Part shown: one piece after another, positions 1 to 64,000 of the stretch | Layout of the letters: each line of letters begins with the position of its first letter | Numbering within the stretch: the stretch's first letter is position 1 | NCBI GenBank assembly: GCA_965223415.1 | Contig: OZ245002.1 | Coordinates: forward strand, 2,528,001-2,592,000 | Source: Myxococcota bacterium | Lineage (GTDB): Bacteria; Myxococcota_A; UBA9160; UBA6930 | Reading direction: 5' to 3' | DNA length: 64,000 bases | Notes under the pieces: generated by a model | What the model was told of the DNA's origin: nothing | The model's database searches: none | Seen by the model: only the letters and a program-made list of their open reading frames with translations | Position numbers and translations under genes: made by a program

Positions 1-1
1 C

Positions 2-235
2 CGGCAGCGGCTTCTCCAACGCCTATCCCGGATCGGGAGCGGTGAGGGGTTCAGGCTTCTTGTGGATCGCCGGGCGGCGGTCGGACTGGTCGAGTCATCC
101 GGGTGGAAAGTCGAGCAAGCGACGAGCATCAGAGAAGCGGCTCGGGTCCTCGTAGGACGCGACGCTGGCCTACCAATCGAATCTGTGAACGAACACAAGA
201 CCCTGGTTGCCGCCATTCGAGCCGGAGAGGCTTGA
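2..235 (+). CDS. 3' end of a gene running in from the window edge; possibly a SAM-dependent (LCM-like) methyltransferase C-terminus
   Basis: Open frame from position 2 to TGA at 233-235 (RLLQRLSRIGSGEGFRLLVDRRAAVGLVESSGWKVE...). It converges on the cassette array. The family guess is weak. Confidence 0.4.
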   Translation, partial: RQRLLQRLSRIGSGEGFRLLVDRRAAVGLVESSGWKVEQATSIREAARVLVGRDAGLPIESVNEHKTLVAAIRAGEA

Positions 236-248
236 TCGCCGAGGCCCT

Positions 249-359
249 GCCCAACGGGTAGGCGGCCCGAAGCTCGCTGAGCCACCTGAGTTGGACCCAG
301 TGTACCACGCCAAGAGCGGAAGCAGCGGTTCCCCGGTCAGGTCCAACCCCTTGTTAGGC
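249..359 (-). other. integron attC site 1 (L' box deleted)
   Basis: Minus strand reads GCCTAAC-AAGGGGTTGGACCTGAC...CCGCCTACCC-GTTGGGC, directly after the stop of 366..860. The interior aligns with 6544-6646 but lacks the TCAGCTGC (L') segment. Confidence 0.8.
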
Positions 360-365
360 AGCTGC

Positions 366-860
366 TCACTCGACTCGATAGATCAGCCAAGCCGAAAAGA
401 CGATGAAGCCGACGCCGAGGCATGTAAGGAGGCCCAGTTGGAAGATGCCTGGGTTGAGCGAGATCACGCTGAGCCCGGTGACCAAGAGAGCACCGATCTC
501 GACGAAGACTGCGAGTGGCACAACCGCATAGAGGTAGGGGTAGGGACCGCGGTCGCCGGTGCGCTCGACGCTTCGATTGCGTTTCAGTACGAAGACGGAG
601 AAGAGAAGCATCGCGAGGCCGAGCGCCCCGCTGCAGGCCACCAAGGTTGTTTCAACGGCGACGCCAGTCTCGACTAACGCCGAGGGAACGAGAGAGAACA
701 CCAACGCCATGCCACTCCAGCCGAGCATCTGGCGGAGAGCTAGACGGTCTCGTTCGCTGAATCCGTCTTGGGCACGGCGCTGAAGGGCTGCCGCAACTCC
801 GGAGAACCCAGCTAGGGCTACTGCAATCTCGGCTATGACCTCGTAGGACTGTAGTTCCAT
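366..860 (-). CDS. integron cassette gene, hypothetical multi-pass membrane protein
   Basis: 164 aa with about 5 hydrophobic segments (AEIAVALAGFSGV motif). It lies between an R' remnant (AGGCGGC, 872-878) and attC1. Confidence 0.75.
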   Translation of the reverse strand: MELQSYEVIAEIAVALAGFSGVAAALQRRAQDGFSERDRLALRQMLGWSGMALVFSLVPSALVETGVAVETTLVACSGALGLAMLLFSVFVLKRNRSVERTGDRGPYPYLYAVVPLAVFVEIGALLVTGLSVISLNPGIFQLGLLTCLGVGFIVFSAWLIYRVE

Positions 861-878
861 CGGCTCGCGCAGCCGCCT

Positions 879-1268
879 TGTGTGTTCCGCCTAGCGCCAG
901 ATTCGGGATAGGGTAGGTGTTTCGATCGGGGAGACCGTAGCTGCCTGAAGCCAGGTGAGCCTGAGAGTTGGATGAATCCCCCGTCCTTCTCGCCATGCCT
1001 TGAAGTATGCGAGGCCCGAGAGCCCGGATCTACAAAGTCGGTAGACGAGGATTCAGGGTCGGGCGACCGAGCGAGATTCTACACCGAGGAGGGAAACGAG
1101 CGGGCCGGGAATGGGGGGCTGGCCCAGGCCTTGGTTCGTCGGCGCAGCGCCGCGCGTGTGCGTCGAGGTGAAGGGCATCTACCACCTCGAGCCGTGTCTG
1201 TGGCCGGACGACGCAGCTCGGATCGAGGTGATGGTGGCGAACCCGCGAGCCACGAAGGATCTTGGCTC
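879..1268 (+). mobile_element. degenerate IS110 remnant (left end, bridge-RNA region, eroded recombinase fragment), related to the element at 5304-6543
   Basis: Same junction GCCGC-CT-TGT as 5297-5306. Shares blocks GCTGCCTGAAGCCAG, GAGGCCCGAGAGCC, TCTACAA and CAGGGTCGGG. Peptide remnant VEVKGIYHLE...VMVANPRA resembles VLESTGVYGLD...VMVANPRA. Confidence 0.85.
930..1075 (+). ncRNA. orphan bridge-RNA-like sequence of the IS110 remnant
   Basis: Homologous to 5360-5495. Guide-position segments are GCTGCCT (940-946), GAGAGTTGG (963-971), GAAGTATG (1002-1009) and TACAA (1031-1035). Confidence 0.6.
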
Positions 1269-1270
1269 GG

Positions 1271-1291
1271 GTCAGCTGCAGCCGGTTAGGC
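1271..1291 (-). other. attC site 2, R''/L'' half only
   Basis: Minus strand GCCTAAC-CGGCTGCAGCTGAC overlaps the TAA stop of the DUF2442 gene. The rest is replaced by the IS110 remnant. Confidence 0.75.
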
Positions 1292-1558
1292 GGCGCCCCT
1301 CTGCTTGGGCGGCGCGGGTGCGCCGCGGAGGAGGCCTTCCGCACTGAGGTCTTCATCCACATCCGGCCAGTGAATTCCGTGGCCACCACCACAGAGCTCC
1401 CACTTCTCGCGTTGCTCACGGGTGGCGTGCAGGAGCCGAGGGAACCAAGCGAGCGGAACAGAAATGGTGCGACCATCAGCAAGCGTCGCGTGAAGCGAGT
1501 CGTCATCGATTTCGACATCGATGATTCGCTCGCCCGCTCTAGGTTCCGAAGTAACCAT
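1286..1558 (-). CDS. DUF2442 family protein (toxin-antitoxin pair with DUF4160)
   Basis: LADGRTISVPLAWFPRLLHAT...GIHWPDVDEDLSAEGLL is the typical DUF2442 signature. It overlaps the upstream DUF4160 gene. Confidence 0.9.
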   Translation of the reverse strand: MVTSEPRAGERIIDVEIDDDSLHATLADGRTISVPLAWFPRLLHATREQREKWELCGGGHGIHWPDVDEDLSAEGLLRGAPAPPKQRGAA

Positions 1559-1775
1559 TCCAGGCCTCGAAGAGAGATCGTTCGTTGGATCGAATCAGCG
1601 CTTCGATCTGTCGCAGTTCCCGCGGGCCGAACCCGAGGTTTCGCGCCAACCCAACCGGAGCGAGCCAGAACTTCGCGGTTCGATCGTCGCGATCAACGTG
1701 AACGTGCGGAGGTTCGTTCGGCTCATGGCTGTAGAAGTATATCCGGTAGGGTCCGGACCGAAGAACCGTCGGCAT
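1539..1775 (-). CDS. DUF4160 family protein (toxin-antitoxin pair with DUF2442)
   Basis: MPTVLRSGPYRIYFYSHEPNEPPHVHV...AKFWL...AWNGYFG is the typical DUF4160 signature. Confidence 0.9.
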   Translation of the reverse strand: MPTVLRSGPYRIYFYSHEPNEPPHVHVDRDDRTAKFWLAPVGLARNLGFGPRELRQIEALIRSNERSLFEAWNGYFGT

Positions 1776-1781
1776 GGCTCA

Positions 1782-1820
1782 CCGCAAGGTATCGGATTCC
1801 CAAGCGAAATCGCCTTGCGG
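1782..1820. promoter_or_regulatory. inverted repeat upstream of the TA operon, putative autoregulatory operator
   Basis: CCGCAAGG (1782-1789) and CCTTGCGG (1813-1820), starting 6 bp from the DUF4160 start codon. Confidence 0.45.
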
Positions 1821-1855
1821 CACCACCTCGCAGTAGGAGGGGGCCGAGGCACTAG

Positions 1856-3146
1856 CAGGCTGCGGAAAAACCCCGTGCGACGGGTCGAATCGGTTGGTAC
1901 AGGCATACCGGGGGGATGGAGATGCGCGGAACCGATCGAACGCAGTCCACGATGTTCAGCTACGTGTCGCCGGAGGCGCGTGTCCCCGCCGATCATCCAC
2001 TGCGCGTGACGCGGGAGATGACGAATCGCGCCCTGGTCCGGCTGGACGGGAGGTTGCGGAAGCTGTACTCGCGGACGGGTCGGCCGTCGATTCCGCCCGA
2101 GCACCTGTTGCGGGCCCTGCTGCTGCAGGTGCTCTACTCGGTGCGAAGCGAGCGGATGCTGATGGAGCAGCTCGAGTACAACCTGCTGTTCCGCTGGTTC
2201 GTGGGGCTCGAGATGGACGACCGGGTCTGGGACGTGACGGTGTTCACGAAGAATCGGGATCGGTTGCTTCGGGGAGAGATCGCGGAGGGGTTCTTTCAGG
2301 CCGTGTTGGCGGAGGCCCGCGAGGAGGGGCTTCTGTCGGACGAGCACTTCACGGTGGACGGCACGCTGATCGAGGCATGGGCGGGGCAGAAGAGCTTTCG
2401 GCCGAAGGACGAGGACCGGGGCGGCCGCGGGGGTGGACGGAAGGCGACGGAGCGGGACTTCCACGGTGAGCGTAGGAAGAACGACACGCACGCCTCGACG
2501 ACGGACCCGGAGTCCCGGCTCTACCGCAAGGGGAAGGGGAAGGAAGCGAAGCTGTGCTTCATGGGCCACGTGGTGACGGAGAACCGGCATGGCCTGGTGG
2601 TGGCGGCCAAGACGACGCTGGCCACGGGCACGGCGGAGCGCGAGGCCTCGGTGGCGATGGTGAAGCGGGTGCCACGCGGACGGCGATCGACGTTGGGCGG
2701 AGACAAGGGCTACGACACGGTGTCGCATGTCGAAGAGCTTCGAGAGCTGGGCGTGACCCCGCACGTCGCGCAGAACGACAAGGGCCGCCGCAGCGCGATC
2801 GATGATCGAACGACGACGCACGTGGGCTACGAGATCAGCCAGCGCAAACGCAAGGCGATCGAGCAGGTCTTCGGCTGGGGGAAGACGGTAGGCCCGATTC
2901 GCAAGGTGAAGCATCGCGGCAAGGAGCGGGTGGGCTGGATGTTCACGTTCACCCAGGCGGCCTACAACCTTGTGAGGATGAGGAACCTGCTATGCCCCAC
3001 GTAGCTTGTCGGGTCGAGTGGAGGGCCCCGTTGGCAGCGAGCCGGGCGTCAACCGGCGGCAAGGCCTCGATTCCGCGCTCCTTTCCTAGCCAAAGCGCCT
3101 CCAAGGCACCGTTCTCTGCGTACCATCGGCGTTCTTCCGCAGCCTG
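1856..3146 (+). mobile_element. IS5-family insertion sequence
   Basis: Terminal IRs CAGGCTGCGGAAAAAC / GTTCTTCCGCAGCCTG. CTAG target duplication at 1852-1855 and 3147-3150. Confidence 0.9.
1916..3004 (+). CDS. IS5-family DDE transposase
   Basis: MFSYVSPEARVPADHPLR, GRPSIPPE, FTVDGTLIEAWA, TTDPESRL, GGDKGYD and RKAIEQVFGWGK motifs. Confidence 0.92.
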   Translation: MEMRGTDRTQSTMFSYVSPEARVPADHPLRVTREMTNRALVRLDGRLRKLYSRTGRPSIPPEHLLRALLLQVLYSVRSERMLMEQLEYNLLFRWFVGLEMDDRVWDVTVFTKNRDRLLRGEIAEGFFQAVLAEAREEGLLSDEHFTVDGTLIEAWAGQKSFRPKDEDRGGRGGGRKATERDFHGERRKNDTHASTTDPESRLYRKGKGKEAKLCFMGHVVTENRHGLVVAAKTTLATGTAEREASVAMVKRVPRGRRSTLGGDKGYDTVSHVEELRELGVTPHVAQNDKGRRSAIDDRTTTHVGYEISQRKRKAIEQVFGWGKTVGPIRKVKHRGKERVGWMFTFTQAAYNLVRMRNLLCPT

Positions 3147-3350
3147 CTAGGACCCGGGGCCAAAGACGGAGAGATACGAGTCTAGGGCTGCGCTGAGCCA
3201 GCTGTCGTCGAGCCGCCGCAACTCGTCGATTCGCTCCTCGGGTTGGAGAATGTCGAGAAGGAGCTTCCCGAAGGGCAATTCGGGCTTGGCATCCCAGGCA
3301 CTGCCCAGCGCCTCGAGGATCTCCGCTCGCTCCTCTTCGCGGTTGGACAC
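3147..3350 (-). CDS. small hypothetical cassette protein
   Basis: 67 aa (ILEALGSAWDAKPELPFGKLL) with GTG start, downstream of attC3. Its TAG stop is part of the IS5 CTAG target. Confidence 0.55.
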   Translation of the reverse strand: MSNREEERAEILEALGSAWDAKPELPFGKLLLDILQPEERIDELRRLDDSWLSAALDSYLSVFGPGS

Positions 3351-3420
3351 CCCGCCAGCCTACCCCTAGAAGGTTCGCTCGCTGGCGCCCGATCGCGTCC
3401 AACCTGTCCGCGTTCGCCAA

Positions 3421-3521
3421 GCCGCCTTGTACCTCTGATCCAGCCGGCCAAGGAACAACCCCAGGCTACCATGGCCGTTTGAAGGGTGCTTGGAGCCGTC
3501 AGCTGCAGCCGCTTGTTAGGC
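3421..3521 (-). other. attC site 3 (R' disrupted by an 11-bp IS110 left-end scar)
   Basis: Minus strand GCCTAAC-AAGCGGCTGCAGCTGAC at 3498-3521. At the far end, GCCGC-CT-TGTACCTCTGA (3421-3438) is identical to 5297-5314. Confidence 0.8.
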
Positions 3522-3528
3522 GCCGCGC

Positions 3529-4786
3529 GGTACGGTCCGGCCACATCCTTTACAGGAGTCCAGGGACATCGTTTACACCCGGGGGATGCCCTGGATGGAA
3601 ACGGATGCAAGGAAGCAGCGGCAGGCGTTCGTTCGCGACTACGAGAGCGGTCAGTGGTCGATGAGCGAGCTGTGTCGGCGGTATCGTGTCTCCCGGCCCA
3701 CAGGCTACAAGTGGCTCGGGCGCTTCGAGTCGGAGGGGGAGGCCGGCCTGGAGGAGAGGTCCCGTGCGCCGGCTCGCTGCCCGCACAGGACGCCAGCGAG
3801 CGTGGAGCGCAAGATCCTGGCCCTTCGCGCCGAGTACGGCTGGGGTGCGAAGAAGATCTTGCAGGTGCTCGAGCGCCGGTACCCGAAGATGCAGAGGCCC
3901 GCGCGAAGCACGGTGAACGCGATCCTCGATCGCCACGGCAAGCTGCGCAAGAACCGACGTCGGAAGAAGTGGTCGCATCCCGGCGCTGCGTCGCTGTCGA
4001 CCGACCACCCGAACCAGGTGTGGCCCGCGGACTTCAAGGGCCAATTCAAGATGCGCAACGGTCGCTACTGCTACCCGCTGACCGTGACCGACCACTGCAG
4101 CCGCAAGCTCCTGATGTGCCGCGGGCTGCACTCGATTCGCACCGAGGGCGTGAAGCCGCTGTTTCGGGAGCTCTTTCGCGAGGTCGGACTTCCCGAGGCG
4201 ATTCGCACCGACAACGGTGCCCCCTTCGCATCGACCGGGATCCACGGCCTGTGCGAACTCAACGTGTGGTGGATGAAGCTCGGCATCGTGCACCAGCGCA
4301 TCCGTCCTTCGAGCCCCCAACAGAACGGGCAGCACGAGAGGATGCACAAGGACCTCAAACGCGAGGCGACCCGCCCGCCTGGCGCGAACCTCAACGTCCA
4401 GCAGCGGATGCTCGAGGCCTTTCGTCGACGCTACAACGAGGAGCGGCCGCACGAAGCACTCGGTGGAGCGTTTCCCGAGGAGCGCTACGAGCCCTCGCCG
4501 CGGCCGTACCCCAGTCGCCTCTCGCCGCCGGAGTACCCTGCGCAGATGGAAGTGCGCCGCGTGAGCCGGGCCGGGACGTTTCGGCTGAAGGCGAAGCAGC
4601 CCTTCCTGAGCAACGCACTGGCCGATGAGTACATCGGACTTGAAGAGATCGGCGACGGCATCTGGAGCATCGTCTACTACGAGACGATCCTGGGCCGCAT
4701 CGACGAGCGCAGCAGGAAGATCACCGGAGTCTGAGAGGTGTAAACGATCTACCTGGACTTGTGTAAAGGATCAGCCGGACCGGTCA
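3529..4786 (+). mobile_element. IS481-family insertion sequence
   Basis: Imperfect IRs of about 50 bp: CGGTCCGG..ATCCTTTACA..AGTCCAGG..ATCGTTTACACC and its complement at about 4737-4786. No clear TSD. Confidence 0.85.
3586..4734 (+). CDS. IS481-family transposase (HTH + rve integrase core)
   Basis: MPWMETD..SMSELCRRYRVSRPTGYKW; W.ADFKG, LTVTDHCSR, IRTDNGAPF, PQQNGQHERMH and YNEERPHEAL motifs. Confidence 0.93.
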   Translation: MPWMETDARKQRQAFVRDYESGQWSMSELCRRYRVSRPTGYKWLGRFESEGEAGLEERSRAPARCPHRTPASVERKILALRAEYGWGAKKILQVLERRYPKMQRPARSTVNAILDRHGKLRKNRRRKKWSHPGAASLSTDHPNQVWPADFKGQFKMRNGRYCYPLTVTDHCSRKLLMCRGLHSIRTEGVKPLFRELFREVGLPEAIRTDNGAPFASTGIHGLCELNVWWMKLGIVHQRIRPSSPQQNGQHERMHKDLKREATRPPGANLNVQQRMLEAFRRRYNEERPHEALGGAFPEERYEPSPRPYPSRLSPPEYPAQMEVRRVSRAGTFRLKAKQPFLSNALADEYIGLEEIGDGIWSIVYYETILGRIDERSRKITGV

Positions 4787-4790
4787 GGCC

Positions 4791-5249
4791 CTAGAACCTG
4801 GAGCTGAGCCAGGTCGCATTCCTGGCCAACAGAAAACCCACGAGAACCCTTGCGAGAGGAGACACCAGGTACCCGATGAACGTCGTCGAACTCATCCTCT
4901 CAGGAGCTGACATGGCCATTGAAAATAGAACTACGAACGCAGAGAGAAGCGAAGCAGAGCCTGCAGCCATGAAGAAGATCCCGAGCAGAACGACGCCGAG
5001 GGAGAGCCACTGCGCCCCCGGGGCAACGCTCGGCGGGTTGTGCTCTGGCATGCTGAATGCGACGTAACGCGAGAGCACCAGGAGGACGACTCCTGGAATC
5101 CAGTTGCCAGCTAGCGTGGGCCAGGAGTCCAACAGCATCGACGAGAGGGGCCTCACAAGATCCTCGGACTGGCCCATGACCAAGTAGTAACTGGAAGCCT
5201 CGTGGGCCCATTCGGCGACACCGGACGCAAGAAAGAACAGGCCGAGCAA
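4791..5249 (-). CDS. integron cassette gene, hypothetical membrane protein (start uncertain; frame open to about 5285)
   Basis: Four hydrophobic segments, lower GC, and located between the attC4 R' site and attC3. Confidence 0.65.
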   Translation of the reverse strand: MLGLFFLASGVAEWAHEASSYYLVMGQSEDLVRPLSSMLLDSWPTLAGNWIPGVVLLVLSRYVAFSMPEHNPPSVAPGAQWLSLGVVLLGIFFMAAGSASLLSAFVVLFSMAMSAPERMSSTTFIGYLVSPLARVLVGFLLARNATWLSSRF

Positions 5250-5344
5250 CGCCGTCCCAGTCCGCGCAACTTCGGTCAGCTTGAACCCCCCTTCGCGCCG
5301 CCTTGTACCTCTGAGCAGGCTCTTCGGGCCTGAGTGAGACTCCG

Positions 5345-5500
5345 AGATGGGTTCCCGGGAAAGGCCGTCGCTGCCTGAAGCCAGAGAGCTTGTCCGTTAG
5401 ATGGGCCTCCCGCCCTCGTCACCCATGCCGTGGAGTATCCGAGGCCCGAGAGCCTGCGTCTACAAGGTCCGTAGGTGAATGTGCAGGGTCGGGAGACCCG
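5345..5500 (+). ncRNA. bridge RNA of IS110-A (boundaries approximate)
   Basis: Target loop AGGCC[GTCGCTGCCTG]AAGC-CAGAGA-GCTT[GTCCGTTAGATG]GGCCT. Donor loop has GGAGTATC (5432-5439) and TACAAG (5461-5466) around the AGGC-CCGAGA-GCCT hairpin. Confidence 0.85.
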
Positions 5501-5530
5501 GGTCCCAGCTTATCACGGGGAGGAGAGACC

Positions 5531-6526
5531 TTGAAGAAGTGTCATTACGTGGGCGTGGACGTCGGGGCGAAGGAGCTCGTCGTCGCCATCGACCGGAACG
5601 GAACTCGCGAGGGCGGGCTGGTCTTTGCGAACGATCCCAAGGGCCACCAGAGGCTGATTCGGTGGGCCACGAAGGGGAATGCGACGGCGCGCGTCGTCCT
5701 GGAATCGACCGGGGTGTACGGCCTCGACCTCGCGTTCGCGCTTCACCGTGCGAAGGCGTCCCAGGTGATGGTGGCGAACCCGCGGGCCATTGCCGCGTTC
5801 GCCAAGGCATCGCTTCAACGCTCCAAGACGGATGCGCTCGATGCGGAAACGATTCTCGAGTTCGGAATGCGCATGGAGTTTTCCGCCTGGACTCCGCCGG
5901 ACCCCCGAATTCTGGAGGTACGGGCCCTCTCCCGCCGCGTGGAGGCTCTGAGCAAGACCGTGACGCAGGAGAAGAACCGGCTCCATGCCAACGACCAGAG
6001 CGAGGAGCTCAGTGAGTTCGTGAAGCAAGACATCCGCGAACTGATCGAGCTCCTGGAGGGGCGAATCGATCGGCTGCGCAAGCAAGCGTTGAAGGTGATC
6101 GAGCAGAGCCCCGAGCTCGCCAGAGACTTCGGCCACATCACATCGATCAAGGGTATCGCCGACGCAGCCGGCATCCAGTTGCTCGCCGAGCTAGGCACCT
6201 TGCCCAAGGACATGACGACCCGGCAATGGGTCGCGCATGCGGGCCTCGACCCCCGACAGTTTCAATCGGGCACCTCTGTGCACAAGCCAGCTCGCATCAG
6301 CAAGACCGGCAACGCCCACCTTCGCCGCGCACTCTTTCTTCCTGCGATGGTCGCTGCACGCTGGGAACCGAACGTGAAGGCCTTCTACGAGAAGCTGCTC
6401 TCCAAGGGCAAAACCAAGATGCAAGCACTCGTCGCCGTCATGCGGAAGCTGCTCCACGCCATCTACGGCATGCTCCGCCACGACCAGGACTTCCTTGGCG
6501 AGAAATTCTTCGCCACGAAGGGTTGA
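5531..6526 (+). CDS. IS110-family DEDD recombinase/transposase
   Basis: TTG start after AGGAGAG. Motifs VGVDVGAK, VLESTGVY, KTDALDA, HAGLDPRQFQSGTS, SKTGNAHLRRALF and VAVMRKLL. Confidence 0.95.
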   Translation: MKKCHYVGVDVGAKELVVAIDRNGTREGGLVFANDPKGHQRLIRWATKGNATARVVLESTGVYGLDLAFALHRAKASQVMVANPRAIAAFAKASLQRSKTDALDAETILEFGMRMEFSAWTPPDPRILEVRALSRRVEALSKTVTQEKNRLHANDQSEELSEFVKQDIRELIELLEGRIDRLRKQALKVIEQSPELARDFGHITSIKGIADAAGIQLLAELGTLPKDMTTRQWVAHAGLDPRQFQSGTSVHKPARISKTGNAHLRRALFLPAMVAARWEPNVKAFYEKLLSKGKTKMQALVAVMRKLLHAIYGMLRHDQDFLGEKFFATKG

Positions 6527-6543
6527 CGACGAAGGGAGTATCT

Positions 6544-6646
6544 AACGGACAGGCGGCTCAGCTGCTGGGCAGGCCCCGAAGCTCACTGAGGCGCCTGGGT
6601 GGAACCCAAGAGTACCACGCCCCAGTTGGAACGCGCGGTTGCCCGG
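6544..6646 (-). other. attC site 4, central segment with L' box (between IS110-A and IS1111-B)
   Basis: Minus strand GCAGCTGAGCCGCCTGTCCGTT, followed by AG-GC once IS110-A is removed. The interior is homologous to attC1 (CCGAAGCTC.CTGAG...GTACCACGCC...GCGGTT). Confidence 0.85.
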
Positions 6647-6724
6647 AGGGTATAGGGAGGTCAGCTCCTTGGAGAACAGCCACCTTGGCTGTGTTCCAAC
6701 AAACACTCCCCAAGGAGACTGACC

Positions 6725-7774
6725 ATGACGACAGAGTACTTCGCTGGGATCGACTTGCATCGCACCGTGATCCAGATCTGCGTGCTGGATGCGCGGGGTG
6801 AGAAGATCGCCGAGGAGAGGATCCGCTCCGAGAGCCTTGAACAGGGCCTCGGGGTCGTGGAGCGGCTGAAGTTCTTCGGACCCCATTGCCGCGTAGCCGT
6901 CGAGGCGTTGGGCCTCAACCGGTGGTTCGTCAACGCCTGCCGAGAGGCGCAGCTCGACGTTCTGGTCTGTGATCCGCGCAAGCTCGACCTGAAGAAGCTC
7001 GGCAAGAAGACGGACCGGCGAGATGCAGCCGAGATTGCACGCCGGCTCTGGCTCGGTGATCTGGATCGGGTGGCAACGACCTACTACCCGAGCGACGAGG
7101 AGTACGGGAGGAGGAAGCTCCTTCGGGTCCGCCACCGCCTCGTCCAGATGCGCCAACAGGCCGTGAACCAGCTCCGGGGCTTCCTGAACGCCTACCGGAT
7201 TCCCGCTCCCACGAGCGCGCTCTATACCAAGCCGAGCCGGGAGAAGCTCCGCACCGTCACCCTGCCGACCCTGGAGATGCAGACCGCCTTCAAGGCCCTG
7301 CTCCAGGTGCTCGATAGCCTGCAGGGCCAGGTGCTGGCTCTCGATCGGGAGATCCGACGGATCGGGCGAGAGGATCCCGACGTCCAGGCCCTCGAGCAGG
7401 AGCTCCCGAGCATCGGGACGCAATCGGCTGCCACGCTGCTCGCCGAGATCGGCGACCCGCACCGATTCCGAGGCCCCCGTGCGGTCTCGGCCTTCGCCGG
7501 CTTCACCCCCAAGGTGAACCAGTCAGCCGACCACGCCCACCACGGCCGCATGACCCGCCAAGGCCAGGCCGAGCTCCGCTGGATCGTCAGCCAATGGGCG
7601 GTTCGCCTGATGAAGGACGACCCGTTGGTTCGTGCCTGGGCGAAGACGATGCGGACCCGCGTCCACAAGAACAAGGTCCGCATGGCCTTGGCTCGCAGAC
7701 TCCTCGTCAGCGTCTGGGTCACGCTCACCCGCGGCGAGGCCTTCGATCTCCGGAGGTGCCTTGGCATGGCGTAG
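6725..7774 (+). CDS. IS110/IS1111-family recombinase
   Basis: AGIDLH, VAVEA, KKTDRRDA, AFAGFTPKVNQSA and MALARRL motifs. Confidence 0.93.
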   Translation: MTTEYFAGIDLHRTVIQICVLDARGEKIAEERIRSESLEQGLGVVERLKFFGPHCRVAVEALGLNRWFVNACREAQLDVLVCDPRKLDLKKLGKKTDRRDAAEIARRLWLGDLDRVATTYYPSDEEYGRRKLLRVRHRLVQMRQQAVNQLRGFLNAYRIPAPTSALYTKPSREKLRTVTLPTLEMQTAFKALLQVLDSLQGQVLALDREIRRIGREDPDVQALEQELPSIGTQSAATLLAEIGDPHRFRGPRAVSAFAGFTPKVNQSADHAHHGRMTRQGQAELRWIVSQWAVRLMKDDPLVRAWAKTMRTRVHKNKVRMALARRLLVSVWVTLTRGEAFDLRRCLGMA

Positions 7775-7802
7775 CCCCGCTCCCCCAGGACCCCTTCTCG
7801 CT

Positions 7803-7968
7803 TGTGTTCCAACGAAGACGGTAGGCGGGCAGCTGACTGCGGCCCATGAGCCCTTGGCCCCGATTCACCACCGTCGCCCCGAACCCCTCATTGAGCCCAC
7901 GAGGCCGACAACGCGTTTGGACTGAACCCGAACCCGCAGGGACGCAAGCCGATTCCGTTGGAGGACAC
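7803..7968 (+). ncRNA. seek/bridge RNA of IS1111-B
   Basis: Closing stem GTGTTCCAACG / CGTTGGAGGACAC. Inner stem GACGGT/ACCGTC encloses GCAGCTGAC (7829-7837), the exact reverse complement of the right flank GTCAGCTGC (8022-8030). Confidence 0.7.
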
Positions 7969-8021
7969 CACCAAGACCCACACGTGCTTCGCGATCATTG
8001 GAGTTGACACTCCCTAAACGG

Positions 8022-8037
8022 GTCAGCTGCAGCCGCT
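8022..8037 (-). other. attC site 4, L'' segment (between IS1111-B and IS110-C)
   Basis: GTCAGCTGCAGCCGCT is identical to attC3 3498-3513, where it continues TGTTAGGC. Confidence 0.85.
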
Positions 8038-8064
8038 CCTATGATGCTAGGCATGGTTAGATGA

Positions 8065-8250
8065 AGCGGCCGGTGAGCAGAGGCACTGCCCACCGGCCTT
8101 TCTCAACCGGAGCGGAAGACCGGTAGCCGTCGGGTCCCTCGTGAGACCGTTAACCAGCTTGGGTCTCCGCTCCACAGCCGCAGCGAAGCTCGAACGATCG
8201 CCTGGGCCTCTTGCGAGAGCCCGTAACCAGGAGCCCGAGTTCGTTGCACC
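8065..8250 (+). ncRNA. bridge RNA of IS110-C
   Basis: 5' hairpin GGCCGGTG..CACCGGCC. Target loop closed by GGAGCGGA/TCCGCTCC holds GTAGCCG (8123-8129) and TAACCAGC (8151-8158). Donor loop holds AGGAG (8229-8233), complementary to the left end CT-CCT. Confidence 0.7.
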
Positions 8251-8262
8251 TTGGAGTCTACC

Positions 8263-8805
8263 ATGGGGATGAACGTCGGGATCGACGTCTCGAAACACTC
8301 GCTTGATTGGACCTCAGGAAGCAAGGGGAAGCTTCAGCACACCCGCAACGAGCCGCGGGCCATCGCCCACCTCCTGCGTCGGATGGCCGAGCTCGACCCC
8401 GAGCGCATCGTCGTCGAGTCGACCGGGGGCTACGAGCGCCCGGTGGTCCAGAAGCTCGCCGAGGCGGGACTCCCGGTCGTCGTCGTGAACCCGGTTCGCG
8501 TTCGGCGCTTCGCCGAAGGCCTGGGGCTGCTGGCGAAGACGGACGCGGCAGATGCGCAGGTGCTCGCACTCTACGGCGAGAAGGCCGGGCCGCCGATCCG
8601 GCCGATTCCGATGGGGAGAAGCCGTCTGCTGGCCGATCTCATCGCACGGCGCCGCCAGCTCGTCTCGATCCTGGTGGCCGAGAAGGGTCGGCGGGAAGCG
8701 GCGCCTCGAGCTGCGCAGGCCTCGATCACGAGGATTCTCCGTGCTCTCGAGCGCGAGGTCGACGGCATCGACCAGCGCATCCAGAAGGCGATCGAAGACG
8801 ACCTC
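8263..8805 (+). pseudogene. IS110 recombinase, N-terminal DEDD half only
   Basis: VGIDVSK, VVESTGGYE and AKTDAADA motifs. The frame runs into the IS21 end at 8806, and the C-terminal domain is not found after 11107. Confidence 0.88.
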
Positions 8806-8940
8806 TGTCGAGGGACGTCATCTCTTGCGCGCTAAGAGGACGGCTAGTTTTGCGCACCCCCCTGGGTTGATGTTCGGTTCTTCCTTCTTCTCTTCCGCTC
8901 TCCGAAGGAGAGCACGGCCGTCAGGCCGCCCTCTGGGGCC

Positions 8941-9741
8941 TCAACGCTGGGCGCTTTGCCCCGCGGCCTGCTCGAGCTCGCGGAGCCGGTAGCTCCGCCC
9001 CGAGATGTTGAGCACCTGGCTGTGGTGGAGGAGGCGATCGAGGATGGCGGTGGCCAGCACCTCGTCGCCCGCCAGCACCTCGGGCCAGTCGGCGATGCCC
9101 TTGTTCGTGGTGATCAGGATCGAGCCCCTCCCATAGCGGTAGGAGACGAGCCGGAAGAAGAGGCTCGCCTCCTGGCGCGTCATGGGCTCGAAGCCGACCT
9201 CGTCGATGACGAGGAGCGCCACGTTCATGTGCTTGCGCCGCCGCAGCCGTTGCGGGCTGATCTCGGCGTCGCGCTTGAGGGCCGCCAGCAGGTCCTCGAG
9301 GCGATGGAAGGCCACGGAGAAGCCGTTCTCCACGGCCCGCACCCCCAGGGCCACCGCCAGGTGGGTCTTGCCCACTCCCGGCGGACCCTGGATCAGCAGA
9401 CTCTCCTTGGCCCGGATCCACGCGCAGGTGCCCAGCGTCTCGATCCGGCTCCGCTCCACACTCGGCTGGAAGGCGAAGTCGAAGTTGCCGAGGGTCTGCC
9501 CCGTGGGAAGGCCCGAGAGACGGAGCGAGGTCTTCATCCTCCGCTCCTCGCGGTGCTGCAGCTCGGCCTCGAGCAGCAGGTCGAGGAAGCGGTGGGGCAC
9601 GAGGTCGTCCTTGGTCGCTCGGGCCAGCTCCTCGCCGATGTGCTCGGCCGCGTGATGGAGGCCGAGGCGCACGAGCCGCTCGCGGGTCGGGTCGAGATCC
9701 ACCTTGCCGCCCTTCTTGGGCACCGGGTTTCCCGCCGTCAT
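8941..9741 (-). CDS. istB: IS21 helper AAA+ ATPase
   Basis: FDFAFQP, GPPGVGKTHLA, LLVIDEVG, ITTNK and AILDRLLHH motifs. Confidence 0.95.
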   Translation of the reverse strand: MTAGNPVPKKGGKVDLDPTRERLVRLGLHHAAEHIGEELARATKDDLVPHRFLDLLLEAELQHREERRMKTSLRLSGLPTGQTLGNFDFAFQPSVERSRIETLGTCAWIRAKESLLIQGPPGVGKTHLAVALGVRAVENGFSVAFHRLEDLLAALKRDAEISPQRLRRRKHMNVALLVIDEVGFEPMTRQEASLFFRLVSYRYGRGSILITTNKGIADWPEVLAGDEVLATAILDRLLHHSQVLNISGRSYRLRELEQAAGQSAQR

Positions 9742-11024
9742 CGCGCCACCTCCGCCAGATCGGCATAGAGGTCGATCGGCCGCTGCTCCGGCTCCATCGC
9801 CCACAGCTCCTGGAGGCGTCGACCCATGCGCCCGAGCGGTACGGGCGCCTCCACCCCCTCCGTGCTCGGCCCCTCGTAGTGGCTCGGGTCCAGCAGCAGG
9901 CGGCTTCGCGTGTGGCGCGGGTGCGCGGCCACCACCGAGCCCTCGGCCCAGACCTGCACCTGCCGGGCGCAGCCGCGCACCTCGACGCTCTGCTCGACGA
10001 AGCGGAAGGGGACGCTGTAGGTACGCCCCTCGAAGCGCACCGTGGCGTCGCGCCCGACACGTCGCATCACGGCCAGGTCGAAGGGCTCGGGAAGCCGCTC
10101 GGGCAGGGCCCCGAGATGGGGCTTCTCCGCCTCCCACGCCTGGAAGACCGTCGTGCCCGTCGCCGGGCACTGCCGCCGGTGGCTCGAGCGCGCCACCTGG
10201 CCGTCCGTCCACGCTTGCAGCGACTCCAGGCTCTCGTGCTCCCGCCGACGCGGATCGAAGCCCCGCCGGTGCCCCAGGATCCGACGCTCCACCTTCCCCT
10301 TCTCCTGCGGCTGGCGGGGACGGGTGGCGTCCACGTGGAAGCGAAGGGCCCCGGCATAGCTCGCGTAAGCCGGGTTCACCGTCCCCCATGGCCCCGCCCC
10401 CTTCGCCACCGCTGTCTTCACGTTGTCGACCCGCAGCACCGCCGGCACCCCGCCCAGCCGCTCGAAGGCCCGGTTGTGCACGTCCAGCCACGCCAGCGTG
10501 TCCGCCCGCTCCGACCACACCACCGCTTCTCGCCGCGAGTGCGAGAGCACCAGGTGGAAGGCATGCAGGTCCACCTCCTGGCCCCCGATCCGCACGCCCG
10601 GAAACTCGCCCCAGTCCACCTGACCCTGCGCCCCGGGCGGTGTCTCCACCCGACGCCGGCTCCGCACCTTCGGTCTCGGGAACCGGGCCCGCACGTACCG
10701 CTGCACGCTCTTGGAGCTCCCCGTGTACCCGTGCTCCTCCACCAGGAACTCGTGAAGCTCCTGCAGGTTCACGCCACGGCCTCCCGAGCTCGCCTCCAGC
10801 CACTCCGCGATCACCTCGTGGACCGCCTCGGCCAGGAAGGGCTTCCCGCTCCGGCCGTCTCGCGCCCCCTCCGCCAGCCGCTTCAGCCGGTAGCGCACCG
10901 CGCTCTCCCGGATCCCCAGCTGGCGGGCGATCTCCCGGTTCGAGCACCCCCGCTCGTGCAGCACTTCGATCGTCATCACTTCCTCCTGCCTCAGTCGCCG
11001 CTGCCCCACGCCCCCCTCCCTCAC
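9738..11024 (-). CDS. istA: IS21 transposase
   Basis: N-terminal HTH, ETPPGAQGQVDWG, LSHSRR, VDNVKTAV, KGKVER and YSVP motifs. Overlaps istB by 4 bp. Confidence 0.95.
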   Translation of the reverse strand: MREGGVGQRRLRQEEVMTIEVLHERGCSNREIARQLGIRESAVRYRLKRLAEGARDGRSGKPFLAEAVHEVIAEWLEASSGGRGVNLQELHEFLVEEHGYTGSSKSVQRYVRARFPRPKVRSRRRVETPPGAQGQVDWGEFPGVRIGGQEVDLHAFHLVLSHSRREAVVWSERADTLAWLDVHNRAFERLGGVPAVLRVDNVKTAVAKGAGPWGTVNPAYASYAGALRFHVDATRPRQPQEKGKVERRILGHRRGFDPRRREHESLESLQAWTDGQVARSSHRRQCPATGTTVFQAWEAEKPHLGALPERLPEPFDLAVMRRVGRDATVRFEGRTYSVPFRFVEQSVEVRGCARQVQVWAEGSVVAAHPRHTRSRLLLDPSHYEGPSTEGVEAPVPLGRMGRRLQELWAMEPEQRPIDLYADLAEVAR

Positions 11025-11324
11025 GGGGAACGTGCCGCGCAGCGGCTCAACAGGAGGTGCGCAAATCTACGTGTCCTCTTAGCCCTCGAATATCACGTCC
11101 TGCGACAGTGCCGTCTGGTGCCGCCGCAGTTGTGCGTTCGAGTCCCCACCGCGTTTGCGAAATTGAGAACTGACCCTCAGGCTCGCGGAAGGAGGGTCAC
11201 TCGTAGCTTCCCGCCTAACCGCGAATGCCTGATCCAATAGGCTGAAAGGAATTCGAACCCCCGACCCTTGTATCTACTCCACTCACCCGGATCTGGTTCA
11301 ATAGGGTCAGAACGGGTTTCGGGG

Positions 11325-11465
11325 GAGGGTCGCCGTCCCGACCCAGAGGCATGGTCCTCGTACCTGAGAGAGGCGCCCTCGCCCGATCTCGCAAGCTCGA
11401 ACGGTATCCCGAGGCAGCGGTCTGCCGCTCGTCCTCGCATGCACAAGGAAGAGCACCGAGGTCGG
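11325..11465 (+). ncRNA. bridge RNA of IS110-D
   Basis: Target loop GAGGGTCGCC[GTCCCGACCCA]GAGG-CATGGT-CCTC[GTACCTGAGAGA]GGCGCCCTC. Donor guides ACGGTATC (11401-11408) and ACAAG (11443-11447). Confidence 0.85.
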
Positions 11466-11507
11466 CACCGAGGCTCCCGACGCTCCCGTTCGAGGAGGAA
11501 GAAGGGG

Positions 11508-12683
11508 ATGCGCTTCGTTGGGATCGACATCGCCTCGGAAACGCACGTCGTCGCGATGGTGGGAGAAGACGGGGGCGTGCTGCTGAAGCCGGTCTCGTTC
11601 CGGGAGGAGGCGGCTGGCTACGCACTGCTGTGGGAGAAGCTGGGAGGCCCCGAGGACACGCTCGTAACGCTCGAGGCAACGGGGCACTACTGGAAGAACC
11701 TGTTCGCGGCGCTTGCGGCGAGGGGTTTTGCCGTGGCGTTGATCAACCCGCTGCGCAGTCGCCGGTTCGCACAAGAAGACTTGGAGCGGACGAAGACCGA
11801 CGCAATCGATGCGCTCGGCCTGGCTCGCTTCGGAGCACAGAAGCGTCCGAGGGTGACTCGCCTTCCGGACGCGGCGACAGAAGAGCTTCGTGAGCTCGTC
11901 CGGCTCCGCGATCGTCTGGTTCAGGACTTCGGGGACTGCACCCGGCGGCTCCACCGCATGGTCGATCTGGGCTTCCCAGAGCTCAAACGGTACGTGAAGC
12001 ACCTCGATAGCCAGCTGTCGACGGGGCTGCTGCGGGAGTACCCCACGGCAAGAGCCTTCCAGGAAGCCTCTGTGGGGCGCGTGGCAAAGCTTCGCTACGA
12101 CGGTCGTCATCGTGTAGGCGATGCGCTCGCGAAGCAGCTCGTCGAGGCTGCGCAGAACTCGGTGGGCGCCCATCATGGCCCGGCCTACCAGGTGCAGGTG
12201 CGTTACCTGTGCGAAGACATGGACGTCTTGCGCAAGAGACTCGGCGACATCGACCGCGACATCGCGGATCAGCTATCCGCGCACGAGGTCGGAAGCTTGC
12301 TGACGACGATCGATGGGATCGGGCCGACGACGGCAGCACGGCTCATCGCGGAGCTCGGTGACCCGGCCGACTTCGCCACGGCCGCAGCCCTCGCCGCCTA
12401 CGTGGGCGTCGTTCCAGGCCTAAAGCAGTCGGGCAAGCGCCAAGGCAAACGCGGGAACCTCTCGCCAATCGGTCACGCGCGGCTACGTCGCGCACTGTGG
12501 ATGCCGACGTTGGTCGCCGTTCGGAAGAACCCCTGGGTGCGGGCCCACTACGAGCGGCTGCGCGACAACGGCAAGCCCGCAAAGGTCGCGCTGATCGCCT
12601 CGACGAGGAAGCTGCTCATCGCGGTTCACGTCGTGGCGAGGACCCGCAAGCCCTTCGTTCCACAGCTAGAGACCAACCCATGA
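11508..12683 (+). CDS. IS110-family recombinase
   Basis: VGIDIAS, LEATGHYW, KTDAIDA, YVGVVPGLKQSG and GHARLRRALW motifs. Confidence 0.95.
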   Translation: MRFVGIDIASETHVVAMVGEDGGVLLKPVSFREEAAGYALLWEKLGGPEDTLVTLEATGHYWKNLFAALAARGFAVALINPLRSRRFAQEDLERTKTDAIDALGLARFGAQKRPRVTRLPDAATEELRELVRLRDRLVQDFGDCTRRLHRMVDLGFPELKRYVKHLDSQLSTGLLREYPTARAFQEASVGRVAKLRYDGRHRVGDALAKQLVEAAQNSVGAHHGPAYQVQVRYLCEDMDVLRKRLGDIDRDIADQLSAHEVGSLLTTIDGIGPTTAARLIAELGDPADFATAAALAAYVGVVPGLKQSGKRQGKRGNLSPIGHARLRRALWMPTLVAVRKNPWVRAHYERLRDNGKPAKVALIASTRKLLIAVHVVARTRKPFVPQLETNP

Positions 12684-12773
12684 ACCGAGAAAACCGGGCC
12701 CAGCCCCTTGCTGAAGATCACGGTATCTCAGGTTCGAAGCCTGGGGGTCGGGGGCTCTCCCACCCCACGCGTC

Positions 12774-13322
12774 CTAGTCGAGGAATGCCCACAAGAGCCG
12801 TCGGCTCCTCGCGTCCAGGCTCCCCGGGCTCGACACCAGGTAGAGATCCCCGGCCACGTCCTTGATCAGGAGGCCGCCGCCGGGCATCTCGCGGGGCCAC
12901 TCGTCCCGGAGGGTCTGGAAGCTGCGCTCGCCCTGGGCCGTGCGCACGCGGAAGGTGCGGATCTCGATCTCCTCGTCCACGTCGAGCACCGCCTGGATCT
13001 CGAGCACGAAGCCCGCCTCGAGCAAGGCCGTGCCCAGCGCCCGCTGGGCCGTGTAGGGGAGGTCGGTGAGGTCGCGCACGAGCGCCACCTCCTCCTCGTC
13101 CCGGTCACGGAGCGAGACGTAGCGCGACGGCTTCGACCAGGGGAAGCAGCGCACGGGCCGCACCGAGCAGGTGCGGTCGGCAGTGCGCGCCCAGAGCTGG
13201 CCGTCGGAGCCACGCCACAGCTCGAGGCCCGCCATCGGGCGCCGCGGAGCCTGGTGCGCCACGGCGCGTCCGCGCCGGCTGGGTGCGAGGGTCTTCGGCT
13301 CTCGTCTCTGCGGGTCGTTCAT
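12774..13322 (-). CDS. DUF1854 domain protein
   Basis: VRPVRCFPWS.P..YVSL..EEVALV and GLLIKDVAGDLY..SLDARSRRLL motifs; in its usual position downstream of this ABC transporter family. Confidence 0.8.
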   Translation of the reverse strand: MNDPQRREPKTLAPSRRGRAVAHQAPRRPMAGLELWRGSDGQLWARTADRTCSVRPVRCFPWSKPSRYVSLRDRDEEEVALVRDLTDLPYTAQRALGTALLEAGFVLEIQAVLDVDEEIEIRTFRVRTAQGERSFQTLRDEWPREMPGGGLLIKDVAGDLYLVSSPGSLDARSRRLLWAFLD

Positions 13323-13353
13323 GGTTGTCCCTCGTTTCTTTCGTTCGTCTCGT

Positions 13354-15639
13354 TCATGCCTGGAGCTGCTGCTGGAGCTGCCACAGGTGTTGGAAGGTCC
13401 CCTCCGGCTTCGCCATCAGCTCGCCGGGCGTTCCACTCTCGGTGAGCCGGCCGTCCTCGATCACGAAGATGCGGTCGGCCCGCCGCAGGGTGGAGAGCCG
13501 GTGGGCGATGGCGAACACGGTGCGGCCCTCGGTGAGCCGCTCGAGCGCCTCCTGGATCTTGTACTCCGTCTCGGTATCGACGGCGCTGGTGGCCTCGTCG
13601 AGCACCAGGATGCGCGGATCGTGCAGGATGGCCCGCGCGATCGAGATCCTCTGGCGCTCGCCGCCGGAGAGCGTCTGCCCCCGCTCGCCCACCATCGTCT
13701 CGTAGCCGTTCGCGAGCTTGCAAAGGAAATCGTGGGCGTTGGCGGTGATCGCCGCCTCCACCACGTCGTCCTCGGTCGCGCCTGGCAGCCCGTAGCGGAT
13801 GTTCTCCATCACCGTGCCGTGGAAGAGGTACGGATCCTGGAGGACCATCCCGAGCTGACGCCGGAAGCTCCCGGTGTCGAGCCGGCGCACGTCGATGCCG
13901 TCGATGCGCACCTGCCCGCCCGTCACGTCGTAGAAGCGGGCCAGCAGGTTCGTCACCGTCGTCTTCCCGCCGCCGGAAGGCCCGACGAGACCGATCATCT
14001 CGCCCGGCTCCACCGCGAAAGAGACGCCCTGGATCACCTGGCGCACCCCGTCGTAGCCGAAGGTCACGTTCTCGAACTCGACCCTGCCCTCGACGGGCTC
14101 GAGGCGCACCGGGCAGCCGACGTCGACCACCTGGGGCTCGGTGTCGAGCACCTCGAAGATGCGGTGGGCGGAGCTGGTGGCGCGGTTCATGATGCGCGCC
14201 ATCTGCCCGATGATCTCGATCGGCTGCACGAACATGGTCATGTAGAGCAGGAACGCGACGAAGGTCCCGGACGTGAGCGTCGCGCCCATCTCCGAATCGC
14301 CGGGGATGACCCGCGGCAGCGCGAACACCCACACCAGCACCACCATCCCGCGCACGGCCAGCATCAGCGTCGGCCAGAACGAGGTCCACACCTCGTGGAT
14401 GCGGTTGAACTCGTCGGTCACGTTGTGGTTGCGCGCGCCGAAGCGCTCTTTCTCCCTCTCCTCCTGATGGAAAGCTTTCACGACCTTCATGCCGGGGATC
14501 GTGTCCGACACCACGTCGGTCACCGAGCTCCACTTGCGCCAGGCGCGCAGGAAGAGCTTGTTCATGCGCCGGCCGTGCCAGTAGACCCAGAGGCACAGGA
14601 AGGGCACCGGCAGGGTCATGATCAGCCCGAGCTTCCAGTCCAGGTGGATCAGCACCGCCGAGAGGCCGAGCAGCATCACGATGGAGAGCGACACGTCCAC
14701 GATGCCGAGCGCCAGGAACTCCCAGAGCCGGTCCGTATCCGCGGTGACCCGCGTGATGAGGCTTCCGGTCTTCTTCCTCGAGTAGAAGGAGAGCGAGAGC
14801 TTCTGCAGGTGCTCGTAGAGCTCGGTGCGCAGGTCTCGCGCCACGTGCTCGCCGAGCACGGCCATCCAGCGAAGCCGCGCCCAGGCGGCGAGCTGCCGCA
14901 GCAGGTAGCTCGCGGCGATCGCCACCACGGCGTACCAGGCGATCTGCTGCACGTCCGCCAGGGTCTTCGCCCCGTCCTGCACGGGCCGGATCACCTCGTC
15001 GACCAGGTAGCCGGTGAGGTAGGGCGGCACGAGCGAGAGCGCCGTCAGGACCGCCGCCGACGCCAGGCCGAAGATCACCTGCCCGCGGTAGGGCCGCAGG
15101 TAGCCGAGCAGCCGCCACACGACCGCCAGGTCGTTGCCGGCGACCAGCGCCTGGGCCTCCCGGATCGGGCCGGCCACGCTGTCCGCGTACTCCTCGTCCG
15201 GATCCGCCGGTGCGGGCACGGGCGAGCCGTCGAGGTCCCGCTCGATCAGGAACTGCAGGTTCTCCATCGCGCGACGCTGGCGGTGGGTGAAGCGGACGCG
15301 GGCGAGCGCCGGCTCCCCGGGCTCCCGCAGGAAGCGCAGGGTGTTGCAGGTGAGGCCCGGATCGAGCCGCACGGCCTGGATCGCCTCGCGGGCGAAGGTC
15401 TGCACGTCGAGCCGCCCGCCGAGGGCGCGGGCCACGGCCACGTGGCGCGGCCCGAGGGCGACCCACGACTCGGTGAGCTGGAGGCTGCCGTCGAGGTCCG
15501 CCAGCGCGTAGAGCTGGACGGGATCGCCGCCCCAGCCGTCCTCGATGGCCTCGCGCACGGCGCGCGGCATCGAGACGGGCTGGTCGGTGTATCGCTCGAG
15601 GATCTTGCGGTCAGTCGAGTCGGTCGGGTGCGCGAGCAT
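13354..15639 (-). CDS. ABC exporter, fused permease/ATPase with N-terminal extension (family paired with DUF1854)
   Basis: TM domain, GPSGGGKT, LSGGERQRISIARA, LVLDEATS and AHRLST motifs. Confidence 0.92.
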   Translation of the reverse strand: MLAHPTDSTDRKILERYTDQPVSMPRAVREAIEDGWGGDPVQLYALADLDGSLQLTESWVALGPRHVAVARALGGRLDVQTFAREAIQAVRLDPGLTCNTLRFLREPGEPALARVRFTHRQRRAMENLQFLIERDLDGSPVPAPADPDEEYADSVAGPIREAQALVAGNDLAVVWRLLGYLRPYRGQVIFGLASAAVLTALSLVPPYLTGYLVDEVIRPVQDGAKTLADVQQIAWYAVVAIAASYLLRQLAAWARLRWMAVLGEHVARDLRTELYEHLQKLSLSFYSRKKTGSLITRVTADTDRLWEFLALGIVDVSLSIVMLLGLSAVLIHLDWKLGLIMTLPVPFLCLWVYWHGRRMNKLFLRAWRKWSSVTDVVSDTIPGMKVVKAFHQEEREKERFGARNHNVTDEFNRIHEVWTSFWPTLMLAVRGMVVLVWVFALPRVIPGDSEMGATLTSGTFVAFLLYMTMFVQPIEIIGQMARIMNRATSSAHRIFEVLDTEPQVVDVGCPVRLEPVEGRVEFENVTFGYDGVRQVIQGVSFAVEPGEMIGLVGPSGGGKTTVTNLLARFYDVTGGQVRIDGIDVRRLDTGSFRRQLGMVLQDPYLFHGTVMENIRYGLPGATEDDVVEAAITANAHDFLCKLANGYETMVGERGQTLSGGERQRISIARAILHDPRILVLDEATSAVDTETEYKIQEALERLTEGRTVFAIAHRLSTLRRADRIFVIEDGRLTESGTPGELMAKPEGTFQHLWQLQQQLQA

Positions 15640-15684
15640 CGGTGGGCTTCCTTGCCCCGGGTCCGAACCTTGGAGTGCCGACCT

Positions 15685-15725
15685 AACGAAAACGGCCTTC
15701 CAGGCTCGCACCCGGAAGGCCGTTT
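15685..15725 (-). terminator. intrinsic terminator in the ABC-operon leader
   Basis: Minus strand AAACGGCCTTCC-GGGTGCGAGCCT-GGAAGGCCGTTTTCGTT, about 45 nt upstream of the ABC start codon. Confidence 0.75.
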
Positions 15726-15740
15726 GAAACGACGCGATTC

Positions 15741-15902
15741 CTAGGGTGCTGGGATTCTCTGAACGCCCTGGCTCTTGACCCGGCCATGGGGAATCCCGAA
15801 GAGGGACGGGCAGGCGTCACCGGTGAAGGCAGCGGCGGGCGCGCGGCGTACGCACACGGCCACGAAGACCGCGTCCCGGTTCTGATTCCCGATGGAGCTC
15901 AT
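15741..15902 (-). CDS. putative leader peptide (53 aa)
   Basis: ATG preceded by AGAGGTG; MSSIGNQNRDAVFVAVCVRRAPAAAFTGDAC...; the stop is 15 nt before the terminator. Confidence 0.5.
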   Translation of the reverse strand: MSSIGNQNRDAVFVAVCVRRAPAAAFTGDACPSLFGIPHGRVKSQGVQRIPAP

Positions 15903-15936
15903 GATCTCTGGATACACCTCTGCCAGTTGGGCGAGC

Positions 15937-15965
15937 ACGATACCCGGACGTCAAGGCGAAGGCAA
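15937..15965 (-). promoter_or_regulatory. sigma70-like promoter for the leader/ABC operon
   Basis: TTGCCT-N17-TATCGT on the minus strand. Confidence 0.5.
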
Positions 15966-15995
15966 CCCCCTTTTCGACCTCGCTACCCTGGAATC

Positions 15996-16406
15996 ATGCC
16001 CGGCTCCAAGCCCCCCGGCGTTTCGCGGCAGAGCTGGCTCGAGGGCCAGATCGAGGAGGCCCGCGGGCGCGGCCTGTTCGACCACCTGCCCGGGGCCGGC
16101 CGCCCGCAGGAGGACCTGGGCGAGGCCGACGACCCGCTCTGGTGGGCCAAGGCCCTCCTGCGGCGGGAGCAGCTCTCGGTGCTTCCCCCGGCCCTCGAGC
16201 TCCGCAAGAAGGTGGAGGCGACCCTCGCCCGATTGCCGGAGCTGCGCCGGGAGGCGGACGCTCGCGAGGCCCTGGAGACCCTGAACGCGGTGATCCGCGA
16301 CACGAACGCCAAGGCCCACCGCGGCCCGCCCAGCACCCAGGCTCCCCTCGACGTGGAGGCGGAGCTTCTCCGCTGGCGGACGGCCCGGGAAGGAACGGAG
16401 CGATGA
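15996..16406 (+). CDS. DUF1992 (DnaJC28-like) domain protein
   Basis: SWLEGQIEEARGRGLFDHLPGAGRP...WWAK..LPPALELRK. Confidence 0.85.
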   Translation: MPGSKPPGVSRQSWLEGQIEEARGRGLFDHLPGAGRPQEDLGEADDPLWWAKALLRREQLSVLPPALELRKKVEATLARLPELRREADAREALETLNAVIRDTNAKAHRGPPSTQAPLDVEAELLRWRTAREGTER

Positions 16407-17008
16407 CCACCCTCGAGTTCTTCTTCGACTGCGGCAGCCCCTGGACCTACCTGGCCTTCCACAAGATCGAGGAGCTGGCCCGCGACACCGGGGCCGAGCT
16501 CCGCTGGCGACCGATCCTGGTGGGCGGCGTCTTCAACCAGGTGAACCGCGAGGTCTACGAGGCCCGGGCGAACCCGAACCCGCTGCGCGGCCGCTACCAC
16601 GCCAAGGACCTGCAGGACTGGGCGCGGCTCTACGGCCTGCGCATCGGGTGGCCGACGGTCTTCCCCGTGAACAGCGTGAAGGCCATGCGCGGCGCCCTCG
16701 TGGCCCAGGACGCCGGCTGCCTGCCCGCCTACGCCCGGGCCGTCTTCGAGCGCTACTGGGGAGAGGACGGGGACATCTCGCGGGACGAGGTGATCTCCGC
16801 CGTCGCTGCTGGGATCGGCCTCGATCCGACGGACTTCCTGGAGGCGATCGCGAAGCCGGCGATCAAGGAGCGCCTGCGCACCAACACCCAGGAGCTCGTG
16901 GACCGGGGCGGCTTCGGCTCCCCGACGATGTTCGTCGCGGGCGACGACATGTTCTTCGGCAACGACCGGCTGCCTCTCGTCCGCGCCGCCCTGGAACGCC
17001 ATGTGTGA
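16403..17008 (+). CDS. 2-hydroxychromene-2-carboxylate isomerase / GST-kappa DsbA family
   Basis: LEFFFDCGSPWTYLA, WRPILVGGVF and GGFGSPT..MFFGNDRL motifs. Confidence 0.9.
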   Translation: MTTLEFFFDCGSPWTYLAFHKIEELARDTGAELRWRPILVGGVFNQVNREVYEARANPNPLRGRYHAKDLQDWARLYGLRIGWPTVFPVNSVKAMRGALVAQDAGCLPAYARAVFERYWGEDGDISRDEVISAVAAGIGLDPTDFLEAIAKPAIKERLRTNTQELVDRGGFGSPTMFVAGDDMFFGNDRLPLVRAALERHV

Positions 17009-18194
17009 CACCGCGGTGCGGGTGCTGCCCGGCCGCGTGCTGTTCGCCAAGAACTCCGACCGGGACCCGAACGAGGCGCAGCTCTTGGAGTGGCAGCCCG
17101 CCCGTGAGCACCGGCCCGGCGCTCCCCTGCGCTGCACCTGGATCCGCATTCCCCAGGTCGCGCGCACCCACGCGGTACTGCTCTCGCGGCCCTTCTGGAT
17201 GTGGGGCGCGGAGATGGGGGCGAACGAGCACGGGGTCGTGATCGGGAACGAGGCGGTCTTCACCAGGCAGCCCCTGGCGGAGACCGGGCTCACGGGGATG
17301 GACCTGCTGCGCCTCGCCCTGGAGCGGGCGGCCAGCGCCGAGGAAGCCCTCGGCGTGATCACGGAGCTGCTCGGCGAGCACGGCCAGGGCGGGGGCTGCG
17401 GGCACGAGGACCGCTCCTTCTCCTATCACAACAGCTTCCTGCTCGCGGATCCGGAGGGCGCCTTGGTGCTCGAGACGGCGGACCGGGAGTGGACGAGCGA
17501 GCGGGTGGAGGGCGCCCGCAGCATCTCGAACGGGCTCACCATCCAGCCGTTCGCGCGGCAGCACCGGGACGCACTGCGCACGAAGGCCGCGGCCGCCGGC
17601 CTGCGGCGCGCCTGCACCGAGGCCCGGGCCCAGCGAGCGGAGAGCGTGCTCGACATGATGGCGCTGCTGCGGGACCACGGGCGCCACCGGTCCGCCCCCC
17701 ACTACGCGCGCTTGAACGGCGGGATCGGAGCGCCCTGCGTCCACGCCGGCGGGATGGTGGTGAACTCGCAGACCACGGCGTCGTGGGTGGCGGAGCTCGC
17801 GCCCGGTGGGGCCACCCACTGGGTCACGGGCACGGCCGCCCCTTGCACCTCGCTCTTCAAGCCGGTGCGCCTCGACGAGCCCCTCGACCTCGGCCCCGAG
17901 CCCACGGACCGCTACGACCCGGCCAGCCTGTGGTGGCGCCACGAACGCTTCCACCGCCGTGCGATGTGGGATCCGGAGGCGCTGATGAGCGCGATCGCCA
18001 GGGAGCGGGATCACGTAGAGGCGGGCTGGGTCGCGGAGCCACCGGAGCCGGAGAAGGCCTTCGCCGAGGGCGACCGGCTGCTCGAGGGATGGACCGAGCG
18101 GGCCCTGGCGGCGAGCCTTGCCGACCGGCGGCCGGCGTGGACACGGCGCTACTGGGCGAAGCGGGACCGGCGGGCGGGCCTCGCGCCGGAGTGA
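17001..18194 (+). CDS. peptidase C69 / secernin-like Ntn hydrolase
   Basis: N-terminal MCDT, FAKNSDRDPNE, WMWGAEMGANEHGV and PCTSLFKP motifs. Confidence 0.9.
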   Translation: MCDTAVRVLPGRVLFAKNSDRDPNEAQLLEWQPAREHRPGAPLRCTWIRIPQVARTHAVLLSRPFWMWGAEMGANEHGVVIGNEAVFTRQPLAETGLTGMDLLRLALERAASAEEALGVITELLGEHGQGGGCGHEDRSFSYHNSFLLADPEGALVLETADREWTSERVEGARSISNGLTIQPFARQHRDALRTKAAAAGLRRACTEARAQRAESVLDMMALLRDHGRHRSAPHYARLNGGIGAPCVHAGGMVVNSQTTASWVAELAPGGATHWVTGTAAPCTSLFKPVRLDEPLDLGPEPTDRYDPASLWWRHERFHRRAMWDPEALMSAIARERDHVEAGWVAEPPEPEKAFAEGDRLLEGWTERALAASLADRRPAWTRRYWAKRDRRAGLAPE

Positions 18195-18272
18195 ACGCTC
18201 TCGGTTGACAGCCGTGCAACCGATGGGAATCCTTCACGTTTCCCCTTCACCCAGGACCCCAGGAGGAACCCC

Positions 18273-19301
18273 ATGGCAGACCGCCATGCGAACGATCCGC
18301 GCTGTGTCGCGGTCGTCGGGGCCACCGGGGCCGTCGGGGAGGTGGTGCTTCGGCTGCTGGCCGAGCGCGGCTTCCCGGTGGGCGAGCTCCGGGCCCTGGC
18401 GAGCGAACGCTCCGCCGGCACGACGGTGCGCTTCGCCGACCGGGACGTCGAGGTTCAGGAGGCCGTGCCCTCCGCCTTCGACGGCGTCGACTTCGCCTTC
18501 TTCGCCGCCACCGGCGGGCTCTCGAAGACGCTCGCGCCGGAGGTGGCGAAGCGCGGAGGCGTGGCCATCGACAAGTCGAGCACCTGGCGCCTCGACGAGC
18601 AGGTGCCGCTCGTGGTGCCGGAGATCAATCCGGACGCGCTCGAGAAGCACAAGGGCATCGTCTCGTGTCCGAACTGCACGACCATCGGCTTCGTCATGGC
18701 CCTCGAGCCGATCCGGCGCGAGGCGGGCGTGAAGTCGGTCGTCGTGACGACGCTGCAGGCGGTGAGCGGCTCGGGCAAGCCGGGCATCGACGAGCTGGCG
18801 AGGCAGAAGGCGGAGCTCGAGCGCGGCGACGCGCCGACGACCGGCTTCTACCCGAAGCCGATCGTCGAGAACGCCCTGCCCCTCTGCGAGAGCTTCCGCG
18901 ACGACGGCTACTCGACCGAAGAGGTCAAGCTGCTCCACGAGACTCGCAAGATCACCGGCCAGCAGGACGTGGACGTGACCATGACCTGCGTGCGCATCCC
19001 GGTTCCGGTGGGCCACTCGGCGACCATGCTGGTCGAGACCGAACGGCCGATCACGCCGGAGCGGGCGCGCGAGATGCTGGCAGCGTTCCCCGGCGTACGG
19101 GTCGTCGACGACCCGGCGGAGAACGTGTTCCCCACGGCCCGCGACGTGCACGGGAGCGACGAGGTGCTCGTGGGGCGCGTGCGCAAGGACCTGGTCAGCG
19201 ATCGGCTGTGGATGTGGCAGGTCTCGGACAACCTTCGCAAGGGCGCCGCGACCAACGCCATCCAGATCGCCGAGGAGATGGTTCGCCGCGGCCTCCAGTA
19301 G
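18273..19301 (+). CDS. asd: aspartate-semialdehyde dehydrogenase
   Basis: VVGATGAVG, PLVVPEIN, PNCTT, QAVSGSG, CVRIPV..GHS and DNLRKGAATNA motifs. Confidence 0.97.
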   Translation: MADRHANDPRCVAVVGATGAVGEVVLRLLAERGFPVGELRALASERSAGTTVRFADRDVEVQEAVPSAFDGVDFAFFAATGGLSKTLAPEVAKRGGVAIDKSSTWRLDEQVPLVVPEINPDALEKHKGIVSCPNCTTIGFVMALEPIRREAGVKSVVVTTLQAVSGSGKPGIDELARQKAELERGDAPTTGFYPKPIVENALPLCESFRDDGYSTEEVKLLHETRKITGQQDVDVTMTCVRIPVPVGHSATMLVETERPITPERAREMLAAFPGVRVVDDPAENVFPTARDVHGSDEVLVGRVRKDLVSDRLWMWQVSDNLRKGAATNAIQIAEEMVRRGLQ

Positions 19302-19347
19302 CCGACCGAGCTCTGCCGAGGGAGCGCCCGGGGCGGGAACGTCCCGG

Positions 19348-19743
19348 GTGCTCCTTCGCTACGCCGCGTTCCAGCTACCGGGGCTGGCCGTGTTCTCCCT
19401 CGGCGTCGCTGCGGCCCACGAGTGGCTCGAGCTGCCGGCGGACGTCGCCCTGGTGGCGGTCGCCTTGTGGATGGCGAAGGATGCGCTGATGTTCCGCTTC
19501 GTGCGCAAGGCCTACGAGCCCGGCGACGGGCGCACGCCCCGGGACGTGCGGGACGCCCTGGCGGTCGCCACCGACGGCCTCGACAGCGAGGGCTACGTGC
19601 GCATCGGCTCCGAGCTCTGGCGCGCCCGCCGGGCCGAGGGCTGCCCGCCCATCGCCGCCGGCGAAACCGTCCGCGTCGTCGACGTCCGCGGCCTCACCGT
19701 CCTCGTCGACCGGGACAACGCAACAAACGGAACCGGCCCCTAG
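19348..19743 (+). CDS. NfeD-like membrane protein (C-terminal OB fold)
   Basis: Two TM helices followed by GYVRIGSELWRA..GETVRVVDVRGLTVLV. Confidence 0.8.
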   Translation: MLLRYAAFQLPGLAVFSLGVAAAHEWLELPADVALVAVALWMAKDALMFRFVRKAYEPGDGRTPRDVRDALAVATDGLDSEGYVRIGSELWRARRAEGCPPIAAGETVRVVDVRGLTVLVDRDNATNGTGP

Positions 19744-19749
19744 CGCAAC

Positions 19750-20601
19750 ATGGGTGGTTCCGGCGTGACGGCTCTCGGGAGGCTTCTGGGGCTGCTTCGG
19801 CTCGAGGGGTTGGACCGGGACCTGTTCGTCGGGGATACGCCGCGGGGGGAGGGGCGGCTGTTCGGGGGGCTGGTGGCGGCGCAGGCGGCGGTCGCGGCGA
19901 TGGAGACGGTGGAGGACCGGGCGCTGCACTCGCTGCACGCCTACTTCCTCCGCCCGGGGCTGCACGAGACGCCGATCCGCTTCGTGGTGCATCGCATCCG
20001 GGACGGGCGCTCGTTCGCGACGCGGCGGGTGGTCGCCTATCAGGCCGGCGAGGCGATCTTCAATCTCTCGGCGAGCTTCGTGCAGCCCGAGGAGGGCATC
20101 TCCCACCAGGCGCCGGCGCCGGAGGCACCGGGGCCCGAAGGGCTCCCGGACTGGGAGGAGCTGCGCTCCCAGATGCTCGGCCGACCGGACGCCGTGCGGC
20201 ACCAGCCGATCGAGGTGCGCGTCTGCGACCCGGACGATCCCGACGGCCATCCCCAGGAGCCGCGCAAGCGGGTCTGGTTCCGGGCCGCGGGCAGTGTCCC
20301 CGACGACCCGCGCATCCACACGGCGCTGCTCGTCTACGCCAGCGACCGCACCCTCCTCTCCACGGCCTCGCGGCCCCACGGCCTGCCCTGGGGCAGACGG
20401 ATGGTCGCGAGCCTCGACCACGCGGTGTGGGTCCACCGCGAGCCCCGCTTCGACGATTGGGTGCTCTACGCCTCCGAGAGCCCGGTCGCCCACGCCGCCC
20501 GCGGGCTGGTGCTGGGCGCCCTGTACGACCGGGCCGGACACCGGATGGCCTCGGTCGCCCAGGAGGGCCTCATCCGGATCCCCCGGAACGATGTCGGATA
20601 G
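19750..20601 (+). CDS. tesB: acyl-CoA thioesterase II
   Basis: RLFGGLVAAQA, HSLHAYFLRPG, RDGRSFATRRV, ASLDHAVW and SVAQEGLIR motifs. Confidence 0.92.
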   Translation: MGGSGVTALGRLLGLLRLEGLDRDLFVGDTPRGEGRLFGGLVAAQAAVAAMETVEDRALHSLHAYFLRPGLHETPIRFVVHRIRDGRSFATRRVVAYQAGEAIFNLSASFVQPEEGISHQAPAPEAPGPEGLPDWEELRSQMLGRPDAVRHQPIEVRVCDPDDPDGHPQEPRKRVWFRAAGSVPDDPRIHTALLVYASDRTLLSTASRPHGLPWGRRMVASLDHAVWVHREPRFDDWVLYASESPVAHAARGLVLGALYDRAGHRMASVAQEGLIRIPRNDVG

Positions 20602-21871
20602 CTGGGAGAGCCGACGCCTCGGCCTGGCCGGCGCCTCGGCGCTGGTCGTGGCGAACATGGTCGGCGCCGGCGTCTTCACCACCTCCGGCTTCGCCCTCGC
20701 CGACCTCGGCGACGCGGCCTGGGTGCTGCTGGCCTGGCTCGTCGGGGGAGGGGTCGCGCTGTGCGGCGCCCTCGCCTACGGCGGCATCGCCCAGCGCATC
20801 CCGCGCTCGGGGGGCGAGTACACCTTCCTGACGCGCCTCCACCCGGGCCTGGGCTTCGCAGCGGGATGGGTCTCGCTCTGGGCGGGCTTCACGGGACCGA
20901 TCGCGGTCTCGGCGCTGGCCCTGGAGGTCTACCTCGGTGCGGCGCTGGGCGTCGCGGCACCGCCGGGCTGGACGGCCACCGCGGCCATCGCCGTGGCGCT
21001 GGTGCTCCATACGGTGCGCACGGAGACCGGGACGACGAGTCTCGGCGCCGTCGTCCTGCTGAAGCTCGTGGCCCTGGCGGCGTTCCTCTTCTGGGCCAGC
21101 GGAGCCCTCGACGCCTCCCGCGTCGAGGTTCTTCCCGCCCGGGCCTTCGACTTGGGCGCCTTCGCCGTGACCCTGGTATGGATCTCGTTCTCGTACTCGG
21201 GCTGGAACGGCGCCGTCTACCTGGCAGGCGAGATCCGTGCGCCGGAGCGGACCCTCCGCCCGGCCCTCTGGATTCCGACCCTGGGCGTGGCGCTCCTCTA
21301 TGTGGCGCTCAACGCCGTCATGCTCTGGGCGGCCCCGGCCGAGCAGCTCGCAGGCCAGGCGGAGGTGGGCGCCATCGCGGCAGGCGCTCTTGGAGGCGAG
21401 ACGGCGCGACGCTGGGTCTCCGCCGTGGTGTGCCTCGCCCTCTTCTCCTCCGTGTCGGTGATGGTGCTCTCCGGCCCGCGGGTCGTCGCCGTGATGGCGC
21501 GGGACGGCTTCCTGCCCACCGCTCTCGCCCGCGGCATGGCGTCGCCCCGCGCGGCGCTCCTGGCCCAGGCGATCGCGGCTACGGCCCTCGTCTGGATCTC
21601 CACCCTGCGCAGCCTGATCGGCAGTCTCGGCTTCATGCTAGGCATCTCCGCGGCCGCGACCGTGGCGAGCGCTGCCTACCTGCGCCACCGCGAGGGGGGG
21701 CAGAGCGTGCCGATCCCGGGCTACCCGTGGACGCCGGCCCTCTTCATCGGCTTCACCGTCGGCAGTACCGCGTTCCTCGTGGTTCGCGCGCCGGGCGACG
21801 CGGCCATCGGCCTCGTGCTGCTCGCGACGGGGCTTCCGATCTACCTGTGGCGAACCCGTCAGAGCAGCTGA
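20591..21871 (+). CDS. APC family amino acid permease
   Basis: NMVGAGVFTTSG, PRSGGEY and FSYSGWNGAVY motifs; about 12 TM segments. Confidence 0.9.
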   Translation: MSDSWESRRLGLAGASALVVANMVGAGVFTTSGFALADLGDAAWVLLAWLVGGGVALCGALAYGGIAQRIPRSGGEYTFLTRLHPGLGFAAGWVSLWAGFTGPIAVSALALEVYLGAALGVAAPPGWTATAAIAVALVLHTVRTETGTTSLGAVVLLKLVALAAFLFWASGALDASRVEVLPARAFDLGAFAVTLVWISFSYSGWNGAVYLAGEIRAPERTLRPALWIPTLGVALLYVALNAVMLWAAPAEQLAGQAEVGAIAAGALGGETARRWVSAVVCLALFSSVSVMVLSGPRVVAVMARDGFLPTALARGMASPRAALLAQAIAATALVWISTLRSLIGSLGFMLGISAAATVASAAYLRHREGGQSVPIPGYPWTPALFIGFTVGSTAFLVVRAPGDAAIGLVLLATGLPIYLWRTRQSS

Positions 21872-22284
21872 GTCTGCTGCGCGGAGAGCGGCGACGAGCC
21901 AAAGCTGTTGTAGGTGCTCACCTTGTACCAGCCCGCCGGCGTATCGTTGGGGAAGTACAGGTGGACCTCGATGGCCTCGGGCACCAGCGGATCGCGGAAG
22001 ACCTGGGCGCTCAGGGTGAGCTGGCTTCCGTCGGCCTGGGGCACGAAGTACTCGATCACCTCGATGGATCCGCCGCCGAAGTCGTAGGTGGAAAGCGCCC
22101 CGAAGGTGATGTCGCCCAAATCGACGGGCTGCGCGACGTCGACGCGCCATACGTCGACGCCGATCACCTGGCTGGTCTCGAAGTCCGGGATGACGACGTG
22201 CAGCTTGCGCATGTTGCAGCCCATGAGCGCCAGGCAGGCCGCGACCAGCGAGACCAGGACGAAGAGGCGGAGGATGCGTGTCAT
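21859..22284 (-). CDS. hypothetical exported protein / lipoprotein
   Basis: RBS GGAGGG, signal peptide ending LALMGC, beta-rich mature part. Confidence 0.65.
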   Translation of the reverse strand: MTRILRLFVLVSLVAACLALMGCNMRKLHVVIPDFETSQVIGVDVWRVDVAQPVDLGDITFGALSTYDFGGGSIEVIEYFVPQADGSQLTLSAQVFRDPLVPEAIEVHLYFPNDTPAGWYKVSTYNSFGSSPLSAQQTQLL

Positions 22285-22487
22285 GAGGTTCCCTCCCTTG
22301 TGAAGTCCGGACGCATTCGCGTCTCCGGTCTCCAGGGATCGGCCGGGAAGAGCCGCAGAAACGTGATCGAGCCAACGCTCCGGGCGGGCCGGGAGAAACT
22401 GAACCCCTCGGGGAGCCCCGAGCTGTGACGAACCACACCGCGGTCTCGTGCGTATCACCCGTCGCGCGCCGAGGAGACCACCTGCCC

Positions 22488-22817
22488 ATGGAACGCTTCG
22501 AATCCGACGAGTCGCGGCCGAAAGCCTTGATGGAGTGGCACCGGGGCCACCCGGAAGGACGCGTCGCGGGCGTCTGTGCCGGCCTGGCTGCCGAGTTCGA
22601 CATCCCCCTCACGCTGGTGCGGGCCGGCTTCTTGCTGGGCGGCCTGCTCGGCCCCGGGGTGACCCTGATCGTCGGCCTCTACGGGGTGCTGTGGTTCCTG
22701 ATGCCGGCGGAGCCGGGGGGAGACTCGGGCCTCGACCGGCTGGTCGAGGGCGTCACGTCCCTGAGCGGCGAGGCCCGCGAGCGCACCCTCCGCTCGGACG
22801 TCGACTTCCGCTCGTGA
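22488..22817 (+). CDS. PspC domain protein
   Basis: GRVAGVCAGLAAEFDIPLTLVR...YGVLWFLMP. Confidence 0.85.
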   Translation: MERFESDESRPKALMEWHRGHPEGRVAGVCAGLAAEFDIPLTLVRAGFLLGGLLGPGVTLIVGLYGVLWFLMPAEPGGDSGLDRLVEGVTSLSGEARERTLRSDVDFRS

Positions 22818-23059
22818 GGGCAGCGCGGGACGAGCCGGCGTGGCCGCGTTGGCTGCGCCGGATCGGCCTTCCGGCCGCCGGTCTCACGCTGGTCGGCATC
22901 GGCCTGCTGCTGCTCGTGACGCCGGGCCCGGGCCTCCTCACCCTGGCCGGCGGTCTCGGCGTGCTCTCGGCGGAGTTCCCGGGGCTGGCGGGCTGGCGCG
23001 ACACATGGATGCGTCGGATCGGAGGCTGGCGTTGGGGAAGGCACCCTTCAGCGGAGTGA
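22814..23059 (+). CDS. PGPGW-domain small membrane protein
   Basis: GIGLLLLVTPGPGLL...LSAEF; GTG start overlaps the pspC stop. Confidence 0.7.
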   Translation: MRAARDEPAWPRWLRRIGLPAAGLTLVGIGLLLLVTPGPGLLTLAGGLGVLSAEFPGLAGWRDTWMRRIGGWRWGRHPSAE

Positions 23060-23851
23060 CGCCAGCACCTCGACCATCCGCGTGAACGCCGCGCCGTCCT
23101 CGTAGCGCCCTCCCTGGGCCAGGCGCGTGACGCCGAGCTCGGCCAGCTGGGCGAGCTGCTCGCGCGCGCGGGGCGGGTCGCCCAGCGCCACGCCGCCGAG
23201 CACGACGATCTCGAGGGGCTCCCGGTCGGCCTCCTTCTCGAGCTGGCGCAGACGCTCGATGCGCGGGCCTAGCTGGGCCGGGTCGCCGCCCATGGGCATC
23301 CAGCCGTCTCCCGCCCGCACCGCGCGGGCGAGCGCCGCGTCGCTGCCACCACCGACGAAGATGGGCGGCTTCGCCGGCCGCGGGAGGAACAGGAAGGGCT
23401 GGCCGTTCGCCTCCACGACGTCGCTCTGGAAGCAGCGCTCCAGGAAGTCGAGCATCTCGTCGGCGAGCCGCCCGCGCCGGCTGCGGTCGACGCCCAGGGC
23501 GCGAAACTCCGGCTCCATCCAGCCCACGCCGACGCCGAGCTGGAGGCGCCCTCCCGAGAGCTCCTGGAGCGTGGCGATCGCCTTCGCGGTCGGGAGCGGC
23601 GAGCGGTAGGGAAGGTTCAGGATCGCCGTGCCGATGCGCACGCGCTCCGTCGCACCCGCGATCCAGGCCAGGGTCACGAGCGGATCGAGGTAGCGACCGC
23701 CGGAGCCCTCGGCGTCGTCCGGTGGAATCGCGACGTGGTCCACCACCCAGACTTCGTCCAGGCCGGCGGCCTCGGCGGCGCGGGCGCAGGCGCGAACGGT
23801 CTCCGCGGTGGAGACGGGGCCCATGGTGCGAACGACGGCGCCGAGCTGCAC
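23048..23851 (-). CDS. LLM-class (probably F420-dependent) oxidoreductase
   Basis: VWVVDHV, DPLVTLAWIAGATERVRIGT and LSGGRLQLGVGVGW motifs. Confidence 0.88.
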   Translation of the reverse strand: MQLGAVVRTMGPVSTAETVRACARAAEAAGLDEVWVVDHVAIPPDDAEGSGGRYLDPLVTLAWIAGATERVRIGTAILNLPYRSPLPTAKAIATLQELSGGRLQLGVGVGWMEPEFRALGVDRSRRGRLADEMLDFLERCFQSDVVEANGQPFLFLPRPAKPPIFVGGGSDAALARAVRAGDGWMPMGGDPAQLGPRIERLRQLEKEADREPLEIVVLGGVALGDPPRAREQLAQLAELGVTRLAQGGRYEDGAAFTRMVEVLASLR

Positions 23852-23866
23852 GAGGGGCTCCTCTCC

Positions 23867-24718
23867 TCAGCCGAGCTTCGTGAGCAGGCCGTTGGCGGCC
23901 TCGTCGACGAAGCGCAGCAGCTCCTCCTCACTGCGCGCGACGGGCACGAGGGTGAGCCGCTCGACGCCCAGGTCCTGGTAGCGCCGCGCGGTGTCGAGAT
24001 CGCAGCCGGGAAGCGGCGAGGCGCTGATCTCCAGGGGGCCGAGGGCACCGGGGCGGTCGATCTCGCTGCGCGCCTTCTCGATGCCGCGCAGGCAGGAGGC
24101 CAGGCCGTCCGGATCCTGGAAGTAGGCGTACCAGCCGTTGCCCCGGGCCACGGCGCGACGAAAGGCCGGCGGGCTGTGGCCTCCGATCACGAGCGGCGGG
24201 TGCGGATCTTGAACCGGGCGCGGCTGGGCGTCGATGCCGTCGAAGCGGAAGGTCGGCCCCTCGAAGCGCGGGTGCTCCTCGGTCCAGAGGGCACGCAGGA
24301 CGTCCAGGTACTCGTCCGTCCGGGCGCCCCGGTTCGTGAAGTCCGCGCCGATGGCCGCGAACTCGGGCTCGAGGTAGCCGGCGCCGATCCCCACGATCAG
24401 CCGGCCGCCGGAGACCACGTCCACGCTGGCCAGCTCCTTGGCCAGCACCACCGGATTGCGTTGGGGCAGGATGATGATGCCGGTCCCGAGACGCAGGGTG
24501 GTCGTGGCCCCAGCGAGGAAGGCCAGGCTCACCGCCGGGTCGAGCATCTTCATGTGGGGCGGCGCCGGCGACGGCGGAACCTGGGGATCCGGGAGCACGA
24601 CGTGCTCGCCGGTCCAGACGGATTCGAAGCCCGCGGCTTCGGCCGCCCGGGCCACGCGAAGGGCCGTCTCCGGCGCCGCGCAGGGCCCCGTGTTGATGCC
24701 GAAGAGCCCGAGCTTCAC
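23867..24718 (-). CDS. LLM-class (probably F420-dependent) oxidoreductase
   Basis: FESVWTGEHVVLP, LRLGTGIIILPQRNP and VSGGRLIVGIGAGY motifs. Confidence 0.9.
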   Translation of the reverse strand: MKLGLFGINTGPCAAPETALRVARAAEAAGFESVWTGEHVVLPDPQVPPSPAPPHMKMLDPAVSLAFLAGATTTLRLGTGIIILPQRNPVVLAKELASVDVVSGGRLIVGIGAGYLEPEFAAIGADFTNRGARTDEYLDVLRALWTEEHPRFEGPTFRFDGIDAQPRPVQDPHPPLVIGGHSPPAFRRAVARGNGWYAYFQDPDGLASCLRGIEKARSEIDRPGALGPLEISASPLPGCDLDTARRYQDLGVERLTLVPVARSEEELLRFVDEAANGLLTKLG

Positions 24719-24926
24719 GCTTCTCCTCCTCAGGGTCGGGCGGATGACGATAGCCCGGCTTCGATCGCGTCGTCGGACGCCATGGCTCGGGCCGCACCCT
24801 GGGGACGCGAGCATCGCCACTCCCAGCGGCTTGGTAGGGTCGGGGCGTCCGCATGGAAGCGACGAACCTCACGGCTCTTCCCACGCTCGCCGAAGCGGGG
24901 GGGCCGCGTTTGGAGACAACGAGACC

Positions 24927-25244
24927 GTGCTTCGGGTCCTCGGCGCCTTGCTATTCTGCGTCTTCGGCGCAGCCTGGGGGCTCTCCGTCGTGCGCATGCG
25001 GGACTTGCTGAGGCGGAGCCTGGTCGCGCCTCGAGGACTCGCCTACGTCCTCGAGCCGACCCTCGTGTACTTCAACAACGCGCTCGGCCTAGCCGCTGCC
25101 GCGACTGTCGCCCTCGCCTCGATTCCTGCGTACCTCGCGCTCTCGTACCAGATTGCGGTCGCCGCCCCTTTGATCACCTCGATGGCCATTCTCTGGGGTG
25201 CCGTGCGACGGCTCCTCATCGAAGTCGAAGGAGAAGAGCAGTGA
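24927..25244 (+). CDS. small hypothetical membrane protein
   Basis: Three hydrophobic segments; GTG after GGAG; may be the fragment of a longer gene. Confidence 0.45.
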   Translation: MLRVLGALLFCVFGAAWGLSVVRMRDLLRRSLVAPRGLAYVLEPTLVYFNNALGLAAAATVALASIPAYLALSYQIAVAAPLITSMAILWGAVRRLLIEVEGEEQ

Positions 25245-25440
25245 GATCGTACTCATCGCCGTCCTGTCGGCGCGCCTCCGCCAGTACGAGAGCGCCCTCG
25301 ATGCGCTCGAGCACGCCCACCCCGCCAGAGCCCCCAGCATGGGTTTCGTGCGCGTCCATCCCGCCGTCGCCCCCCTCCGGGGATTGCCCCGGTTCGAGGC
25401 GCTCGTACGTGCGTCGGACCTTCCTGAACCCGAGCGCTGA
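25243..25440 (+). pseudogene. fragment resembling the C-terminal tail of TolB-like/TPR proteins
   Basis: ALDALEHA...VHPAVAPLRGLPRFEALVR resembles the tail of 28911..30638 (ALDHLEKA...EPSLAPLRAHPR). No proper start. Confidence 0.5.
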
Positions 25441-25553
25441 GCAGAGCGGCACGTGGGGCGAATTCGCATCTTGCTCGCTTTTGAAGGCCGGCAACTGTTC
25501 GATTCCATCTTTTGGTGGATGTTCGTTCCGGGGGCCTCGCATAGGGTGGCCGC

Positions 25554-28500
25554 ATGGATCCCGCGATCGCGCCGACGCCTCGCTCGGAGGGTGTGGTCAC
25601 GTTCCTGCTCACGGACGTGGTGGCGTCCAGCCGGCTGTGGCGCGACTCGCCTGACGCGGCGGCTGCGATCGGCAGGCAGGCGGAGCTCATCGCAACGGCT
25701 GCGCGAGAGGCGTGCGGGGTGCGGCCCCCGGACCAGGGTGAGGGGGATTCGACGCTCTGGGTCTTCGATCGCCCGGCGCAGGCTCTCGCCGCGGCGCTCG
25801 AGGCCCAGCGATCCCTGACGGCCGAGGGCTGGCCAGAGGGCGCCGAGATCGAGGTCCGCATGGCCGTCCACAGCGGCGAGGCCGAGCGGCTCGAGGGCGG
25901 GAACTACGGAGGCCTCTCGCTGATCCGTTGCGCTCGGCTTCGCGACCTCGCCCACGGCGGCCAGGTCCTGACCACGGTCGCCACCGCCGCCCTCGCCGCC
26001 GACTCGCTGCCGGGAAGCTGCACGCTCGCCGAGCTCGGCGTCGTGTCGCTCCCGGGTCTCGAGCGGGCGGAGCGTGTCTTCGAGCTCAGGCACCCCGGTC
26101 TGGCGGGGGGCTCGTCCCGGCTGGGCTGGCTGCGTGCCTCGCCGTCGCAGGGTCCCACGCCTTGGCCGACCGACCTCGTCGGCCGCACGGTCGAGCGTGC
26201 CGAGGTCGCCCGGCTCTTGACCGAAACTCGCCTGGTGACGATCAACGGCGTGGGCGGATCGGGAAAGACGCGCCTGGCCCACGCCGTGGCGGAGGACCTG
26301 AGCGATGAGTTCCCGGACGGTGTGGTCTGGGTCGAGCTCGCTCGGCTCGCCGAAGGCGGCCAGGTCGCGGTGGCGGTCCTGGAAGCGTGCGGCGGCATCG
26401 AGTCGACGACCCTGCCGACGCTCGAGCTGCTGGGACGGCAGCTGGCGAACGCCGAGCTGCTGCTCGTCATCGACAACTGCGAACACGTGCTGGACGCGTG
26501 CGCTGAGCTTTCGGACACCGTGCTCCGGGAGGCCCCTCGCGTGCGGCTCCTCACGACCTCACGCGAGCCTCTGAGCGTTCAAGGAGAGGTGAGCTGGCGC
26601 ATCCCGTCACTCTCCCTGGCTGCCGAGGGCGAACGAGATCTGGGGAAGATCGGGGAGAGTGAGGCGGTCCGGCTGTTCGTCGAGCGGGCTCGGGCAGCGC
26701 ACCCGGAGTTCGCGCTGGTCGAGGAGGTCGCCGCCGACGTGGCTCGCCTGTGCCGTCGCCTTGACGGTATCCCGCTCGCCATCGAGCTTGCGGCCGCCCG
26801 GGTGCGGGCGCTCTCGGTCGCCCGCCTCGTCGAAGGCCTCGACGATCGCTTCCGCCTGCTGACCGGTGGCGCACGCACTGCGCTGCCACGACAGCGCACC
26901 CTGCTCGCCTCGGTGGAGTGGAGCCACGATCTCCTGGACGAGAAGGAGCGCTGCCTCTTCCGCCGGCTCGCGGTCTTCGCCGCACCCTTCACCCTGGACG
27001 CGGCCGAGGCCGTGGTCGCCGACCCGTCTCTGGACGGGTTGGGCGTCTTCGACCTGTTGGCTCGGCTCGTGGACAAGAGCCTCGTCACCCACGCGGGGGA
27101 CGACCGCTACCGCATGCTCGAAACGCTTCGCCAGTTCGCCCTCGAGCGTGCCCACGAAGCCGACGAGCTCGCCGCGAGCCGAGATCGGCACCTGGCATGG
27201 TTCCTAGGAAGGGCGCGGGAGTGGGGCTTGGACGTCCACATGGAGACGGACCCGGTGCTCGACGCCATCGACCAGGAGAAGCCGGACCTGCTCGCCGCCT
27301 TGGAGTGGTCGCAATCGGCACCCAGAGAGCTGGCGCTACCGTTGCTGACGGCGCTGGGCCGATTCTGGTTCGTCCGTTCCGGCCGAGCCGAGCTCCGGGT
27401 CGTGGCGCATCGCGTCCTGGACCGCCTCGAGGAGGGAAGCCCCGGCTGGCTCCGCGCCCTGGCACCTCTGTCGGCCGCGCTCTTCTTCGCCGGGGACCCG
27501 ACCTGGATCCCGGCGGCCGCGCGTGCACTGGCCGAGCACGAAGAAGCCCTTTCGGACGGCGAGCGTGCGCGGCTCGAAGGTGCGATCGGCACGGGGCCGG
27601 CGTCCCACGGCCGGCCCGAGGGAATCGCGCGCTGGCGAAGGAGCGTCGAGCTGAGCCGACGCTCCGGAAGTCGGGGTGTGATCGTCGACCACACGATCGG
27701 GCTCACCATCATGTTGACCCAGGTGGGCCGACTGGCCGAGGCGCGACCGCTGCTCTCGTGGGTCGAACGCAACATCCGCCCGGGAGACGCGTTGAAATGG
27801 GGGCCCAACCTCGCCAAAGCCTGGATCGCCCTGTTCTCGGCCGAGTACGAAACTGCCACGGCTCTCTTCGAGCGGGTCCAGATGCACTCCTACGATCGCG
27901 GTGCAACTTCCGGCTGGCTCGCTCTCGTCGCCCTCTGGACCCAGGACCGCGCTCTGGCCGATCGCGCCATGACTGCTCTAGCGGGCTGTCCCGACCTGGG
28001 TGTCTTCGAGCGCTTCTGCACCGTCGCGGGCGCGGTGACCGAGATCCTCTCTGATGATCTCGAGGCCGCCAAACGCGTGCTGCGGACGGAGGTGGGGTCG
28101 CCCCAGATCGGGACCACGGTCTACTGGCCCCAGCTCAGCGCTGCCGAGCTGGAGCTTGCGACCTCCGATCTGGATGCGGCCGAGAAGACCTGCGACGAGG
28201 TGGCCAGCCAGCTATCGGCCTGCGAAGTCCCGCTCTTCCAAGCGTGGCTCGGCGACGCACGCGCTCACCTCGCACGTGGGCGCGGCGCGCATGCGGAGGC
28301 CGAGACGCTGGCCCACGGTGCGCTCGCACTCACCGTCGAGAACGGCCTGCACCACCTGCAGAGCGAGATCCTCGAGACCCTCGGCGTCCTGGCCGCCGAC
28401 GCCGGACGACGGGACGAGGCGGGTCGGCTGCTCGGCGCGACCCAATCATTCCGCGACGCCCACGGCATCCGCTTCCGTTGGCCCCATCGTGCCGCCGGCG

Positions 28501-28814
28501 TCGAGGCGGCACTCACGGGGCTCGACCCCCTTTACATGACCGAGGGCACCGCCATTCCCCTCGCCGAAGCGGCCGCCTACTGTCGGCGCGGGCGGGGCGA
28601 GCGCGGACGGCCGGACACGGGTTGGGAGGCACTCACACCCACCGAGCATCGGGTGGTGGAGCTGGTCGCAGAAGGGCGATCGAACAAGGACACCGCCGCC
28701 GAGCTCTTCGTGAGCGTCGCGACCGTCAAGACGCACCTGGTCCACGTGTTCGCGAAGCTCGGTGTGAAGAGCCGGGCCCAGCTCGCGGCGATGGTGGCGC
28801 GCCGAGCGTCATGA
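25554..28814 (+). CDS. class III cyclase-like domain + STAND/AAA ATPase + LuxR HTH regulator
   Basis: VTFLLTDVVASS..GEGDS..VRMAVHSG, GVGGSGKTRLA, LLVIDNCEH, LDGIPLAIELAAAR and GWEALTPTE..LFVS..TVKTH motifs. Confidence 0.92.
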   Translation: MDPAIAPTPRSEGVVTFLLTDVVASSRLWRDSPDAAAAIGRQAELIATAAREACGVRPPDQGEGDSTLWVFDRPAQALAAALEAQRSLTAEGWPEGAEIEVRMAVHSGEAERLEGGNYGGLSLIRCARLRDLAHGGQVLTTVATAALAADSLPGSCTLAELGVVSLPGLERAERVFELRHPGLAGGSSRLGWLRASPSQGPTPWPTDLVGRTVERAEVARLLTETRLVTINGVGGSGKTRLAHAVAEDLSDEFPDGVVWVELARLAEGGQVAVAVLEACGGIESTTLPTLELLGRQLANAELLLVIDNCEHVLDACAELSDTVLREAPRVRLLTTSREPLSVQGEVSWRIPSLSLAAEGERDLGKIGESEAVRLFVERARAAHPEFALVEEVAADVARLCRRLDGIPLAIELAAARVRALSVARLVEGLDDRFRLLTGGARTALPRQRTLLASVEWSHDLLDEKERCLFRRLAVFAAPFTLDAAEAVVADPSLDGLGVFDLLARLVDKSLVTHAGDDRYRMLETLRQFALERAHEADELAASRDRHLAWFLGRAREWGLDVHMETDPVLDAIDQEKPDLLAALEWSQSAPRELALPLLTALGRFWFVRSGRAELRVVAHRVLDRLEEGSPGWLRALAPLSAALFFAGDPTWIPAAARALAEHEEALSDGERARLEGAIGTGPASHGRPEGIARWRRSVELSRRSGSRGVIVDHTIGLTIMLTQVGRLAEARPLLSWVERNIRPGDALKWGPNLAKAWIALFSAEYETATALFERVQMHSYDRGATSGWLALVALWTQDRALADRAMTALAGCPDLGVFERFCTVAGAVTEILSDDLEAAKRVLRTEVGSPQIGTTVYWPQLSAAELELATSDLDAAEKTCDEVASQLSACEVPLFQAWLGDARAHLARGRGAHAEAETLAHGALALTVENGLHHLQSEILETLGVLAADAGRRDEAGRLLGATQSFRDAHGIRFRWPHRAAGVEAALTGLDPLYMTEGTAIPLAEAAAYCRRGRGERGRPDTGWEALTPTEHRVVELVAEGRSNKDTAAELFVSVATVKTHLVHVFAKLGVKSRAQLAAMVARRAS

Positions 28815-28910
28815 CTCGATGTCAACTGATCTGCCGACCCACGTTGGAATGATCGAGGTGGCATGGCGAAGCTCGGTGCCCAATGCTGGATCGCTGGACC
28901 CCCTAGACGA

Positions 28911-30638
28911 ATGATCTTTCGAATCGGTGACCTGGAACTGGACTCGCTCCGCCGAGAGCTCACGCGGCATGGTCAGGCGATCGCCGTACAGCCGAAGGTG
29001 CTGGAGCTGCTGCTCTATCTCTTCGAGCGCCGCCACCGCGCCGCCTCCAAGGCTGAACTCCTCGAGGCCCTCTGGCCCAACACTCACGTGACGGAGAGCT
29101 CTCTCCTGCGTGTCGTGAGCATCGCGCGGAGGGTCCTCTCAAGATGCGCAGGCGCCGACTCAGCCCTGGAGACGGTTCGCGGCTACGGCTATCGGGTCTC
29201 GTCGATCGCGCCGCTCCAGGCGCTGCCGAACGACGGCCCATCAGCCGTTGCCCCCCGAAGGTCCTTGGCGGTCTTGCCTTTCGGGTTGATGGGGGAAGGC
29301 CCTCCGGCCAACGGCCTGCACTTGTCGAGCGTACTGATCTCCCGTCTCGAGAGGCATGGGGCCTTCGACATCCGATCCCTGAAGGACATCAGCGCTCCCC
29401 TCGACGGTATCGAGGATCCGATCGCAGCAGGTCGTCAGCAACAGGTCGACTTCGCCATCGACGGGAGGCTCGATTGCGGCACCATGGCGACGAAACTCCT
29501 CATCCGCATCCTGGATGTGCCTGGGGGCGTTGCACTTCGGGAAGCTCACTTCGAGACGCGGGGCGACCATGTCGACCGTCTCCTCGATCGTGCCTTCCGA
29601 GAGATCGTGCAGACGCTGGACCCGGGCGAAAAAGCGGACGGGGGTCGGGGGGACGCCGCGTTCGAGCCTGGACTGAACCTGCAAGCTCACGGACACTTCG
29701 TCCGCGGCTGGCTTGCCTTGGCGCAGATGTCACCCGACTCGAGCGCCCAGGCGATCCGGCACTTCGACCACGCGACGGTCGTCGACCCTTCGTTCGCCAG
29801 GGCGTACTCCGGGATTGCGAGCGCGCACCTGGACCTTGCAACGGCGGGAGTCCGGCCAGCCGAGTCGTTCGACGCCGCGGAGCGTGCCATCTCTCGAGCT
29901 CTCGCGATCGACCCCGACGAGGCGAGCGCGCACGCTCTTCGGGGCCGTATCTCCTGGCAATGGGACTGGGACTGGAAGGCGACGGAAGCGCATTTCGAGC
30001 AGGCGTTGGCTGCCGATTCCCGACATGCCGAGGTGTGGGCCCTCATCGCGGGCTACCAGACGTTCGTCGGGCTGGCGGAAGAGTCCATCCAGAGCTCGTC
30101 GCGTGCCTGCGACTTGAGTCCCACGTCTTCTTACACGGGAATGATGCGGCTTCAGGCGCTCTACTTCGGGGGCAGGTACAGTGAGGCGATCGACGCAGCG
30201 AAGCAGCTGCTTCAGATGATGCCTGCCTTTGGCTTCGCTCACTTCTATGTGGGCTTGGCTTCCGTGGAGCGAGGCAACCTTGTGGAAGGCATCGCGTCAC
30301 TCGAAGAGGCGTGGCGCCACTCGGGGCGGTCCGACTTTGGGGCGATGTTGGCGTACGCCTATGCGCGAGCGGGCCGACTGGACGAGGCCAAGCCCTTGTT
30401 CGACCGGCTGGTTTCGCTGGCCCAGCGCCGGGAGGCCACGGTTCTGGCACCCATCTTGTACGAGCTGGTGATGGGCACGATCGATCGCGCCTTGGACCAC
30501 TTGGAGAAAGCGATCGACCTTCACGACTGGCACGCGTTGATCTTCGCCAGCGAGCCGAGCCTGGCGCCACTCCGCGCCCACCCCCGAGGAATCAAACTCC
30601 TGGATCGCCTCGGCCTCCTCGGTCGAAGGGCGGCGTAG
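28911..30638 (+). CDS. winged-helix (CadC/ToxR-type) + TolB-like + TPR transcriptional regulator
   Basis: QPKVLELLLYL..ELLEALWP..ETVRGYGYR, SLAVLPF and several TPR-like repeats. Confidence 0.88.
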   Translation: MIFRIGDLELDSLRRELTRHGQAIAVQPKVLELLLYLFERRHRAASKAELLEALWPNTHVTESSLLRVVSIARRVLSRCAGADSALETVRGYGYRVSSIAPLQALPNDGPSAVAPRRSLAVLPFGLMGEGPPANGLHLSSVLISRLERHGAFDIRSLKDISAPLDGIEDPIAAGRQQQVDFAIDGRLDCGTMATKLLIRILDVPGGVALREAHFETRGDHVDRLLDRAFREIVQTLDPGEKADGGRGDAAFEPGLNLQAHGHFVRGWLALAQMSPDSSAQAIRHFDHATVVDPSFARAYSGIASAHLDLATAGVRPAESFDAAERAISRALAIDPDEASAHALRGRISWQWDWDWKATEAHFEQALAADSRHAEVWALIAGYQTFVGLAEESIQSSSRACDLSPTSSYTGMMRLQALYFGGRYSEAIDAAKQLLQMMPAFGFAHFYVGLASVERGNLVEGIASLEEAWRHSGRSDFGAMLAYAYARAGRLDEAKPLFDRLVSLAQRREATVLAPILYELVMGTIDRALDHLEKAIDLHDWHALIFASEPSLAPLRAHPRGIKLLDRLGLLGRRAA

Positions 30639-31368
30639 GCCAACCCCTCGGCACGAGCCTGCGCTGAGAAAGGATCGTTCGCGCCGCGGACACCGCGCTT
30701 GGTGCCTCACAGATCTCCGGCGTGCCGCCGTCCTGCCTCGAACGACCCAGGAAGAAGAAGAACCCGTGAGCGGAATCGAGGAGATCAGAGGCGAATCCAG
30801 GGTCTTCATCCATGTTCATGTTTACGATGACAGGGAATGAGCGCATCACTCGGCCGATCTCCTCGACGCGCAGCTGCTCCTCGTGCCTTCCCGCTTCGTT
30901 CCGAAGCCAGTCGATCGGCCACATGAGGCTCGGGAGCAGCGTCAAGATGAACCCGTGCGGGGCCCACCGTTCGGCATACCGGCGTAGGCGTTCCTCGATC
31001 CACGTGGGATCGCTGTCGTAGTCCAGGTCCATCCCAAGAAGCAGCAGGCGAGCGGGCTCGCTCGGAGCCCGCTGCAGCAGCTCCTCCGCTCCAGCCTGCC
31101 GAACATCGATCGCCACGAAGGCCGGTTCCAGTCGGCCGCACCACTCGCGCTGACGGCCCGGGTCCTCTCTTGCATCCAGAATGACACACAGATCGGACGC
31201 CCCGAGCGCGGAGTCGATCAAGAGCGCTTGGTGGAGATTGACGATCGTCCCCTCGTCGAATCTCGGCAGTGCGGCGAACTGGATCGCGATCGCGGAGAAG
31301 CCGACCCGTTCGAGGGCGGCTGCGCCCTCGGGTGTGGCCACCGGGCCTGCCATGAGCGGCTTCGCCAT
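30592..31368 (-). CDS. hypothetical protein
   Basis: 258-aa ORF with protein-like composition; last gene of the minus-strand cluster. Confidence 0.55.
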   Translation of the reverse strand: MAKPLMAGPVATPEGAAALERVGFSAIAIQFAALPRFDEGTIVNLHQALLIDSALGASDLCVILDAREDPGRQREWCGRLEPAFVAIDVRQAGAEELLQRAPSEPARLLLLGMDLDYDSDPTWIEERLRRYAERWAPHGFILTLLPSLMWPIDWLRNEAGRHEEQLRVEEIGRVMRSFPVIVNMNMDEDPGFASDLLDSAHGFFFFLGRSRQDGGTPEICEAPSAVSAARTILSQRRLVPRGWPTPPFDRGGRGDPGV

Positions 31369-31421
31369 TCGTTCCGCGCCTCCACGGAGTCTTCTCCGTC
31401 GACTGGAGCGTTTGTCGCAGA

Positions 31422-32675
31422 CTACTCGTCGATCGCCCCATCACAGTCGTTGTCGACTCCATCGGGTCGCTCGACGGCGACCGGGCTCACAGCCCGGTCT
31501 TCGTCGTTGCAGTCAGTCGAGTAGACGGACCATCCATCGACAACATGGCATTTCCTGGTGCGTTGGGTGGCTGATCCAAACGAATCACCGTCGGCGTCGC
31601 GGTAGAGGACGATGTCCACGCCCTCGTCGACCTCGCCGTCGCAATCGTTGTCAAGGCCATCGCAGACCTCCACGGACGCCGGATGGATGCCGGGCCTCGA
31701 ATCATCGCAGTCACGGCCGCGAAAAACCTCATCGTTGGAAGCGCTGTTGAGGCACTGTGCCGAGACGAACCGATCGTCGTCCGAGTCCCGATCGCCGAAT
31801 GTGGTCGGGTCGCAGTCCTCGTCGTGCCCGGTGTCATCGCACACCTCCGGATTGCCGGGGAAGCGGCGCGGGTCCAGGTCGTCGCAGTCCGCGCCGCCGC
31901 ACCGTAGCGACACCACGCCGTCTCCATCCTCGTCCTTAGGATGGTCACAATAGGCCGCCTCGCCGCCGATCTGGCCAACGATCGGCGCACGGTTGCTGAT
32001 CTCTCGCCCTGCGTCGTCGACCACGACGGCCTGGTAGCCCTGGGTCAGCCCGTTGTACTGGGCGCTGGAATCACCCCGCAAGATCTCGGTAGGTGTGGTG
32101 ACCACGACGCGATTCGGCTGCCAGACGCGCACAGGCGCATCGTGCTGGAGCGAGTTGTGCGGTCCAATGATCCGGACCGTTCGGCCTCGCTGTTCCCCGA
32201 GCCGGCCCCTGAGCACGACGTCTTCGCTCAGCGCCCACCCAACCTGATCGACATGCTGAAACGCGGCGTGGATCCTCGGCGCCGCCATGGCGGAAAGGCC
32301 GATCCCGTCGGGCAGCTCGATGTGGTACAGGCGTTGGCAGCGCTTCAGGCGTCTCGCGGAGAGGCTCTGCTCGCCGCTTCGAAACGACTGCAGCCGCCCC
32401 ACGCGCGCCACCAGCTCGCGACACGCCGCCATGATTCCCTTCTGTCCAGCCGCCTTTCCGTCACCGGTGCACAGGTCTTGGTCGCAGGACCATTGAACCG
32501 CGCCCGCCTGGAATTGCGTCGAGCTCGACACGGGAGTCTCGAGTTGGGCGACGAAGCGATCGAGTTTGCTGCTCGTCTCGTCGCCGCGCGCCGGCTCGGA
32601 GGTCGCTAGGAACGCCCCTCCGAGCAATGCCGCCGCCGCGCAGAAGGATCGCGCCACTGCGGGATTGATCACCAC
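31422..32675 (-). CDS. secreted protein with repeated Cys/Asp metal-binding (MopE-like) motifs
   Basis: Signal peptide; repeats DCDD.DP...PG..EVCD and EVCDGLDNDCDGEVDE. Confidence 0.85.
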   Translation of the reverse strand: MVINPAVARSFCAAAALLGGAFLATSEPARGDETSSKLDRFVAQLETPVSSSTQFQAGAVQWSCDQDLCTGDGKAAGQKGIMAACRELVARVGRLQSFRSGEQSLSARRLKRCQRLYHIELPDGIGLSAMAAPRIHAAFQHVDQVGWALSEDVVLRGRLGEQRGRTVRIIGPHNSLQHDAPVRVWQPNRVVVTTPTEILRGDSSAQYNGLTQGYQAVVVDDAGREISNRAPIVGQIGGEAAYCDHPKDEDGDGVVSLRCGGADCDDLDPRRFPGNPEVCDDTGHDEDCDPTTFGDRDSDDDRFVSAQCLNSASNDEVFRGRDCDDSRPGIHPASVEVCDGLDNDCDGEVDEGVDIVLYRDADGDSFGSATQRTRKCHVVDGWSVYSTDCNDEDRAVSPVAVERPDGVDNDCDGAIDE

Positions 32676-32696
32676 CTGGAGGCTTCCTCTGCCGAG

Positions 32697-33233
32697 TCAT
32701 GGAGCCGCGCGGACCTCGAGCCCGTAGAAGATCCAACTCGCCGTCGACGACAGGATCGTTACCCGCCAGCCTGCATTTCCTTCGGAGGGAACGGGAACCA
32801 CGATCCTGTGGCGACCGGACGAGAGTTCTGTGCTCTGGCGCGTACCGTCAACGGACCAAACCCACGTTCCCTTCCCGAAGGACTCTACGTCGAACGTGAC
32901 CAAATGCACGTCGCCGGGCTCGCGGGTCAATGACCGCACTTCGATGTAAGAACCGTAGCCGCCGCCGCCCTTCGCGACCCCTTCTCCAGCGTCGACGTGC
33001 ATCTGCTCGAACTTGAGATAGCCCTTGTTGACCACGTAGGGCCGACGTACCGAGAGGCTCACCCGGTCCTTGATCCCGACCTTGAGGGTGCTCTTGACGC
33101 CGGTCACCGCCCGAACAGGTGCGGGTTTTTCGGCACGCTCCGCCTTCTGGCCTTTCTCGGCCCACACCGCCGGAGCGAAAGCCAAGACGACCCCGAGCGC
33201 AGCCATCCGAAGGAGCAAGACACGAGTTCGCAT
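32697..33233 (-). CDS. hypothetical secreted protein
   Basis: RBS AGGAG, signal peptide ending AVWA, beta-rich domain. Confidence 0.65.
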   Translation of the reverse strand: MRTRVLLLRMAALGVVLAFAPAVWAEKGQKAERAEKPAPVRAVTGVKSTLKVGIKDRVSLSVRRPYVVNKGYLKFEQMHVDAGEGVAKGGGGYGSYIEVRSLTREPGDVHLVTFDVESFGKGTWVWSVDGTRQSTELSSGRHRIVVPVPSEGNAGWRVTILSSTASWIFYGLEVRAAP

Positions 33234-33429
33234 CGAAGGTCTCCTGTGGCCCTCCCTTGGCCCGCTCCAAGCAGGCAGACCGGCCAGCGCAGACGGTCGC
33301 GGTCGAGTTCGGCCTTGTCGTTTCATGATCATGTCGGCTTCAACCATCCGACCTACTCGGGCGTTTCCCCTCGCGCTGTGTGGGAGTGGTGCAACCTGGA
33401 CCTGCGCAGCCCCCCAGCAAACACGGCGG

Positions 33430-34218
33430 TCATAGATCAGGCTGGGATGAGAAGACGGGCGTCGCGCCATCCGGACGCCTCTTGACGATCGGGCGGCAAG
33501 TGCAGTTCGGCGGAGTTCCGGTGGCCCAAAGACCGTCCTCGCAACGCAGGAGGTTGTCGCAGCTGCGCTCGGGCACATAGTCAGGAGGATCGGCTGCCGA
33601 TCTGGCCTGCACCATTGCCTTCGCAAAGCCCTCAAGTCGGACGAATTGGTAGTCCCCATGTCTCACGTCGCCAGAACGGCCCGCCCAGCTTTCTTGCGCG
33701 GTAGTAAAGTAGTCACCGCGCTCTGGGCTGAACCAGGTGTAGAGCGGGGTGAGTCCTTCATCCTTGTGTTCTGTGGGCTCGACCTCGTAAACATAGCCTT
33801 CGAGTCGAAACTCCTTGTAGCCGGCGTTCGGCCACTGTTTGCCACCCGTCGGGTAGAGCCCCACGACCGGCTTCCTCAGCGAGCGAAGCGCGTTGTCTTC
33901 AGATCTCGAGTTCCACCAAGAGGTTAGGGGGACGGTTCCTGCTGGCTGGGGCTGGTCCGCCGAGAAGACGAGGGCGTCGATGCCAACGTACCGATAGTCA
34001 GGTGGTCGCACTGCGCTACTCGACCCTTCCCATCGCGGATCCGTCGTGAGGAAGTTGTCGCCGCGTGACTCGCTGTACCAGTGGTAGAGTGGAGCCATCT
34101 CCGGCACTGGCCTCGGCACTACGATCACTTTGGGATCGGTAGCACGGGCGTCCTGACCCGCGATCACCAGCGCAGAGAGAACGACGGGCACAGCTGCCAG
34201 AGGTCCAAGGTTCTTCAA
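33430..34218 (-). CDS. secreted protein with three 'PL..W.S..R.D.F.T' repeats (DUF5648-like)
   Basis: PLYHWYSESRGDNFLTT, PLTSWWNSRSEDN and PLYTWFSPERGDYFTT; Cys-rich tail. Confidence 0.75.
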   Translation of the reverse strand: MKNLGPLAAVPVVLSALVIAGQDARATDPKVIVVPRPVPEMAPLYHWYSESRGDNFLTTDPRWEGSSSAVRPPDYRYVGIDALVFSADQPQPAGTVPLTSWWNSRSEDNALRSLRKPVVGLYPTGGKQWPNAGYKEFRLEGYVYEVEPTEHKDEGLTPLYTWFSPERGDYFTTAQESWAGRSGDVRHGDYQFVRLEGFAKAMVQARSAADPPDYVPERSCDNLLRCEDGLWATGTPPNCTCRPIVKRRPDGATPVFSSQPDL

Positions 34219-34280
34219 TCTCGTCCCTTTCCAAGTCCGCCGCGTTCCGACCAGACGCATCGTGTGAGCAGCAACGTCTC

Positions 34281-34544
34281 CTACTCCAACACGACGATTC
34301 CCTTGCGGATAGGCTGCACGAGGCGACCTCCGGGGACAATGTAGGGTTTGTCCTCTCGCGAAGGGCTGTACCAGTGATAGAGCGCTACTGCGCCACTGGG
34401 GGAAAAGCTGCCAACGGCAGCGTCGTGAAAGGAGTCCCCACCGACGTCCGTGGCAACCTGCGCTCCCGCCCCAGGACCCATGGCGAGCGCCAGTCCGACG
34501 AGTACGATTCCCGCCGAGACGGATCTTGATTCAAGCGGCATCAT
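34281..34544 (-). pseudogene. truncated paralogue of the repeat protein
   Basis: Signal peptide, then one repeat (VALYHWYSPSRED), then an abrupt end. Confidence 0.5.
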
Positions 34545-34626
34545 TCCCTCCGGTGGTGGGAACCAGCGTTCACCCTTCGCCGTCCGTGGGGCCCGGGGAG
34601 CCAACCAGCGGGTGGTCCTACGGAGG

Positions 34627-35067
34627 TCAGAAAGGCCCCCTCTTGCCAGATGACGTACCGATCAACTTGCAGCGGAAGCGAGGCTTGCTCCCTCGGCCCT
34701 CTGCTCCACACGAGTAGCCCTTCGGGGCCCTTCGCATGATGCTGCTCAAAGACCGCGGTTGCCCATAGGCGCATACCAAGGTGGGTTGCCCGCCCATTTC
34801 CTGGACGCTGCTCTTGTGGAATCCCCAGACCTGAGGTGTGTTCCACCACGGTTCTGGTAGCTCCGACGAAACCTGCCAGCGGACAGTGTCTACAGGGCAT
34901 TCGACTGTGAGGCTGCCCGCGCGCTTCCTGTCATCGGCTCCGGAGTAGGTCGCCGACCCCGTTAGGAGCGCGACGATCACGATGGCACCTCGGGGCAGAA
35001 GATCGGAGCGCAAAGAGGTACTCCGTGTGACATGCAGTGAGCCAGATAGAACCAGGCCGAGCAGCAT
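34627..35067 (-). CDS. hypothetical secreted Cys-containing protein (start uncertain)
   Basis: Hydrophobic leader, then VECP..LPEPWWNTPQ..LVCAYG..YSC..FRC. Confidence 0.55.
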   Translation of the reverse strand: MLLGLVLSGSLHVTRSTSLRSDLLPRGAIVIVALLTGSATYSGADDRKRAGSLTVECPVDTVRWQVSSELPEPWWNTPQVWGFHKSSVQEMGGQPTLVCAYGQPRSLSSIMRRAPKGYSCGAEGRGSKPRFRCKLIGTSSGKRGPF

Positions 35068-35334
35068 AACTGCAGCTCGGCGGCGAATACCTTACGGTTT
35101 GCTGATCTTCCACGAATGCCGCGATCCCCGTGGGTAGCGGCTCGCCGCCTCGGAGCACGGGCCGGTGGCCTCCTCGGTGCGCGGGCCGGTTCCTGGGTGT
35201 CCCCCAAGGCCGGCAAGAATGCCTAGACCCCAATAGAAGCGACCGGACGGTCTTCATGGGGACGCACGTCGCCATGGTTCCTGCTTGATTCCGCACTCGC
35301 GCGCTATTGTGGCTCGGCGCGGGAGAGGCAGCCG

Positions 35335-35868
35335 ATGCAGCAAGGCCGAACGATCTCGAGTCCGGAGACCGGCGAGGAGATGACATTCCTCCACACGGCG
35401 GAGTCTACGCAGGGGGAGATGCTCCAGATTCGGTACCGACTCCGTCCGGGCGGGGGACCAGCGGGACCTCACTGTCATCCGAACCAGGAGATGCACATCC
35501 GCGTCCGGGAAGGCGAGCTCACATGTCAGGTGGGCGAGCACAGCGTCGTGCTGGCCGCTGGGCAGGAGGCGACGGTTCCCGCGGGAACGATCCACAAGCA
35601 GGAGAACCTCTCCGGCCTGCCAGCCGAGGTCGTCGAGACGTATCGGCCCGCCCTCGAGATGGAGGACGTCTTCGAGGGCTATTACGCGTTGATCCTCGCC
35701 GGTCGGCACAACGGCGCGGGCCGCACCGACCTTCTGCCGTCTGCCGTCCTCTTTCGGGATCACCGAAAGAGCATGCGACTGGCCTCTCCGCTCCTTCGCG
35801 CCGTGATGGCAGCGGTCGCGCCGCTCGGACGACTCCTCGGACACCGCCGACTCCTCCGAATCGGCTGA
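35335..35868 (+). CDS. cupin domain protein
   Basis: PHCHPNQE..VREGEL..VPAGTIH. Confidence 0.85.
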   Translation: MQQGRTISSPETGEEMTFLHTAESTQGEMLQIRYRLRPGGGPAGPHCHPNQEMHIRVREGELTCQVGEHSVVLAAGQEATVPAGTIHKQENLSGLPAEVVETYRPALEMEDVFEGYYALILAGRHNGAGRTDLLPSAVLFRDHRKSMRLASPLLRAVMAAVAPLGRLLGHRRLLRIG

Positions 35869-35894
35869 GGCGGCTGCTCACGGACGGCATCGAA

Positions 35895-36677
35895 GTGGAT
35901 CCGGACGTCGCCGCGATCGAGCGGGCGGCCTACGAGGCATGGCCGGCCGCGGAAGTCGCGGAGCTCGGGGGATGGCGGCTGCGCTTCAACCACGGGGTGA
36001 CGAACCGCGGGAACTCGGTCTGGCCCGGTCCGGGCTCGGGGTCGGAGGCCGCCAGCGGAGAAGACGTCGCCTCGCGCATCGCCACCGCAGAGGCGTTCTA
36101 CGCAGAGCGCGGGCGGCGGGCGATCTTCCAGCTCGTTCCGGTTGCCGCGCCCGCCAGCCTCGACGGCGCCCTCGCGGCCCGGGGCTACGAGGCGTTCTCC
36201 CCGGTGCACGTGCAGACGGCGGAGGCGGCGGCGATCGCGGCGTTGCCGGCGCCGCCGGGCCTGGAGCTCGGCTGCGACGACGCGCCGTCGGAGGCGTGGC
36301 TCGATCTCGCGACCCGGCGGGGCCGCTACACCGGCGTGAGCGCCGGCGTCTTCCTCGCCATGCTGGGGCGCCTCGCGGGTCGGGCCGGCTTCGCCTGGGC
36401 CGCCGGCGAGCAGAGCCTGGCCGCGACCGGCCTCGTGGTCGCTGCGCCCCCCTGGGCCGGCATCTTCGCCATGCGGACGCTCGAGGCCTCTCGCGGCCGG
36501 GGCCTCGGCCGTGCCGTGCTTCGTGCGCTGGCCGGCTGGGCGGTGGGACGCGGCTCGCGCCGGCTCTATCTCCAGGTCGAGCAGGACAACCCCGCCGCTC
36601 TCGGCCTGTACGAGCGCGCGGGCTTCGAGACGCGCTACGACTACCACTACCGCAGGCCCGCAGGAGGATCCGCATGA
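35895..36677 (+). CDS. GNAT family N-acetyltransferase
   Basis: GWRLRFNHGVTNRGNSV, RGRGLGRAVL and LYLQVEQDNPAALGLYERAGF motifs. Confidence 0.88.
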   Translation: MDPDVAAIERAAYEAWPAAEVAELGGWRLRFNHGVTNRGNSVWPGPGSGSEAASGEDVASRIATAEAFYAERGRRAIFQLVPVAAPASLDGALAARGYEAFSPVHVQTAEAAAIAALPAPPGLELGCDDAPSEAWLDLATRRGRYTGVSAGVFLAMLGRLAGRAGFAWAAGEQSLAATGLVVAAPPWAGIFAMRTLEASRGRGLGRAVLRALAGWAVGRGSRRLYLQVEQDNPAALGLYERAGFETRYDYHYRRPAGGSA

Positions 36678-37186
36678 GCATCGAGCAGGAATCGACCGCC
36701 ACCTACGAGCGCTTCGTGGCGCTGCGCGACGAGATCGACCTCGGCAAGGCGAGCTGGTCGCAGCTCGCGGACTTCTTCACCGAGGACGCCGCCTACATCG
36801 ACCCGGCCTGGGGCCGCATCGAAGGCCGCGAGAACATCCGCGCCTTCTTCGAACGCTCGATGGCCGGGCTCACCGGCTACGGCTGGTCGACCCCCGAGAA
36901 CTGGACGATGGCCGGTGGCCATCGCCTGGTGAGCCAGTGGGACCAGGTGCTCGGCGAGAAGCCGGACGGCACGCCGTGGATGGTCCCCGGCCTCTCCATC
37001 CTCTACTACGCCGGCGACGGGCTCTTCTGCTACAGCCACGACCTGCTGAACATGACCCACATCGGCGAGACCCTGAAGGCCATGGAGTGGAAGCCGCCGG
37101 CGGAGTTCAACATGCCGCCGCGAGAGATCAGCCGAGACGTCTCCCTACCGAAGGCGTGGGCGCACCTGGAACCGAGCCGGGGCTGA
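36674..37186 (+). CDS. SnoaL-like / NTF2 family protein
   Basis: FFTEDAAYIDPAWGRIEGRENI..YAGDGLFCY. Confidence 0.85.
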   Translation: MSIEQESTATYERFVALRDEIDLGKASWSQLADFFTEDAAYIDPAWGRIEGRENIRAFFERSMAGLTGYGWSTPENWTMAGGHRLVSQWDQVLGEKPDGTPWMVPGLSILYYAGDGLFCYSHDLLNMTHIGETLKAMEWKPPAEFNMPPREISRDVSLPKAWAHLEPSRG

Positions 37187-37204
37187 ACCTCCCCCCTGTT
37201 GCGT

Positions 37205-38251
37205 CTACAGGCCGTAGGCTTCGGCCATCTCCGGGTCGCGCTCGGCGATGAGCTTTGCGAGCTCGACCATCACCTTGCACTGCTTGACGGTGGCGTCGTC
37301 CTGCATCTTGCCGTCGATCATGACGGTGCCGGAGCCGTCGCCCATCTCGTCGATGACCTTCTTGGCCCAGGCGACCTCGTCCGGCGGCGGGCTGAAGACG
37401 CGGCGGGCGATCTCGATCTGGTTCGGGTGCAGTGACCAGGCGCCGACGCAGCCCATGAGGAAGGCGTTGCGGAACTGGTCCTCGCAGGCGACCGCGTCGG
37501 CGATGTCGCCGAAGGGCCCGTAGAAGGGCAGGATGCCGGTGGCAGCGCAGGCGTCGACCATGCGCGCCATGGTGTAGTGCCACAGATCCTGCTGGGCCAC
37601 GGCGCGGGGCGCGTTCTCGTCCTCCTTGGGATCCTCCCGCACCAGGTAGCCCGGGTGACCACCGCCGACCCGCGTCGTCTTCATGCGGCGGCTGGCCGCG
37701 AGATCCGCCGGGCCGAGGCTCATGCCCTGCATGCGCGGACTGGCCAGGGCGATCTCCTCCACGTTGGCCACGCCGAGGGCGGTCTCGAGGATCGCGTGCA
37801 CGAGGATCGGCCGCTCGAGGCCGTGCTTGGCCTCGAGCTGGGCCAGGAGCTGGTCCACGTAGTGGATGTCCCAGGGGCCCTCGACCTTCGGGATCATCAC
37901 GACGTCGAGCTTGTCGCCGGCCTCGGCCAGGATGCGTAGCATGTCGTCCAGGAACCAGGGGCTGTCGAGGCTGTTCACGCGGGCCCAGAACTGGGTGGCG
38001 CCGAACTCCGTGTCCCGGGCGATCTTGCAAAGGCCCTCCCGCGCGGCCTCCTTGTTCTGCACCTCGATCGCGTCCTCGAGGTTCGCCAGGATGATGTCCA
38101 CCTTCTTGGCGATGTCGGGGACCTTCACCGCCATGCGCGGATTCGAGGGGTCGAAGAAGTGGATCATCCGCGAGGGGCGAACCGGGATGTCCACCGTGGG
38201 CGCCGGGGCGCCGATCGCGAGGGGCTTGCCGATGTTTCGGGGGTTTCGCAT
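37205..38251 (-). CDS. CoA ester lyase (HpcH/HpaI aldolase, CitE / malyl-CoA lyase family)
   Basis: [33 protein letters not shown] and GKMQDDA motifs. Confidence 0.9.
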
Positions 38252-38307
38252 GGCGGGCGATTCTAGTCCTTTCGGGGAGAGGGCTCTAGCGGCTTCCGTC
38301 GGGGGCT

Positions 38308-41300
38308 CTAGCCGCTCACCGTCGCCGCCGCGACCGGCTTGCGCCGGAGCCGTGAGCGCAGCCAGCCGATGACGTCGTCGAGCACCAGGTAGAAGACCGG
38401 CACGATCAGCAGGGTGAGGGCCGTCGACGAGATCATGCCGGCTCCCGTCGCCACGGCCATCGGCGCCCGGCTCTCGGAGCCCGGACCAAGGCCCAGGGCC
38501 GCCGGCGCGACGCCGAAGATCATCGAGAGCGCCGTCATCAGCACCGGCCGCATGCGCACCGGCGCGGCGGTGGTCATGGCGGTGACCTTGTCCATCCCCC
38601 TGGCGCGGAGCTGGTTGGCGTAGTCCACCAGCAGGATCGAGTTCTTCGTGGCCAAGCCGAACAGCAGGATGATGCCGATCATCGAGAAGATGTTGAGCGT
38701 CATCCCCCGGAGGAAGAGCCCGCCGTAGGCGCCGACCATGGCCAAGGGCAGCGCGAGCATCACCGTGAGCGGGTGCACGAGGCTCTCGAACTGGGCGGCC
38801 AGGATCATGTAGATCACGAGGATGGCCAGCACCATCGCGAAGCCCAGCTCACGGAAGGAGGAGAGGAACTCCTCGGAGCCGCCCGCGGCCACGAGCTTCA
38901 CCTCCTCGGGGAGGAGGCCGGCGGCGATCTCCTGGGCTTCCGCCAGGGCAGCGCCCAGATCCTTGCCTTCGAGATTCGCCGAGACCTCGACGCTGCGCTG
39001 TCGATCGGTCCGGGTGATGGTGGAAGGCGCCGCGCTCTTCTCGATCCGCACCAGGTTGCGGAGCTCGACGACATCGCCACCGCGGGTGCGCACGTAGAGG
39101 CCGAGGATCGAGCGCGGATCCGCACGGTCCTCTTGCTCGAGCCGCATGCGGATGTCGTAGCGGTTGCCCGCCTCCTTGAAGGTGCCGACCCGCAGACCGC
39201 CGATCATCGCCTGGACGGTGGAGGCGAGCTGGTCCGCGTCCACGCCGAGCGCCGCGGCCTTCTCGCGGTCCGGAATCACCCGAAGCTCCGGGCTTCCCAT
39301 CTTGAGGCTCTTGTTCAGGTCGACATAGCCGCCCCGACCGTCGAGCTCCGCGATCATGCGGTCGGCCAGTCCATCGAGGATGTCGAGCTCCACGTTGCCC
39401 TGGAGCAGGAACTCCATGTCGCCGGAGTCAGAGCTGTGGCCGAAGCCGGACATGTCGCTCGCCCGGATCCGCACCCCGGGAATGCGGCCGAGCACCTCGC
39501 GCGCCTCGGCGACCAGCTCGTGGGAGCTCCGCTCCCGATCGCCCCGGTTCTTGAGCATCACGAACATGATCCCGCGGGTCGGATCGTTGCCGCTCGAGGA
39601 GCCACCGGAGCCGGCGCCGGCGAACACGCCGGCGACCTCGGGTTGGGCCAGCACCCATTTCTCGGCGCGCTTCACCATCTCGAGCGTACCCTCGGGACTC
39701 GTGCCCGGCGGCGTCTCGATGGAGACGAAGAAGCGCCCCTCGTCCGACGAAGGGAAGAACTCGGCGCCGAGCTGGCCGGCCAGGCCGAAGGCGGCGAGGA
39801 AGGTCAGCCCGGCCACGCCCAGGGTCGCGGCGCGATGGCCAACCGCCCAGTGGAGCACCCGCCGGTAGCCGCGTTCCAGGGCGTCGAGCCAGCGCTCGAA
39901 GGTGTCGTAGATGCCGCCGTGGGAGCGCTCCTTGGGCGCCGGAATCCGCGCGGCGAGCATCGGCGTGAGGGTGAGGGCGACGATCAGGGAGATCATCACC
40001 GCAGCGGCGACGGTGGCGCCGAACTCCGCCAGGAAGTTGCCGACCATGCCCTCGACGAAGATCACCGGCAGGAAGACGACCGCGATCGAAACCGTCGCCG
40101 CCGTCGCGGCGAAGGCGATCTCCCGCGCTCCCCGCGATGCGGCGGCTTTCGGGTCCTCGCCTTCCTCGCGGTGCCGCTCGATGTTCTCCAGCACCACGAT
40201 GGCATCGTCGATCACCACCCCCACGGCGAGGGTCAGCGCCAGGATCGTCATCGTGTTCAGCGTGTAGTCGAACATCCACATCACGCCGAAGGTGGTGACG
40301 AGGGAGAAGGGGATGGCCAGGGCCACGATCAGGGTCGGCCGAAAGCGCCGCAGGAAAACGAAGACCGTCAGCGTCGCGAGGATCGCGCCGAACCACAGGC
40401 TGAAGATCGCCTCTTCGACCGCGTGGCGGATGGAGCGAGAGAAGTCCGCGACGCCGTCCCCCTGCTTGAACCTCATGTCGGCGGGAAGCGTCTCCTGGAT
40501 CTTCCCCAGGCGGTGCAGCACCTCGTCGGCGACCGCCACGGTGTTGCCGTCGGAGGTCTTCACCACGCCGATGCCGACGGCCGTCGAGCCGTCGTAGCGG
40601 GAATAGAAGCGCTGGTCCTCGACGCCGTCCTCCACCCGGGCGACGTCCCGCAACCGCACCGGCGCACCGTCCTCGAAGGCGAGCACCATGTCGGCGAGCT
40701 CCTCCACGGTGCGGTACTCGGCGTCGGTCTTCACCGAGAACTCGATGAGCCCGCCCTCGACCACGCCGCCGGGCCGCTCCACGTGCTCCCGGCGGAGCGC
40801 GCCGATCACGTCGGTGGCGGCGAGCCCCCGCGCGCGCAGGGCCTCCCCGTCCAGCCAGATGCGGATCTCCCGCTCCAGCTCGCCGAAGATCTCGATGCCC
40901 GCCACCCCGGGCACCGTCTCGACCTTGGGCTTCACCTGGTGCTTCACGAACTCGCTGGCCTCGGCCTGGGGCCGGGGACTCATCAGCGGAACCCACATGA
41001 TCGGGAAGCCGCCGAAATCCCGTTTGCTGACGACGGGCGGCTCGAGATCCTCGGGGAGGTCGAAACGCGCGCGCTCGACGCGATCCCGCACGTCCTGGGT
41101 GGCCGCGTCGAGGTCGGTGCCCAGCTCGAACTCGACGCCGATCGTGGTGATGCCCTGGCGGGAACGCGAGGAGAGCTTGCGCACCCCCTCGATCGTGTTC
41201 AGGTGCTCCTCGAGCGGATCGGTGATGTCTTCCTCCACCACCTCGGGGCTCGCCCCCTCCAGGACCGCCGTGACGCCGACGACCGGGAACTCCATGTCCG

Positions 41301-41412
41301 GATACTGGTCCACGCCGAGGCGGACGAAACCGAGCACGCCGAACACGACCAGGGAGAGCGTCACCATCCAGGTGAGGATGGGGCGCTGGATGAAGAGATC
41401 GATCCAGCTCAA
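38308..41412 (-). CDS. RND efflux permease (AcrB/AcrD/AcrF family)
   Basis: [41 protein letters not shown] and RMRPVLMT motifs. Confidence 0.95.
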
Positions 41413-42572
41413 CGGAGGGCCTCGCCGGGGCCGCTGCTGCCGGAAGCCAGGTGCGGCTCGTCGGCGGCCACGTTCAGCTCGCTGCGCTCGTCGCTCCCGT
41501 CCGGATTGCGACGGGAGACGAGCATGCCGTCGTCCAGGGCGGCGTGCCCACGGGTGATCACCTCGTCGTCGGTCGTGAGCCCGGAGAGGATCTCGATGTG
41601 ATCGCCCTGGTGGAGGCCCGTCTCCACCTCCACGCGACGCACGCGGTTCTCGGCGTTCACGGTGTAGACGACCTGCCCGTCGGCGCGGAGCAGGACCGCC
41701 TCCTCCGGCACGATCAGCGCGCCCGGCCGCTTCGCGACGCCGAGGTCCGCCCTGGCGAAGAGCCCGGGCCGCAGGCGGCCGTCGGCGTTGGCGATGCGGG
41801 CCTTCACGCGGAGCGTCCGGGTGCGGCTGTCGACGCGAGGCGAGACGACGGAGACCCGCCCCGTGAACACGTCCTCCGGGTAGGGAGCCACCCGAACCGC
41901 GACCTCGAGGCCGACCGAGACCCGGGCCGTATCCCGCTCGGCGACGGCGAACTCCACCTCGATGGGGTCGAGGGAGACCAGATCGAAGAGCGGCTGCCCC
42001 ACCTGCACGTACTCGCCGCGGGAAACCTCGCGGGAGGCGACGAGCCCCGCGAACGGCGCCCGCACCTGGCTGTCCTCCACTGCGCGGGCCGCCACGCCGA
42101 CCCGGGCCTCGGCCCCCTGCAGGCGCGAGCGGGCCAACGCGAGCGCGGTGTCCGCCCGGTCGAGATCCTGGTTCGATGCGATGTCCCGCTCGTGCAGCTG
42201 CTGGACCCGGGCGCGCTCCCGTTGCTGCTCCTCCAGGTTGGCTCGGGCCTCGGTGAGCCGCGCACGGGCATCGGCCAGCTCGAGCTCCCGCTTCTGCGGG
42301 TCGATCGAGAGCAGCAGGCCGCCCTCCTCCACCGGATCGCCCTCGTCGACCACCAGCTCGGTGATGCGTCCCGGCACCTCGGAGGCGATCGTCGCCGCGT
42401 CCCGCGCGCGCAGCTCGCCGGTGGCCTCGATGCGTTCTTCGAGGGTCACCGCTTCCACGGGACCCACTACGACCGGGCGCGCGAACTCCGTCGGCGCCTC
42501 GGACGCCTCGTTGCAGGCGAGCAGCGCCGCAGCGGCGATCGCCACGGGGATCGCCGTCCATTCAATTCGCAT
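41409..42572 (-). CDS. RND membrane fusion protein
   Basis: Lipobox LLAC, ASEVPGRI, coiled-coil hairpin, RAPFAG and LRPGLF motifs. Confidence 0.93.
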   Translation of the reverse strand: MRIEWTAIPVAIAAAALLACNEASEAPTEFARPVVVGPVEAVTLEERIEATGELRARDAATIASEVPGRITELVVDEGDPVEEGGLLLSIDPQKRELELADARARLTEARANLEEQQRERARVQQLHERDIASNQDLDRADTALALARSRLQGAEARVGVAARAVEDSQVRAPFAGLVASREVSRGEYVQVGQPLFDLVSLDPIEVEFAVAERDTARVSVGLEVAVRVAPYPEDVFTGRVSVVSPRVDSRTRTLRVKARIANADGRLRPGLFARADLGVAKRPGALIVPEEAVLLRADGQVVYTVNAENRVRRVEVETGLHQGDHIEILSGLTTDDEVITRGHAALDDGMLVSRRNPDGSDERSELNVAADEPHLASGSSGPGEALR

Positions 42573-43218
42573 CGTCCATCCTCTTCTTTTTCGGCTTCGG
42601 CCGGCGCCGGGGCGGCATCGTGGGAGCGGGCTCGACGAGGCCGCGCAGCAGGGCCTCGATCGCGTCGTCGGTGAGGGTCTTGGACCAGGGCCGATCGGGC
42701 CGCTGGATGCGACCCGAGATCAGGCCATGGCAGAGCGCCCAGAGGGACTGGGCGGCGCTCTCCGCGTCGCCGCTGCGGAGTCGTCCCTCCTCCCACAGCC
42801 GCTGCCAGATGTCGTCGAGGCGGGCGCGCACACCGTCGAGGCGCGCCGGCGGCTCGCGCTCCGGAGCACGCGCCAGGAACAGGAGGCGGTAGTGGTCCGG
42901 GTGGCGGATTCCGAAGCGCACGAAGGCCTTGGCCATGCGCGTCAGGTCCTCGATCGGGTCCTCACCGCGAGCGGCGCGCCCGAGCTGACCGGAGAGGCGC
43001 GCGAAGGTCTCGACGAGGATGGCGTCGAAGAGGCCGTCCTTGTCGCCGAAGTGGTGGTAGATCGTCGGCGCGGTGTAGCCACAGCGGTCCACCAGGCGGC
43101 GGATGGAGAACGCCTCGTAGCCCTCCTCGAGGAGGAGGGCTTCGGCGGCGCGGAGGATCACGCGACGCGCCTCGCCACGGCGCTCGCGCCGGCGCTCCTG
43201 CTGGGGCTCGGCACTCAT
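42562..43218 (-). CDS. TetR/AcrR family regulator
   Basis: ILRAAEALLLEEGYEAFSIRRL..TAPTIYHHFGDKDGL; WALCHG C-terminal motif. Confidence 0.93.
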   Translation of the reverse strand: MSAEPQQERRRERRGEARRVILRAAEALLLEEGYEAFSIRRLVDRCGYTAPTIYHHFGDKDGLFDAILVETFARLSGQLGRAARGEDPIEDLTRMAKAFVRFGIRHPDHYRLLFLARAPEREPPARLDGVRARLDDIWQRLWEEGRLRSGDAESAAQSLWALCHGLISGRIQRPDRPWSKTLTDDAIEALLRGLVEPAPTMPPRRRPKPKKKRMDDAN

Positions 43219-43264
43219 GGAGGAGGAAAGGGGTTCGGTCCGTGGGCGCGGAGGAACGGGTTGG

Positions 43265-43292
43265 AAGCTATCTAACGCTGTTAAAGTGTCAA
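43265..43292 (-). promoter_or_regulatory. tetR-RND promoter with palindromic operator
   Basis: TTGACA-N16-TAGCTT with TAAC-AGC-GTTA in the spacer. Confidence 0.7.
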
Positions 43293-43372
43293 GTTGTGCC
43301 CGCGACAATCGTGCTAGTGATTTCTGGCTAGGTCCGTTGCTCGGCGAACCCCCATTCACGCGCCCAAGACCG

Positions 43373-44461
43373 CTACGCGGCGTAGCGAAGCCGATGGTCG
43401 CGCGCCCTCGCAAGCTGACGGGTCGGGATCTTCCCGAAGTACGCCCGGCGCATCGAAGGGTCCAGAGGGGTGCGCGAGGGGAAGATCCGCTCGGCGAAGA
43501 TCGCAGCCCAGTTGAGCGGAGCCGCCTCGAGGCCGAGCCGCATCGCCGGCGTACCGCCACCCCGCCGCTCCGAGAGCTGCTTGACGTGGTTGCGCCACAC
43601 CCGGTGGATCGCCTCCCGCCACAGCATGGCCTGGTTGCGCTTCGAGAAGGCGATCGTCTCCCGCTTGTGGTTCGCCCCGTCATGACGCAGCAAGAAGTGG
43701 TAGAGGTTGACGGGGAAGAGCGGGTTCTGCGGAGTCCGCGGGGCCTTCGAGGACGTGACCTCGTGATGGATGGACCAGGGGGCCAAGGCGGGCGGATACT
43801 GGCGGTGGTCGTCGGAGCGCACGATGGCGCTGGCCCCTTCGGGGAGGATCCGGGCCAGGGCCTCGGCCACACCGCGCTGGACGGATCGGGGAGAGGGCCG
43901 GCCGTAGTGGGCCTCGAGCTCCTGGCGCCGGGCCTTCTGCTCGGGCGTCATGCGGCCCTTGCGCCGGAGCTCGGAGACGGTCGTGGCGTAGACGAAGTGG
44001 CTCTCGGCCCCGACCAGGGTGTTCAGGTGGGTGACCCAGTACTGGCTGAACTCGAAGGTCTCGAAGCCGTCGAGGACGAGGGGCTCGGTGGGAGCGGCGC
44101 GGGGGCGTCGCCGCTCGTGGTAGAGAAGGCAGTGACGGCCGGCGCGGGCGAGGTGGAGGGCAACGGTGGAGGGGGAAACGCCGTAGAGACGGGCCATCTG
44201 GCGCAGGCCGGAGCAGGCCAGGCTGGTCTGCAGCAGGAGGCCGAGCAGGTCGGGCCGCTTGAGCCAGTAGGTGGTGGAGAAGGTCTGGGTACTGAAGGAC
44301 CGGCGGCAGCGTGAACAGCGGTACCGCTGGATGCGGCGGCCGTCGCACTGGCGGTGGTGGAATCCGTCGCGCTTGTAGCGCCAACCCCCTGGATCCGAGT
44401 GGTACCGGCACTGCGGGTTCGGGCAGTGGGGCGGCTGAAAGGCCTGCGGCGACGAGGACAT
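43373..44461 (-). CDS. IS1-like single-ORF transposase (Zn ribbon + HTH + DDE-like)
   Basis: CPNPQC..QRYRCSRCRRSFS, LRQMARLYGVSPSTV, LDGFETF, RSD, RETIAFSK and TPAMRLGL motifs. Confidence 0.75.
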   Translation of the reverse strand: MSSSPQAFQPPHCPNPQCRYHSDPGGWRYKRDGFHHRQCDGRRIQRYRCSRCRRSFSTQTFSTTYWLKRPDLLGLLLQTSLACSGLRQMARLYGVSPSTVALHLARAGRHCLLYHERRRPRAAPTEPLVLDGFETFEFSQYWVTHLNTLVGAESHFVYATTVSELRRKGRMTPEQKARRQELEAHYGRPSPRSVQRGVAEALARILPEGASAIVRSDDHRQYPPALAPWSIHHEVTSSKAPRTPQNPLFPVNLYHFLLRHDGANHKRETIAFSKRNQAMLWREAIHRVWRNHVKQLSERRGGGTPAMRLGLEAAPLNWAAIFAERIFPSRTPLDPSMRRAYFGKIPTRQLARARDHRLRYAA

Positions 44462-44473
44462 GCCGCCTGCCAC

Positions 44474-44489
44474 TGCCAACCACGTGCCA
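44474..44489 (-). promoter_or_regulatory. sigma54-type -24/-12 promoter of the IS1-like gene
   Basis: TGGCACGTGGTTGGCA (GG-N10-GC); the GC lies 13 nt before the ATG. Confidence 0.55.
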
Positions 44490-44555
44490 GCACGATTCTC
44501 CCGGGCACATCAAAAGTGTCAAGCTGGCTGGCTCCCGTGCCGCTATCCTGCGCCC

Positions 44556-44639
44556 ATGACCGCGCTCCGCAGCCACCTCCCCCCCTTCCCCATGGGCATG
44601 CCCGCGGCGCCTCGCCGTCGGGAGGAGGTGGGCGTGTAG
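44556..44639 (+). CDS. putative Met-containing attenuator leader peptide (27 aa)
   Basis: MTALRSHLPPFPMGMPAAPRRREEVGV; TATCCT -10-like box ends 6 nt before the ATG. Confidence 0.55.
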   Translation: MTALRSHLPPFPMGMPAAPRRREEVGV

Positions 44640-44668
44640 CCCATTCGCCAACCCGGCCCGGCGAGGCG

Positions 44669-44702
44669 CCCCGATCGGACGTTCCGGTCGGGGTTTTTCT
44701 TT
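44669..44702 (+). terminator. intrinsic terminator (attenuator) upstream of the MetRS gene
   Basis: CCCCGATCGGA-CGT-TCCGGTCGGGG-TTTTTCTTT. Confidence 0.85.
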
Positions 44703-46209
44703 GCCCGCTCGCCAGAAGGAGTCCCGCCTTGGGAATGCCCATGACCCGATCGCCCTCACCACACCCATCTACTATGTGAACGGTCCGCCCCACCTGGGCC
44801 ACGCGAGCTGCACGGTCGCCGTGGACGCGGTGGCCCGGCACCATCGCGGCCGCGGCCGGTCGGTCTTCTTCCAGACCGGCACCGACGAGCACGGGCTCAA
44901 CGTGGAGCGCACCGCCGCGCGGGAGGGCCTGCACCCGCGGGCGCTCGCCGACCGCAACGCGGAGCGCTACAGGGCCGCCTGGGACGCCCTCGACGTCCGC
45001 CCGGACCGCTTCCTCCGCACGACGGAAGCGGCCCACCACCGGGCGGCCCAGGCGCTCTGGCGCCGGCTCGAGCGCGCAGGTGCCCTTCGTCGGGGCACCT
45101 ACGAGGGCTCCTACTGCGCGCCCTGCGAGGCCTTCCTGGCGGAGGCCGAGCTCGGGCCGGGCGGGCGTTGCCCCGTCCACGGCGTGCCCTGCGAGCGGCA
45201 GCGGGAGACCAACACCTTCCTGTGTCTCTCGCGCCAGGCCGCGGCGTTGCGGGCCCTCGTCGCCGAGAGCGGCTTCGTGGAGCCCCGCAGCTACCGGGGC
45301 GAGGTGCTCGGCTGGTTCGATCGCGGCCTGCCGGACCTCTCCCTCACCCGACAGAGCGTGCGCTGGGGCATCCCCGCGCCGGGGCTGCCAGGAGAGGTGC
45401 TCTACGTGTTCGGTGCCGACGCCCTCACCAACTACCTCACCGGCCAGGGCTTCCCGGATCCGGAAGGTGCGTGGCCCACGCTCTTCCCGCGCACGGTCCA
45501 CGTGATCGGCAAGGAGATCCTGCGTTTCCACGCGCTCTCGTGGCCGGGGCTGCTGCGCGCGGCCGGGCTGCCGCTGCCGAGGGGGCTGCGGGTCCACGGC
45601 CACTTCACCGTGGAGGGGGAGAAGATCTCCAAGACCCGTGGCAACGCGGTCGATCCGCTGGCGCTGGCGGAGGAGGTCGGCGCGGACGCCCTGCGCTTCT
45701 TCCTGCTGCGCAGCAAGCCCTTCGATCGGGACGGCGACTTCTCCCGGGGCCGAGCCGTTCGCCAGTGGAACGCGGAGCTGGCCGGCGGCCTCGGCAATTG
45801 GGCCCAGCGCGTGGCGGCCCTCGGCGACCGCGCCGGCCGGATCGGCGCTGCCGTCCCGGCGGTGCGCGCTGCCGACGACTTCCGGTTGCTCGCAGCAGCC
45901 GCCGGAGCCGAGCGTGCCGCGGCGGAAGCCTACGAGGAGTTCGCGTTCCACCGGGCCCTCGGCGAGGCCGCGTCGCTGGTGGCCGAGGCGAGCCGGCACC
46001 TGGAGGCGGTGGCACCGTGGGCTCTGCTCCGGAGCGGAGGCGCTGCCGATCGGCGGCGCTGCGCGGAGGCGTTGGAAGCGCACCGGCGTGCCCTCGCGGT
46101 GGCGGCGCGCATCGTCGCTCCGGTCACGCCGCGGGCCGCGGCGGTCCTGGCCGCCCGGCTGGAAAGCGGCCTGCCTCCGGGCCCGCCGATCTTCCCGCGG
46201 CTCGAGTGA
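44701..46209 (+). CDS. metG: divergent methionyl-tRNA synthetase (short MetRS1 type; 5' end apparently frameshifted)
   Basis: TTPIYYVNGPPHLGH, TGTDEHG, CAPCE..CPVH knuckle, WGIP, HVIGKEILRFH and KISKTRGN motifs. Confidence 0.8.
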   Translation: MPARQKESRLGNAHDPIALTTPIYYVNGPPHLGHASCTVAVDAVARHHRGRGRSVFFQTGTDEHGLNVERTAAREGLHPRALADRNAERYRAAWDALDVRPDRFLRTTEAAHHRAAQALWRRLERAGALRRGTYEGSYCAPCEAFLAEAELGPGGRCPVHGVPCERQRETNTFLCLSRQAAALRALVAESGFVEPRSYRGEVLGWFDRGLPDLSLTRQSVRWGIPAPGLPGEVLYVFGADALTNYLTGQGFPDPEGAWPTLFPRTVHVIGKEILRFHALSWPGLLRAAGLPLPRGLRVHGHFTVEGEKISKTRGNAVDPLALAEEVGADALRFFLLRSKPFDRDGDFSRGRAVRQWNAELAGGLGNWAQRVAALGDRAGRIGAAVPAVRAADDFRLLAAAAGAERAAAEAYEEFAFHRALGEAASLVAEASRHLEAVAPWALLRSGGAADRRRCAEALEAHRRALAVAARIVAPVTPRAAAVLAARLESGLPPGPPIFPRLE

Positions 46210-46230
46210 GTCGCGTATGCTGGGCTCGCC

Positions 46231-47238
46231 ATGAGCAGCCGGGCCAGGAATGCGGTGTTCGCGTCGGTGACGGCGGGGGTCTCGATCGCCGCCGTGCTGC
46301 TCGGCGCCGAGGTGCTGCTACGGCTGAACGGGTTCGAGCCTTTCCGGCCCCACGCCGTCGACGCGGACGAGCCGGCGATCTTCGAGCCCCATCCCACCCT
46401 CGGCTGGGTGCACCGACCGGGCGAGCACCTCTTCCCGCCGTTCTCGCCCGGCGCCGAGGAGGTGCGCATGCGCTTCCTGGCCGACGGAAGCCGCGCCACC
46501 GGCCACGCCGCTCCCGCCGGACGCCCCTCCCTCGTGCTGGTCGGCGGCTCCTTCACCGAGGGCTTCGCCGTGAACGACGAGGACACCTTCGCCTGGAAGC
46601 TGCAGGCCCGCTTCCCCGAGCTCGCCGTGCGCAACTTCGGAACCGGCGGCTACGGAACCCACCAGTCGCTGCTCGTGCTCGAGCGGCTGCTGGAAGAGGA
46701 TCCGCCGCCTCGGCGGGTCGTGTACGGCTACTACGCCGAGCACGAGATCCGCAACGTCGCCGCTCCGGACTGGCTCGAGGCGTTGACGCGCTTCTCCCGC
46801 AGGCACGACGACGTGGCCGTTCCCTACGCAAGCCTCGAAGGGGACCGCCTGCTGCGTCACCCCCCCGGCCGCTACCCGCTCTGGCCGCTGGGCGATCGCA
46901 CGGCGACCGTGGCCTTCTTCCAGGATCGCTGGGCAGATCTCACGGGCGCGGCCCGCGTGCCCCAGCGGCGGCAGGTGACGGAGCGGCTGATCCGCCTGAT
47001 GCACCGCCGATGCGAAGAGCGCGGCACGGAGTTCCTCGTGGTGTTCCTCCTGGCGAACGCCCCGACTCGCACCGCGTACGGCAAGGCCCTCGACGCGGCG
47101 GGCGTGCCGTGGGCGGATTGCTACCGCCGGCTGGCGCCGAGCCTGCGCGTCCCCGGCGACGGCCACCCCAACGGGAAGCTCCACGGCATGTGGAGCCGCT
47201 GCATCGCGACAGCACTCGAGAGGGCCTCCGGGAGCTGA
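46231..47238 (+). CDS. SGNH/GDSL hydrolase family protein
   Basis: N-terminal TM, VGGSFTEG, NFGTGGYGT and DGHPN motifs. Confidence 0.8.
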   Translation: MSSRARNAVFASVTAGVSIAAVLLGAEVLLRLNGFEPFRPHAVDADEPAIFEPHPTLGWVHRPGEHLFPPFSPGAEEVRMRFLADGSRATGHAAPAGRPSLVLVGGSFTEGFAVNDEDTFAWKLQARFPELAVRNFGTGGYGTHQSLLVLERLLEEDPPPRRVVYGYYAEHEIRNVAAPDWLEALTRFSRRHDDVAVPYASLEGDRLLRHPPGRYPLWPLGDRTATVAFFQDRWADLTGAARVPQRRQVTERLIRLMHRRCEERGTEFLVVFLLANAPTRTAYGKALDAAGVPWADCYRRLAPSLRVPGDGHPNGKLHGMWSRCIATALERASGS

Positions 47239-47286
47239 GCGCGGCTGGGGTACGCTCCTCCGGCCCCGTGCGAGAGAGGATTCGCC

Positions 47287-48729
47287 GTGTCGTCGCCGCT
47301 CCTGGATAGGCTGCCCGGATGGAGCGGCGAGGGGCTCGTGCTCCTGCTCCTCCTGGCGCTGTCCACGGCCTACGTCGTCGGGCTGCCCTCCTTCGAAGGG
47401 CCCGACGAAAGCGAGCACGCCCGTTACGTGCAGGCCTGGGCCGAGGGCGGCGACGTGCATCCGATCGATCCAGAGCAGCCGCTGCGCTGGGGCTACCAGG
47501 TGCATCATCCCCCGCTCTACTACGCCCTGGCCGGCACCCTGGCCCGCGGGCTGGGCGTGACCTTCCACGAATCCCTGGTGATCAACGCGGCGCAGAACCG
47601 CCGCTTTCCCTTCCTCCGTCACGACACGTCCGGACAGGTCTTTCCCTACGACGACGTGCATCGCGGCCTGCACCTGCTGCGCCTCTTCTCGGTGGTGCTC
47701 GGCGTCCTCACCTTCTTCGTGCTCCGGCACGGCTTCCGGCTGCTGTTTCCGGACGAGCCTGCCGCGAGGGTCTTCCTGCTGGGCGCGGCCCTGCTGGCTC
47801 CGAACACGCTGCAGCTCTTCGGAATCGTGGCCAACGACGCGCTGAACCTGCTCCTGAGTTCATCGCTGCTCGTGCTCGCGATCCGCATCCTGCGCGAGGC
47901 ACGGCCGGGGATCGGCGCCTTCGCGCTGACCGGGGCCTGTGCGGGCCTGGCCGTGCTCTCGAAGCTCACCGGGCTCGCGGCCCTGGCCGTGGCGGGAAGC
48001 GCCTGGGCGGTCGATGCCCTGGTGAACCGGCGCCTCGGTGTGTATCTGCGAGGGATGGTGGGCTTCCTGCCGGTGTTCCTGCTGCTCACCGCGCCGTGGC
48101 TCGCCGCCAACGTCGAGTGGTACGGCGATCCCACCCGGGAGAGCCTGCTTCGCCAGCTCACGCCGGCCTTCCACCTGGGTGCGCCGCGTCCGCTGGCGAA
48201 GGTCTTCGAGATCATCGCCGACCACCTTCCGTTCCAGCTCGCGGTCGATCTCGGCTGGCAGTCGATCCGTCTCCGGGAGCTCGGCTCGGCGCTCTTCACG
48301 CCCTGGCTACTCGGCGTGCTCGGCTCCGGCGCCCTCGCCTTCCGCCGGGCCGGGCAGGAGCGACGCCTGGCCGCGGAACGCCTGATTCCCTTGATCGCCC
48401 TGGTCTGGAGCCTCGTCCTGCTGGTCGTCGCCAACCGCGAATGGACCAATCTCCAGATCCGGCACGTCTGGTGCCTCTATCCGTTCACCCTCGCCGGCGT
48501 CGTGTACGTCCTGGGGCTCCTGCCCGAGAACTGGCAGCGACGGGGACCCGTCGCTGCCGGCGCCGCCCTGGCCGGGCTGCTGCTGCTGAATGCCCACGTC
48601 CTTACGATCTTCCGGGAGTTCTACGAACCCCACAGCAGCAGCCGGATGAACCGGGACTACTACACCTATCTCTACACCCAGGTGAGGGACCGGGACCGGG
48701 CTCAGCAGTACCTTCGGAACGGACGATGA
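47287..48729 (+). CDS. GT-C fold membrane glycosyltransferase (GT39/DUF2142-like)
   Basis: PSFEGPDESEH, HHPPLYY, NDAL and KLTG motifs; many TM segments. Confidence 0.8.
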   Translation: MSSPLLDRLPGWSGEGLVLLLLLALSTAYVVGLPSFEGPDESEHARYVQAWAEGGDVHPIDPEQPLRWGYQVHHPPLYYALAGTLARGLGVTFHESLVINAAQNRRFPFLRHDTSGQVFPYDDVHRGLHLLRLFSVVLGVLTFFVLRHGFRLLFPDEPAARVFLLGAALLAPNTLQLFGIVANDALNLLLSSSLLVLAIRILREARPGIGAFALTGACAGLAVLSKLTGLAALAVAGSAWAVDALVNRRLGVYLRGMVGFLPVFLLLTAPWLAANVEWYGDPTRESLLRQLTPAFHLGAPRPLAKVFEIIADHLPFQLAVDLGWQSIRLRELGSALFTPWLLGVLGSGALAFRRAGQERRLAAERLIPLIALVWSLVLLVVANREWTNLQIRHVWCLYPFTLAGVVYVLGLLPENWQRRGPVAAGAALAGLLLLNAHVLTIFREFYEPHSSSRMNRDYYTYLYTQVRDRDRAQQYLRNGR

Positions 48730-49688
48730 GCGCGGCGATGCTGACGATCCTGATCCCGATCCTCGACGACTGGGAATCCCTGGCGGCGCTGCTGCCGGCG
48801 ATCGACGAGGCCGTGGGGGCGATGGAGGGGCCCGTCCGGGTCGTGGTCGTGGACGACGCCAGCGAGAAGGCCCCGACGCCCCTGACGCCGTGCCCGCACC
48901 TGGAGCGGGTCGACGTGCTGCGGCTGCGCAGGAACGTCGGCCACCAGAGCGCCATCGCTCTCGGCCTGGCCTGGTGCCACGAGAACCTCCCCGCCTCGCC
49001 CGTCCTCGTGATGGACGGCGACGGAGAGGACGCCCCCTCGGACGTCCCGCGCCTCTTTGCCGCCTTCGAGGCGGAGGGCGGCGGCCGGGTCGTGTTCGCC
49101 GAGCGCAGCCGCCGGGCCGAGAGCCTCCGCTTCCGCTTCTTCTACCTCCTCTATCGCGTCGCCCACTGGCTGCTCACCGGTCGTCGCATCCGGTTCGGGA
49201 ACTTCAGCGTGATTCCCGCGGCGCGGGTGAGGCAGCTGGTCGTGGCCTCGGAGCTCTCGGTCCACTACGCAGCCGCCGTGGTGAAGTCGCGCATCCCCCA
49301 CGTGCTGGTGCCGACCGATCGGCGCCCGCGGATCTCCGGCGCCTCGGGGATGAACTTCGTCGCACTGGTGGTGCACGGCTTCAACGCGCTCTCGGTCTTC
49401 GGTGAGGAGGTGATCACGCGGGTGCTCCTCGCCGGCGGCGCGATCATGGCCGCGTGCGTCGCGGGCGCGGGCACGGTCGCCGGCGTGCGGCTGTTCACCG
49501 ACCTGGCCGTTCCGGGCTGGGCCACCTACGTGCTGGCGCTCCTCGCCGTCATCTTCCTCCAGACCCTGGCCATCTGCTTCGTGACCAGCTTCGTCGTGCT
49601 GAACCTGAAGCGACAGGCGCCGATGATCCCGGAGCGTGACCACCCTCTCTACGTCGACCGCTTCGAGCCCTACCCCGGAAGTGCATGA
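48726..49688 (+). CDS. glycosyltransferase family 2 (GtrB-like)
   Basis: VVVDDAS, RNVGHQ.AI..G and VMDGDGED motifs; two C-terminal TM helices. Confidence 0.9.
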   Translation: MSAAMLTILIPILDDWESLAALLPAIDEAVGAMEGPVRVVVVDDASEKAPTPLTPCPHLERVDVLRLRRNVGHQSAIALGLAWCHENLPASPVLVMDGDGEDAPSDVPRLFAAFEAEGGGRVVFAERSRRAESLRFRFFYLLYRVAHWLLTGRRIRFGNFSVIPAARVRQLVVASELSVHYAAAVVKSRIPHVLVPTDRRPRISGASGMNFVALVVHGFNALSVFGEEVITRVLLAGGAIMAACVAGAGTVAGVRLFTDLAVPGWATYVLALLAVIFLQTLAICFVTSFVVLNLKRQAPMIPERDHPLYVDRFEPYPGSA

Positions 49689-50398
49689 GCGCCGCGCCCT
49701 ACGCCTACGTCGGCAGCGAGCTCGAGCTGTTCGAGCAGGCGGTGCACTGGAAGGCCTGGATCGGCGAGGTGCTGACGCCCTACCTGCGGGGCGAGGTGCT
49801 CGAGGTGGGTGCCGGCATCGGGGGGACCACGCCCTTCCTGCTGAACGAGGCCGTCACCGGGTGGTGTTGCCTCGAGCCCGATCCGGAGCTCGCCGGATGC
49901 ATCGCGGCCAAGGTCGCGGACGGGGCGCTCCCGGCGCGCTGCACCGGGCGAACGGGGACGCTGGCCGAGCTCCCGCCGGACGCGAACTTCGATGCGATCG
50001 CCTACCTGGACGTGCTCGAGCACATCGAGGACGACACCGGCGAGCTGCGGGATGCGGCGGCGCGGCTCCGCCCCGGCGGCCACCTGATCGTGCTCGGCCC
50101 GGCCTGGCCGTGGCTCACCTCGCCCTTCGACGAGGCCATCGGGCATCACCGCCGCTACACGCGGGCCTCCCTCTCCGCGCTCGCACCGCCGCAGACGACC
50201 GAGATCGCGAGCCGCTACCTGGACGCCGCCGGCCTCCTCGCCTCCGCGGGCAACCGCCTGCTCCTGCGCAGCGCGCAGCCGAGCGCCGCCCAGATCCGCT
50301 TCTGGGACCGACGCCTGGTGCCCCTCTCCCGTCGCCTCGACCCGCTGCTGGGCAACCGCGTCGGCAAGTCCGTGCTCGTCGTGTGGCGTCGGCATTGA
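49685..50398 (+). CDS. class I SAM-dependent methyltransferase
   Basis: VLEVGAGIG, DVLEHIEDD, LRPGG and FDEAIGHHRRY motifs. Confidence 0.9.
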   Translation: MSAAPYAYVGSELELFEQAVHWKAWIGEVLTPYLRGEVLEVGAGIGGTTPFLLNEAVTGWCCLEPDPELAGCIAAKVADGALPARCTGRTGTLAELPPDANFDAIAYLDVLEHIEDDTGELRDAAARLRPGGHLIVLGPAWPWLTSPFDEAIGHHRRYTRASLSALAPPQTTEIASRYLDAAGLLASAGNRLLLRSAQPSAAQIRFWDRRLVPLSRRLDPLLGNRVGKSVLVVWRRH

Positions 50399-50404
50399 GC
50401 ACGA

Positions 50405-51769
50405 TCAGCTCGTCGCCATCACGAAGGAGGCCCGCTTCGGAAACAGGGCCTCGACCAGCGCGTCTTCCTCGACCTGCACGTCCGGGAAGGCGTCCTCCAG
50501 CTCGCGAAGGGAGCGGTGCCCGAAGAGCAGGTGGAGGAAGGTCAGATCGGGGAAGGCGGCGTCGCCGGGCTCGTCGGTGGAGGGACGCCACGGCGTCACC
50601 CCGGCCAGCCGGCCCTTTTCGAAGGCGAGGCGCAGGCCGGTGCGGTAGAAGCTCAGGGAGAGGATCCCGTCGTGGCCCTCGAAGGGCGAGCCCTCCAGTC
50701 GCGCCTCGAGTGCCGGCGCCACGTGCCGCAGGAACGCGCCCAGGTCGGGCACCCGCACGTACCAGGCATAGGCACGGCGTCGCTCGCCGGTTGCGCCCAG
50801 CACCTCGTAGGCGGGATGGTCGGTACCGAGCATGAGAGCGGCGCCGGCGTGCTCCTCCTCGCCCTGCTCCGCCAGCCGGCCACCCAGCTCGCGCAGGTGA
50901 TGGAGCGCCGCGTCCAGCGGCGGCCCCCAGGCTGCGCCCTTCGCCACCTCGAGCATCGTCGTCCAGGTGTGGCCGTGGTCGAGCAGGATCGGGACGTGGT
51001 TGAACACGGCCCGCGGCTCGCCGGCCTCGGTCTCCACGACCTTGAGCTGGCGGGTCTGGGTCGTCAGGCCGTGGCGCCCGCCCACCTCGAAGCGCCAGAA
51101 GTCCTCGTCGCGCTTGCAGGTCAGGCGGTAGCGCTCCATCGCGTGGTCGTAGGTGGCGGCCAGGAAGGACGCGTCCCGCTCCTCCGCCGGCCGGACGCGC
51201 AGGCCGGCCACGGGCTCCTTCGGGAGCTTCGTCCGCGAGGCCTTCCGGCCTCCGAACCGTTGGGCGGCCATCTCGTAGCCGTACTGGCGGTAGTACCAGG
51301 GAATGCCGTCGATCACCTGCATCAGGTCGCCGCCCTCGTCGCTCCAGCGGTGCACCTCGGCGAACTGCCGCGCGACGAGACGCTTGTGACGATAGGCGGG
51401 ATGGGTGCCCACCAGCTCCGGCATGCCTGCCGGCAGCTCGATGCCGTCGTAGGCGAAGCGGTGGCGCAGCAGGCACAGGCTGGAGGCGAGCCGGTCGCGC
51501 TCCGTATCGTGGACGAGCAGGAAGTCCCGCGCCCGCGCGGAGGGATGGCTCCCGTCCATCAGCTGCCGGACCCAGTGCCCGATGTGCGCGAAGGGCTCGA
51601 AATCGGGCGGGTCGGCCTGCACGACGGACTGGAACTCGGCGATCGCGTCGATGTCCTCGTCGCGGGCGCGACGCAGCACGAGCCCGTCGCCGAGCTCTTC
51701 GATGCGGTCTTCGGGGCGGCACGGGCCGGGAGCGGGAATCCCGTCGAAATCGGTCGGATCCTGGGGCAT
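50405..51769 (-). CDS. GNAT (Eis-like) acetyltransferase
   Basis: PELVGTHPAYRHK and GIPWYYRQYGYE motifs. Confidence 0.82.
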   Translation of the reverse strand: MPQDPTDFDGIPAPGPCRPEDRIEELGDGLVLRRARDEDIDAIAEFQSVVQADPPDFEPFAHIGHWVRQLMDGSHPSARARDFLLVHDTERDRLASSLCLLRHRFAYDGIELPAGMPELVGTHPAYRHKRLVARQFAEVHRWSDEGGDLMQVIDGIPWYYRQYGYEMAAQRFGGRKASRTKLPKEPVAGLRVRPAEERDASFLAATYDHAMERYRLTCKRDEDFWRFEVGGRHGLTTQTRQLKVVETEAGEPRAVFNHVPILLDHGHTWTTMLEVAKGAAWGPPLDAALHHLRELGGRLAEQGEEEHAGAALMLGTDHPAYEVLGATGERRRAYAWYVRVPDLGAFLRHVAPALEARLEGSPFEGHDGILSLSFYRTGLRLAFEKGRLAGVTPWRPSTDEPGDAAFPDLTFLHLLFGHRSLRELEDAFPDVQVEEDALVEALFPKRASFVMATS

Positions 51770-51982
51770 GGGAACGTCCTTCGGAAGCGGCGCGCTGCGC
51801 CGGTGGAGATCGAGACGAATGGGTGCGGGCGCGCGGAGGACTCCGCGCGCCAGGGAGTTGATGGGGGCCGCGGGGCCCCTGTCCCTGGGAAGCCGGTCAG
51901 CAGCGGAGCTTCGCTTCCATTCGGATCTCCATCTCGAAGGACCGCTCCAGGCTACCCCACGCCGATCGGCCGGCAAGCGCCC

Positions 51983-52819
51983 CTAGGGCTTCGTCTTGGA
52001 CCGGTAGCCGGGCACGCGGCTGCGGGCGTGCTCGAAGACGGCGGTGACCCGATCCACCGAGGCGCCGAGCTCGCCGGCACTCCGGCCCGGGGAACCCAGC
52101 ACCTCCTCGAGCAGCTCCCGGTCCGAGGCGGAGAAGACGGCCAGGGCGACCTTGTCGCTCAGGAAGTAGCGGCCCTCCACCGCGTGCATCACCTGGACCA
52201 GGCAGGCCGTGGCGCGGCCCAGACAGCCGGCGGTGGCGTAGACGTCGCCCCGCGGCGCGTGGCCGCGGGCCTGGAGCAGGGTGAACTCGGCGAGCCACAG
52301 GTAGTCGTGCTGCAGGCGCTCGCGGAGGGCGGGCGGATAGGTCGCGACCCGGGCCTTCAGCGCCGCGAGCCGGGCCTCGGGATCCTGGAGGGGTCGGCAG
52401 ACGTCGAGCTCCGCGAGCAATGTCACGCTGAAGAAGCCGTGGGGCGGCTGCTGGCCCGCGTGCCACTGGTGCTCGCCGCGCTCGGCCGCGTCGATCTCGC
52501 GGCCGAGGCGGTCGAGGCTGCGGTAGATCCAGTCGACCCGCTGCCCGCCGACCGTGAGCCAGGCCCCTCCGTCCATCCAGGGGCCCCACACGCCAGGCTC
52601 GGTCACGCTGGCCGCGCCCGCCGGGTCGAGCCGGGCTGCCAGCTCGCGCAGGGCGCCGATGTCCAGCGGTGCAGCCTCCCGATAGTAGACGCCGACGTCG
52701 AGATCGGATCCGGCGCGGGCCGTGCCGGCGGCGTGGGAGCCGCCGAGGGCCACGGCCGCGACACCCGGGATCTGCGCGAGCCCCTCGCTCACCCGTGCGA
52801 GGAGCGCCTCGTGCTCCAC
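51983..52819 (-). CDS. nucleotidyltransferase domain protein
   Basis: LGGSHA.G.....SDLDVGVYY, WGPWMDGGAW and VDWIYR motifs. Confidence 0.85.
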   Translation of the reverse strand: MEHEALLARVSEGLAQIPGVAAVALGGSHAAGTARAGSDLDVGVYYREAAPLDIGALRELAARLDPAGAASVTEPGVWGPWMDGGAWLTVGGQRVDWIYRSLDRLGREIDAAERGEHQWHAGQQPPHGFFSVTLLAELDVCRPLQDPEARLAALKARVATYPPALRERLQHDYLWLAEFTLLQARGHAPRGDVYATAGCLGRATACLVQVMHAVEGRYFLSDKVALAVFSASDRELLEEVLGSPGRSAGELGASVDRVTAVFEHARSRVPGYRSKTKP

Positions 52820-52821
52820 CC

Positions 52822-54162
52822 TCAGAACTCCGCGTAGCCCGGCACGCGCGGAAACGGGATGACGTCCCGGATGTTCGCCATGCCGGTCGCGAACTGCACG
52901 AGCCGCTCGAAGCCCAGGCCGAAGCCCGCGTGGGGCACCGAGCCGTAGCGGCGGAGGTCCAGGTACCAGCCGTACTCGTCGCGATCGAGCCCGTGGGCGT
53001 CCATTCGCCCGGCCAGCACGTCGTGGCGGTGCTCGCGCTGGGAGCCCCCGACGATCTCGCCGATGCGCGGCACGAGCACGTCCATGGCCCGCACCGTCCG
53101 CCCGTCATCGTTGGCGTACATGTAGAAGGCCTTGATCTCGGCGGGGTAGTCGGTGACCACCAGCGGCTTCTGCACGAGCTCTTCGGTGAGCCAGCGCTCG
53201 TGCTCGCTCTGCAGGTCCGCGCCCCAGCGCACCGGGTACTCGAAGCTCCTCCCGCACTTCTCGAGGCGCTCCACCGCCTCGCTGTAGGTCATGTGCTCGA
53301 AGGACGTCTCCACCACGTGCTCGAGGGCGCGGGCCACGCCCTTCTCGATGCGCTCGTCGAAGAAGGCCATGTCCTCGGGGCACTCGTCGAGGATCGCCTT
53401 CAGCACGTCGCGCAGGAACGCCTCCGCCAGCTCGGCGTTGCCGCGCAGGTCGCAGAAGGCCATCTCCGGCTCGACCATCCAGAACTCCGCCAGGTGACGG
53501 CTGGTGTTCGAGTTCTCCGCACGGAAGGTCGGGCCGAAGGTGTAGACGTTCGTGAGGGCGAGGGCGCCGATCTCCGCCTCGAGCTGGCCCGAAACCGTGA
53601 GCCGGGTGGGACGCCCGAAGAACGCCTCGCCGGCCTCGATCTCGAACATCTCCCCGGCGCCTTCCGCATCGGCGCCGGTGAGGATCGGCGTGTGCAGCCA
53701 CAGGAAGCCTCGCTCCTGGAAGAAGCGATGGATGGCGCGGGCCGCCACGTTGCGCACGCGGAAGACGGCGCCTAGCGAGTTGGTGCGAGGCCGCAGGTGG
53801 GCGATGGTGCGTAGGTACTCGAAGGAGTGCCGCTTCTTCTGGAGCGGGTAGTCGTCGGCCGCCGCGCCGACCACCTCGACCCGTGCGGCGCGCAGCTCGA
53901 CCCGCTGGCCCTTGCCCGGGGACTCGACCAGCTCGCCGGCCACCCGCACCGCCCAGCCCGTGCCGAGGTGACGCACCTCCTCCTCGTAGTTCCCGAGCTC
54001 CGGTGGCGCCACGACCTGGAGACCCGCCAGGCTCGAGCCGTCGCTCAGGTCGAGGAACGAGAGCCCCTTCGAGTGGCGGGCAGAACGCAGCCAGCCCTGG
54101 ACCGTGACCTCGTCGCCGGCCCGGCCGGCGTCGAGGACGGACTTCACGCTCGGCGTGCTCAT
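52822..54162 (-). CDS. asnS: asparagine--tRNA ligase
   Basis: [51 protein letters not shown] and GFGLGFER motifs. Confidence 0.97.
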
Positions 54163-55499
54163 GCAGCGACCTCCCGGGCAAGGCGCGTCCCGAGCTCCAG
54201 CAGCCGATCCGCGGCCTCCGGGACGAAGGTGGACTGGAGGATCTCGTAGCTCGCGGCGGCGCCGGGCTCCTCGAAGTTGCGGGGGTGGGGGAGATAGCGG
54301 AGCCAGCCCCCGGCGATCGAGAGCACCGCCGCGTGGGGGTCGCCCATCCGCGCGGCCCAGTCCCGGCCGACGTCGACGGTGGGCTCGAGGGGCAGCGCCA
54401 GCAGACGCAGCGGACCGATGCCCAGGACCTGGACCGTCACCTCCGGCTCTTCGCCGAAAGCGAAGCGCCGGGCAGTGCGATCGCGGAGGTAGCGGCGCAC
54501 CCGGGCGATGCGGACGCGGCGCTCGTCGGGCGGGTAGGCCGCCGTGCGCTCGCTCTCGAGGCGGAAGAGCTCGGCGGTGCGCAGGTCCGTGTCGGGCGGG
54601 AGGTCGAGAGCGGCCAGGGCGTCGGCGCGCTCTTCCTCCCGCGGCGCGTGAGCGCGCAGGCGGAGCCCGCCGCGCGCCACACCGACCGGAACGTCGGGCT
54701 CCGTGGCGACGGCAGAGGCCACGCGCACCACCTCGTCGCCGACCTCCCGCCCCAGCTTCCGGACGGTCTCGAACCCCTCGCCGACGCTCTGGCCGACGAC
54801 GGCGAGATCCTGCAGGCCGCGGGTGCGGGGATCCACGTCGGCGTGGGCCGTCAGCAGGAAGATCGGATTCGTGCCGGGGAAGGCCTCCTCGATCGCCGCA
54901 CCCGCCGCCCAGGGCCAATCCGCCGACCAGGCCAGGTTGTCGTGGCCGAGCACCGTCGGGTGGCAGCCGTGGAGATAGACCACGGCCAGCGGCGCACCGG
55001 ATGCGGCCTGGTCGACCCGCAGCACGCGCAGGGTCTCGTCGACCGGGCCGTCGGCGACGCGGCGGTTGCGGCCGATGCGCGCGGTGCCGAAGCCCATGCC
55101 GAGCCGCGCCGGCCGGGCGTCGCCCACGGCGGCGACGCCGGCCCGCACCGCGGCGGCGAGGATGCCGCCCGTGTGGGCCGGCGGCGCGTCGTCGCGCATC
55201 AGGGCGGCGAAGCCGGTGTCCGGGCCCGAGTGGGTGTGGATGCAGGTCACCACCACGGCGCCCGGCTCGAGCCCGGTCTCCGCCGCGATCTCGCGGGCGA
55301 CCCGCTGGGCCTGGCTCGGCGCCAGGAGGCAGACCTCGAGGGAGACGATCAGAAGGGCGCCTTCGCCCGCGGCGAGGTAGAGCGCTCGCGCGTGCAGCGG
55401 GTCGTGGAGCGCCTGCGCCGGCTCGCGGCGGGCGCCGTAGCCCATCATCTCCGTCCCGATCTCGAGCGGGAGCGGGACCCGACTCGTTCCGGCTCTCAA
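54159..55499 (-). CDS. neutral/alkaline ceramidase-like hydrolase
   Basis: [31 protein letters not shown] and SADWP motifs. Confidence 0.8.
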
Positions 55500-55562
55500 G
55501 CAGCTCCCCCCTGGATGGGAGGGAGCATACCGGCGGCTACGCTCGCGTGGGGGGGGAGAGCG

Positions 55563-57044
55563 ATGTCGGACGAGGGTCCGCGGAGCGTCGAGTACCAGTC
55601 CGTCGACCCGGACTACTTCGCCGAGCGGGGCCTGCGTCGCTACGCCGGCGTGGGCTCGCTCTGGGCGCTGGGCGTGGGCGCCGTGATCTCCGGCGACTTC
55701 TTCGGCTGGAACTTCGGCCTGGCCGCCGGCGGCTTCGGCGGCCTGCTGGTGGCGACGGTCGTGATCACGCTGATGTACGTGGGGCTGTGCTTCAGCATCG
55801 CCGAGATGTCGCCCGCCCTGCCCCACACCGGCGGCGCCTACTCCTTCGCCCGCTCGTCCATGGGGCCTTGGGGCGCCTTCGTCACCGGCATGGCAGAGAA
55901 CATGGAGTACGTGCTCACCCCGGCCGTCATCGTCGTCGGCATCGGCGGCTACCTGGGCGCCATCTTCGGCACGCCGGACGCCTGGGCGCCGGCCTGGTGG
56001 GCGCTGGCCTACGCGGTGTTCGTGGGCCTCAACGTGGCGGGGGTGGAGACGAGCTTCCGCTTCACCATGGCGATCACGCTGCTCGCCCTGGGCATCCTCT
56101 TCGTGTTCTACGCGGCAGCGCTGCCCCAGCTCGACCTGTCCCGCTTCGCCTTCGACGTGGCCGTCCAGGAGGGGGGCAGCGCCTTCCTGCCGATGGGCTG
56201 GAAGGGCGTCCTCGCCGCCCTTCCCTTCGCCATCTGGTTCTACCTGGCGATCGAAGAGCTGCCCCTCGCCGCCGAGGAGAGCCACGATCCCAGGACGGAC
56301 ATGCCCCGCGGCATCCTGCTGGGTCTGCTCACCCTGGTGGTCTGCCCCTTCGCCACCCTGGTGCTCTCGGCGGGCATCGCGCCCGGCGCGGCGGCGCTCG
56401 GCACCTCGGAGGAGCCGCTCTTCGACGGCCTGCGCACCCTCTTCGGCGCGGGCCTCGGCACGCGCCTGCTCGCCCTGATCGCGGTGGCGGGGCTGGTCGC
56501 GAGCTTCCACACCATCATCTTTGCCTACGGGCGACAGGTGTACTCGCTCTCGCGGGCCGGCTACTTCCCGCGCTGGCTCTCGGTGACGCACCGGACCCGC
56601 GAGACGCCGCACCGCGCGCTCATCGCGGGTGCGCTGCTCGGCTACGGCGTGGCCTACGCCATCCACCGACTGGGCCCGGAGCACCCGGTGGGCGCGGTGC
56701 TGCTGAACATGGCGGTCTTCGGCGCCGTCATCTCCTACGTGCTGCAGATGGCGTCCTACGTGCTGCTGCGCATCCGGCTGCCGGACATCGAGCGGCCCTA
56801 CCGGAGCCCGTTCGGGATTCCCGGCGCGCTCTTCGCCGGCGCGGTGGCGATGGTCACGCTCGTGGCGTTGTTCGTGGTCGACGCGGTCTACCAGCAGGTC
56901 GTGGTCGGCGCCGCGATCTGGTACGCGCTCGGGCTGCTCTACTTCGGACTGCACGCTCGACACCATTTGGTGTATTCCCCTGAAGAGGCCTTCGCCGCCC
57001 GGGCCCTGGGCGAACGCGAAGAGGACCGGGAGATCGCACCGTGA
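55563..57044 (+). CDS. amino acid/ethanolamine permease (APC, Eat-like)
   Basis: WALGVGAVISGDFFGWNFG, PHTGG, PFAIWFYLAIE and AGLVASFH motifs. Confidence 0.88.
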   Translation: MSDEGPRSVEYQSVDPDYFAERGLRRYAGVGSLWALGVGAVISGDFFGWNFGLAAGGFGGLLVATVVITLMYVGLCFSIAEMSPALPHTGGAYSFARSSMGPWGAFVTGMAENMEYVLTPAVIVVGIGGYLGAIFGTPDAWAPAWWALAYAVFVGLNVAGVETSFRFTMAITLLALGILFVFYAAALPQLDLSRFAFDVAVQEGGSAFLPMGWKGVLAALPFAIWFYLAIEELPLAAEESHDPRTDMPRGILLGLLTLVVCPFATLVLSAGIAPGAAALGTSEEPLFDGLRTLFGAGLGTRLLALIAVAGLVASFHTIIFAYGRQVYSLSRAGYFPRWLSVTHRTRETPHRALIAGALLGYGVAYAIHRLGPEHPVGAVLLNMAVFGAVISYVLQMASYVLLRIRLPDIERPYRSPFGIPGALFAGAVAMVTLVALFVVDAVYQQVVVGAAIWYALGLLYFGLHARHHLVYSPEEAFAARALGEREEDREIAP

Positions 57045-57859
57045 CCGGAAGGACCCGAACCCTCGCCCTCGTCGCTCTCGTCGTGCTGGCCGGAGCGCTC
57101 GCCGCCACCGCCCGGGCCGAGCGGGCCATGGAGGTGGTCCGGCCGGCCCACCGCCTCGCCGAGGAGCTGGTGCCGATCGCCCAGGCGGCGCTCGGCGAAG
57201 AAGGCACGGCCACCGCGGATCCGGCGACGAACAGCCTGCTCCTGGCTGGCGAGCGCCCGGCGGTGGAGCGCGCGAAGGCGCTGGTGCAGGCCCAGGACCG
57301 CCCGCGAAAGAGCGTCACGCTCCACTGGAGCGTCCGGGACCAGGCGGAGCTGGCGGGTGCCGGCGTGCGGGTGGACTGGAGCGCCGGGAGCGGCTCGTTG
57401 CGCGTCGGCACCCTACGCTTCCCGGAGGATCGCGTGGAGGTCGCCGCCGAGATCCTGCGCACCGAGCGCGAGCGGCGGCTCGAGGGCGTGCTCCGCGTGC
57501 TGGACGGGGAGACCGGCCGGATCGGTGCGGGCCACACGGTGCCGGTGACCACCCGGGACGGCTACGGCGGCACCTCAACGGCGTTCGTCACCGGGGAGCG
57601 GGGCTTCGAGGCCACGCCGCGGATCCTCGGGAGCGGCCGTGTGCGGGTCGACCTCCTGCCGATGGACGCACGGGTCGACCGGGCCGGCAACGTGGCCTTC
57701 GCCGCTGCCGCCACCCGGGTGGAGCTCGAGCCGGGCGAGACCGTCGCTCTGGGCTCCCTGGGCGAGCGCCGGGACGCCGGGCAGCGGGGCAGCCGGGTGC
57801 TCTCCACGAATCGCCTCCGTGAGGAACGGGTCTTCCTCCTACGCGTCGAGCTGGACTGA
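57041..57859 (+). CDS. exported protein with NolW/secretin-N and short secretin-like domain
   Basis: Signal peptide, ADPATNSLLL, LRVLDGETGRI.AG and GFEATPRI motifs. Confidence 0.7.
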   Translation: MTGRTRTLALVALVVLAGALAATARAERAMEVVRPAHRLAEELVPIAQAALGEEGTATADPATNSLLLAGERPAVERAKALVQAQDRPRKSVTLHWSVRDQAELAGAGVRVDWSAGSGSLRVGTLRFPEDRVEVAAEILRTERERRLEGVLRVLDGETGRIGAGHTVPVTTRDGYGGTSTAFVTGERGFEATPRILGSGRVRVDLLPMDARVDRAGNVAFAAAATRVELEPGETVALGSLGERRDAGQRGSRVLSTNRLREERVFLLRVELD

Positions 57860-57890
57860 AGTCCCGAGGCCGCCGCGCCGATGGGAACGC

Positions 57891-59462
57891 GTGAGCGATC
57901 GCCCCATCCGCACGCTGATGGTCGAGGCCGCCCCCCCGGCCGAGGGCTACGACGAAGCCCTCGCCGAAGCCGGGCTCGCCGTCGCCCGGGCGCCGAACCT
58001 CGACGCGGCCCTCGAGCGGCTGCGCTCCGATGCCTTCGACGTCGCCGTACTGAGCCATCCACTCCCCAGCAGCGACCTCATCGCCGGCTGCGCCGCGCTG
58101 CGCTCGCTGGCAGAGGCTCCTCCCCTCGTGCTGCTCGACGCCACGGAACAGTCGGCGGAGCTCGAGCGACTGGTGCCGGAGGCCATGCAGCCGAGCCTCG
58201 TGCTGCCCCGGCCCGTGGATGCGGTGAAGCTCGCGGAAGAGCTGCGGACCCTCCTCGACCGGCCGGCGCCGAAGACGAAGCGGAGGCCGGATGCTCCCCT
58301 CGTGCTGGCCCGCGTCGTGATGAACCTGTGCTCCGAGCGTGCGACCGGCGTGCTCGACGTGCGGGGCGAAGGGCGACGAACTCATATCCGCTTCGCCGAC
58401 GGACGCGTCGTGATGGCCGAAGGGGGATCGCTCCGCGAGAGCCTCGGCCGCATCCTCCTCCGCCGGGGCGAGCTGTCCGAGGGAGACTACGTCCGGGTGA
58501 TCGAGCGCATGACCGAGCGCGTGTACGAGCACGAGCCGGTGCGCATGGGCGAGGTGCTCGTCGAGCTCGGCCTGTTCACACCGGAGGAGGTGTTCGACGC
58601 CCTTCGGAGCCAGGTGAGCGAGAAGATCGTCGCGAGCTTCCGCACCTACGTGAGCCACGAGTTCCGCGAGGAAGAGCCGGAGACCGAGGTCGGCGGCTTC
58701 GGGCTGCCCGGGCCGGAGGCCCTCGTCGCCCTCGCGCTGACGACCTACCTGCGGGTGGAGGTCGCCCGCACCGCAGTCGAAGCCCAGCTCGAGGGCACTC
58801 CGCGGCTCGCCGCACCGCCCAGCTTCGTCGCCTCGCGGCTCGAGCTCGGAGCAGAGCAGGTCGCGCCGCTGCAGAGCGTCGATGGCACCCGCGGCGTGGG
58901 CGAGCTGCTGGCGGCCGTCGATGCGCGAATCCTGGCGACGCTGGAAGTGACGGGGCAGCTCGCGGCTCCCGCGCCTCCGGCCCGCCCGGAGCCCCCGCGG
59001 CGGCCACGGGCGCGACGCGCCCCGCCGACGCCGCGCGCCGAGTCCACCCCCCCGGCCTCCGCCGAGGATCGGGCCCGCGCCCGCCTCGAGGGAGAGCGGG
59101 CGTTCCGCCTGGGCCAGGAGCACCTGGCCGCCGACCGGGTCGCCGAGGCGCGCGAAGCCTTCGCCCGCGCCGTCGAGCTCGAACCCCTCGAGGCCGAGTA
59201 CCACATGTACGACACCTGGGCGTCCTACCTGTGCGCCCGCGTCGAGGTGCGCGTCCAGCGGGCCAAGCTCACCGCCTGTGCCCGCAAGGTAGCCGAAGAG
59301 GACGAGGCCTCTGGGCGCGCCCACACCATCCTGGGCCTGCTCGCCCTGGAAGAGGACGACCGCGCCCTCGCCCGCAAGGAGTTCCGCGCCGCCCTGCTCC
59401 GCGACCCCGACGACCAGGAAGCCCGGGCCGCCCTCGACCGCCTCGACACCCCCGCGACCTAG
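57891..59462 (+). CDS. receiver-like + DUF4388-like + TPR protein
   Basis: Degenerate REC N-terminus, ERATGVL..FADGRVV..ESLGRILLRRG, RMGEVLVELG and C-terminal TPRs. Confidence 0.75.
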   Translation: MSDRPIRTLMVEAAPPAEGYDEALAEAGLAVARAPNLDAALERLRSDAFDVAVLSHPLPSSDLIAGCAALRSLAEAPPLVLLDATEQSAELERLVPEAMQPSLVLPRPVDAVKLAEELRTLLDRPAPKTKRRPDAPLVLARVVMNLCSERATGVLDVRGEGRRTHIRFADGRVVMAEGGSLRESLGRILLRRGELSEGDYVRVIERMTERVYEHEPVRMGEVLVELGLFTPEEVFDALRSQVSEKIVASFRTYVSHEFREEEPETEVGGFGLPGPEALVALALTTYLRVEVARTAVEAQLEGTPRLAAPPSFVASRLELGAEQVAPLQSVDGTRGVGELLAAVDARILATLEVTGQLAAPAPPARPEPPRRPRARRAPPTPRAESTPPASAEDRARARLEGERAFRLGQEHLAADRVAEAREAFARAVELEPLEAEYHMYDTWASYLCARVEVRVQRAKLTACARKVAEEDEASGRAHTILGLLALEEDDRALARKEFRAALLRDPDDQEARAALDRLDTPAT

Positions 59463-59470
59463 GCCAACAG

Positions 59471-59544
59471 CGCAAGACTGGGGACGTTCCTTGCAACTTG
59501 CGTTCTTGAGAACGCAAGTTGCAAGGAACGTCCCCAGTCTTGCG
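59471..59544. repeat. perfect palindrome, 36-bp arms with a 2-bp spacer
   Basis: CGCAAGACTGGGGACGTTCCTTGCAACTTGCGTTCT-TG-AGAACGCAAGTTGCAAGGAACGTCCCCAGTCTTGCG, between convergent genes. Confidence 0.95.
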
Positions 59545-59546
59545 TT

Positions 59547-60827
59547 TTAGGGGGTGCTCTTGCGGCGCTCGACTTCGATCTCGAGGCGCTTCTTCTGCTC
59601 GGCGCGGAAGGCGTCGATCTCGAGCTGGAGGCGGCGGATCTCGAGCTCCTTGTTCTGCTGGCGGATGCGGTCGAGCTCGGCCATGGAGCGATCGGCGAGG
59701 TCCTTGCGGGCAAAGTTGAGGTCGAACTCGACGCTGCCGCGCGTGCCGTCGGTAGCGAGGGCGGTCACGCGGACCCGGTTCTTGCCGTCCGCGACGGGGA
59801 CGTAGCCGGTGAAGCCGCCGTCAGGGCCGAGGCGCACGTCGGTGGAAAAATCGCCGGTCGTGAGGTTCGTGAACACCACGTCCTCGACGTTGGCGAAGGT
59901 GATGCCCTGGAGGAGCGTGACGATCTGCCCCGGCTTCTGCACCGGCGTGTAGGTGCCGAGGGCGACCCGCGCCATCTCCGTCATCACCTTCGGGTATTTG
60001 AGGGCTTGCGGGCCGAGGGCGTAGGCGTTGATCGAGATGCCGGCCTTGTGGGCCAGCTCGGCGGCGCGGATGGCCGCCTCCTTGTCGCCTTCGTCGATCT
60101 CGTCACCCCGGCCGACGGGGAGCGTCGGCGCGCCGTCCGACAGGAAGAGGATGACCCGCCGCACGCCCTCTCGCGGCCGACTCTCGGCACCGGACAGGCC
60201 GGCCAGCTCGCGGATCCCGATGCGGATGCCGGCCGCGTAGTTCGTCGCGCCGTTGGTGCCCCGCGCCAGCACCGCGCCGAGCGCTCGACTGACCACCGCG
60301 TAGTCCGCGACGAGGGGCACCTCGAGCCGGGCGTCCTCCTGGTCGATCCGGCGCCGCCGGGCGGTGACCGGATCGACGTCGCCGGAGAAGCTGACCACCC
60401 CGACCCGCACGCGGTCCGGATCCAGGCTCTCGAGGAGCGCGTGGGCGGCCTGCACCTGGGCGGCGAGGATCGTGTCGCCAGGGTCAGTGCTCCGCACGCT
60501 GTCGTCGTAGGCGCCGGGCGGAAGCAGCTCGTTGTGGGGGTTCACGCCGACGATGCCGTCGCCGTCCACGTCGATGCCGCTGGCGGTCCGCGTCGAGTGG
60601 GACACGTCGATGGCCAGCATCACGTCGAAGTGCTCGGGTCGTTCGCCCTGGGCGGCGGCGCTCCCAGTCAGCCGTGCCTGGTGGACGTGGCCCTGGACGG
60701 TGACCCCCGGCGCCGGCGACTCGATCTGCACGCGCACGACGTTCTCGGCGGCAGCGGAAATGCACGGGCCGAGCAGGAGCAGCGAAAGCCAAAGGACGCA
60801 GCACAGGCGCCGGGCGAACGGGATCAT
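59547..60827 (-). CDS. exported von Willebrand factor A domain protein
   Basis: Signal peptide, IDVSHS MIDAS, VGVVSFS, GATNY and LFLSDG motifs. Confidence 0.85.
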   Translation of the reverse strand: MIPFARRLCCVLWLSLLLLGPCISAAAENVVRVQIESPAPGVTVQGHVHQARLTGSAAAQGERPEHFDVMLAIDVSHSTRTASGIDVDGDGIVGVNPHNELLPPGAYDDSVRSTDPGDTILAAQVQAAHALLESLDPDRVRVGVVSFSGDVDPVTARRRRIDQEDARLEVPLVADYAVVSRALGAVLARGTNGATNYAAGIRIGIRELAGLSGAESRPREGVRRVILFLSDGAPTLPVGRGDEIDEGDKEAAIRAAELAHKAGISINAYALGPQALKYPKVMTEMARVALGTYTPVQKPGQIVTLLQGITFANVEDVVFTNLTTGDFSTDVRLGPDGGFTGYVPVADGKNRVRVTALATDGTRGSVEFDLNFARKDLADRSMAELDRIRQQNKELEIRRLQLEIDAFRAEQKKRLEIEVERRKSTP

Positions 60828-61609
60828 CTCACCTCGTAGGGATCGTAGGGATCGTCGTAGCGATCCTCGGGAGGAACCCACGAATCGTAGCCGTCGTCCC
60901 CGGGCTGGGAGTCGGCGGGCGGCTCCTCCTGCAGGGCGCGGTCGCGCTCGCGCAGGGCCTCGGTCGGCCGGATCTCGATCTCGACGCGCCGGTTCTGCTG
61001 GCGCCCCGCCGCGGTGTCGTTGCTGGCCAGGGGCAGATCCTCGCCGAAGCCGATCGCCTGCACCCGGGAGGCGGGCACGCCTTGGGCGACGAGGTAGCGG
61101 CGCACCGCGTCGGCCCGATCCTCACTGAGCCGCAGGTTCGCGGCGCGATCACCGCTCCCGTCGGTGTGCCCCTTCACGACCGCCTCCGTATCCGGGTAGC
61201 GCAGGAGCGTATCGGCGAGCCGATCCAGCCGGCTGTAGGCGCCCGGGTGCAGGGCGTAGGAACCGACGTCGAACAGCACGTCGCCTGGGAAGGCCACGAA
61301 CAGGCGATCCTCGCGCCGCTCGACTTCCGCATCGGGGATGGCGTCGATCTCCTGGGCCTGCTGGTCGAGGGTGCGACCGATCAAGCCGCCGGCCAGTCCG
61401 CCGACGGCGGCGCCGATCAGGGCGCCGCGGCCGCGCTTGTGGTCGTCGGCCGCGGCCCCGGCGGCAGCGCCGAGGATTGCCCCGGCGATGGCGCCCTGGG
61501 TGGACTTCTTGTCGAGGGCCGTGCCCGTGGTGGTCTGGCAGCCGCCCAACGGAAGGGCGGCGGCGAGCAGCGCGGAGAGAAGGAGCGAAGACCGTCGCAG
61601 GGGTGCCAT
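60824..61609 (-). CDS. OmpA family lipoprotein with glycine zipper
   Basis: Lipobox LGGC, GAIAGAILGA, VLFDVGS, GHTD, LSEDRA and NRRVEI motifs. Confidence 0.92.
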   Translation of the reverse strand: MAPLRRSSLLLSALLAAALPLGGCQTTTGTALDKKSTQGAIAGAILGAAAGAAADDHKRGRGALIGAAVGGLAGGLIGRTLDQQAQEIDAIPDAEVERREDRLFVAFPGDVLFDVGSYALHPGAYSRLDRLADTLLRYPDTEAVVKGHTDGSGDRAANLRLSEDRADAVRRYLVAQGVPASRVQAIGFGEDLPLASNDTAAGRQQNRRVEIEIRPTEALRERDRALQEEPPADSQPGDDGYDSWVPPEDRYDDPYDPYEVR

Positions 61610-61800
61610 GGAATCCTCCGAATGGACGCGAGCATAGGATGCAGCCGCTCGACAGGGCATTCGATCCCGCGGGGAGCCCCTAGGGGCTTCTGGAGGCGTC
61701 CCTCCGGGCGGGAAAACCGTCGGGGCATTGACACTTCCTTCGGTGCTTCACCACTCCCTCTACAGGATGCCCCATCCCTGGCGGGGCTTCTCAAAGGTGG

Positions 61801-61832
61801 GAAGGCAGGGTCCCTTCGGGGGCCCTGCCTTC
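61801..61832 (+). other. strong hairpin with cUUCGg loop upstream of comM
   Basis: GAAGGCAGGGTCCC-TTCG-GGGGCCCTGCCTTC; no U-tract. Confidence 0.7.
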
Positions 61833-61874
61833 TGGCCGCCCTCCGAGCTCACCCCCCGGTCCCTGGAGCCCCCG

Positions 61875-63410
61875 ATGGGCGGCCACGCGCGGGTGCTCGG
61901 CGCCACCCTGCTCGGCATCGACGGGATCCCCGTGGAGGTCGAGGTCCGAATCAGCTCCCAGCTGCCGAGGATCAACATCGTCGGCCTGCCCGAGGCGGCG
62001 GTCCGCGAGAGCGCGGCGAGGGTGCGCGCAGCGGTGCAGGCGATCGGCATGCCCTTCCCGGATCGGCGCATCACCGTGAGCCTGGCCCCGGCGGCCTTGC
62101 GCAAGCAGGGGGCCGGCCTCGACCTGGCCATCGCCGCCGGCATCCTGGCTGCCGCGGGCACGATCCCACCGGACGTGATGGGCGGCGTCGGCCTGATCGG
62201 CGAGCTCGCCCTAGACGGGCGGCTGCGCCCCGTGCGGGGCGCGCTGGCCCTGGCCTCTTCCCTCCAGGCGGCCGGCTGCGGGCGCGTGATCCTGCCTGCG
62301 AGCCACGCCCGGGAAGCGGGCCTGCTCGGCGAGCCCGCCCCGGAGCTCGGCGGCCACCTGGGCGAGGTGATCGAGAGGCTGGCCACCGGCGAGGCGCTCG
62401 CCGCACCCGGAGCGAGCGAGCCGGAGGCCGACGGGCCCCGCGGCGCCCTGGATCTGGCCCTGGTCCGCGGCCAGGGCGAGGCCAAGCGGGCGCTCCTGAT
62501 CGCCGCCGCCGGCGGCCACGGCCTGCTCCTGCGCGGCGCCCCCGGCGCCGGCAAGACGCTCCTCGCCCGCTGTCTCCCGGGCCTGCTGCCGCCGCTCTCG
62601 AGGGCGGAGAGCCTCGAGGTCGCGCGCATCCACGATGCCGCCGGCCTACTGGACGATGCCGCGCCCCGCCGGCCCTTTCGCGCTCCGCACCACTCCGCCT
62701 CCCGCGCCGGCCTGCTCGGCGGCGGGCCCGCCCTCGCGCCCGGCGAAGTCACCCTGGCCCACCGCGGCGTGCTCTTCCTCGACGAGCTCCCGGAGTTCGA
62801 CCGGAGCGCGCTCGAAGCGCTGCGCCAGATCCTCGAGGAAGGCCGCGTCGCCCACGCCCGCGCCGTCGGCCGGGTCGTGCTGCCGGCCCGCTTCCAGCTC
62901 GTGGCCGCCGCCAACCCCTGCCGCTGCGGCTGGTATGGCTCCGGCGTGCGCGATTGCCGCTGCGACGACGGCGCCCTCGCCCGCTACGAAGCCCGCATCT
63001 CGGGCCCGCTCCTCGACCGCATCGATCTCCACCTGGCCGTGCAGCCGGTGCCCCTCGACGAGCTCGAACGGCGGCCGGAGGGTCCGGGCAGCGAGGCCCT
63101 CCGCGCCCGCGTGGTCGCCGCGCGCGAGCGCGGCGAGGCGCGCCTGGCCCGCGCGGGCCTAGCCGCCGAGCTCCGCCACAACGCCGCCATCCCCATCGGC
63201 GCCCTCGAAGAGCTGGTCCGTGCCACCCCGGACGCGCGCCGCGTGCTCTTCCGCGCCGCCGAGCGGCTCGCGCTCTCGGCGCGGGCGGCACACCGGCTGA
63301 TGCGGGTGGCGCGCACGATCGCAGACCTGGAAGGGGAGGAGCGGGTGGGGCCGGGGGAGATGGCGGAGGCGGTGGGGTATCGGCGTTCCCCGGGATCCGC
63401 GATCTCCTAG
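61875..63410 (+). CDS. comM: YifB/ComM Mg-chelatase-like AAA+ helicase
   Basis: IVGLPEAAVRES, GELALDG, GAPGAGKT, RPFRAPHHS, GEVTLAHRGVLFLDE, NPCRCG, SGPLLDRID and VARTIADL motifs. Confidence 0.93.
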   Translation: MGGHARVLGATLLGIDGIPVEVEVRISSQLPRINIVGLPEAAVRESAARVRAAVQAIGMPFPDRRITVSLAPAALRKQGAGLDLAIAAGILAAAGTIPPDVMGGVGLIGELALDGRLRPVRGALALASSLQAAGCGRVILPASHAREAGLLGEPAPELGGHLGEVIERLATGEALAAPGASEPEADGPRGALDLALVRGQGEAKRALLIAAAGGHGLLLRGAPGAGKTLLARCLPGLLPPLSRAESLEVARIHDAAGLLDDAAPRRPFRAPHHSASRAGLLGGGPALAPGEVTLAHRGVLFLDELPEFDRSALEALRQILEEGRVAHARAVGRVVLPARFQLVAAANPCRCGWYGSGVRDCRCDDGALARYEARISGPLLDRIDLHLAVQPVPLDELERRPEGPGSEALRARVVAARERGEARLARAGLAAELRHNAAIPIGALEELVRATPDARRVLFRAAERLALSARAAHRLMRVARTIADLEGEERVGPGEMAEAVGYRRSPGSAIS

Positions 63411-63465
63411 CGGGCCGCCCGGAGGGGTCTCGGGCCGAGGGCCCGGTCGGCCGAAGAGTCGCGCC

Positions 63466-64000
63466 ATGGACTCCTGCGATCGGAGCGATGCTTCCGGTGG
63501 AGCGACCCCGCTCCGCGGGCCCGGTTCCGCCTCCGATCGGGAGCGCGTCGAGGCCGAGCACACCAGCTGGCACGGCCGGATGCTCCGCACCCACCTGCGG
63601 GTGGGCCTTGTGCTCTCGGCGGTCTTCGGGGTGGCGTGGGCCTCCCTCGTCTCGCCGGCCTTCGCCTGGGTGTATCTCGGCGCCTTCCTCGGGTGGCTCG
63701 GGACCCTGCGGCTCCTCGACGCGACGGGGCGCCCGGTGCTCTGCGGGCGGATCGGCTGCGCGATCCTGTTCGGTGTCTGCGTGAGCACCGCGGCCCTGCT
63801 GGGCGGCCTCCACTCGAACTCGCTCTCCTGGCTCCTGCTCATGCCGGTCGCGGCCGCCACGGCGACCGTCGACAGGCGGGAGACCTGGGCGTGGGCGGGC
63901 GCCTCCGCATTGGCCGCGTGCGGCTTCTTCTTCTGGGCGGAGGCGGGAAGGCCGGCGGACGCACCGCTCATGGGAAACCTGGCGCCCCTCGTGCTCATCG
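63466..64000 (+). CDS. partial membrane protein, possibly a sensor domain (runs off the window)
   Basis: Open frame from ATG 63466 with several TM segments (GGLHSNSLSWLLLMPV). Confidence 0.6.
   Translation, partial: MDSCDRSDASGGATPLRGPGSASDRERVEAEHTSWHGRMLRTHLRVGLVLSAVFGVAWASLVSPAFAWVYLGAFLGWLGTLRLLDATGRPVLCGRIGCAILFGVCVSTAALLGGLHSNSLSWLLLMPVAAATATVDRRETWAWAGASALAACGFFFWAEAGRPADAPLMGNLAPLVLI

Follow-up and report, generated by a model that had tools for sequence, protein, structure and literature searches.

Three adjacent attC sites in a segment of 64,000 nucleotides of a Myxococcota genome (hereafter, the window) carry, at the same nucleotide, an insertion sequence (IS) of one clade or what is left of it. 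The explanation that best fits the sequence, and that we consider highly probable, is that an active element of the IS110 group, denoted A, is guided to the R' box of attC by a bridge (seek) RNA encoded in its own leader. Element A belongs to the IS110 family and is a natural example of the published RNA-guided targeting rather than a new system.

The six copies of element A in the genome are 99.8–100% identical to each other, and all six have CT at both junctions and show no target duplication. There are no terminal inverted repeats, and the recombinase gene is preceded by a leader of 227 nt and followed by 15 nt after the stop codon (Table 1). The recombinase scores above the cut-off with both PF01548 (92.2 bits) and PF02371 (73.8 bits); this pair of domains, the long left and short right non-coding ends and the core at both junctions are features of the IS110 group, as is the predicted leader RNA with two loops, the sides of which match target and donor on opposite strands. 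The contigs from four public sequencing runs over positions 4800–6700 contain several of the known flanks at the IS ends and no joints, and are uninformative with respect to circles and empty sites.

Table 1. Features of the window associated with the attC sites, element A and the traces of its relatives
Feature	Position	Strand	Details
Neighboring unoccupied attC of the same family	249..359	-	nhmmer match at 261-359
Left target + core GCCGC-CT, first junction	872..878	+	Outer half of the R' box; adjoins the start of cassette ORF 860..366(-)
Decayed IS110 remnant of the A clade	879..1252	+	Left end TGTGTG; degenerate bridge-RNA region ~920-1094; recombinase fragments to ~1252
Surviving far (R''-side) arm of the first attC, ...GTCAGCTGCAGCCGGTTAGGC	1253..1291	-	R' arm and middle of attC deleted
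Left target + core GCCGC-CT, second attC	3421..3427	+	Exact motif match
11-bp stub TGTACCTCTGA	3428..3438	+	Identical to the left end of A
Remaining middle and R''-side arm of the second attC	3439..3521	-	GTTAGGC at 3515-3521; ~49 bp of the R' arm gone
Left target + core GCCGC-CT, third attC	5297..5303	+	Exact motif match
Intact IS110-type element A	5304..6541	+	1238 bp + one CT core; six genome copies
Leader region with consensus RNA fold (predicted)	5363..5494	+	29 pairs; donor-binding domain 5408-5494
Putative left target guide TCGCTGCCT	5368..5376	+	7/9 match to left target GCGCCGCCT, top strand; one of the differences puts U opposite G
Putative right target guide GTCCGTTAG	5392..5400	+	Exact reverse complement (9/9) of core + right target CTAACGGAC
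Putative left donor guide GGAGTATC	5432..5439	+	8/8 match to the right end of A, GGAGTAT, + first core base
Putative right donor guide TACAAG	5461..5466	+	6/6 reverse complement of core + left end, CT-TGTA
Recombinase gene	5531..6526	+	331 aa, TTG start; DEDD_Tnp_IS110 and Transposase_20 (E 3.8e-26 and 1.5e-20)
Core CT + R' arm + middle of the third attC (CTAACGGACAGGCGGCTCAGCTGC...)	6542..6645	-	Then broken by a second, unrelated IS110-superfamily element

The insertion target is the R' box (GTTAG|GC) of a family of attC sites of about 130 nt, of which an iterative nhmmer search of the genome identified eight members, one of them 1.1 kb from intI. The integron integrase (TIGR02249, 449.7 bits against a cut-off of 265) is encoded at genome positions 2062393–2063328. 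In this integron proper, intI is on the minus strand and cassette 1 on the plus strand, with the first cassette and its attC directly adjoining; the attC runs from R'' (GCCCAAC) to R' (GTTAG|), and the right end of A lies immediately behind GTTAG. The cassette ORFs of the window, a DUF4160/DUF2442 pair and small membrane proteins, are all on the minus strand, so that the geometry of insertion is the same as in the integron proper; the window array lies 465 kb from intI and is a cluster without an integrase of its own. Two complete attC sites (genome 2773683–2773809 and 2064415–2064548) form long hairpins in which GCCTAAC is paired to GTTAGGC, with the spacer open and individual bases bulged out (z −1.8 and −3.6 to −3.9). 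The target shows the features of attC, namely, R'' (RYYYAAC) and R' (GTTRRRY) at the ends of a folding imperfect palindrome, association with an integron integrase and co-oriented, promoterless cassettes. An nhmmer search of the genome seeded with a single attC returned no match but the seed itself, a scan of minimum-energy folds for closed pairs of R boxes yielded none and then four candidates and passed over true sites, and a fuzzy motif search with the two arms was discarded, its 337 matches being noise in a genome with 71% GC.

Element A occupies three of the six intact R' arms, and a stub or a remnant is present at two more; the empty R' arms at genome 2075314 and 2773801 have one or two mismatches to the 16-nt target. 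At the neighboring unoccupied site of the window, the R'-side box reads GCCCAAC on the plus strand, so there is no CT core. The remaining three copies of A are located outside attC, at look-alike sequences adjoining a response-regulator gene, a PP2C phosphatase gene and panC, and the sites of the copies at genome 1177807 and 3944636 match the left guide poorly. The presence of half of the intact copies at such look-alikes implies recognition by sequence; judging from these sites, what A recognizes is a stretch of 14–16 nt and not attC as such, and the specificity for this target is loose.

In the window, GCCGCCTTGT (GCCGCCT|TGT) has exactly three matches, at 872, 3421 and 5297, all on the plus strand, compared with a chance expectation of 0.22, and none of 100 shuffles reaches three. 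An earlier note on this DNA had pointed to these three GCCGC-CT-TGT junctions, and the exact-match search found no other occurrence in the window; the note had also placed all three at the same attC nucleotide, the R' end, which is borne out by the comparison of geometry with the integron proper. The left flanks have nothing in common beyond GCCGCCT, so that duplication of a single segment does not account for the three junctions. A search of the window for TGTACCTCTGA with at most one mismatch finds only positions 3428–3438 and 5304–5314, both exact, confirming at 11 of 11 bases the scar that the note had likened to the left end of A; the identity of this region to A ends at base 12. Across the entire 5.83-Mb genome, the 11-mer occurs seven times, at the six left ends of A and in the stub, and four of the seven fall within attC, although the 5.8-Mb genome has only a few such sites; the motif is thus not equally common away from attC.

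The diverged remnant that the note had delimited as 879–1268 aligns with A at positions 932–1068 (76% identity over 138 bp to 5362–5498) and 1226–1252 (96% identity over 27 bp to 5763–5789), with the right limit near 1252, not 1268. Positions 879–1252 are a decayed member of the clade and not an old copy of A, with 75–79% identity both to A and to all the relatives used for comparison. The position of the right guide in the remnant reads GAGAGTTGG, which would specify CCAACTCTC, not CTAAC; this guide is either decayed or programmed for another box. At both the stub and the remnant, the R' arm of attC has been lost along with the IS body, so these are deletions that reach past the IS and not excisions, a refinement of the succession of colonizations of different ages and subsequent deletion that had been proposed. 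Overall, the interpretation in the earlier note is supported, including site-specific targeting, for which the guide sequences in the leader of A itself now provide a candidate mechanism.

The putative guides in the loops match the target GCCGC-CT-AACGGAC and the joined ends of A itself, with two of the nine positions differing between the left guide and the attC left target. The RNAalifold consensus of 35 leaders has the guides in two internal loops, both of which have a closing stem and a hairpin cap. In this fold, 98.9% of the cells are paired, compared with 25–55% when the partners are slid, and compensatory changes are detected in 8 of the 29 pairs, against 0–2 when slid; these changes are mostly inherited within one subclade of seven sequences and so reflect few independent events. 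Single-sequence folds of the A leader and of the 879–1252 remnant are no better than those of shuffled sequences (z −0.92 and −0.39), and a search of the window at the Rfam gathering thresholds gave no matches. On the strength of the comparative fold and the guides, the leader of A is predicted to encode a two-loop bridge RNA, as part of the explanation that we favor as a whole.

The guides also covary with the flanks among about 55–60 relatives of A from metagenomes, as assessed by 2000 permutations of the guide-flank pairings. The left guides match the left flanks at a mean of 6.92 of 9 positions (5.81 on permutation, maximum 6.25; n=61), and the right guides match the right flanks at a mean of 7.07 (6.11 on permutation, maximum 6.54; n=56), with none of the 2000 permutations as high in either case. 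Right flanks begin with CTAAC in 41 of the 56 relatives, and the covariation includes relatives retargeted to other sequences: CTATCCGAC is the guide and CTATCCGAC the flank in L012 and L013, and AACATTCT is found in guide and flank alike in L045. In 28 of the 83 related loci that come from other samples, the attC model matches from model position 1–2 directly behind the IS; this profile replaced two weak tests of the flanks, a fold-based hairpin test (positive in 9 of the 56 loci for which the flank was 120 nt or longer) and an inverted-arm test (above all shuffles in 17 of 50). The relatives, with recombinases 55–87% identical to that of A, run to hundreds of copies in metagenomes of sediment, soil and marine origin, and a scan of genome contigs recovered three loci only.

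Under the proposed mechanism, the 5' leader of A would be transcribed into the bridge (seek) RNA, which the recombinase would bind, and the element would pass through a circular intermediate. In the target loop, one guide, TCGCUGCCU, would pair to the left of the insertion point, on the bottom strand, and the other, GUCCGUUAG, to its right, on the top strand, the two jointly specifying GCGCCGC-CT-AACGGAC, and the second loop would contain the guides for the joined ends of A, GGAGTAT-CT-TGTA. The specified target would be the R' box and adjoining spacer of the chromosomal-integron attC family (GTCCGTTAG|GCGGC in the cassette orientation), and all insertions would share one nucleotide, 4 nt past the point at which the integrase crosses over (G|TT), and one orientation, antisense with respect to the cassettes. 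The three adjacent attCs of the window would have been struck independently, the third one by A, recently and with the element still intact, the second one by A or a close relative, now reduced to 11 bp of its left end, and the first one by a diverged member of the clade that is now a 374-bp wreck; at the stub and the remnant, a later deletion would have taken the IS body with the R' arm, fusing the neighboring cassettes.

The recombinase of A might recognize the folded attC hairpin as a structure, as has been suggested for the integron integrase and group IIC-attC introns, with the leader matches being incidental; attC sites do fold into strong hairpins, and most of the relatives are also located in attC. 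Such recognition is, nevertheless, extremely unlikely because three of the six intact copies of A reside in non-attC DNA that has only the short target sequence in common, the guides covary with the flanks even in the retargeted relatives, and A tells the near-palindromic ends of attC apart by the spacer GGAC, which is encoded in its right guide. It is also very unlikely that the junctions are not independent, one IS junction having been copied by duplication, gene conversion or integrase shuffling of an IS-plus-cassette unit. Being downstream of the G|TT crossover, the IS is formally part of the next cassette and could move with it, and the 85 bp of the second attC at 3444–3528 are 100% identical to the empty attC at genome 2773676–2773760, 245 kb away, which betrays a recent exchange between arrays; however, three different cassettes lie left of the junctions, with only GCCGCCT in common, the remnant is just ~76% identical to A, and the attC that follows A in the window is 83% identical to the one that follows it at genome 2778 kb.

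That the 11 bp at 3428–3438 are not IS DNA and resemble it by chance or through derivation from attC has a nearly negligible probability: the last four bases, CTGA, are also found at the aligned position of the attC family, leaving seven bases that are strictly IS-specific, but the match of 11 out of 11 starts exactly at the insertion nucleotide, the 11-mer is otherwise confined to the six left ends of A in 5.83 Mb, and the empty sister attC has AACGGACC... at the position of the stub. The origin of the stub and the remnant in aberrant recombinase-mediated excision or IS-to-site recombination, as opposed to host-mediated deletion, appears unlikely, albeit less so than the foregoing alternatives. 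Left-end stubs of attC-targeting IS110/IS1111 elements recur in the genome, as with the stub of another element, B, at 2075182–2075217, and could point to a systematic mechanism; yet neither of the deletion endpoints is at an IS end or at a CT core beside donor-like sequence, and in both cases the right target is gone as well, although it would survive an excision that was precise or nearly so. The junction of the stub is at the CTGA common to the IS left end and attC, as is typical of slippage or illegitimate recombination, and suggests a microhomology-mediated deletion, with the proviso that a simple event of this kind does not account for TCCAG, the five bases that separate the stub from the retained attC; these bases do not derive from A, to which no match longer than 5 nt was found.

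Insertion sequences of the IS1111-attC group (ISKpn4, ISPst6, ISPa25) were reportedly described by Post and Hall in 2009 and by Tetu and Holmes in 2008. Element A shares with them a DEDD recombinase, site- and orientation-specific insertion at one end of attC and, by prediction in the case of A, a short guide RNA of its own; ISKpn4 and ISPst6 are guided by a seekRNA from their own non-coding region, according to the account in Siddiquee et al. 2024 (PMC11187229). In the IS1111 type, as described there, the gene precedes the long non-coding region and the RNA, and the inverted repeats are sub-terminal, whereas A has an upstream leader with the guides at 5368–5466 and a short tail; the order of the guides, with the bottom-strand match 5' of the top-strand match, is also that of the IS110 type and differs from the IS1111 type. 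Thus, A works like the IS1111-attC group but is not a member. Element B of the window, located at another position of the attC that carries A, is IS1111-like, ~26% identical to A, and has a long downstream non-coding region.

The parallel to IS621 and other bridge-RNA recombinases of the IS110 group, as presented in Durrant et al. 2024 (PMC11208160), encompasses the domain pair, the CT core, a leader-encoded RNA with the target loop followed by the donor loop, a 9-nt left guide to the bottom strand and a right guide to the top strand, and the core within the guides. IS621 targets REP elements in E. coli, whereas the A clade targets the R' box of integron attC; furthermore, the right guide of A is 9 nt long, its protein is a distant relative, and A is characterized here from sequence. 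ISEc21, the IS110-type seekRNA element in the account of Siddiquee et al. 2024 (PMC11187229), has in common with A an upstream guide-encoding non-coding region, and with the A clade, natural reprogramming among relatives, but its target is a conserved stretch inside IS3-family transposase genes, not attC. Group IIC-attC introns (as described in PMC3001079) are likewise mobile elements specialized on integron attC, but these are retroelements with a ribozyme and a reverse transcriptase, and their mechanism is unrelated to that of A. The targeting of attC by IS1111-type relatives and the bridge/seek RNAs are already published; the IS110-type clade of attC specialists with a leader-encoded guide is new here, in that no such specialist was found in print in the literature searched, which includes few subscription journals and no ISfinder records.

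A broader possibility, which we advance only tentatively and consider doubtful, is that A and its relatives are a dedicated clade of IS110-group attC parasites, a second, independent invention of attC targeting beside IS1111-attC, with an invariant right end that rebuilds the consensus R' box (GTTAG+AT = GTTRRRY) and hitch-hikes on integron recombination. If so, an attC struck by A would stay usable by the integron integrase, and A would move along with the downstream cassette as its leading portion.

The locus amounts to a natural replicate experiment, in which one guide with one 16-nt address would account for three strikes at the same base in adjacent sites, complemented by three off-target insertions elsewhere in the genome and two empty sites. 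For the engineering of bridge recombinases, the clade offers dozens of natural guide-target pairs, some of them naturally reprogrammed. Parasitism of attC appears to involve not only the IS1111-attC group but also IS110 elements with leader-encoded bridge RNA, from a clade that is widespread in environmental DNA. The insertions and the ensuing deletions strip R' arms and fuse cassettes, and thereby may help to freeze and erode chromosomal cassette arrays.

The window contains the decamer GCCGCCTTGT at three places (872, 3421 and 5297), each time on the + strand, against 0.22 matches expected, and three matches were reached in none of 100 shuffles, so that the repeated junctions pointed out in the earlier note are real and above chance. 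To their left lie three unrelated cassette starts that have only GCCGCCT in common. The 11-mer TGTACCTCTGA is found in the window only at 5304, as the left end of A, an intact IS110-type insertion sequence (IS), and at 3428, as the same note claimed for the scar; its seven occurrences in the genome (one 5,833,097-bp contig, G+C 71%, of which the window covers 2528001-2592000) are the six full copies of A and 3428. These copies are 99.8-100% identical to one another, and each has CT on either side and lacks terminal inverted repeats.

The attC repeats, defined by iterative nhmmer search over the genome, form a family of ~130 nt with eight members, the first of which lies 1.1 kb from the integron integrase gene (TIGR02249, 449.7 bits; cut-off 265), the sole such gene of the genome, located 465 kb from the window array. 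The two complete members are predicted to fold into long hairpins, in which GCCTAAC is paired with GTTAGGC, the spacer is open and single bases bulge out. Within the integron, the integrase gene is encoded on the - strand, whereas cassette 1 and the attC top strand are both +, a geometry that identifies the end struck by A as R'; the cut point is GTTAG|GC, 4 nt past the G|TT crossover. Every cassette ORF in the window (a DUF4160/DUF2442 pair and small membrane proteins) lies on the - strand, the geometry is the same as in the integron, and A always runs antisense to the cassettes.

Intact A occupies three of the six attC members with an intact R' position (attC1, window 6542 and genome 2778103); the three empty ones are at genome 2075314, genome 2773801 and window 249-359, where the box reads GCCCAAC, without the CT core. 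Further attCs at 872 and 3421 hold a remnant and a stub, respectively. The other three copies of A lie outside attC, next to a response-regulator gene, a PP2C phosphatase gene and panC. Because the attC family makes up about 1 kb of 5.8 Mb and yet harbors three of the six copies along with the stub and the remnant, targeting is enormously enriched for attC but not exclusive to it, so the site-specific targeting originally proposed holds, albeit with attC not as the sole target. In the integron proper, attC1, ending in ...GGTCCGTTAG, is followed by a DDE-type IS, flanked on either side by GTTAG, and then by the right end of A, which implies that the original right flank of copy 2067315 was also CTAACGGAC. 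The DDE-type IS sits at the exact junction of the attC1 R' box with the right end of A; either this IS represents a third type of element that uses the hotspot, or GTTAG is a 5-bp target duplication.

Features of A, its copies and neighboring elements (window coordinates unless marked as genome or locus; sites of A copies given as left flank-core-right flank)
Feature	Position	Sequence or boundaries	Remarks
A	5304-6541		in R' box of an attC
Recombinase ORF of A	5531-6526		331 aa; TTG start behind GGAGG; DEDD_Tnp_IS110 and Transposase_20 domains
Leader motif	5338-5345	GATACTCC (GAGACTCC in A)	conserved; A3 columns ~38-45 of aligned clade leaders; ~35 nt inside left end
Left target guide	5368-5376	TCGCTGCCT	7/9 to top strand left of insertion point; one difference is U opposite G
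Right target guide	5392-5400	GTCCGTTAG	exact reverse complement of CTAACGGAC
Left donor guide	5432-5439	GGAGTATC	equals A right end plus first core base
Right donor guide	5461-5466	TACAAG	reverse complement of CT-TGTA (core plus left end)
B	~6647-8022 (gene 6725-7774)	between ...CCCGG and GTCAGCTG	same attC as A
C	from 8039 (gene from 8251)	between GCAGCCGCT and R'' box	same attC as A; cut by IS21-like element
IS5-like element	1847-3152		at least 9 genome copies
IS481-like element	3529-4787
IS21-like element	8806-11107		~20 genome copies
Further repeat	11247-12746
A copy	genome 2533304 (window)	gcgccgC-CT-AACGGACA	attC
A copy	genome 2779341	gcgccgC-CT-AACGGACT	attC
A copy	genome 2067315	gagccgC-CT-AAC...	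attC1 of integron
A copy	genome 4167564	ccgccgC-CT-AACGGTAG	outside attC
A copy	genome 1177807	ggctcaC-CT-AACGGGAG	outside attC
A copy	genome 3944636	gctgCT-CT-AAGGGGTT	outside attC
DDE-type IS	L093 2544-4080, genome ~2064543-2066079		inverted repeats CCCTGATCCGGCATTG
Left-end stub of B	genome 2075182-2075217 (L093 ~13183-13218)		35 bp

The non-coding DNA of A comprises 227 nt upstream and 15 nt downstream of the gene, a layout that is IS110-type, not IS1111-type, by the criteria of Siddiquee et al. 2024 (PMC11187229) and Durrant et al. 2024 (PMC11208160). Four matching segments follow one another in the leader, in the order left target, right target, left donor, right donor, which is the published arrangement of IS621. 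In the structure predicted by RNAalifold from 35 leaders, the four guides lie inside two internal loops, each with a closing stem and a 4-bp hairpin cap; 98.9% of the cells are paired, compared with 25-55% when the partners are slid, and compensatory changes are found in 8 of the 29 pairs, compared with 0-2, although most of these are common to one subclade and hence represent few independent events.

Thousands of homologues share 55-87% identity with the recombinase, and short metagenome contigs carry most of them. Among 83 loci of relatives (3 from genomes and 80 from metagenomes), the leaders of which align well, the left guide matches the left flank at 6.92 of 9 positions vs 5.81 permuted (n=61) and the right guide matches the right flank at 7.07 vs 6.11 (n=56), with none of 2000 permutations as high in either case. 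Thus, the guides of the A clade track their flanks: loci L012 and L013 carry CTATCCGAC, and L045 carries AACATTCT, in guide and flank alike. In the reprogrammed subclades, guides and flanks read CCTGCCT|ATCCGA (L012-L021) or AACATTCT|GGACT (L044/L045), not the attC address. This address is kept in most of the clade, with 41 of 56 right flanks starting with CTAAC, and in 28 of the 83 loci a match to the attC profile of this genome begins, immediately after the IS, at model position 1-2. The guide matches, the guide-flank tracking and the structure of the leaders, all read from sequence, make it very probable that A is a bridge-RNA-guided recombinase element with a target loop programmed for the attC R' box.

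The conserved leader motif is the reverse complement of the right end and left donor guide; it could represent a sub-terminal inverted repeat or form a helix masking the donor guide. A junction promoter in the circular form has been described for the IS110 family. When 6519-6541 is joined to 5304-5312, TTGAC, which overlaps the stop codon, is followed 17 nt further, across the joined ends, by TACCTC (TATATC in many relatives), a predicted promoter that would form only in circular A and likewise in relatives.

From 3421, GCCGCCT is followed by 11 bp of A, TCCAG and attC. The attC part (3444-3528) and the empty attC at genome 2773676-2773760 share 85 bp with 100% identity; relative to that empty site, ~49 bp of the R' arm and the entire IS body are gone. 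This identity between attCs 245 kb apart in different surroundings suggests that cassette arrays have recently exchanged or converted sequence. The last bases of the stub are CTGA, and at exactly the point where the retained part starts, the attC family reads GCTGA; this common CTGA points to a probable microhomology-mediated deletion, which the five bases TCCAG, not derived from A, do not fit. At 872, ~374 bp survive, consisting of a bridge-RNA region that has degenerated and of fragments of the gene (932-1068, 76% identical to 5362-5498; 1226-1252, 96% identical to 5763-5789). The diverged remnant previously placed at 879-1268 is therefore present, but its IS part ends near 1252, joined to the final ~40 bp of attC with GTTAGGC at 1285-1291. 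Being equally distant from A and from all relatives compared (75-79% identity), the remnant is an old member of the A clade rather than an old copy of A itself. Excision by the recombinase is an unlikely source of the stub and the remnant given that neither deletion endpoint sits at an IS end. In both deletions, the R' arm was removed, so that neighboring cassettes were fused. The left-end stub of B, in an attC otherwise free of A, indicates that such stubs recur in a second lineage.

The first 12.7 kb of the window (1-12750) are an IS graveyard. At 5297-8805, a single attC holds, at three positions, three distantly related IS110-superfamily elements, A, B and C, whose proteins are only ~26% identical to each other; B, with its long non-coding region downstream of the gene, is IS1111-like. 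The A-attC-B arrangement is repeated 245 kb away (L094, genome 2777467-2779350) with an attC that is only 83% identical, likewise cut by the IS21-like element, as if a second site had independently undergone double colonisation.

The IS1111-attC group consists of DEDD-recombinase elements with site-specific insertion in attC, with seekRNA demonstrated for ISKpn4 and ISPst6 (PMC11187229). IS110-group bridge RNAs are known from IS621 (PMC11208160). A combines the anatomy of the IS110 group, as in IS621, with the attC address of the IS1111-attC group but lacks a downstream guide, the defining feature of IS1111, and so works like the IS1111-attC group without being a member. A leader-encoded attC specialist was not found described in the literature covered, the original IS1111-attC papers and ISfinder being outside its scope. 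The invariant right end of A converts the struck box to GTTAGAT, a sequence that still conforms to GTTRRRY, and the IS is located past the crossover point; hence, the integrase might still use an attC struck by A and move the IS together with the next cassette.

Follow-up and report, generated by a model that had tools for sequence, protein, structure and literature searches.

Three IS110-family elements with predicted guide RNAs in one integron attC site of a Myxococcota bacterium

The interrupted attC site and its surroundings

The window, a stretch of 64,000 nucleotides from a Myxococcota bacterium, contains part of an array of attC repeats, one of which is divided by three recombinase-bearing elements (Table 1). 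The + strand of the window corresponds to the attC bottom strand, and the cassettes of the array lie on the minus strand. Element A is inserted inside the R' box at GCCT/AAC (a slash marks the insertion point), element B at the inner edge of L'' at CCCGG/GTCAGCTGC, and element C at the L''/R'' junction at GCCGCT/GGTTAG. In silico excision of A, B and the stump of C rejoins a sequence that aligns lengthwise with intact attCs, folds as DNA into the same R/L stem pattern as its intact relatives, and scores 34.7 bits against an attC HMM (HMM positions 2-122 of 130), compared with a top score of 2.5 bits among 300 shuffled controls. The HMM was trained solely on 12 intact attCs and, together with the folding, stood in for a covariance model in judging this site.

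Table 1. Positions of the attC pieces, inserted elements and predicted guide segments in the window
Feature	Position	Strand	Basis or remark
Intact attC, same array	249..359	+	30.8 bits
attC with A-like element in R' box	872..1291	+	element degenerate, internally deleted, 879-1270; L''/R'' intact 1271-1291
attC with A left-end stub and deletion	3421..3521	+	11-nt stub 3428-3438 at the GCCGCCT/ position
attC, left piece	5297..5303	+	GCCGCCT; final four bases start the bottom-strand R' box GCCTAAC
Element A, IS110-type, core CT	5304..6543	+	Pfam PF01548 and PF02371; one of six identical genome copies
A predicted left-target guide CGCUGCCU(GA)	5369..5378	+	resembles left target CGCCGCCT; conserved loop position
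A predicted right-target guide GCUUGUCCGUUAG	5388..5400	+	pairs with top-strand CTAACGGACAGGC, 13 nt, one G:U
A predicted donor-binding loop	5432..5468	+	left-donor and right-donor guides
A predicted left-donor guide GGAGUAUC	5432-5439	+	matches right end of A
A predicted right-donor guide UACAAGGU	5461-5468	+	pairs with CT+TGTA junction
A recombinase, 331 aa	5531..6526	+	ORF/Pfam
attC, middle piece	6544..6646	+	AAC of R', spacer GGAC, L' (GGCGGCTCAGCTGC), variable loop, end ...GCCCGG
Element B, IS1111-type	6647..8021	+	Pfam domains; ends ambiguous owing to common GG
B recombinase, 349 aa	6725..7774	+	ORF/Pfam
B candidate guide GCAGCUGACU	7829..7838	+	10 nt pairs with top-strand G/GTCAGCTGC; variable interior of stem
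attC, right piece within window	8022..8037	+	L'' (GTCAGCTGCAGCCGCT)
Element C, 5' part, IS110-type	8038..8805	+	5' non-coding 8038-8262; truncated recombinase ORF 8263-8805
C predicted target-binding loop	8123..8158	+	left-target and right-target guides
C predicted left-target guide GUAGCCGU	8123-8130	+	reads like GCAGCCGC
C predicted right-target guide UUAACCAGC	8150-8158	+	pairs with GCTGGTTAG
C predicted left-donor guide GAACGAUCGCC	8192..8202	+	reads like C right end ...AACACGATCGCT; covaries across the family
IS21-like element interrupting C	8806..11107	-	IstB and IstA domains; 17 other full-length genome copies

The initial annotation had proposed that removal of the three elements restores a single attC, with A in R', B against L'' and C between L'' and R''. 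Score, fold and alignment agree on this point, the element boundaries proved correct as given, and the assignment of positions is right with the + strand read as the attC bottom strand. One correction concerns the R'' box of this attC, the sole part absent from the rejoined sequence: it is not in the window but sits with the right half of C at C1:2436784 onward. The left box of the triple-hit attC is split by A, and its right box lies at C1:2437xxx, beyond the right end of C.

Intact relatives of the site carry the inverse core sites GCCTAAC...GTTAGGC, with RYYYAAC and GTTRRRY ends. Their consensus, built from 12 sites, comprises 25 pairs, seven of them with compensatory change, together with a bulge in the 3' arm, a spacer asymmetry of 6 nt vs 2 nt and a variable loop. 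An integron integrase is encoded in the genome at C1:2062393-2063328 (TIGR02249, 449.7 bits vs a cut-off of 265), and the same attC repeat family lies beside it, spanning 2064411 to 2077392 on C1. The window array itself is integrase-less, the integrase of the genome being ~465 kb distant, and the cassette-sized ORFs of the window gave no Pfam match. The array is also rich in further insertion sequences (IS21-like, IS481-like, DDE transposase).

Three of the four window attCs are not intact, and all three bear an A-type insertion or remnant at the identical base. The degenerate A-like element at 879-1270 gave 76% identity over 138 nt, and the attC with the left-end stub has an intact twin at C1:2773679-2773819. 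A second attC, at C1:2774317-2779349, also bears both A and B; its sequence departs from that of the first in many places, but the inserted elements show 100% identity.

The three elements are without terminal inverted repeats or a true target duplication, and each has a short core in target and element end. Element A (92.2 bits for PF01548, 73.8 for PF02371) follows the IS110-group pattern of a long 5' and a short 3' non-coding end, with 227 nt and 17 nt, respectively. Each of its six copies follows a CT in the left flank and terminates in ...GTATCT, the core CT being common to both. Element B (Pfam scores of 59.8 and 74.3 bits) displays the IS1111-group pattern, with 78 nt of 5' and 247 nt of 3' non-coding sequence, and has subterminal inverted repeats at 6655-6668 and 8000-8014 that match at ~12-13 of 14-15 positions, such repeats measuring 7-17 bp in the group. 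Element and target have GG or CGG in common. B is inserted close to the 5' end of the attC, with 16 nt between it and the L''/R'' junction, and its gene strand is opposite to that of the cassettes. The genome holds two full copies of B, one copy without the first 27 nt and one split by an IS21-like element, all of them within attC; every right flank reads GTCAGCTGCAGCCGCT, and the left flank, wherever kept, abuts ...CCCGG. A short left-end stub of B was seen in addition.

The window part of C (PF01548, 65.8 bits) belongs to an element with 225 nt of 5' and ~35 nt of 3' non-coding sequence. The bases flanking the IS21-like element that interrupts it in the window form no target duplication. The right half of C, recognised because a full-length relative is 82% identical to it, is found ~100 kb upstream beside another IS21 copy, and the 6-bp duplication GACCTC is common to this half and to window positions 8800-8805. 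It ends in ...GATCGCT/GGTTAGC, i.e., with the predicted GGTTAG flank, indicating that C had sat between L'' and R''. The core CT is common to left flank and element end in the window, the right half and the relatives.

Predicted RNAs and their guide matches

In both A and C, all four guide segments of the predicted bridge RNA match the element's own target and ends, the core among them. The left-target guide of A reads like its left target and would thus pair with the bottom strand, and the match of its right-target guide was equalled by none of 1000 shuffles. The two-loop structure of the A RNA is conserved across 20 sequences, with compensatory change at nine pairs, and the donor guides of relatives covary with the element ends (GGAGGAUC with an ...GAGGATCT end, GGAGCGUC with an ...GAGCGTCT end). 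The structure of the C RNA is likewise conserved, with 13 compensatory pairs. The two target-guide matches of C were equalled by 158 and 335 of 1000 shuffles, and it is comparison with relatives, not the window itself, that supports the guides predicted for this element.

For B, a single guide segment was identified, whose top-strand match was equalled by 62 of 1000 shuffles. The outer stem around this candidate covaries among relatives at six pairs, and the segment is retained in a 75%-identical relative (L067). A search of the 3' region for a bottom-strand guide yielded none, 999 of 1000 shuffles being equally good. Evidence for a guide is thus thinner for B than for A and C. The guide-like matches that the initial annotation had ascribed to every element are complete for A and C and shrink to one 10-nt segment for B; by shuffling alone, the right-target guide of A stands out, and the matches of B and C do not. 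Its view that distinct lineages are present, two of them with 5' bridge RNAs, agrees with the pairwise identity of 25-30% among the three recombinases and with the compensatory changes in the A and C RNAs.

Joining the ends of each element yields a predicted -35/-10 pair over the circle junction, namely TTGACG-17-TACCTC for A, TTGACA-16-TATAGG for B and TTGACC-17-TATGAT for C.

Relatives and the sequences they occupy

Relatives of A and C hold the same attC positions in many genera of one Myxococcota order, and examination of their flanks together with guide-target covariation showed that the guides change with the targets. This applies to 22 A-family elements of the order, which share one attC position. 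Their left guide displays a run of at least 7 in 17 of 22 cases and the right guide in 16 of 19, and all 19 available right flanks start with AACG. With our own covariance model, applied to the 17 A-like elements whose right flank extends for 60 nt or more, a full-length attC match begins 4 nt inside the element end in ten, and no abutting match at E <= 0.1 was found in seven. Among 19 metagenome relatives, the right flank is readable in 17 and reads AACG (4), ATCCG (8) or TCAGGG (5); where both guides are readable (n = 4), they fit the flanks, as in TCTAACGGA/AACGGA and TCTATCCGA/ATCCGA. Relatives 83-86% identical to A have altered guides and correspondingly altered insertion sequences.

Within the genome, three of the six copies of A lie outside recognisable attCs, at look-alike sites such as GCTCACCT/AACGGG, and a covariance-model search gave no match at these three loci. 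This indicates that A reads a short sequence rather than attC structure; what it recognises is a sequence of 12-14 nt and not the attC itself.

The C relatives of the same order for which right flanks are available (n = 15) occupy the same attC position as C. The flank starts with [GT]GTT in 14 of them, and the exception (L018) combines an altered right flank with a matching altered guide. Cognate left guide-target pairs outscore 5000 of 5000 permutations and cognate right pairs all but 9 of 5000, counts that overstate the support, as related elements are not independent samples. Three intact C-like copies were found together in a single attC array from a different genus (genome G169), with the junctions GCAGCCGCT/...GATCGCT/TGTTAGG; their left guide AAGCCAAGA fits the left target poorly (4/8). 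A remnant of a B-type element occupies the identical attC position in a further Myxococcota genome.

The initial annotation had described the lineages as having converged on attC. Relatives of A and C do occur at the same positions, but "converged" says too much; attC specificity, too, was overstated for A.

Interpretation and relation to known systems

Given the boundaries, restored attC, RNA structures, guide-target matches, covariation and recurrence in other genomes demonstrated here, we consider it highly probable that three IS110-family elements from deeply separated lineages entered one attC in independent events, each directed by its own non-coding RNA to a separate short segment. Judging from IS621, ISEc11 and ISKpn4, the RNAs are presumably produced and guide recombination. 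A, with its 5' bridge RNA, would recombine at the CT of GCCGCCT/AACGG within R'; B, with a 3' seek or bridge RNA, at the inner L'' edge, ...CCCGG/GTCAGCTGC; and C, again with a 5' bridge RNA, where L'' meets R'', at the CT of GCAGCCGCT/GGTTAG. Insertion at any one of these sequences leaves the other two recognisable, so that all three elements could accumulate in one attC. In the order of events that we infer, an IS21-like element would later have inserted into C, and a rearrangement involving IS21 copies would then have shifted the right half of C and the R'' box by ~100 kb.

Alternatively, the elements might read the folded attC hairpin by protein-DNA contacts, like the integron integrase or attC-targeting group II introns, with the RNA complementarity being incidental. 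All three sites do fall within a structured palindromic element, and GGTCAGCT, common to the left subterminal repeat of B and its target, hints at DNA-level likeness. We nevertheless regard this as very unlikely: the three non-attC sites of A have only 9-12 nt of sequence in common, the close relatives of A with changed guides sit at matching changed sequences, as does L018, and in the A and C families the guide loops vary whereas the stems are conserved.

Even less probable is that the pile-up represents a copied A-attC-B block, or random insertions tolerated in attC arrays and lost elsewhere. The second locus with the same A-plus-B arrangement would suit a copied block, but the two attCs differ at many positions around identical elements, and the flanks beyond attC differ as well. 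An array full of other insertion sequences would suit random insertion, which is not expected to yield identical junctions in all copies; the junctions agree to the base across all copies, other genera included. The least credible possibility, a REP-like palindromic family in place of integron attC, could appeal to the integrase-less window and its cassette-sized ORFs lacking Pfam matches, but conflicts with the same repeats directly adjoining the integrase of this genome, with the core-site ends, spacer asymmetry, bulged L stem and variable loop, and with the cassette-length spacing of the repeats in the G169 array (every ~500-600 bp).

Among the closest known systems is the IS1111-attC group (ISPa21, ISPst6, ISKpn4, ISPa25), whose transposases form a monophyletic clade around ISPa21 and ISPst6. 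According to Leon and Roy 2010 (PMC3001079), these IS110-family DEDD recombinases use one fixed attC position close to its 5' end and one fixed orientation, opposite to that of the cassettes. A 3'-encoded seekRNA matching both target strands is described by Siddiquee 2024 (PMC11187229). In the seekRNA of the IS1111 group, the top-strand match lies 5' of the bottom-strand match and overlaps it at the insertion point. Targeting of attC by this group and its seekRNA is already published. B resembles the group in IS1111 layout, antisense orientation and position near the attC 5' end, a likeness of layout and position, its recombinase being at most 32% identical to plasmid-borne relatives. Unlike the group, A and C are IS110-type with a 5' RNA, and A lies at the opposite attC end, in R'. 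The literature that we searched described attC targeting solely for one IS1111 clade and contained nothing on IS110-type attC targeters.

According to Durrant 2024 (PMC11208160), IS621 and the IS110 group carry an extended non-coding region on the 5' side; the RNA that it encodes has its target-binding loop ahead of its donor-binding loop, and a promoter is restored over the circle junction. A and C are predicted from sequence to share the 5' two-loop RNA region and the junction promoter. They differ in their natural target, integron attC, where Durrant 2024 mentions REP-type repeats, and the right-target pairing predicted for A extends over 13 nt vs the 4-7 nt stated there for the IS110 family. 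Group IIC-attC introns, attC specialists that enter close to the 5' end of the site in antisense orientation relative to the cassettes (PMC3001079), are retroelements of wholly different mechanism and have the niche alone in common with A, B and C.

No new mechanism is revealed here. The known attC-targeting habit of one insertion-sequence group is extended to two further lineages, the new part being two IS110-type lineages with predicted 5' bridge RNAs at two other attC positions. Recombinases 83-86% identical to A, with other guides at other sites, offer natural comparative cases of bridge-RNA retargeting. Caution is needed in surveys, as split attC sites will escape attC finders.

The R' insertion raises the question whether the attC may be left usable by integrase. 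The right end of A (...ATCT) and the leftover AAC rebuild a consensus R' box, and an attC model match begins inside the element in ten of 17 A relatives, so that integrase might still cut there. A-type elements might then coexist with the integron by riding cassettes, while B and C would freeze them, the sub-sites serving as stable niches; we hold this to be possible but rather doubtful. If true, integrase could mobilise an A-type element at the front of the cassette that follows it, and bridge-RNA elements would use integron cassettes as vehicles. The A-type insertions and remnants in the window attCs also illustrate the decay of chromosomal cassette arrays.

The restored attC and its integron

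The initial annotation had described three IS110/IS1111-family elements in a single attC, and this observation proved real, in the element boundaries as well as in the rejoined attC. A and C are of IS110 type, B of IS1111 type. When A and B were removed by coordinates with a script and the three remaining pieces were joined, the resulting site could be aligned over its full length with intact members of its repeat family. Against an HMM built from 12 intact sites only (alignment A1), it scored 34.7 bits over positions 2-122 of 130, compared with 2.5 bits for the best of 300 shuffles. A sister site at C1:2774317-2779349 (C1, contig OZ245002.1), also carrying A and B, reached 45.1 bits on the same HMM (positions 2-130). 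The family consensus has mutually pairing ends, GCCTAAC and GTTAGGC, an unpaired spacer of 6 nt versus 2 nt, and an L stem whose 3' arm carries a bulged base, plus a variable loop, with compensatory change in 7 of 25 pairs. DNA folds of the rejoined sites display this same pattern. R1, our covariance model of attC, when run on the middle piece by itself, produced nothing but a spurious alignment of 12.8 bits, which was discarded. An Rfam scan of window positions 1-14000 (E <= 1) matched nothing, and a tRNA scan found none, including at 11120-11160, a stretch of tRNA-like appearance.

The genome is a single contig of 5.83 Mb, of which the window covers C1:2528001-2592000. Its integron integrase lies at C1:2062393-2063328 (449.7 bits with TIGR02249, for which the cut-off is 265), and the same attC repeat family starts directly beside it, indicating that the window array is an integrase-less cluster ~465 kb from the integron. 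In the integron itself, both the integrase and the repeats, taken in their window orientation, lie on the minus strand. Integrons usually have a divergent layout; together with these strands, this makes the window plus strand the attC bottom strand, and given that layout the earlier labels R', L'' and R'' are right. The integrase crossover falls in R', and the extrahelical bases are on the L'' side.

Features of the window (positions in the window)
Feature	Position	Remarks
DDE transposase gene	1916-3004	DUF772 and DDE_Tnp_1
IS481-type element	3536-4786 (approximate ends)	rve, LZ_Tnp_IS481 and HTH domains
A	5304-6543	6 identical copies in genome
A left-target guide CGCUGCCU	from 5369	reads like left target CGCCGCCT
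A right-target guide GCUUGUCCGUUAG	5388-5400	pairs with CTAACGGACAGGC; equalled by 0/1000 shuffles
A left-donor guide GGAGUAUC	5432	resembles A's right end
A right-donor guide UACAAGGU	5461	pairs across junction with A's left end
B	6647-8021	2 full copies; one without first 27 nt; one split by IS21-like element with 6-bp duplication
C	begins 8038, cut at 8805 by IS21-like element	single occurrence in genome
C left-target guide GUAGCCGU	8123	reads like left target
C right-target guide UUAACCAGC	8150	pairs with right target
C left-donor guide GAACGAUCGCC	8192	resembles C's own right end
IS21-like element	8806-11107	IstA-type and IstB domains; 17 other full-length copies
IS110-family element D	11247-12746	both Pfam domains; 5' non-coding end ~260 nt; 4 other genome copies

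Guides and targets of element A

CT directly precedes every copy of A, and each copy ends in ...GAGTATCT. The four putative guides in its 5' non-coding RNA, the candidate bridge RNA, fit exactly the pairing rule for target and donor guides, core included in both, given in Durrant 2024 (PMC11208160). Alignment of 20 distinct A-family leaders displays two stem-loop modules with the four guide segments in internal loops and 9 compensatory pairs. Three of the six copies occupy sites with only 9-12 bases in common with attC: GCTCACCT/AACGGG (slash, junction), within a small palindrome, GCTGCTCT/AAGGGG and CGCCGCCT/AACGGT; R1 gave zero matches at these three loci. Another copy is found within the integron array, at GCCGCCT/AACCC, adjoining a short hairpin unscored by R1.

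An A-like recombinase is present in 20 of 193 genomes of the order, this genome included (E <= 1e-40). From other genomes 23 loci were fetched, 21 of them with the leader pattern (the remaining two being a degenerate locus and a cut one with Ns); with the window copy this makes 22 elements, several of which are multiple copies within one genome. The left-guide match runs from the core for at least 7 positions in 17/22 elements, and the right-guide match for at least 7 in 16/19. All 19 available right flanks start with AACG, in most cases as AACGGA with an L'-like GGCGCTCAGC after it. Among the 17 elements with a flank of at least 60 nt, a full-length R1 match begins exactly 4 nt inside the right end in 10, and R1 gave none at E <= 0.1 in 7. 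This starting point indicates that A's last four bases, ATCT, together with the remaining AAC, replace the R' box.

Guides and flanks also vary together, as GCCGCAU guides accompany GCCGCAT flanks (4 elements) and UGUCCGCCU accompanies GTCCGCCT, while donor guides GGAGGAUC and GGAGCGUC covary with element ends ...GAGGATCT and ...GAGCGTCT. A metagenome scan yielded 19 A-like loci, with right flanks AACG in 4, ATCCG in 8, TCAGGG in 5 and missing in 2. Guides were readable in 4/19 and matched the flanks in all four; their complement was TCTAACGGA in two and TCTATCCGA in two, with recombinases 83-86% identical to A. This addresses the refuting condition set in the initial annotation, homologues with the same guides at non-attC sites: the same guides are found at matching sequence and changed guides elsewhere.

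Metagenome loci L077, L079-L081 and L083-L086 combine recombinases 83-86% identical to A with guides for CCTGCCT/ATCCGA. In L084 the flank leads into a hairpin that is long and almost perfect (CTGCCTCAGCTCGTGACCGG...CGGTCACGAGCTGAGGCAG), which looks like a different repeat family serving as target. In four A-family members (L036, L038, L039 and L046) the left flank and left guide end in AT, with CT retained in the element end and the right guide; these are natural instances of unequal cores at the two junctions.

Element C, its severed half and its relatives

The other half of C was found by tblastn, for which the C-terminal portion of a full-length relative of C served as query, at C1:2436789-2437166 (82% identity), directly after another IS21 copy. 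This half opens with GACCTC, a 6-bp duplication shared with the window, where it lies immediately before the IS21 copy, and C's right end, ...AACACGATCGCT, is followed by GGTTAGC. Both features indicate that C was intact when IS21 landed, and the latter places C between GCAGCCGCT and GGTTAG, the L''/R'' junction. The halves now lie ~100 kb apart (C1:2434477-2437300 and window 8800-11113), each next to an IS21-like copy, the two copies being oriented alike. A simple IS21 cointegrate of a 100-kb circle was considered; the outer, far-side flanks of the two IS21 copies have no duplication in common. The arrangement points to a later IS21-linked rearrangement of the ~100-kb segment that parted the halves.

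The candidate bridge RNA of C follows the same plan as that of A, with 13 compensatory pairs in 13 sequences. Within the window alone its guide matches are within chance, equalled by 158 and 335 of 1000 shuffles. A C-like N-terminal half occurs in 18/193 genomes, this genome included (E <= 1e-20). In a genome of another genus of the same family (G169), a 19-kb stretch with 10 or more intact attCs, spaced as cassettes are, carries three intact C-like copies, all of them located at GCAGCCGCT (or GTAGCCGCT)/...GATCGCT/TGTTAG, and a further genome (G010) has one copy at GCAGCGCCT/.../TGTTAGGC. Right flanks of the family start with [GT]GTT in 14/15; the exception, L018, has flank GGTACC and guide complement GCTGGTACA. 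Left guides track left targets, AGCGCCU with AGCGCCT, AAGCCCU with AAGCCCT and AUUCGCU with ATTCGCT. Against 5000 permutations, cognate left pairs beat all and right pairs all but 9, counts that are inflated by relatedness. In the three G169 copies (L029, G169:C1:160001-179000), left guide AAGCCAAGA matches the left target at 4/8 positions, a misfit for which the putative guide model gives no account. Another genome (G046, contig C16, 255534-259651; L052, L020) holds A-like and C-like elements within ~3 kb, with R1 attC matches between them, and is a second case of the A and C families in one array.

Element B, compatibility of the insertions and published relatives

B has an IS1111 layout, with 78 nt before the gene, 247 nt after it and subterminal inverted repeats. 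Its right flank is always GTCAGCTGCAGCCGCT, its left flanks end in ...CCCGG, and the genome contains an additional short left-end stub. In the 3' region a candidate guide, GCAGCUGACU, is complementary to G/GTCAGCTGC, a match equalled by 62/1000 shuffles. The segment recurs in a 75%-identical relative (a Gemmatimonadota bin) and lies inside a stem of 12 pairs, 6 with compensatory change (6 sequences). A 73%-identical remnant sits at GGGGCCCGG/ within attC of another Myxococcota genome, and distant relatives (43-54% identical) occupy other ...GG/ sites. In seekRNA, Siddiquee 2024 (PMC11187229) reports that the first match is followed downstream by a second one, to the bottom strand. For B, no bottom-strand guide was identified in either non-coding end or by aligning relatives; the sole clean bottom-strand match, GGUCAGCU, belongs to the left subterminal repeat, a location beyond the published seekRNA region. 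That repeat carries, at 6659-6666, GGTCAGCT, the same as the opening bases of B's target G/GTCAGCT (8021-8029). B is rare in the order (3/193 genomes, this one included), and its protein reached at most 32% identity in the plasmid collection searched, and hence has no named close relative there.

The three recombinases share 25-30% pairwise identity. The second attC carrying A and B differs at many positions, with the elements identical, which indicates separate recent hits. Recognition stretches cover 5296-5303 and 6544-6554 for A, the last bases before 6647 and 8022-8030 for B, and 8029-8037 plus the lost GGTTAG for C. No insertion destroys another element's site, allowing three elements to stack in one attC. 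The B and C stretches overlap by two bases, although their crossover points are 16 bp apart. That each RNA matches its own site was borne out for A, beyond every shuffle, and for C through its relatives, but C's matches in the window did not exceed chance and B offers one match. Overall, the initial interpretation was largely right. A sigma-70 scan of the linear stretch 5200-8900 found 0 sites; promoters for A, B and C are anticipated at circle junctions alone. Contigs from 4 sequencing runs contained only copies with the genome's known flanks, and no excision or circle joints were seen.

According to PMC3001079, the IS1111-attC group is monophyletic and inserts near the attC 5' end, antisense to cassettes; seekRNA has been demonstrated in two of its members, ISKpn4 and ISPst6, and predicted in ISPa25 (PMC11187229), and later integron surveys cite this group only (PMC11616780, PMC11089894). 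The target class is already published for this sister group, and the mechanism proposed for A, B and C is the published one. Open-access and bioRxiv full text returned IS1111-group reports only, with no report of IS110-type 5'-RNA elements targeting attC or of several lineages in one attC. What is new is two further lineages at two further attC positions, retargeting in nature between closely related elements and, at the right end of A, a re-formed R' box.

Insertion sequences of six or more kinds crowd the small array. The IS481-type element is inserted just past R'' of the attC at 3421-3521. Flanks of D, a fourth IS110-family element, are ...CGAACCCCCGACCCT and CAGGTTCGAAGCCTGGGGGTCGGGGG, and their partial complementarity suggests a palindromic repeat as its target.

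Follow-up and report, generated by a model that had tools for sequence, protein, structure and literature searches.

The insertion sequence ISa, which lies in the window (the whole 64-kb stretch of DNA analysed in this work), is very probably an active bridge-RNA element of the IS110 type that is guided to the R' ends of integron attC sites. It provides a natural case in which the target halves, the donor halves, the core and the handshake bases can all be read against known DNA. The genome that carries it is closed (5.83 Mb) and holds further copies of the element, unoccupied perfect sites and off-target sites.

ISa and the guides in its leader

There are six copies of ISa in the genome (BLAST identity 99-100%), each with different flanks, and comparison of these copies fixes the ends of the element (Table 1). 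The CT core is found at both junctions of all six, here at 5302-5303 and 6542-6543. The element is intact, as the original prediction had it: the recombinase ORF and its catalytic positions are kept, and all six copies retain the complete 1238-bp body. The recombinase matches PF01548 (E 3.8e-26) and PF02371 (E 1.5e-20) and is 36% identical to an IS621-family protein; in the alignment, each of the five catalytic residues of IS621 (D11, E60, D102, D105 and S241) has an identical counterpart. The non-coding ends are of very unequal length, about 227-228 nt in the 5' leader (5304-5530) versus 15 nt (6527-6541) after the gene, and a simple exact-word test between the 60-nt ends found no terminal inverted repeats of at least 7 nt.

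Table 1. Positions of ISa, its parts and the neighbouring features, numbered as in the window.
Feature	Position	Strand	Basis
Another attC of the array, unoccupied; R' box GTTGGGC	246..362	-
Decayed ISa-like element; left flank GCCGCCT; abuts attC end GGGTCAGCTGCAGCC-GGTTAGGCGGC	872..1294	+
Footprint: GCCGCCT with the 11 terminal nt from the left end of ISa (3428-3438), joined directly to the distal two thirds of a different attC	3421..3520	+
Cassette ORF, 152 aa, no Pfam family; next after the ISa-occupied attC on the cassette strand	4791..5249	-
Left target GCCGC and core CT; on the minus (cassette) strand, R' box end and first bases of the next cassette (AG-GCGGC)	5297..5303	+
ISa, IS110-type insertion sequence	5304..6541	+	1238 bp between two CT cores; copy comparison
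Target loop: stem 5363-5366/5404-5407; left target guide 5370-5376; distal hairpin 5378-5381/5388-5391; right target guide 5392-5400	5363..5407	+
Donor-binding loop and enclosing stems: outer stem 5409-5416/5485-5493; stems 5419-5428/5471-5478	5409..5493	+
Donor loop, inner parts: left donor guide 5432-5439; distal hairpin 5442-5445/5452-5455; right donor guide 5461-5466		+
ISa recombinase gene, 331 aa; TTG start codon preceded by GGAGGAG	5531..6526	+	DEDD_Tnp_IS110 and Transposase_20
-35-like hexamer TTGACG, 13 nt ahead of the core (putative promoter element)	6523..6528	+	similar hexamer in 17 of 19 elements
ISa right end GGAGTAT, followed by the CT core (6542-6543) and the right target, AACGGAC	6535..6550	+	direct read; copy comparison
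attC site body, its bottom strand being the window plus strand; spacer GGACA, L box GGCGGCTCAGCTGC to GGTCAG	6544..6664	-	nhmmer E 7e-24; alignment to intact attC
ISb, second IS110-family element, in the L box of the ISa-occupied attC at GGTCAG-CT-GCAGCC	6667..8026	+
attC L box, last piece (GCAGCCGCT)	8029..8037	+
ISc, third IS110-family element, truncated; begins where other copies continue GGTTAGGCGGC	starts 8038

All four guides of a bridge RNA had been predicted to be visible in the leader, and each of them was found at its position. The left target guide (LTG), GCTGCCT, differs from the flank GCCGCCT by one mismatch, at which the guide U would face a bottom-strand G (a wobble). The right target guide (RTG), GTCCGTTAG, is the exact reverse complement of CTAACGGAC (6542-6550), the left donor guide (LDG), GGAGTATC, is identical to 6535-6542, and the right donor guide (RDG), TACAAG, is the reverse complement of CTTGTA (5302-5307). 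The core bases are included in the guides: LTG ends with CU, RTG with AG, LDG with C and RDG with AG. Among 20,000 dinucleotide-preserving shuffles of 5325-5530, none contained the four matches jointly and in this order. The LTG match is weak taken alone, because 7,882 of the shuffles have such a 7-mer with at most one mismatch, while the 9-mer, the 8-mer and the 6-mer turned up in 37, 143 and 158 of them, respectively.

Two internal loops accommodate the guides, which follow one another as LTG, RTG, LDG and RDG. Pairing is possible between the target loop (GCUGCCU / GUCCGUUAG) and the 14-bp site GCCGC-CT-AACGGAC, and between the donor loop (GGAGUAUC / UACAAG) and the joined ends of ISa. In the target loop, the handshake-type AU at 5401-5402 corresponds to the final AT of the ISa right end, and in the donor loop, the GU at 5467-5468 can pair with the GC ahead of the target core. 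When the fold is imposed on 15 aligned leaders of relatives, 92.6% of the cells pair, versus 21-51% with the partners slid, compensatory changes on both sides occur in 10 of 28 pairs, and the covariation score was reached by none of 500 shuffles, counts that have to be read with the qualification that the loop structure was partly derived from the same sequences. The unconstrained MFE fold of the ISa leader is no better than those of shuffles (z = -0.91), lacks the two loops and contains other structure; with the guides held unpaired, the leader adopts the two-loop form. A scan of 4500-9500 against Rfam at E up to 1 matched no family.

Relatives of ISa, of which a contig scan with one protein gave three loci and a wider genome search the larger set, reveal that the guides change jointly with the flanks and with the element ends. 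In L031 and L032 the LTG TAGGGGCT equals the flank TAGGGGCT, the LDG TGAGCATC matches the element end, and the RDG CUGCAAG goes with CTTGCA; in L029 the LDG GGAGGATC goes with the end GAGGATC. The flank GCCGCAT of L026 equals its LTG, GCCGCAT, and the flanks CTCCGCT of L030 and CTTCGGG of L040 (the latter read by eye) are the sequences given by the respective RTGs. The mean contiguous match is longer for cognate than for non-cognate combinations for LT (4.5 vs 2.4), RT (5.7 vs 3.4) and RE (7.8 vs 4.6); the covariation of RDG with LE is weak (5.0 vs 4.35). In relatives from other genomes, with 55-83% protein identity, the RTG keeps the ending ...GUUAG, and in five of the seven relatives with a readable right flank this flank folds as an attC hairpin of 56-175 nt.

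We propose that ISa would excise as a circle, in which the joined ends GGAGTAT-CT-TGTAC (GGAGTATCTTGTAC) would form the donor site, and that the DEDD/Ser recombinase would exchange strands at the CT core. The circle junction would probably also form a promoter, composed of TTGACG, 17 nt and TACCTC from the left end, that drives the 5' leader. A TTG[AGC]C hexamer is present in 17 of 19 elements (TTGAC in 15, TTGGC in one and TTGCC in one), and in 16 of these 17 it is located 13 nt ahead of the core. The contigs of four sequencing runs contained neither an ISa circle junction nor an empty-site joint; runs labelled as other organisms showed the same ISa flanks as the present genome and therefore give no independent support.

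The attC target and its fate

The genome encodes an integron integrase, which scores 449.7 bits; the cut-off of 265 is exceeded in none of 14 control genomes. No match to the integrase model falls inside the 64-kb window, and the window's own array has no intI there. Beside the intI gene there are attI, a cassette ORF and attC1. GTTGGGC is located 330 nt upstream of the gene and is followed by a 241-aa ORF and then by attC1, whose boxes GCCCAAC ... GTTAGCC are one base off the consensus used (R'' RYYYAAC, R' GTTRRRY). In the 20 kb next to intI, a naive search for RYYYAAC...GTTRRRY pairs with a spacing of 45-160 nt found none; the attC sites of this region either contain insertion sequences or have GTTAGCC. 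In the whole genome there are eight homologous attC hairpins, with R''/R' boxes and bulged L boxes. DNA folds of three of them range from -20 to -39 kcal/mol, with the R boxes paired and the L boxes paired with a bulge in the arm GTCAGCTGCAGCCGC. One intact site (G000 2773684-2773809, 126 nt, unoccupied) reads GCCTAAC ... GTTAGGC.

As judged from these sequences, the target of ISa is a real attC R' end, in agreement with the prediction that the empty target contains the integron crossover box. The ISa site is the bottom strand of the R' end, and the top strand is composed of GTCC, GTTAGGC and the GGC of the next cassette. The target site thus spans the cassette boundary, because the R' box is followed by the GGC of the next cassette; its sequence in the attC is GTCCGTTAGGCGGC. 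In the 5.83 Mb, the 12-mer GCCGCCTAACGG is found uninterrupted at just two places, each of them an attC R' end. The left-target 7-mer GCCGCCT flanks four of the six copies, and the same number have it together with CTAACGG on the right. Three copies (L001, L002 and L004) and one footprint reside in R' ends, between the GTCC-GTTAG and GC-GGC parts of the site, always in one orientation relative to the attC. The other three (L003, L005 and L006) are outside attC homologues, at sites that match about 12, 9 and fewer of the 14 positions by hand count; therefore the specificity is loose, or other factors count.

ISa is inserted antisense to the cassettes between GTTAG and GC of the top strand, two bases from the IntI crossover (between G and TT) and on its downstream-cassette side. 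The insertion had been predicted to split the GTTRRRY site, and the element had been put forward as a candidate natural tool for attC knockout or attC delivery. ISa lies inside the R' box; GTT stays on the attC side, and the right junction ATCTAAC (GTTAGAT when read along the cassettes) again fits GTTRRRY. The consensus is thus kept, and the knockout may be wrong because the junction re-forms it. ISa would then ride at the head of the downstream cassette without destroying the site. Whether the insertion blocks cassette excision or makes ISa a cassette cargo is a question for integron biology.

The neighbourhood of ISa contains further traces of such insertions. In the decayed ISa-like element, the bridge-RNA region (932-1068) is 76% identical to that of ISa. 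The unoccupied attC at 246..362 is without the ISa target because its R' box reads GTTGGGC. ISb comprises a recombinase gene (6725-7774) with non-coding parts of 58 nt on the 5' side and 252 nt on the 3' side. An earlier model, in which ISb extended over 6542-8037 with the inverted ends GCCGCCTAAC.../...GTTAGGCGGC and ISa targeted the ISb junction, was dropped after alignment with the intact attC; the genome does not contain GCCGCCTGGTTAGG, a hypothetical empty site of ISb.

It is conceivable, albeit rather doubtful, that the attC sites of this lineage are parasitized by a guild of RNA-guided IS110-family elements that attack different parts of the hairpin, with ISa also using the integron as a vehicle. 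In such a guild, ISa would be directed to the R' box, ISb to the L box and ISc to the L''/R'' junction. As for the vehicle, IntI could mobilize ISa and the downstream cassette in one piece, as a compound cassette that is cut out and inserted again; if true, a bridge-RNA element would have gained a second, integrase-driven route of spread.

Alternative readings of the target choice

IS4321 and IS5075 target transposon ends, and ISa could in the same manner be aimed at the end of ISb, the likeness to attC being incidental. This reading draws on the observation that each of the four perfect sites in the genome, the two empty ones as well as the two occupied, adjoins an ISb copy or ISb-like sequence, and on the fact that the ISb copies at first sight began at CTAACGGAC. 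However, alignment with the uninterrupted attC places the true start of ISb about 120 nt further on, after GGTCAG-CT, the intact 126-nt attC is a complete site without ISb, there is no ISb at attC1 beside intI, where L004 is inserted, and relatives in other genomes occupy attC hairpins without ISb. We therefore regard an ISb-directed ISa as very improbable. It is less easy to dismiss the protein. The target could be set mainly by the recombinase, through recognition of the attC hairpin in its folded form, or by a combination of structure and sequence, with the RNA complementarity of secondary importance. attC sites act as folded single strands, which would suit a structure-led choice, and the three copies outside attC indicate that the 14-mer is not strictly required. 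In addition, the accessible part of a 2026 preprint speaks of a 'sequence-structure dual-match' for an IS110 element. On the other hand, guides and flanks co-vary across relatives that have quite different targets, and none of these three off-site copies has an attC hairpin, although the core and a part of each half-site are retained. Altogether, we consider a leading role of the hairpin structure unlikely.

The most sceptical interpretation is that the guide matches arose by chance and that ISa is an ordinary IS110 copy without RNA guidance. Its arguments are the frequency of the 7-mer LTG match among the shuffles (39%) and the result of the Rfam scan. Against it, an RNA-guided mechanism has been published for this family (PMC11208160, PMC11208158, PMC11187229). 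With the four-guide match found in none of the 20,000 shuffles and with covariation both in the structure and in the guides, pure chance is already contradicted and appears to us hardly credible, and guidance of ISa to attC R' ends by its own bridge RNA is the reading that we prefer.

Relationship to known elements

IS621 targets repetitive extragenic palindromes, while the target of ISa is the integron attC R' box. The two elements otherwise have much in common: in the available text on IS621 (Durrant et al. 2024, PMC11208160; Hiraizumi et al. 2024, PMC11208158), it shares with ISa the DEDD/Ser recombinase, the long 5' non-coding end, the CT core, the two-loop RNA with the same order of guides, the 8-nt LDG and the AU handshake after the RTG. 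According to the same partial text, the TBL of the IS621 RNA is composed of a stem, LTG, a stem-loop and RTG, and the DBL is built likewise. The predicted likeness of the donors, GGAGTAT-CT-TGTAC in ISa and ACAGTAT-CT-TGTAT in IS621, was confirmed on an annotated copy of the IS621 family from an E. coli plasmid, in which CTTGTAT is 193 nt ahead of the CDS and ACAGTATCT is 99 nt past it. The differences concern the guides and the donor loop. The RTG of ISa has 9 nt (4 nt in IS621) and its LTG is shorter (7-8 nt), as far as the accessible parts of these papers describe IS621, and they note longer RTGs in some IS621 orthologues. In ISa, unlike in IS621, the donor loop is enclosed by an invariant outer stem (CCCGCCCU/AGGGUCGGG).

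Specialization on attC has more than one precedent. Group IIC-attC introns are, like ISa, RNA-guided mobile elements specialized on attC; unlike ISa, they are retroelements with a reverse transcriptase and have neither a DEDD recombinase nor a bridge RNA (PMC3001079, from the part of the text available). Much closer are the IS1111-attC elements, whose features are taken from the accessible text of Siddiquee et al. 2024 (PMC11187229), where the guide of such elements is called seekRNA. Like ISa, they belong to the IS110 superfamily, insert in a site- and orientation-specific manner into one end of attC, have their own non-coding guide RNA, pile up in chromosomal cassette arrays and leave footprints. 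As described in that text, their guide RNA is encoded past the end of the recombinase gene and subterminal inverted repeats are present, whereas the guide of ISa is in the 5' leader, with only 15 nt past the stop codon and no inverted repeat of at least 7 nt. Within the limits of this source, ISa parallels the IS1111-attC group but, by its layout, does not belong to it.

The attC targeting by ISa is less new as an idea because the IS1111-attC group is already known for it. Among the matches listed in the literature search, no title or abstract described an IS110-type 5' bridge RNA aimed at attC. ISa is a new example that joins bridge-RNA elements and integron-site-targeting insertion sequences in one element, and it suggests that the IS110-type branch (5' bridge RNA) has evolved attC targeting, as the IS1111-attC branch (3' seekRNA) has. 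Tools to mark or load cassette arrays could be developed from such a natural guide to the conserved R' box; we offer this as an idea and not as a result.

The IS1111-attC group is said to include ISKpn4, ISPst6, ISPa25 and ISPa21, and was reportedly treated by Tetu and Holmes in 2008 and by Post and Hall in 2009. It is this group that ISb, with its 252-nt 3' non-coding part, resembles in layout, and nothing in the plasmid collection exceeds 32% identity to the ISb protein.

ISa and the guides of its predicted bridge RNA

The host genome is closed (5.83 Mb, 71% G+C), and a DNA search found six copies of the insertion sequence ISa in it, each in a different flank and each with an intact 1238-bp body bounded by CT dinucleotides; comparison of these copies delimits the element (Table). 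The flanks read GCCGCCT on the left and CTAACGG on the right in four of the six, and GGCTCACCT and CTAACGGGA, or GCTGCTCT and CTAAGGGG, in the remaining two. The recombinase shares 36% identity with an annotated IS621-family recombinase and keeps all positions aligned to D11, E60, D102, D105 and S241 of IS621, whose roles are described in excerpts of PMC11208158. The non-coding parts comprise 227 nt 5' and 15 nt 3' of the gene, and no terminal inverted repeat of at least 7 nt was found in ISa. Judged from its sequence, the layout is IS110-type and not IS1111-type (both layouts are outlined in part of PMC11187229), and by mechanism ISa is classified here as an IS110-group bridge-recombinase element.

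The original prediction had read four guides 5' of the recombinase gene, and all its strings and positions are confirmed. The left target guide (LTG) GCTGCCT lies at 5370-5376 and the flank GCCGCCT at 5297-5303; the right target guide (RTG) GTCCGTTAG (5392-5400) and CTAACGGAC (6542-6550) are exact reverse complements of each other; the left donor guide (LDG) GGAGTATC at 5432-5439 is identical to 6535-6542; and the right donor guide (RDG) TACAAG (5461-5466) is reverse-complementary to CTTGTA (5302-5307). In 20,000 dinucleotide-preserving shuffles of 5325-5530, the 7-mer with at most one mismatch was common by chance (7,882 shuffles), while matches to the 9-mer (37), 8-mer (143) and 6-mer (158) were rare, and all four matches in order occurred in none. 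The possibility that the flank of ISa is part of the neighbouring IS110-family element ISb was rejected: ISb copies only seemed to start at CTAACGGAC.

Coordinates of ISa, the integron and neighbouring elements
Feature	Position	Details
ISa	window 5304-6541	CT core at 5302-5303 and 6542-6543; from six copies and their flanks
ISa recombinase ORF	window, TTG 5531 to 6526	331 aa; start behind GGAGGAG; DEDD_Tnp_IS110 and Transposase_20 domains
TTGACG, candidate -35-like hexamer of circle junction	window 6523-6528	13 nt before core
Decayed ISa-like element	window 872-1294	fused to attC interior
Integron integrase gene (intI)	genome 2062393-2063328	449.7 bits (cut-off 265)
Upstream of intI		GTTGGGC (likely attI), 241-aa cassette ORF, then 130-nt element (attC1)
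DDE transposon in attC1 R' box	genome 2064547-2066070 (locus L019, 4547-6070)	1.5 kb; DDE_Tnp_1_4
IS481-type transposase gene	window 3586-4734	rve, LZ_Tnp_IS481; between two window attC sites
ISb	window 6667-8026	second IS110-family element; recombinase 6725-7774; 252-nt 3' non-coding part
ISc	window 8038-8835	third IS110-family element; single-copy, truncated
Element cutting ISc	window ~8805 to at least 11000	~2.2 kb or more

RNA structure and covariation among relatives

Rfam yielded no family match, and the unconstrained fold of the ISa leader (z = -0.91) is uninformative. Among 401 genomes of the same phylum, 18, this one included, contain a match at E <=1e-40. Relatives on two MAG contigs (82-83% protein identity) have guides identical to those of ISa. 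We examined six helices on an alignment of fifteen well-aligning leaders, a structure partly drawn from the same sequences used to test it. Of 417 cells, 92.6% pair, compared with 21-51% after the partners are shifted one to three columns; both sides change in 10 of 28 pairs, and the covariation score was reached by none of 500 shuffles. The outer stem (8 pairs) is invariant and hence has no bearing for or against the structure. In the target loop GCUGCCU and GUCCGUUAG occupy opposite strands of an internal loop that surrounds the hairpin AAGC/GCUU; in the donor loop GGAGUAUC and UACAAG face each other across a second, around AGGC/GCCU. The order is that given for IS621 in parts of PMC11208160 and PMC11208158: stem, LTG, stem-loop, RTG, then stem, LDG, stem-loop, RDG. 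Moreover, AU 3' of the RTG (5401-5402) matches the AT terminating the right end of ISa, and GU 3' of the RDG is able to pair with the GC preceding the target core; by analogy, we infer that these correspond to the IS621 "handshake" positions treated in excerpts of PMC11208158.

Across relatives at other loci the guides vary together with their DNA. In L031/L032 the LTG TAGGGGCT equals the left flank TAGGGGCT, the LDG TGAGCATC equals the right end TGAGCATC, and the RDG CUGCAAG accompanies the left end CTTGCA; in L029 the LDG is GGAGGATC and the right end GAGGATC; in L026 the LTG and the left flank both read GCCGCAT; and the RTG reads CTCCGCT with right flank CTCCGCT in L030, and CTTCGGG with flank CTTCGGG (by eye) in L040. 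In ten elements (three unparsed and two with too short a right flank were omitted), the mean contiguous match from the core, cognate versus non-cognate, was 4.5 versus 2.4 for left and 5.7 versus 3.4 for right targets, 7.8 versus 4.6 for right ends, and 5.0 versus 4.35 for left ends, the last a weak contrast. The RTG of L026 plus the next two bases reads ATCTAACGG; an AT core two bases from the CT of ISa would fit, as would landing beside the scar of an earlier copy. The leaders of two more distant relatives, L038 (genome G354) and L036 (G117), at 35-40% protein identity, contain a tandem pair of target-loop-like modules 5' of the donor loop; of the two in L038, the first fits the right flank CTCCGTG more closely.

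Joining the ends of ISa would put TTGACG 17 nt from TACCTC, whose counterpart in relatives is TATATC or TATCTA. A TTG[AGC]C hexamer was found in 17 of 19 elements searched, as TTGAC in 15 of the 17; in 16 of them its distance to the core is 13 nt. By analogy the joined ends may form a junction promoter, matching one mentioned for IS621 in part of PMC11208160; no ISa circle junction was seen in the contigs.

The integron target and its occupancy

The cut-off of the integrase model, which intI exceeds, was passed by none of 14 control genomes. The 130-nt element reads GCCCAAC-AA-GGCGCTGCAGCTGAC ... GCAGCTGAGCGCC-AGGTCC-GTTAGCC, and iterative searching with nhmmer revealed eight homologues in the genome, of which three neighbour intI, three fall in the window and two are near 2.77 Mb. 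Their DNA folds into attC-type hairpins with an unequal spacer, in which R'' pairs with R', the L boxes pair, and bulged bases lie on one arm. Because the window attC sites have their bottom strand on the + strand, with cassette ORFs on the minus strand, the ISa target GCCGC-CT-AACGGAC reads GTCC-GTTAGGC-GGC on the cassette strand, spanning spacer, R' box and the initial bases of the next cassette. The predicted target, the integron crossover box GTTAGGC, is thus borne out by the hairpin folds and the integrase; the central reading, a bridge RNA guiding ISa to attC, is supported by covariation of structure and guides together with these folds.

IntI exchanges strands between G and TT of the box. 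ISa inserts after GTTAG and before GC, in antisense orientation relative to the cassettes, so that the attC body remains joined to the crossover point and ISa heads the downstream cassette. The resulting junction, GTTAGAT, still fits the GTTRRRY consensus, and five of seven R-box pairs are kept; IntI might therefore still use the site, and the attC knockout or tool suggested in the original prediction is only a possible reading.

Three of the six ISa copies occupy attC R' ends: the window copy, L002 at 2.778 Mb, and L004 at attC1, 3 kb from intI. At L004 the same box is split by a DDE transposon with TTAG duplication, and the junctions fit either order of insertion; ISa inserted first would mean a 14-of-14 target. 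This transposon has inverted ends CCCTGATCCGGCATTG and directly adjoins L004. A fourth attC (window 3421-3520) retains a footprint fused to its interior, consisting of GCCGCCT and the initial 11 nt of ISa; evidently deletions remove such elements along with part of the attC, scarring the array here and at the decayed element. The uninterrupted 12-mer GCCGCCTAACGG occurs only twice in the genome, both times in still-empty attC R' ends, and the attC at 246-362, whose R' is GTTGGGC and thus offers no ISa target, is empty. The remaining copies (L003, L005, L006) lie outside attC homologues, at partial target matches. In other genomes, among relatives keeping ...GUUAG in the RTG, the right flank folds as a 56-175-nt attC hairpin in five of seven readable cases. 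The array in which L027 is located has another attC of this type.

By habit ISa parallels the IS1111-attC group (ISKpn4, ISPst6, ISPa25), in which, according to excerpts of PMC11187229, the seekRNA lies 3' of the recombinase gene; ISa is not a member, because it lacks the layout features of that group. At title and abstract level, we found no description in the literature of an IS110-type 5' bridge RNA aimed at attC.

Neighbouring elements

ISb interrupts the L box of the attC also hit by ISa, at GGTCAG-CT-GCAGCC. In the 3' part of ISb, GCAGCTGAC (7829-7837), a candidate seekRNA guide, is reverse-complementary to the uninterrupted site GTCAGCTGC; further copies or parts of ISb lie at 2.071-2.077 Mb and 2.774-2.778 Mb of the genome. 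ISc starts exactly where the attC should go on as GGTTAGGCGGC, and in its 5' leader CAGCCGC (8175-8181) matches the left flank GCAGCCGC and TAACCAG (8224-8230) is the reverse complement of CTGGTTA, the expected right flank. With guides read in this way, one attC would bear three differently programmed RNA-guided elements. The element cutting ISc is present in the genome as ~18 near-identical full-length copies and additional fragments, and looks IS21-like from an IstB-type ATPase motif in its ORF translation. The IS481-type transposase gene represents another unrelated element within the same few kilobases.

Follow-up and report, generated by a model that had tools for sequence, protein, structure and literature searches.

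Insertion sequences of the IS110 type are RNA-guided, and a broken copy can lack one of its ends. The 64-kb stretch of DNA analysed here (the window, 64,000 nt; positions refer to it unless they carry the prefix G000, which denotes the host genome) holds such a copy, named element C, and neither its right end nor the DNA that once flanked this end is found there. The original prediction, made from the letters of the window, claimed that two internal loops in the RNA of the non-coding leader of C name both missing parts: a right end close to ACGATCG-CT and a right flank (T/G)GTTAG, i.e. the R'' box of an integron attC site. We therefore asked where the lost end of C is, and whether it reads as the loops would have it.

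Positions 8038-8805 are the 5' half of an IS621-like IS110 element, located at the site GCAGCCG-CT in the L''/R'' arm of an attC site (Table 1), and from 8038 on the sequence diverges from the neighbouring attC sites. PF01548 was the sole domain detected in the frame of C (E 4.7e-18; 8263-8835 searched). The window half covers positions 2-175 of the NF033542 profile ('IS110 family RNA-guided transposase') and shares 64% identity with residues 1-180 of a complete relative in another genome, G043. The transposase of this relative (307 aa) reached 195 bits against NF033542 (cut-off 140) and, among solved structures, matched IS621 (E 6.2e-28) and ISCro4 (E 9e-30). The IS110 likeness of the C frame stops at 8805, where an IS21-family element begins, whose IstB carries PF01695 (E 1.4e-71) and whose IstA carries the domains rve and Mu-transpos_C_2.

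Table 1. Features of element C, its target and the interrupting element (window positions).
Feature	Position	Strand	Basis or remark
Left part of the attC site holding C: R'/L' side and variable region up to the L'' arm	7806-8028	+	by eye; extent approximate
Left target (LT) GCAGCCG	8029-8035	+	flank read by the left target guide of C
Core dinucleotide CT, left junction of C	8036-8037	+	C itself begins at 8038
Left end and non-coding leader of C, encoding the putative bridge RNA	8038-8262	+	225 nt
TATGAT, predicted -10 half of the circle-junction promoter	8040-8045	+	in-silico end joining
5' stem-loop of the bridge RNA	8066-8098	+	fold; helix 1 changed on both sides in 5/6 pairs
Target-binding loop module	8109-8173	+	outer stem 8109-8121/8161-8173, inner hairpin 8133-8148; helices 2 and 3
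Target loop strands	8122-8132 (5') and 8149-8160 (3')	+	fold
Left target guide GUAGCCGUC	8123-8131	+	same sense as LT and core (GCAGCCGCT)
Right target guide UAACCAG and C8158	8151-8158	+	reverse complement GCTGGTTA
Donor-binding loop module	8180-8247	+	outer stem 8180-8192/8235-8247, inner hairpin 8204-8222; helices 4-6
Donor loop strands	8193-8203 (5') and 8223-8234 (3')	+	fold
Left donor guide ACGAUCGC	8194-8201	+	identical 8/8 to ACGATCG and core C, G000:2437186-2437193
Right donor guide AACCAGGAG and C8234	8225-8234	+	GGAG and A8229 pair with CT-CCT (core and start of left end)
C transposase, N-terminal 181 codons, DEDD/RuvC-like domain	8263-8805	+	PF01548, NF033542, G043 relative
GACCTC, one copy of the 6-bp target duplication	8800-8805	+	made by IS21 insertion into C
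IS21-family element interrupting C	8806-11107	-	2302 bp, ends TGTCG...CGACA, istA and istB on the minus strand

The right end of C was believed to have been deleted. It is indeed absent from the window, but it is present in the genome, displaced 99 kb upstream, a distance that depends on how the assembly ran through 18 identical repeats of 2.3 kb. When the whole genome was searched at the protein level with the G043 transposase, one N-terminal fragment, that of C, was returned along with one C-terminal fragment (G000:2436732-2437166), which belongs to the 3' half of C (G000:2436783-2437194). Read in order, this locus shows an IS21 right end (the copy being identical to that of the window), GACCTC, a frame with PF02371 (E 2.5e-19), its stop, TTGACC, ACGATCG-CT and GGTTAG. 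PF02371 is the domain absent from the window half; the frame shares 81% identity with residues 180-307 of the G043 relative and covers positions 212-341 of NF033542. The right end of C is thus ACGATCG-CT, followed by the right flank GGTTAG. The dinucleotide CT closes this end as well (G000:2437193-2437194), and there is no target duplication.

At its right end, the identical IS21 copy is followed by the second GACCTC (G000:2436783-2436788), where the transposase frame resumes. This hexamer is present at the break points of both halves, which meet at the same codon (residue 180 in the relative), indicating that IS21 split C by insertion at codon 180-181 and left the duplication GACCTC. With its transposase split and a second copy absent from the genome, C is presumably dead now. 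A DNA search of its own genome gave only C and one weak 50-nt match; in the protein search, the next best IS110 transposases were 36% identical to the G043 query and none belonged to the C clade. The only match of a protein-pattern search of genome contigs with the truncated C transposase was a distant locus of no use.

IS110 elements are commonly multi-copy, and one related genome (G007) has three copies of the related element, so the distant 3' half might be taken for the remnant of a second, independent copy, silent on the flank of C itself. We consider this highly improbable, as the genome has exactly one N-terminal and one C-terminal fragment, both cut at the same codon, with GACCTC at both breaks beside IS21 ends of the required polarity; moreover, a sister copy would still confirm the predicted end and flank. 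The two halves are in direct order, each adjoining a full IS21 copy. Eighteen identical full copies (2302 bp) are distributed over the genome, of which 8 have their own 5-6-bp duplication and 10 do not. The flanks of six copies pair in a chain (3020044 > 1852390 > 2434481 > 2536806 > 1078436 > 1086605) that includes both copies beside C, and there is a further pair, 4908727/5431082. This chain fits either serial recombination or a switching of the assembly path at the repeats. If the latter is true, the halves are contiguous in the real genome (C5'-IS21-C3') and the 99-kb gap is an assembly error, in which case only the history of C changes and the bridge-RNA reading is untouched. The abundance of identical copies, the 10 that lack a duplication of their own and the chain itself are the pattern expected from repeat switching. 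Contigs of four public runs (from one study, maybe the source of the assembly and hence not independent), compared over positions 8400-11500, stop ~29 nt inside IS21, and none of the public-run contigs examined counts as bridging the C/IS21 junction or spans an IS21 copy; metagenome rows with a small share were left aside. On the other hand, serial recombination gives the same chain of flanks, and the genome is a single 5.83-Mb contig, which suggests that reads did cross 2.3 kb. An assembly error is therefore a serious but rather unlikely explanation, and we favour the view that the halves of C were separated by serial recombination between identical IS21 copies.

At the displaced locus, the R'' box to the right of C is cut after GGTTAG by the end of another repeat (G000:2437201 onward; L275, 5202 onward). 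This end has an 18-nt terminal string resembling an inverted repeat, which occurs 14 times in the genome and is similar to the ends of an IS5-type element at 1856-3148 of the window. No matching opposite end was found within the next 8 kb.

With the right junction in hand, the loops of C can be compared with it. In the published accounts of IS621 (PMC11208160, PMC11208158), the 8-nt left donor guide has the sequence of the right end extended by the first core base, pairing of the right donor guide with the core and left end is split, and each right guide is followed by two bases termed handshake positions. Read in the same way, the first loop of C would recognise the target, its 5' strand having the sense of GCAGCCG-CT and its 3' strand being complementary to CT-GGTTA. 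The second loop would recognise the joined ends of C itself, with a 5' strand equal to ACGATCG-C and a 3' strand complementary to CT-CCT. Recombination of C would then be RNA-guided as in IS621.

The strings on which the original prediction was built are all where it placed them or close by: the flank GCAGCCG (8029-8035) and its near copy GTAGCCG (8123-8129) on the 5' side of the first loop, TAACCAGC on the 3' side of this loop (8151-8158), ACGATCGC on the 5' side of the second one (8194-8201), and GCTTGTTA in the site attC3 (3511-3518). The one-mismatch match between the complement of the right target guide and attC3 is real, but it understates the case, as the true variant CT-GGTTA fits the guide perfectly. 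The guide UAACCAGC has the complement GCTGGTTA, i.e. G-CT-GGTTA, which agrees in 8/8 positions with the last base of LT (position 7), the core and the right flank of C itself (paired flank bases G000:2437195-2437199). Its last base, C8158, corresponds to the base after the right guide, a handshake position in IS621 (PMC11208158, PMC11208160). The split pairing of the right donor guide given in Table 1 is likewise that described for IS621 (PMC11208158), and relatives that start with CT-CTT have AGAG in place of C's GGAG.

For the left target guide, comparison of GUAGCCGUC with GCAGCCGCT gives 6 identities, 2 U-G wobbles (with a bottom-strand G) and 1 mismatch (C for T at the second core base). 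It is an imperfect copy of the flank, which counts against the bridge-RNA reading. Its register is, however, fixed by covariation over 37 distinct guide/flank pairs (26 distinct left target guides, 22 distinct left flanks). In these, 204/333 positions are identical, versus a shuffle mean of 164.4 (sd 5.2), and 0/10000 shuffles reach 204; kinship among the relatives inflates this test, and the variant pairs represent several independent changes. For guide positions 1-9 the matches are 4, 1, 35, 29, 33, 30, 17, 29 and 26 of 37, position 7 thus matching in only 17 pairs. As positions 1 and 2 almost never match, the guide seems to work from position 3 to 9 in the C clade. The flanks GCATTCG, GGACCGC and GCAGTGC, for example, pair with guides holding ATTCG, ACCGC and AGTGC, respectively.

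A change of target is also apparent on the right side. Relatives in which the base equivalent to window 8155 is A, and not C, reside in CT-TGTTA(G), whereas C resided in CT-GGTTAG. The A-to-C substitution at 8155 may be regarded as a single natural retargeting event, which fits the host's CT-GGTTAG variant; C is the one element from which covariation at this G/T position is drawn. A single further copy, G004:C340, shares the right target guide of C; it is 94-95% identical over the leader and is cut before its right end.

Could these matches be fortuitous, and the leader a mere 5' untranslated region? By simple arithmetic, chance would place a 7-mer match with no more than one mismatch in 225 nt ~0.3 times and such an 8-mer ~0.08 times, so the two one-mismatch matches of the original prediction are weak on their own. 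A search of window positions 1-16000, leader RNA included, against Rfam 15 found no family at E <= 1, which also speaks for a plain leader. What raises the matches above chance is the register of the two-loop fold, the covariation of the left guide and the true right junction, which agrees 8/8 twice. Two exact 8-mers at fixed registers, a left target guide that covaries with the flank, a left donor guide that covaries with the right end and a conserved two-loop fold make coincidence the least probable of the explanations considered here, and we hold to the reading of the leader as a bridge RNA.

The predicted fold of the leader has a dG of -96.9 kcal/mol (z -3.2 versus shuffles). A consensus fold was obtained for C and 32 relatives, all less than 93% alike (n=33), and comprises 37 pairs, of which 8 changed on both sides. 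In the alignment, 97.9% of cells are paired, compared with 25-47% when the partners are slid, and the covariation score was reached by 0/500 shuffles. Most of the covariation is in the 5' stem-loop, with stems of the loop modules nearly invariant; in the aligned sequences these stems appear conserved, rather than proven by covariation. Pairs that RNAalifold placed between the donor-loop strands (columns 176-181 with 217-222) were discarded as probable partial complementarity, not structure.

The check attached to the original prediction, to read the right junctions of complete copies in relatives, gave ends and flanks as predicted. A DNA search of 60 related genomes yielded one complete copy from G043 (78% identical) and three from G007, together with fragments from G004 and G009. 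Collections of genomes and metagenomes were also scanned with sequence patterns, which left 58 rows once identical leaders had been removed, and a later scan added 3 members. The named records among them are metagenome-assembled genomes of Myxococcota and Gemmatimonadota, accompanied by many metagenome contigs. Two right-end matches, G005:C141 and G147:C31, had no target loop within 1250 nt upstream by the pattern used.

The junction table has 25 rows. All 20 complete relatives with the guide ACGAUCGC end in ACGATCG-CT, as does C itself, and 3 relatives with the donor guide ACGGUUGC end in ACGGTT(G/T)-CT. The two remaining rows are false candidates, namely the window row, where the match lies inside IS21, and L005. 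Behind ACGATCG-CT, 18 of the 19 readable right flanks are TGTTAG and 1 is TGTTGG, to which C adds its own GGTTAG, and the three G007 copies give the same reading. The scans fixed most of the right target guide or, for the last three members, the left donor guide, and hence the uniformity of the TGTTAG flanks and ACGATCG ends is partly built into the sample. On the left side, the arm CAGCTGCA (with at most 2 changes) stands just before the core in 43/48 readable flanks; the CT ending of these 48 was imposed by the search pattern and is no evidence.

Two metagenome contigs with an AT left core, L125 and L155, were dropped by this pattern. In both, the left junction reads AT and the left target guide has AU in its core positions, yet the right target guide keeps its complementarity to CT; the right junction, readable in L155 only, is CT. 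In the leader of L260, a Gemmatimonadota record, a stretch of ~28 nt is duplicated in tandem, which takes in the end of the hairpin, the right target guide and the stem that closes the target loop. Unrelated DNA also interrupts other copies of the C clade (L025, i.e. G004:C340, 4549-4691, and L026, i.e. G043:C45), in one case directly behind the target loop and in the other within the donor loop. It seems that attC arrays consist of insertions nested in one another.

The flank on both sides of C points to an integron attC site as the target. The left part of the site holding C contains the 14 nt GTCAGCT GCAGCCG, an arm that recurs in the other attC sites of the host. GCAGCCG is followed by CT-GGTTAGGC or CT-TGTTAGGC at five attC sites that are unoccupied in this genome: three read CAGCTGCAGCCGCTGGTTAGGC, exactly the target spelled by the guides of C, and two read ...CTTGTTAGGC (T for G). 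Unoccupied sites hold a single CT. The genome encodes an integron integrase (2062393-2063328; TIGR02249, 449.7 bits versus a cut-off of 265), with ~1.1 kb between it and the first of these sites. The arm CAGCTGCAG...GTTRGGC occurs at 2064436, 2071308 and 2075889 near the integrase, and also in the window and near 2.774 Mb. The site at G000:2773704 folds as a canonical attC, with GCCTAAC paired with GTTAGGC (dG -33.6); it has the same arm as the attC of C, in which both arms are interrupted. A census of ACGATCGCTNGTTAG over the taxonomic order of the host gave 7 matches in 5/193 genomes versus 1 for the reversed control, the G form occurring only in G000. Unoccupied TGCAGCCGCTNGTTAG sites were found in 0/5 fragmented genomes of the same genus. 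The attC arm at 1273-1291 of the window reads CAGCTGCAGCCG-GTTAGGC, without CT(G/T), the core and first flank base of the other sites.

The GTTAGGC boxes of the window adjoin the stops of minus-strand cassette ORFs, one pair of which is DUF2442/DUF4160, and this position identifies the box as R''. The R'' label of the original prediction is therefore justified, the box beside these stops being the reverse complement of GCCTAAC-type R'' boxes. The core CT of the C target is one base from R'', which means that C splits R'' from L''. The insertion orientation of the C clade in attC is always the same, with the L'' arm in the left flanks and the R'' box in the right flanks.

When the ends of C were joined in silico, a promoter-like sequence TTGACC-17-TATGAT was formed, with 10/12 agreement, TTGACC deriving from the right end and TATGAT from the left. 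A score of at least 9/12 was obtained in the same way for 14/16 complete relatives. Inspection of both integrated junctions of C revealed no such promoter. By analogy with IS621 and ISEc21, the bridge RNA of C would be transcribed from a promoter that exists only in the circle.

Element C is very probably an IS621-like member of the IS110 family, mobile as a circle and directed to its target by the bridge RNA that its left end encodes. Judged from sequence, it appears to possess all the features that define an IS621-like element. In common with IS621 and ISCro4, as these are described (PMC11208160, PMC11208158), it has a leader RNA upstream of the transposase composed of a 5' stem-loop, a target loop and a donor loop, left guides in top-strand sense and complementary right guides, an 8-nt left donor guide and a split right donor guide. 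It also shares with them the CT core, the lack of a target duplication, the circle-junction promoter (in C, in silico) and a short transposase (307 aa in G043). It differs from IS621 in its target, which is the L''/R'' arm of attC instead of the natural motif ATCAGGCCTAC reported for IS621 (PMC11208160). Furthermore, its right target guide pairs over 7-8 bases, not 4 as described for IS621, and the first two positions of the 9-nt left target guide are unpaired in most members of the C clade.

Insertion sequences of the IS1111 type that target attC are already known, i.e. ISKpn4, ISPst6 and ISPa25, with a guide region described as lying downstream of the gene. Going by its description, this IS1111-attC group resembles C in being formed by DEDD-transposase elements with a fixed position and orientation at one attC end, and in using as a guide an element-encoded RNA that matches both target strands. 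In the group, however, the guide region is downstream of the transposase, the top-strand match is 5' of the bottom-strand match, and there are subterminal inverted repeats; C has neither of the first two. In C there are ~27 nt between the stop codon and the right end, as opposed to the 225-nt non-coding region upstream, and the downstream arrangement is thus not found. As its guide region is upstream, C is not a member of the IS1111-attC group and is of the IS110 type, reaching the same kind of target with the sister architecture. ISEc21, according to its published description (PMC11187229), is similar in its upstream non-coding region, in a bottom-strand match 5' of the top-strand match and in its circle-junction promoter, but it targets a conserved stretch inside IS3-family transposase genes and has a transposase of 358 aa.

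The flanks and guides suggest that, in parallel with the known IS1111-attC group, there is a clade of the IS110 type that targets attC, which C represents. No IS110-type element targeting attC with an upstream guide was found in the literature covered, although the many targets of the Durrant and Siddiquee surveys may include such elements. We incline, by a small degree, to a broader interpretation, in which C belongs to an undescribed, IS621-like 'IS110-attC' clade that converged on attC independently of the IS1111-attC group, with the right guide anchored on the R'' box and the left guide tracking the L'' arm. Since this arm is variable, the guides would diversify together with the attC repertoires of their hosts. 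If this is true, an attC site in which R'' is separated from L'' should no longer be able to fold, and the cassette next to it should be frozen in place, and the C clade would constitute a second lineage parasitising cassette recombination sites.

For the bridge-RNA code, element C amounts to a blind test: neither the end nor the flank spelled by its loops is present in the 64 kb of sequence, and both were later found base for base elsewhere in the genome. As they predicted the lost junction, guide loops can be used to pair scattered IS fragments and to reconstruct rearrangements. The clade also offers a natural series of retargeted guides with tolerance of wobbles and mismatches, which may be of interest to engineers of bridge recombinases.

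Element C is not the only IS110-family element of the window. Two more were noticed at 870-1270 and 5290-6540, one complete with both domains and the other internally deleted. Both come after the same short string GCCGCCTTGT, a third example of which stands alone at 3421-3445 (by eye), and their fixed site in the cassette array is apparently another one than that of C. A fourth element (6600-7810) lies immediately to the left of the attC site holding C; it encodes a 349-aa transposase with both domains and has GTGTTCCAAC near both ends (by eye). A fifth (11247-12700) encodes a 391-aa transposase and has four near-identical further copies, located near 4.912, 4.921, 4.929 and 5.436 Mb.
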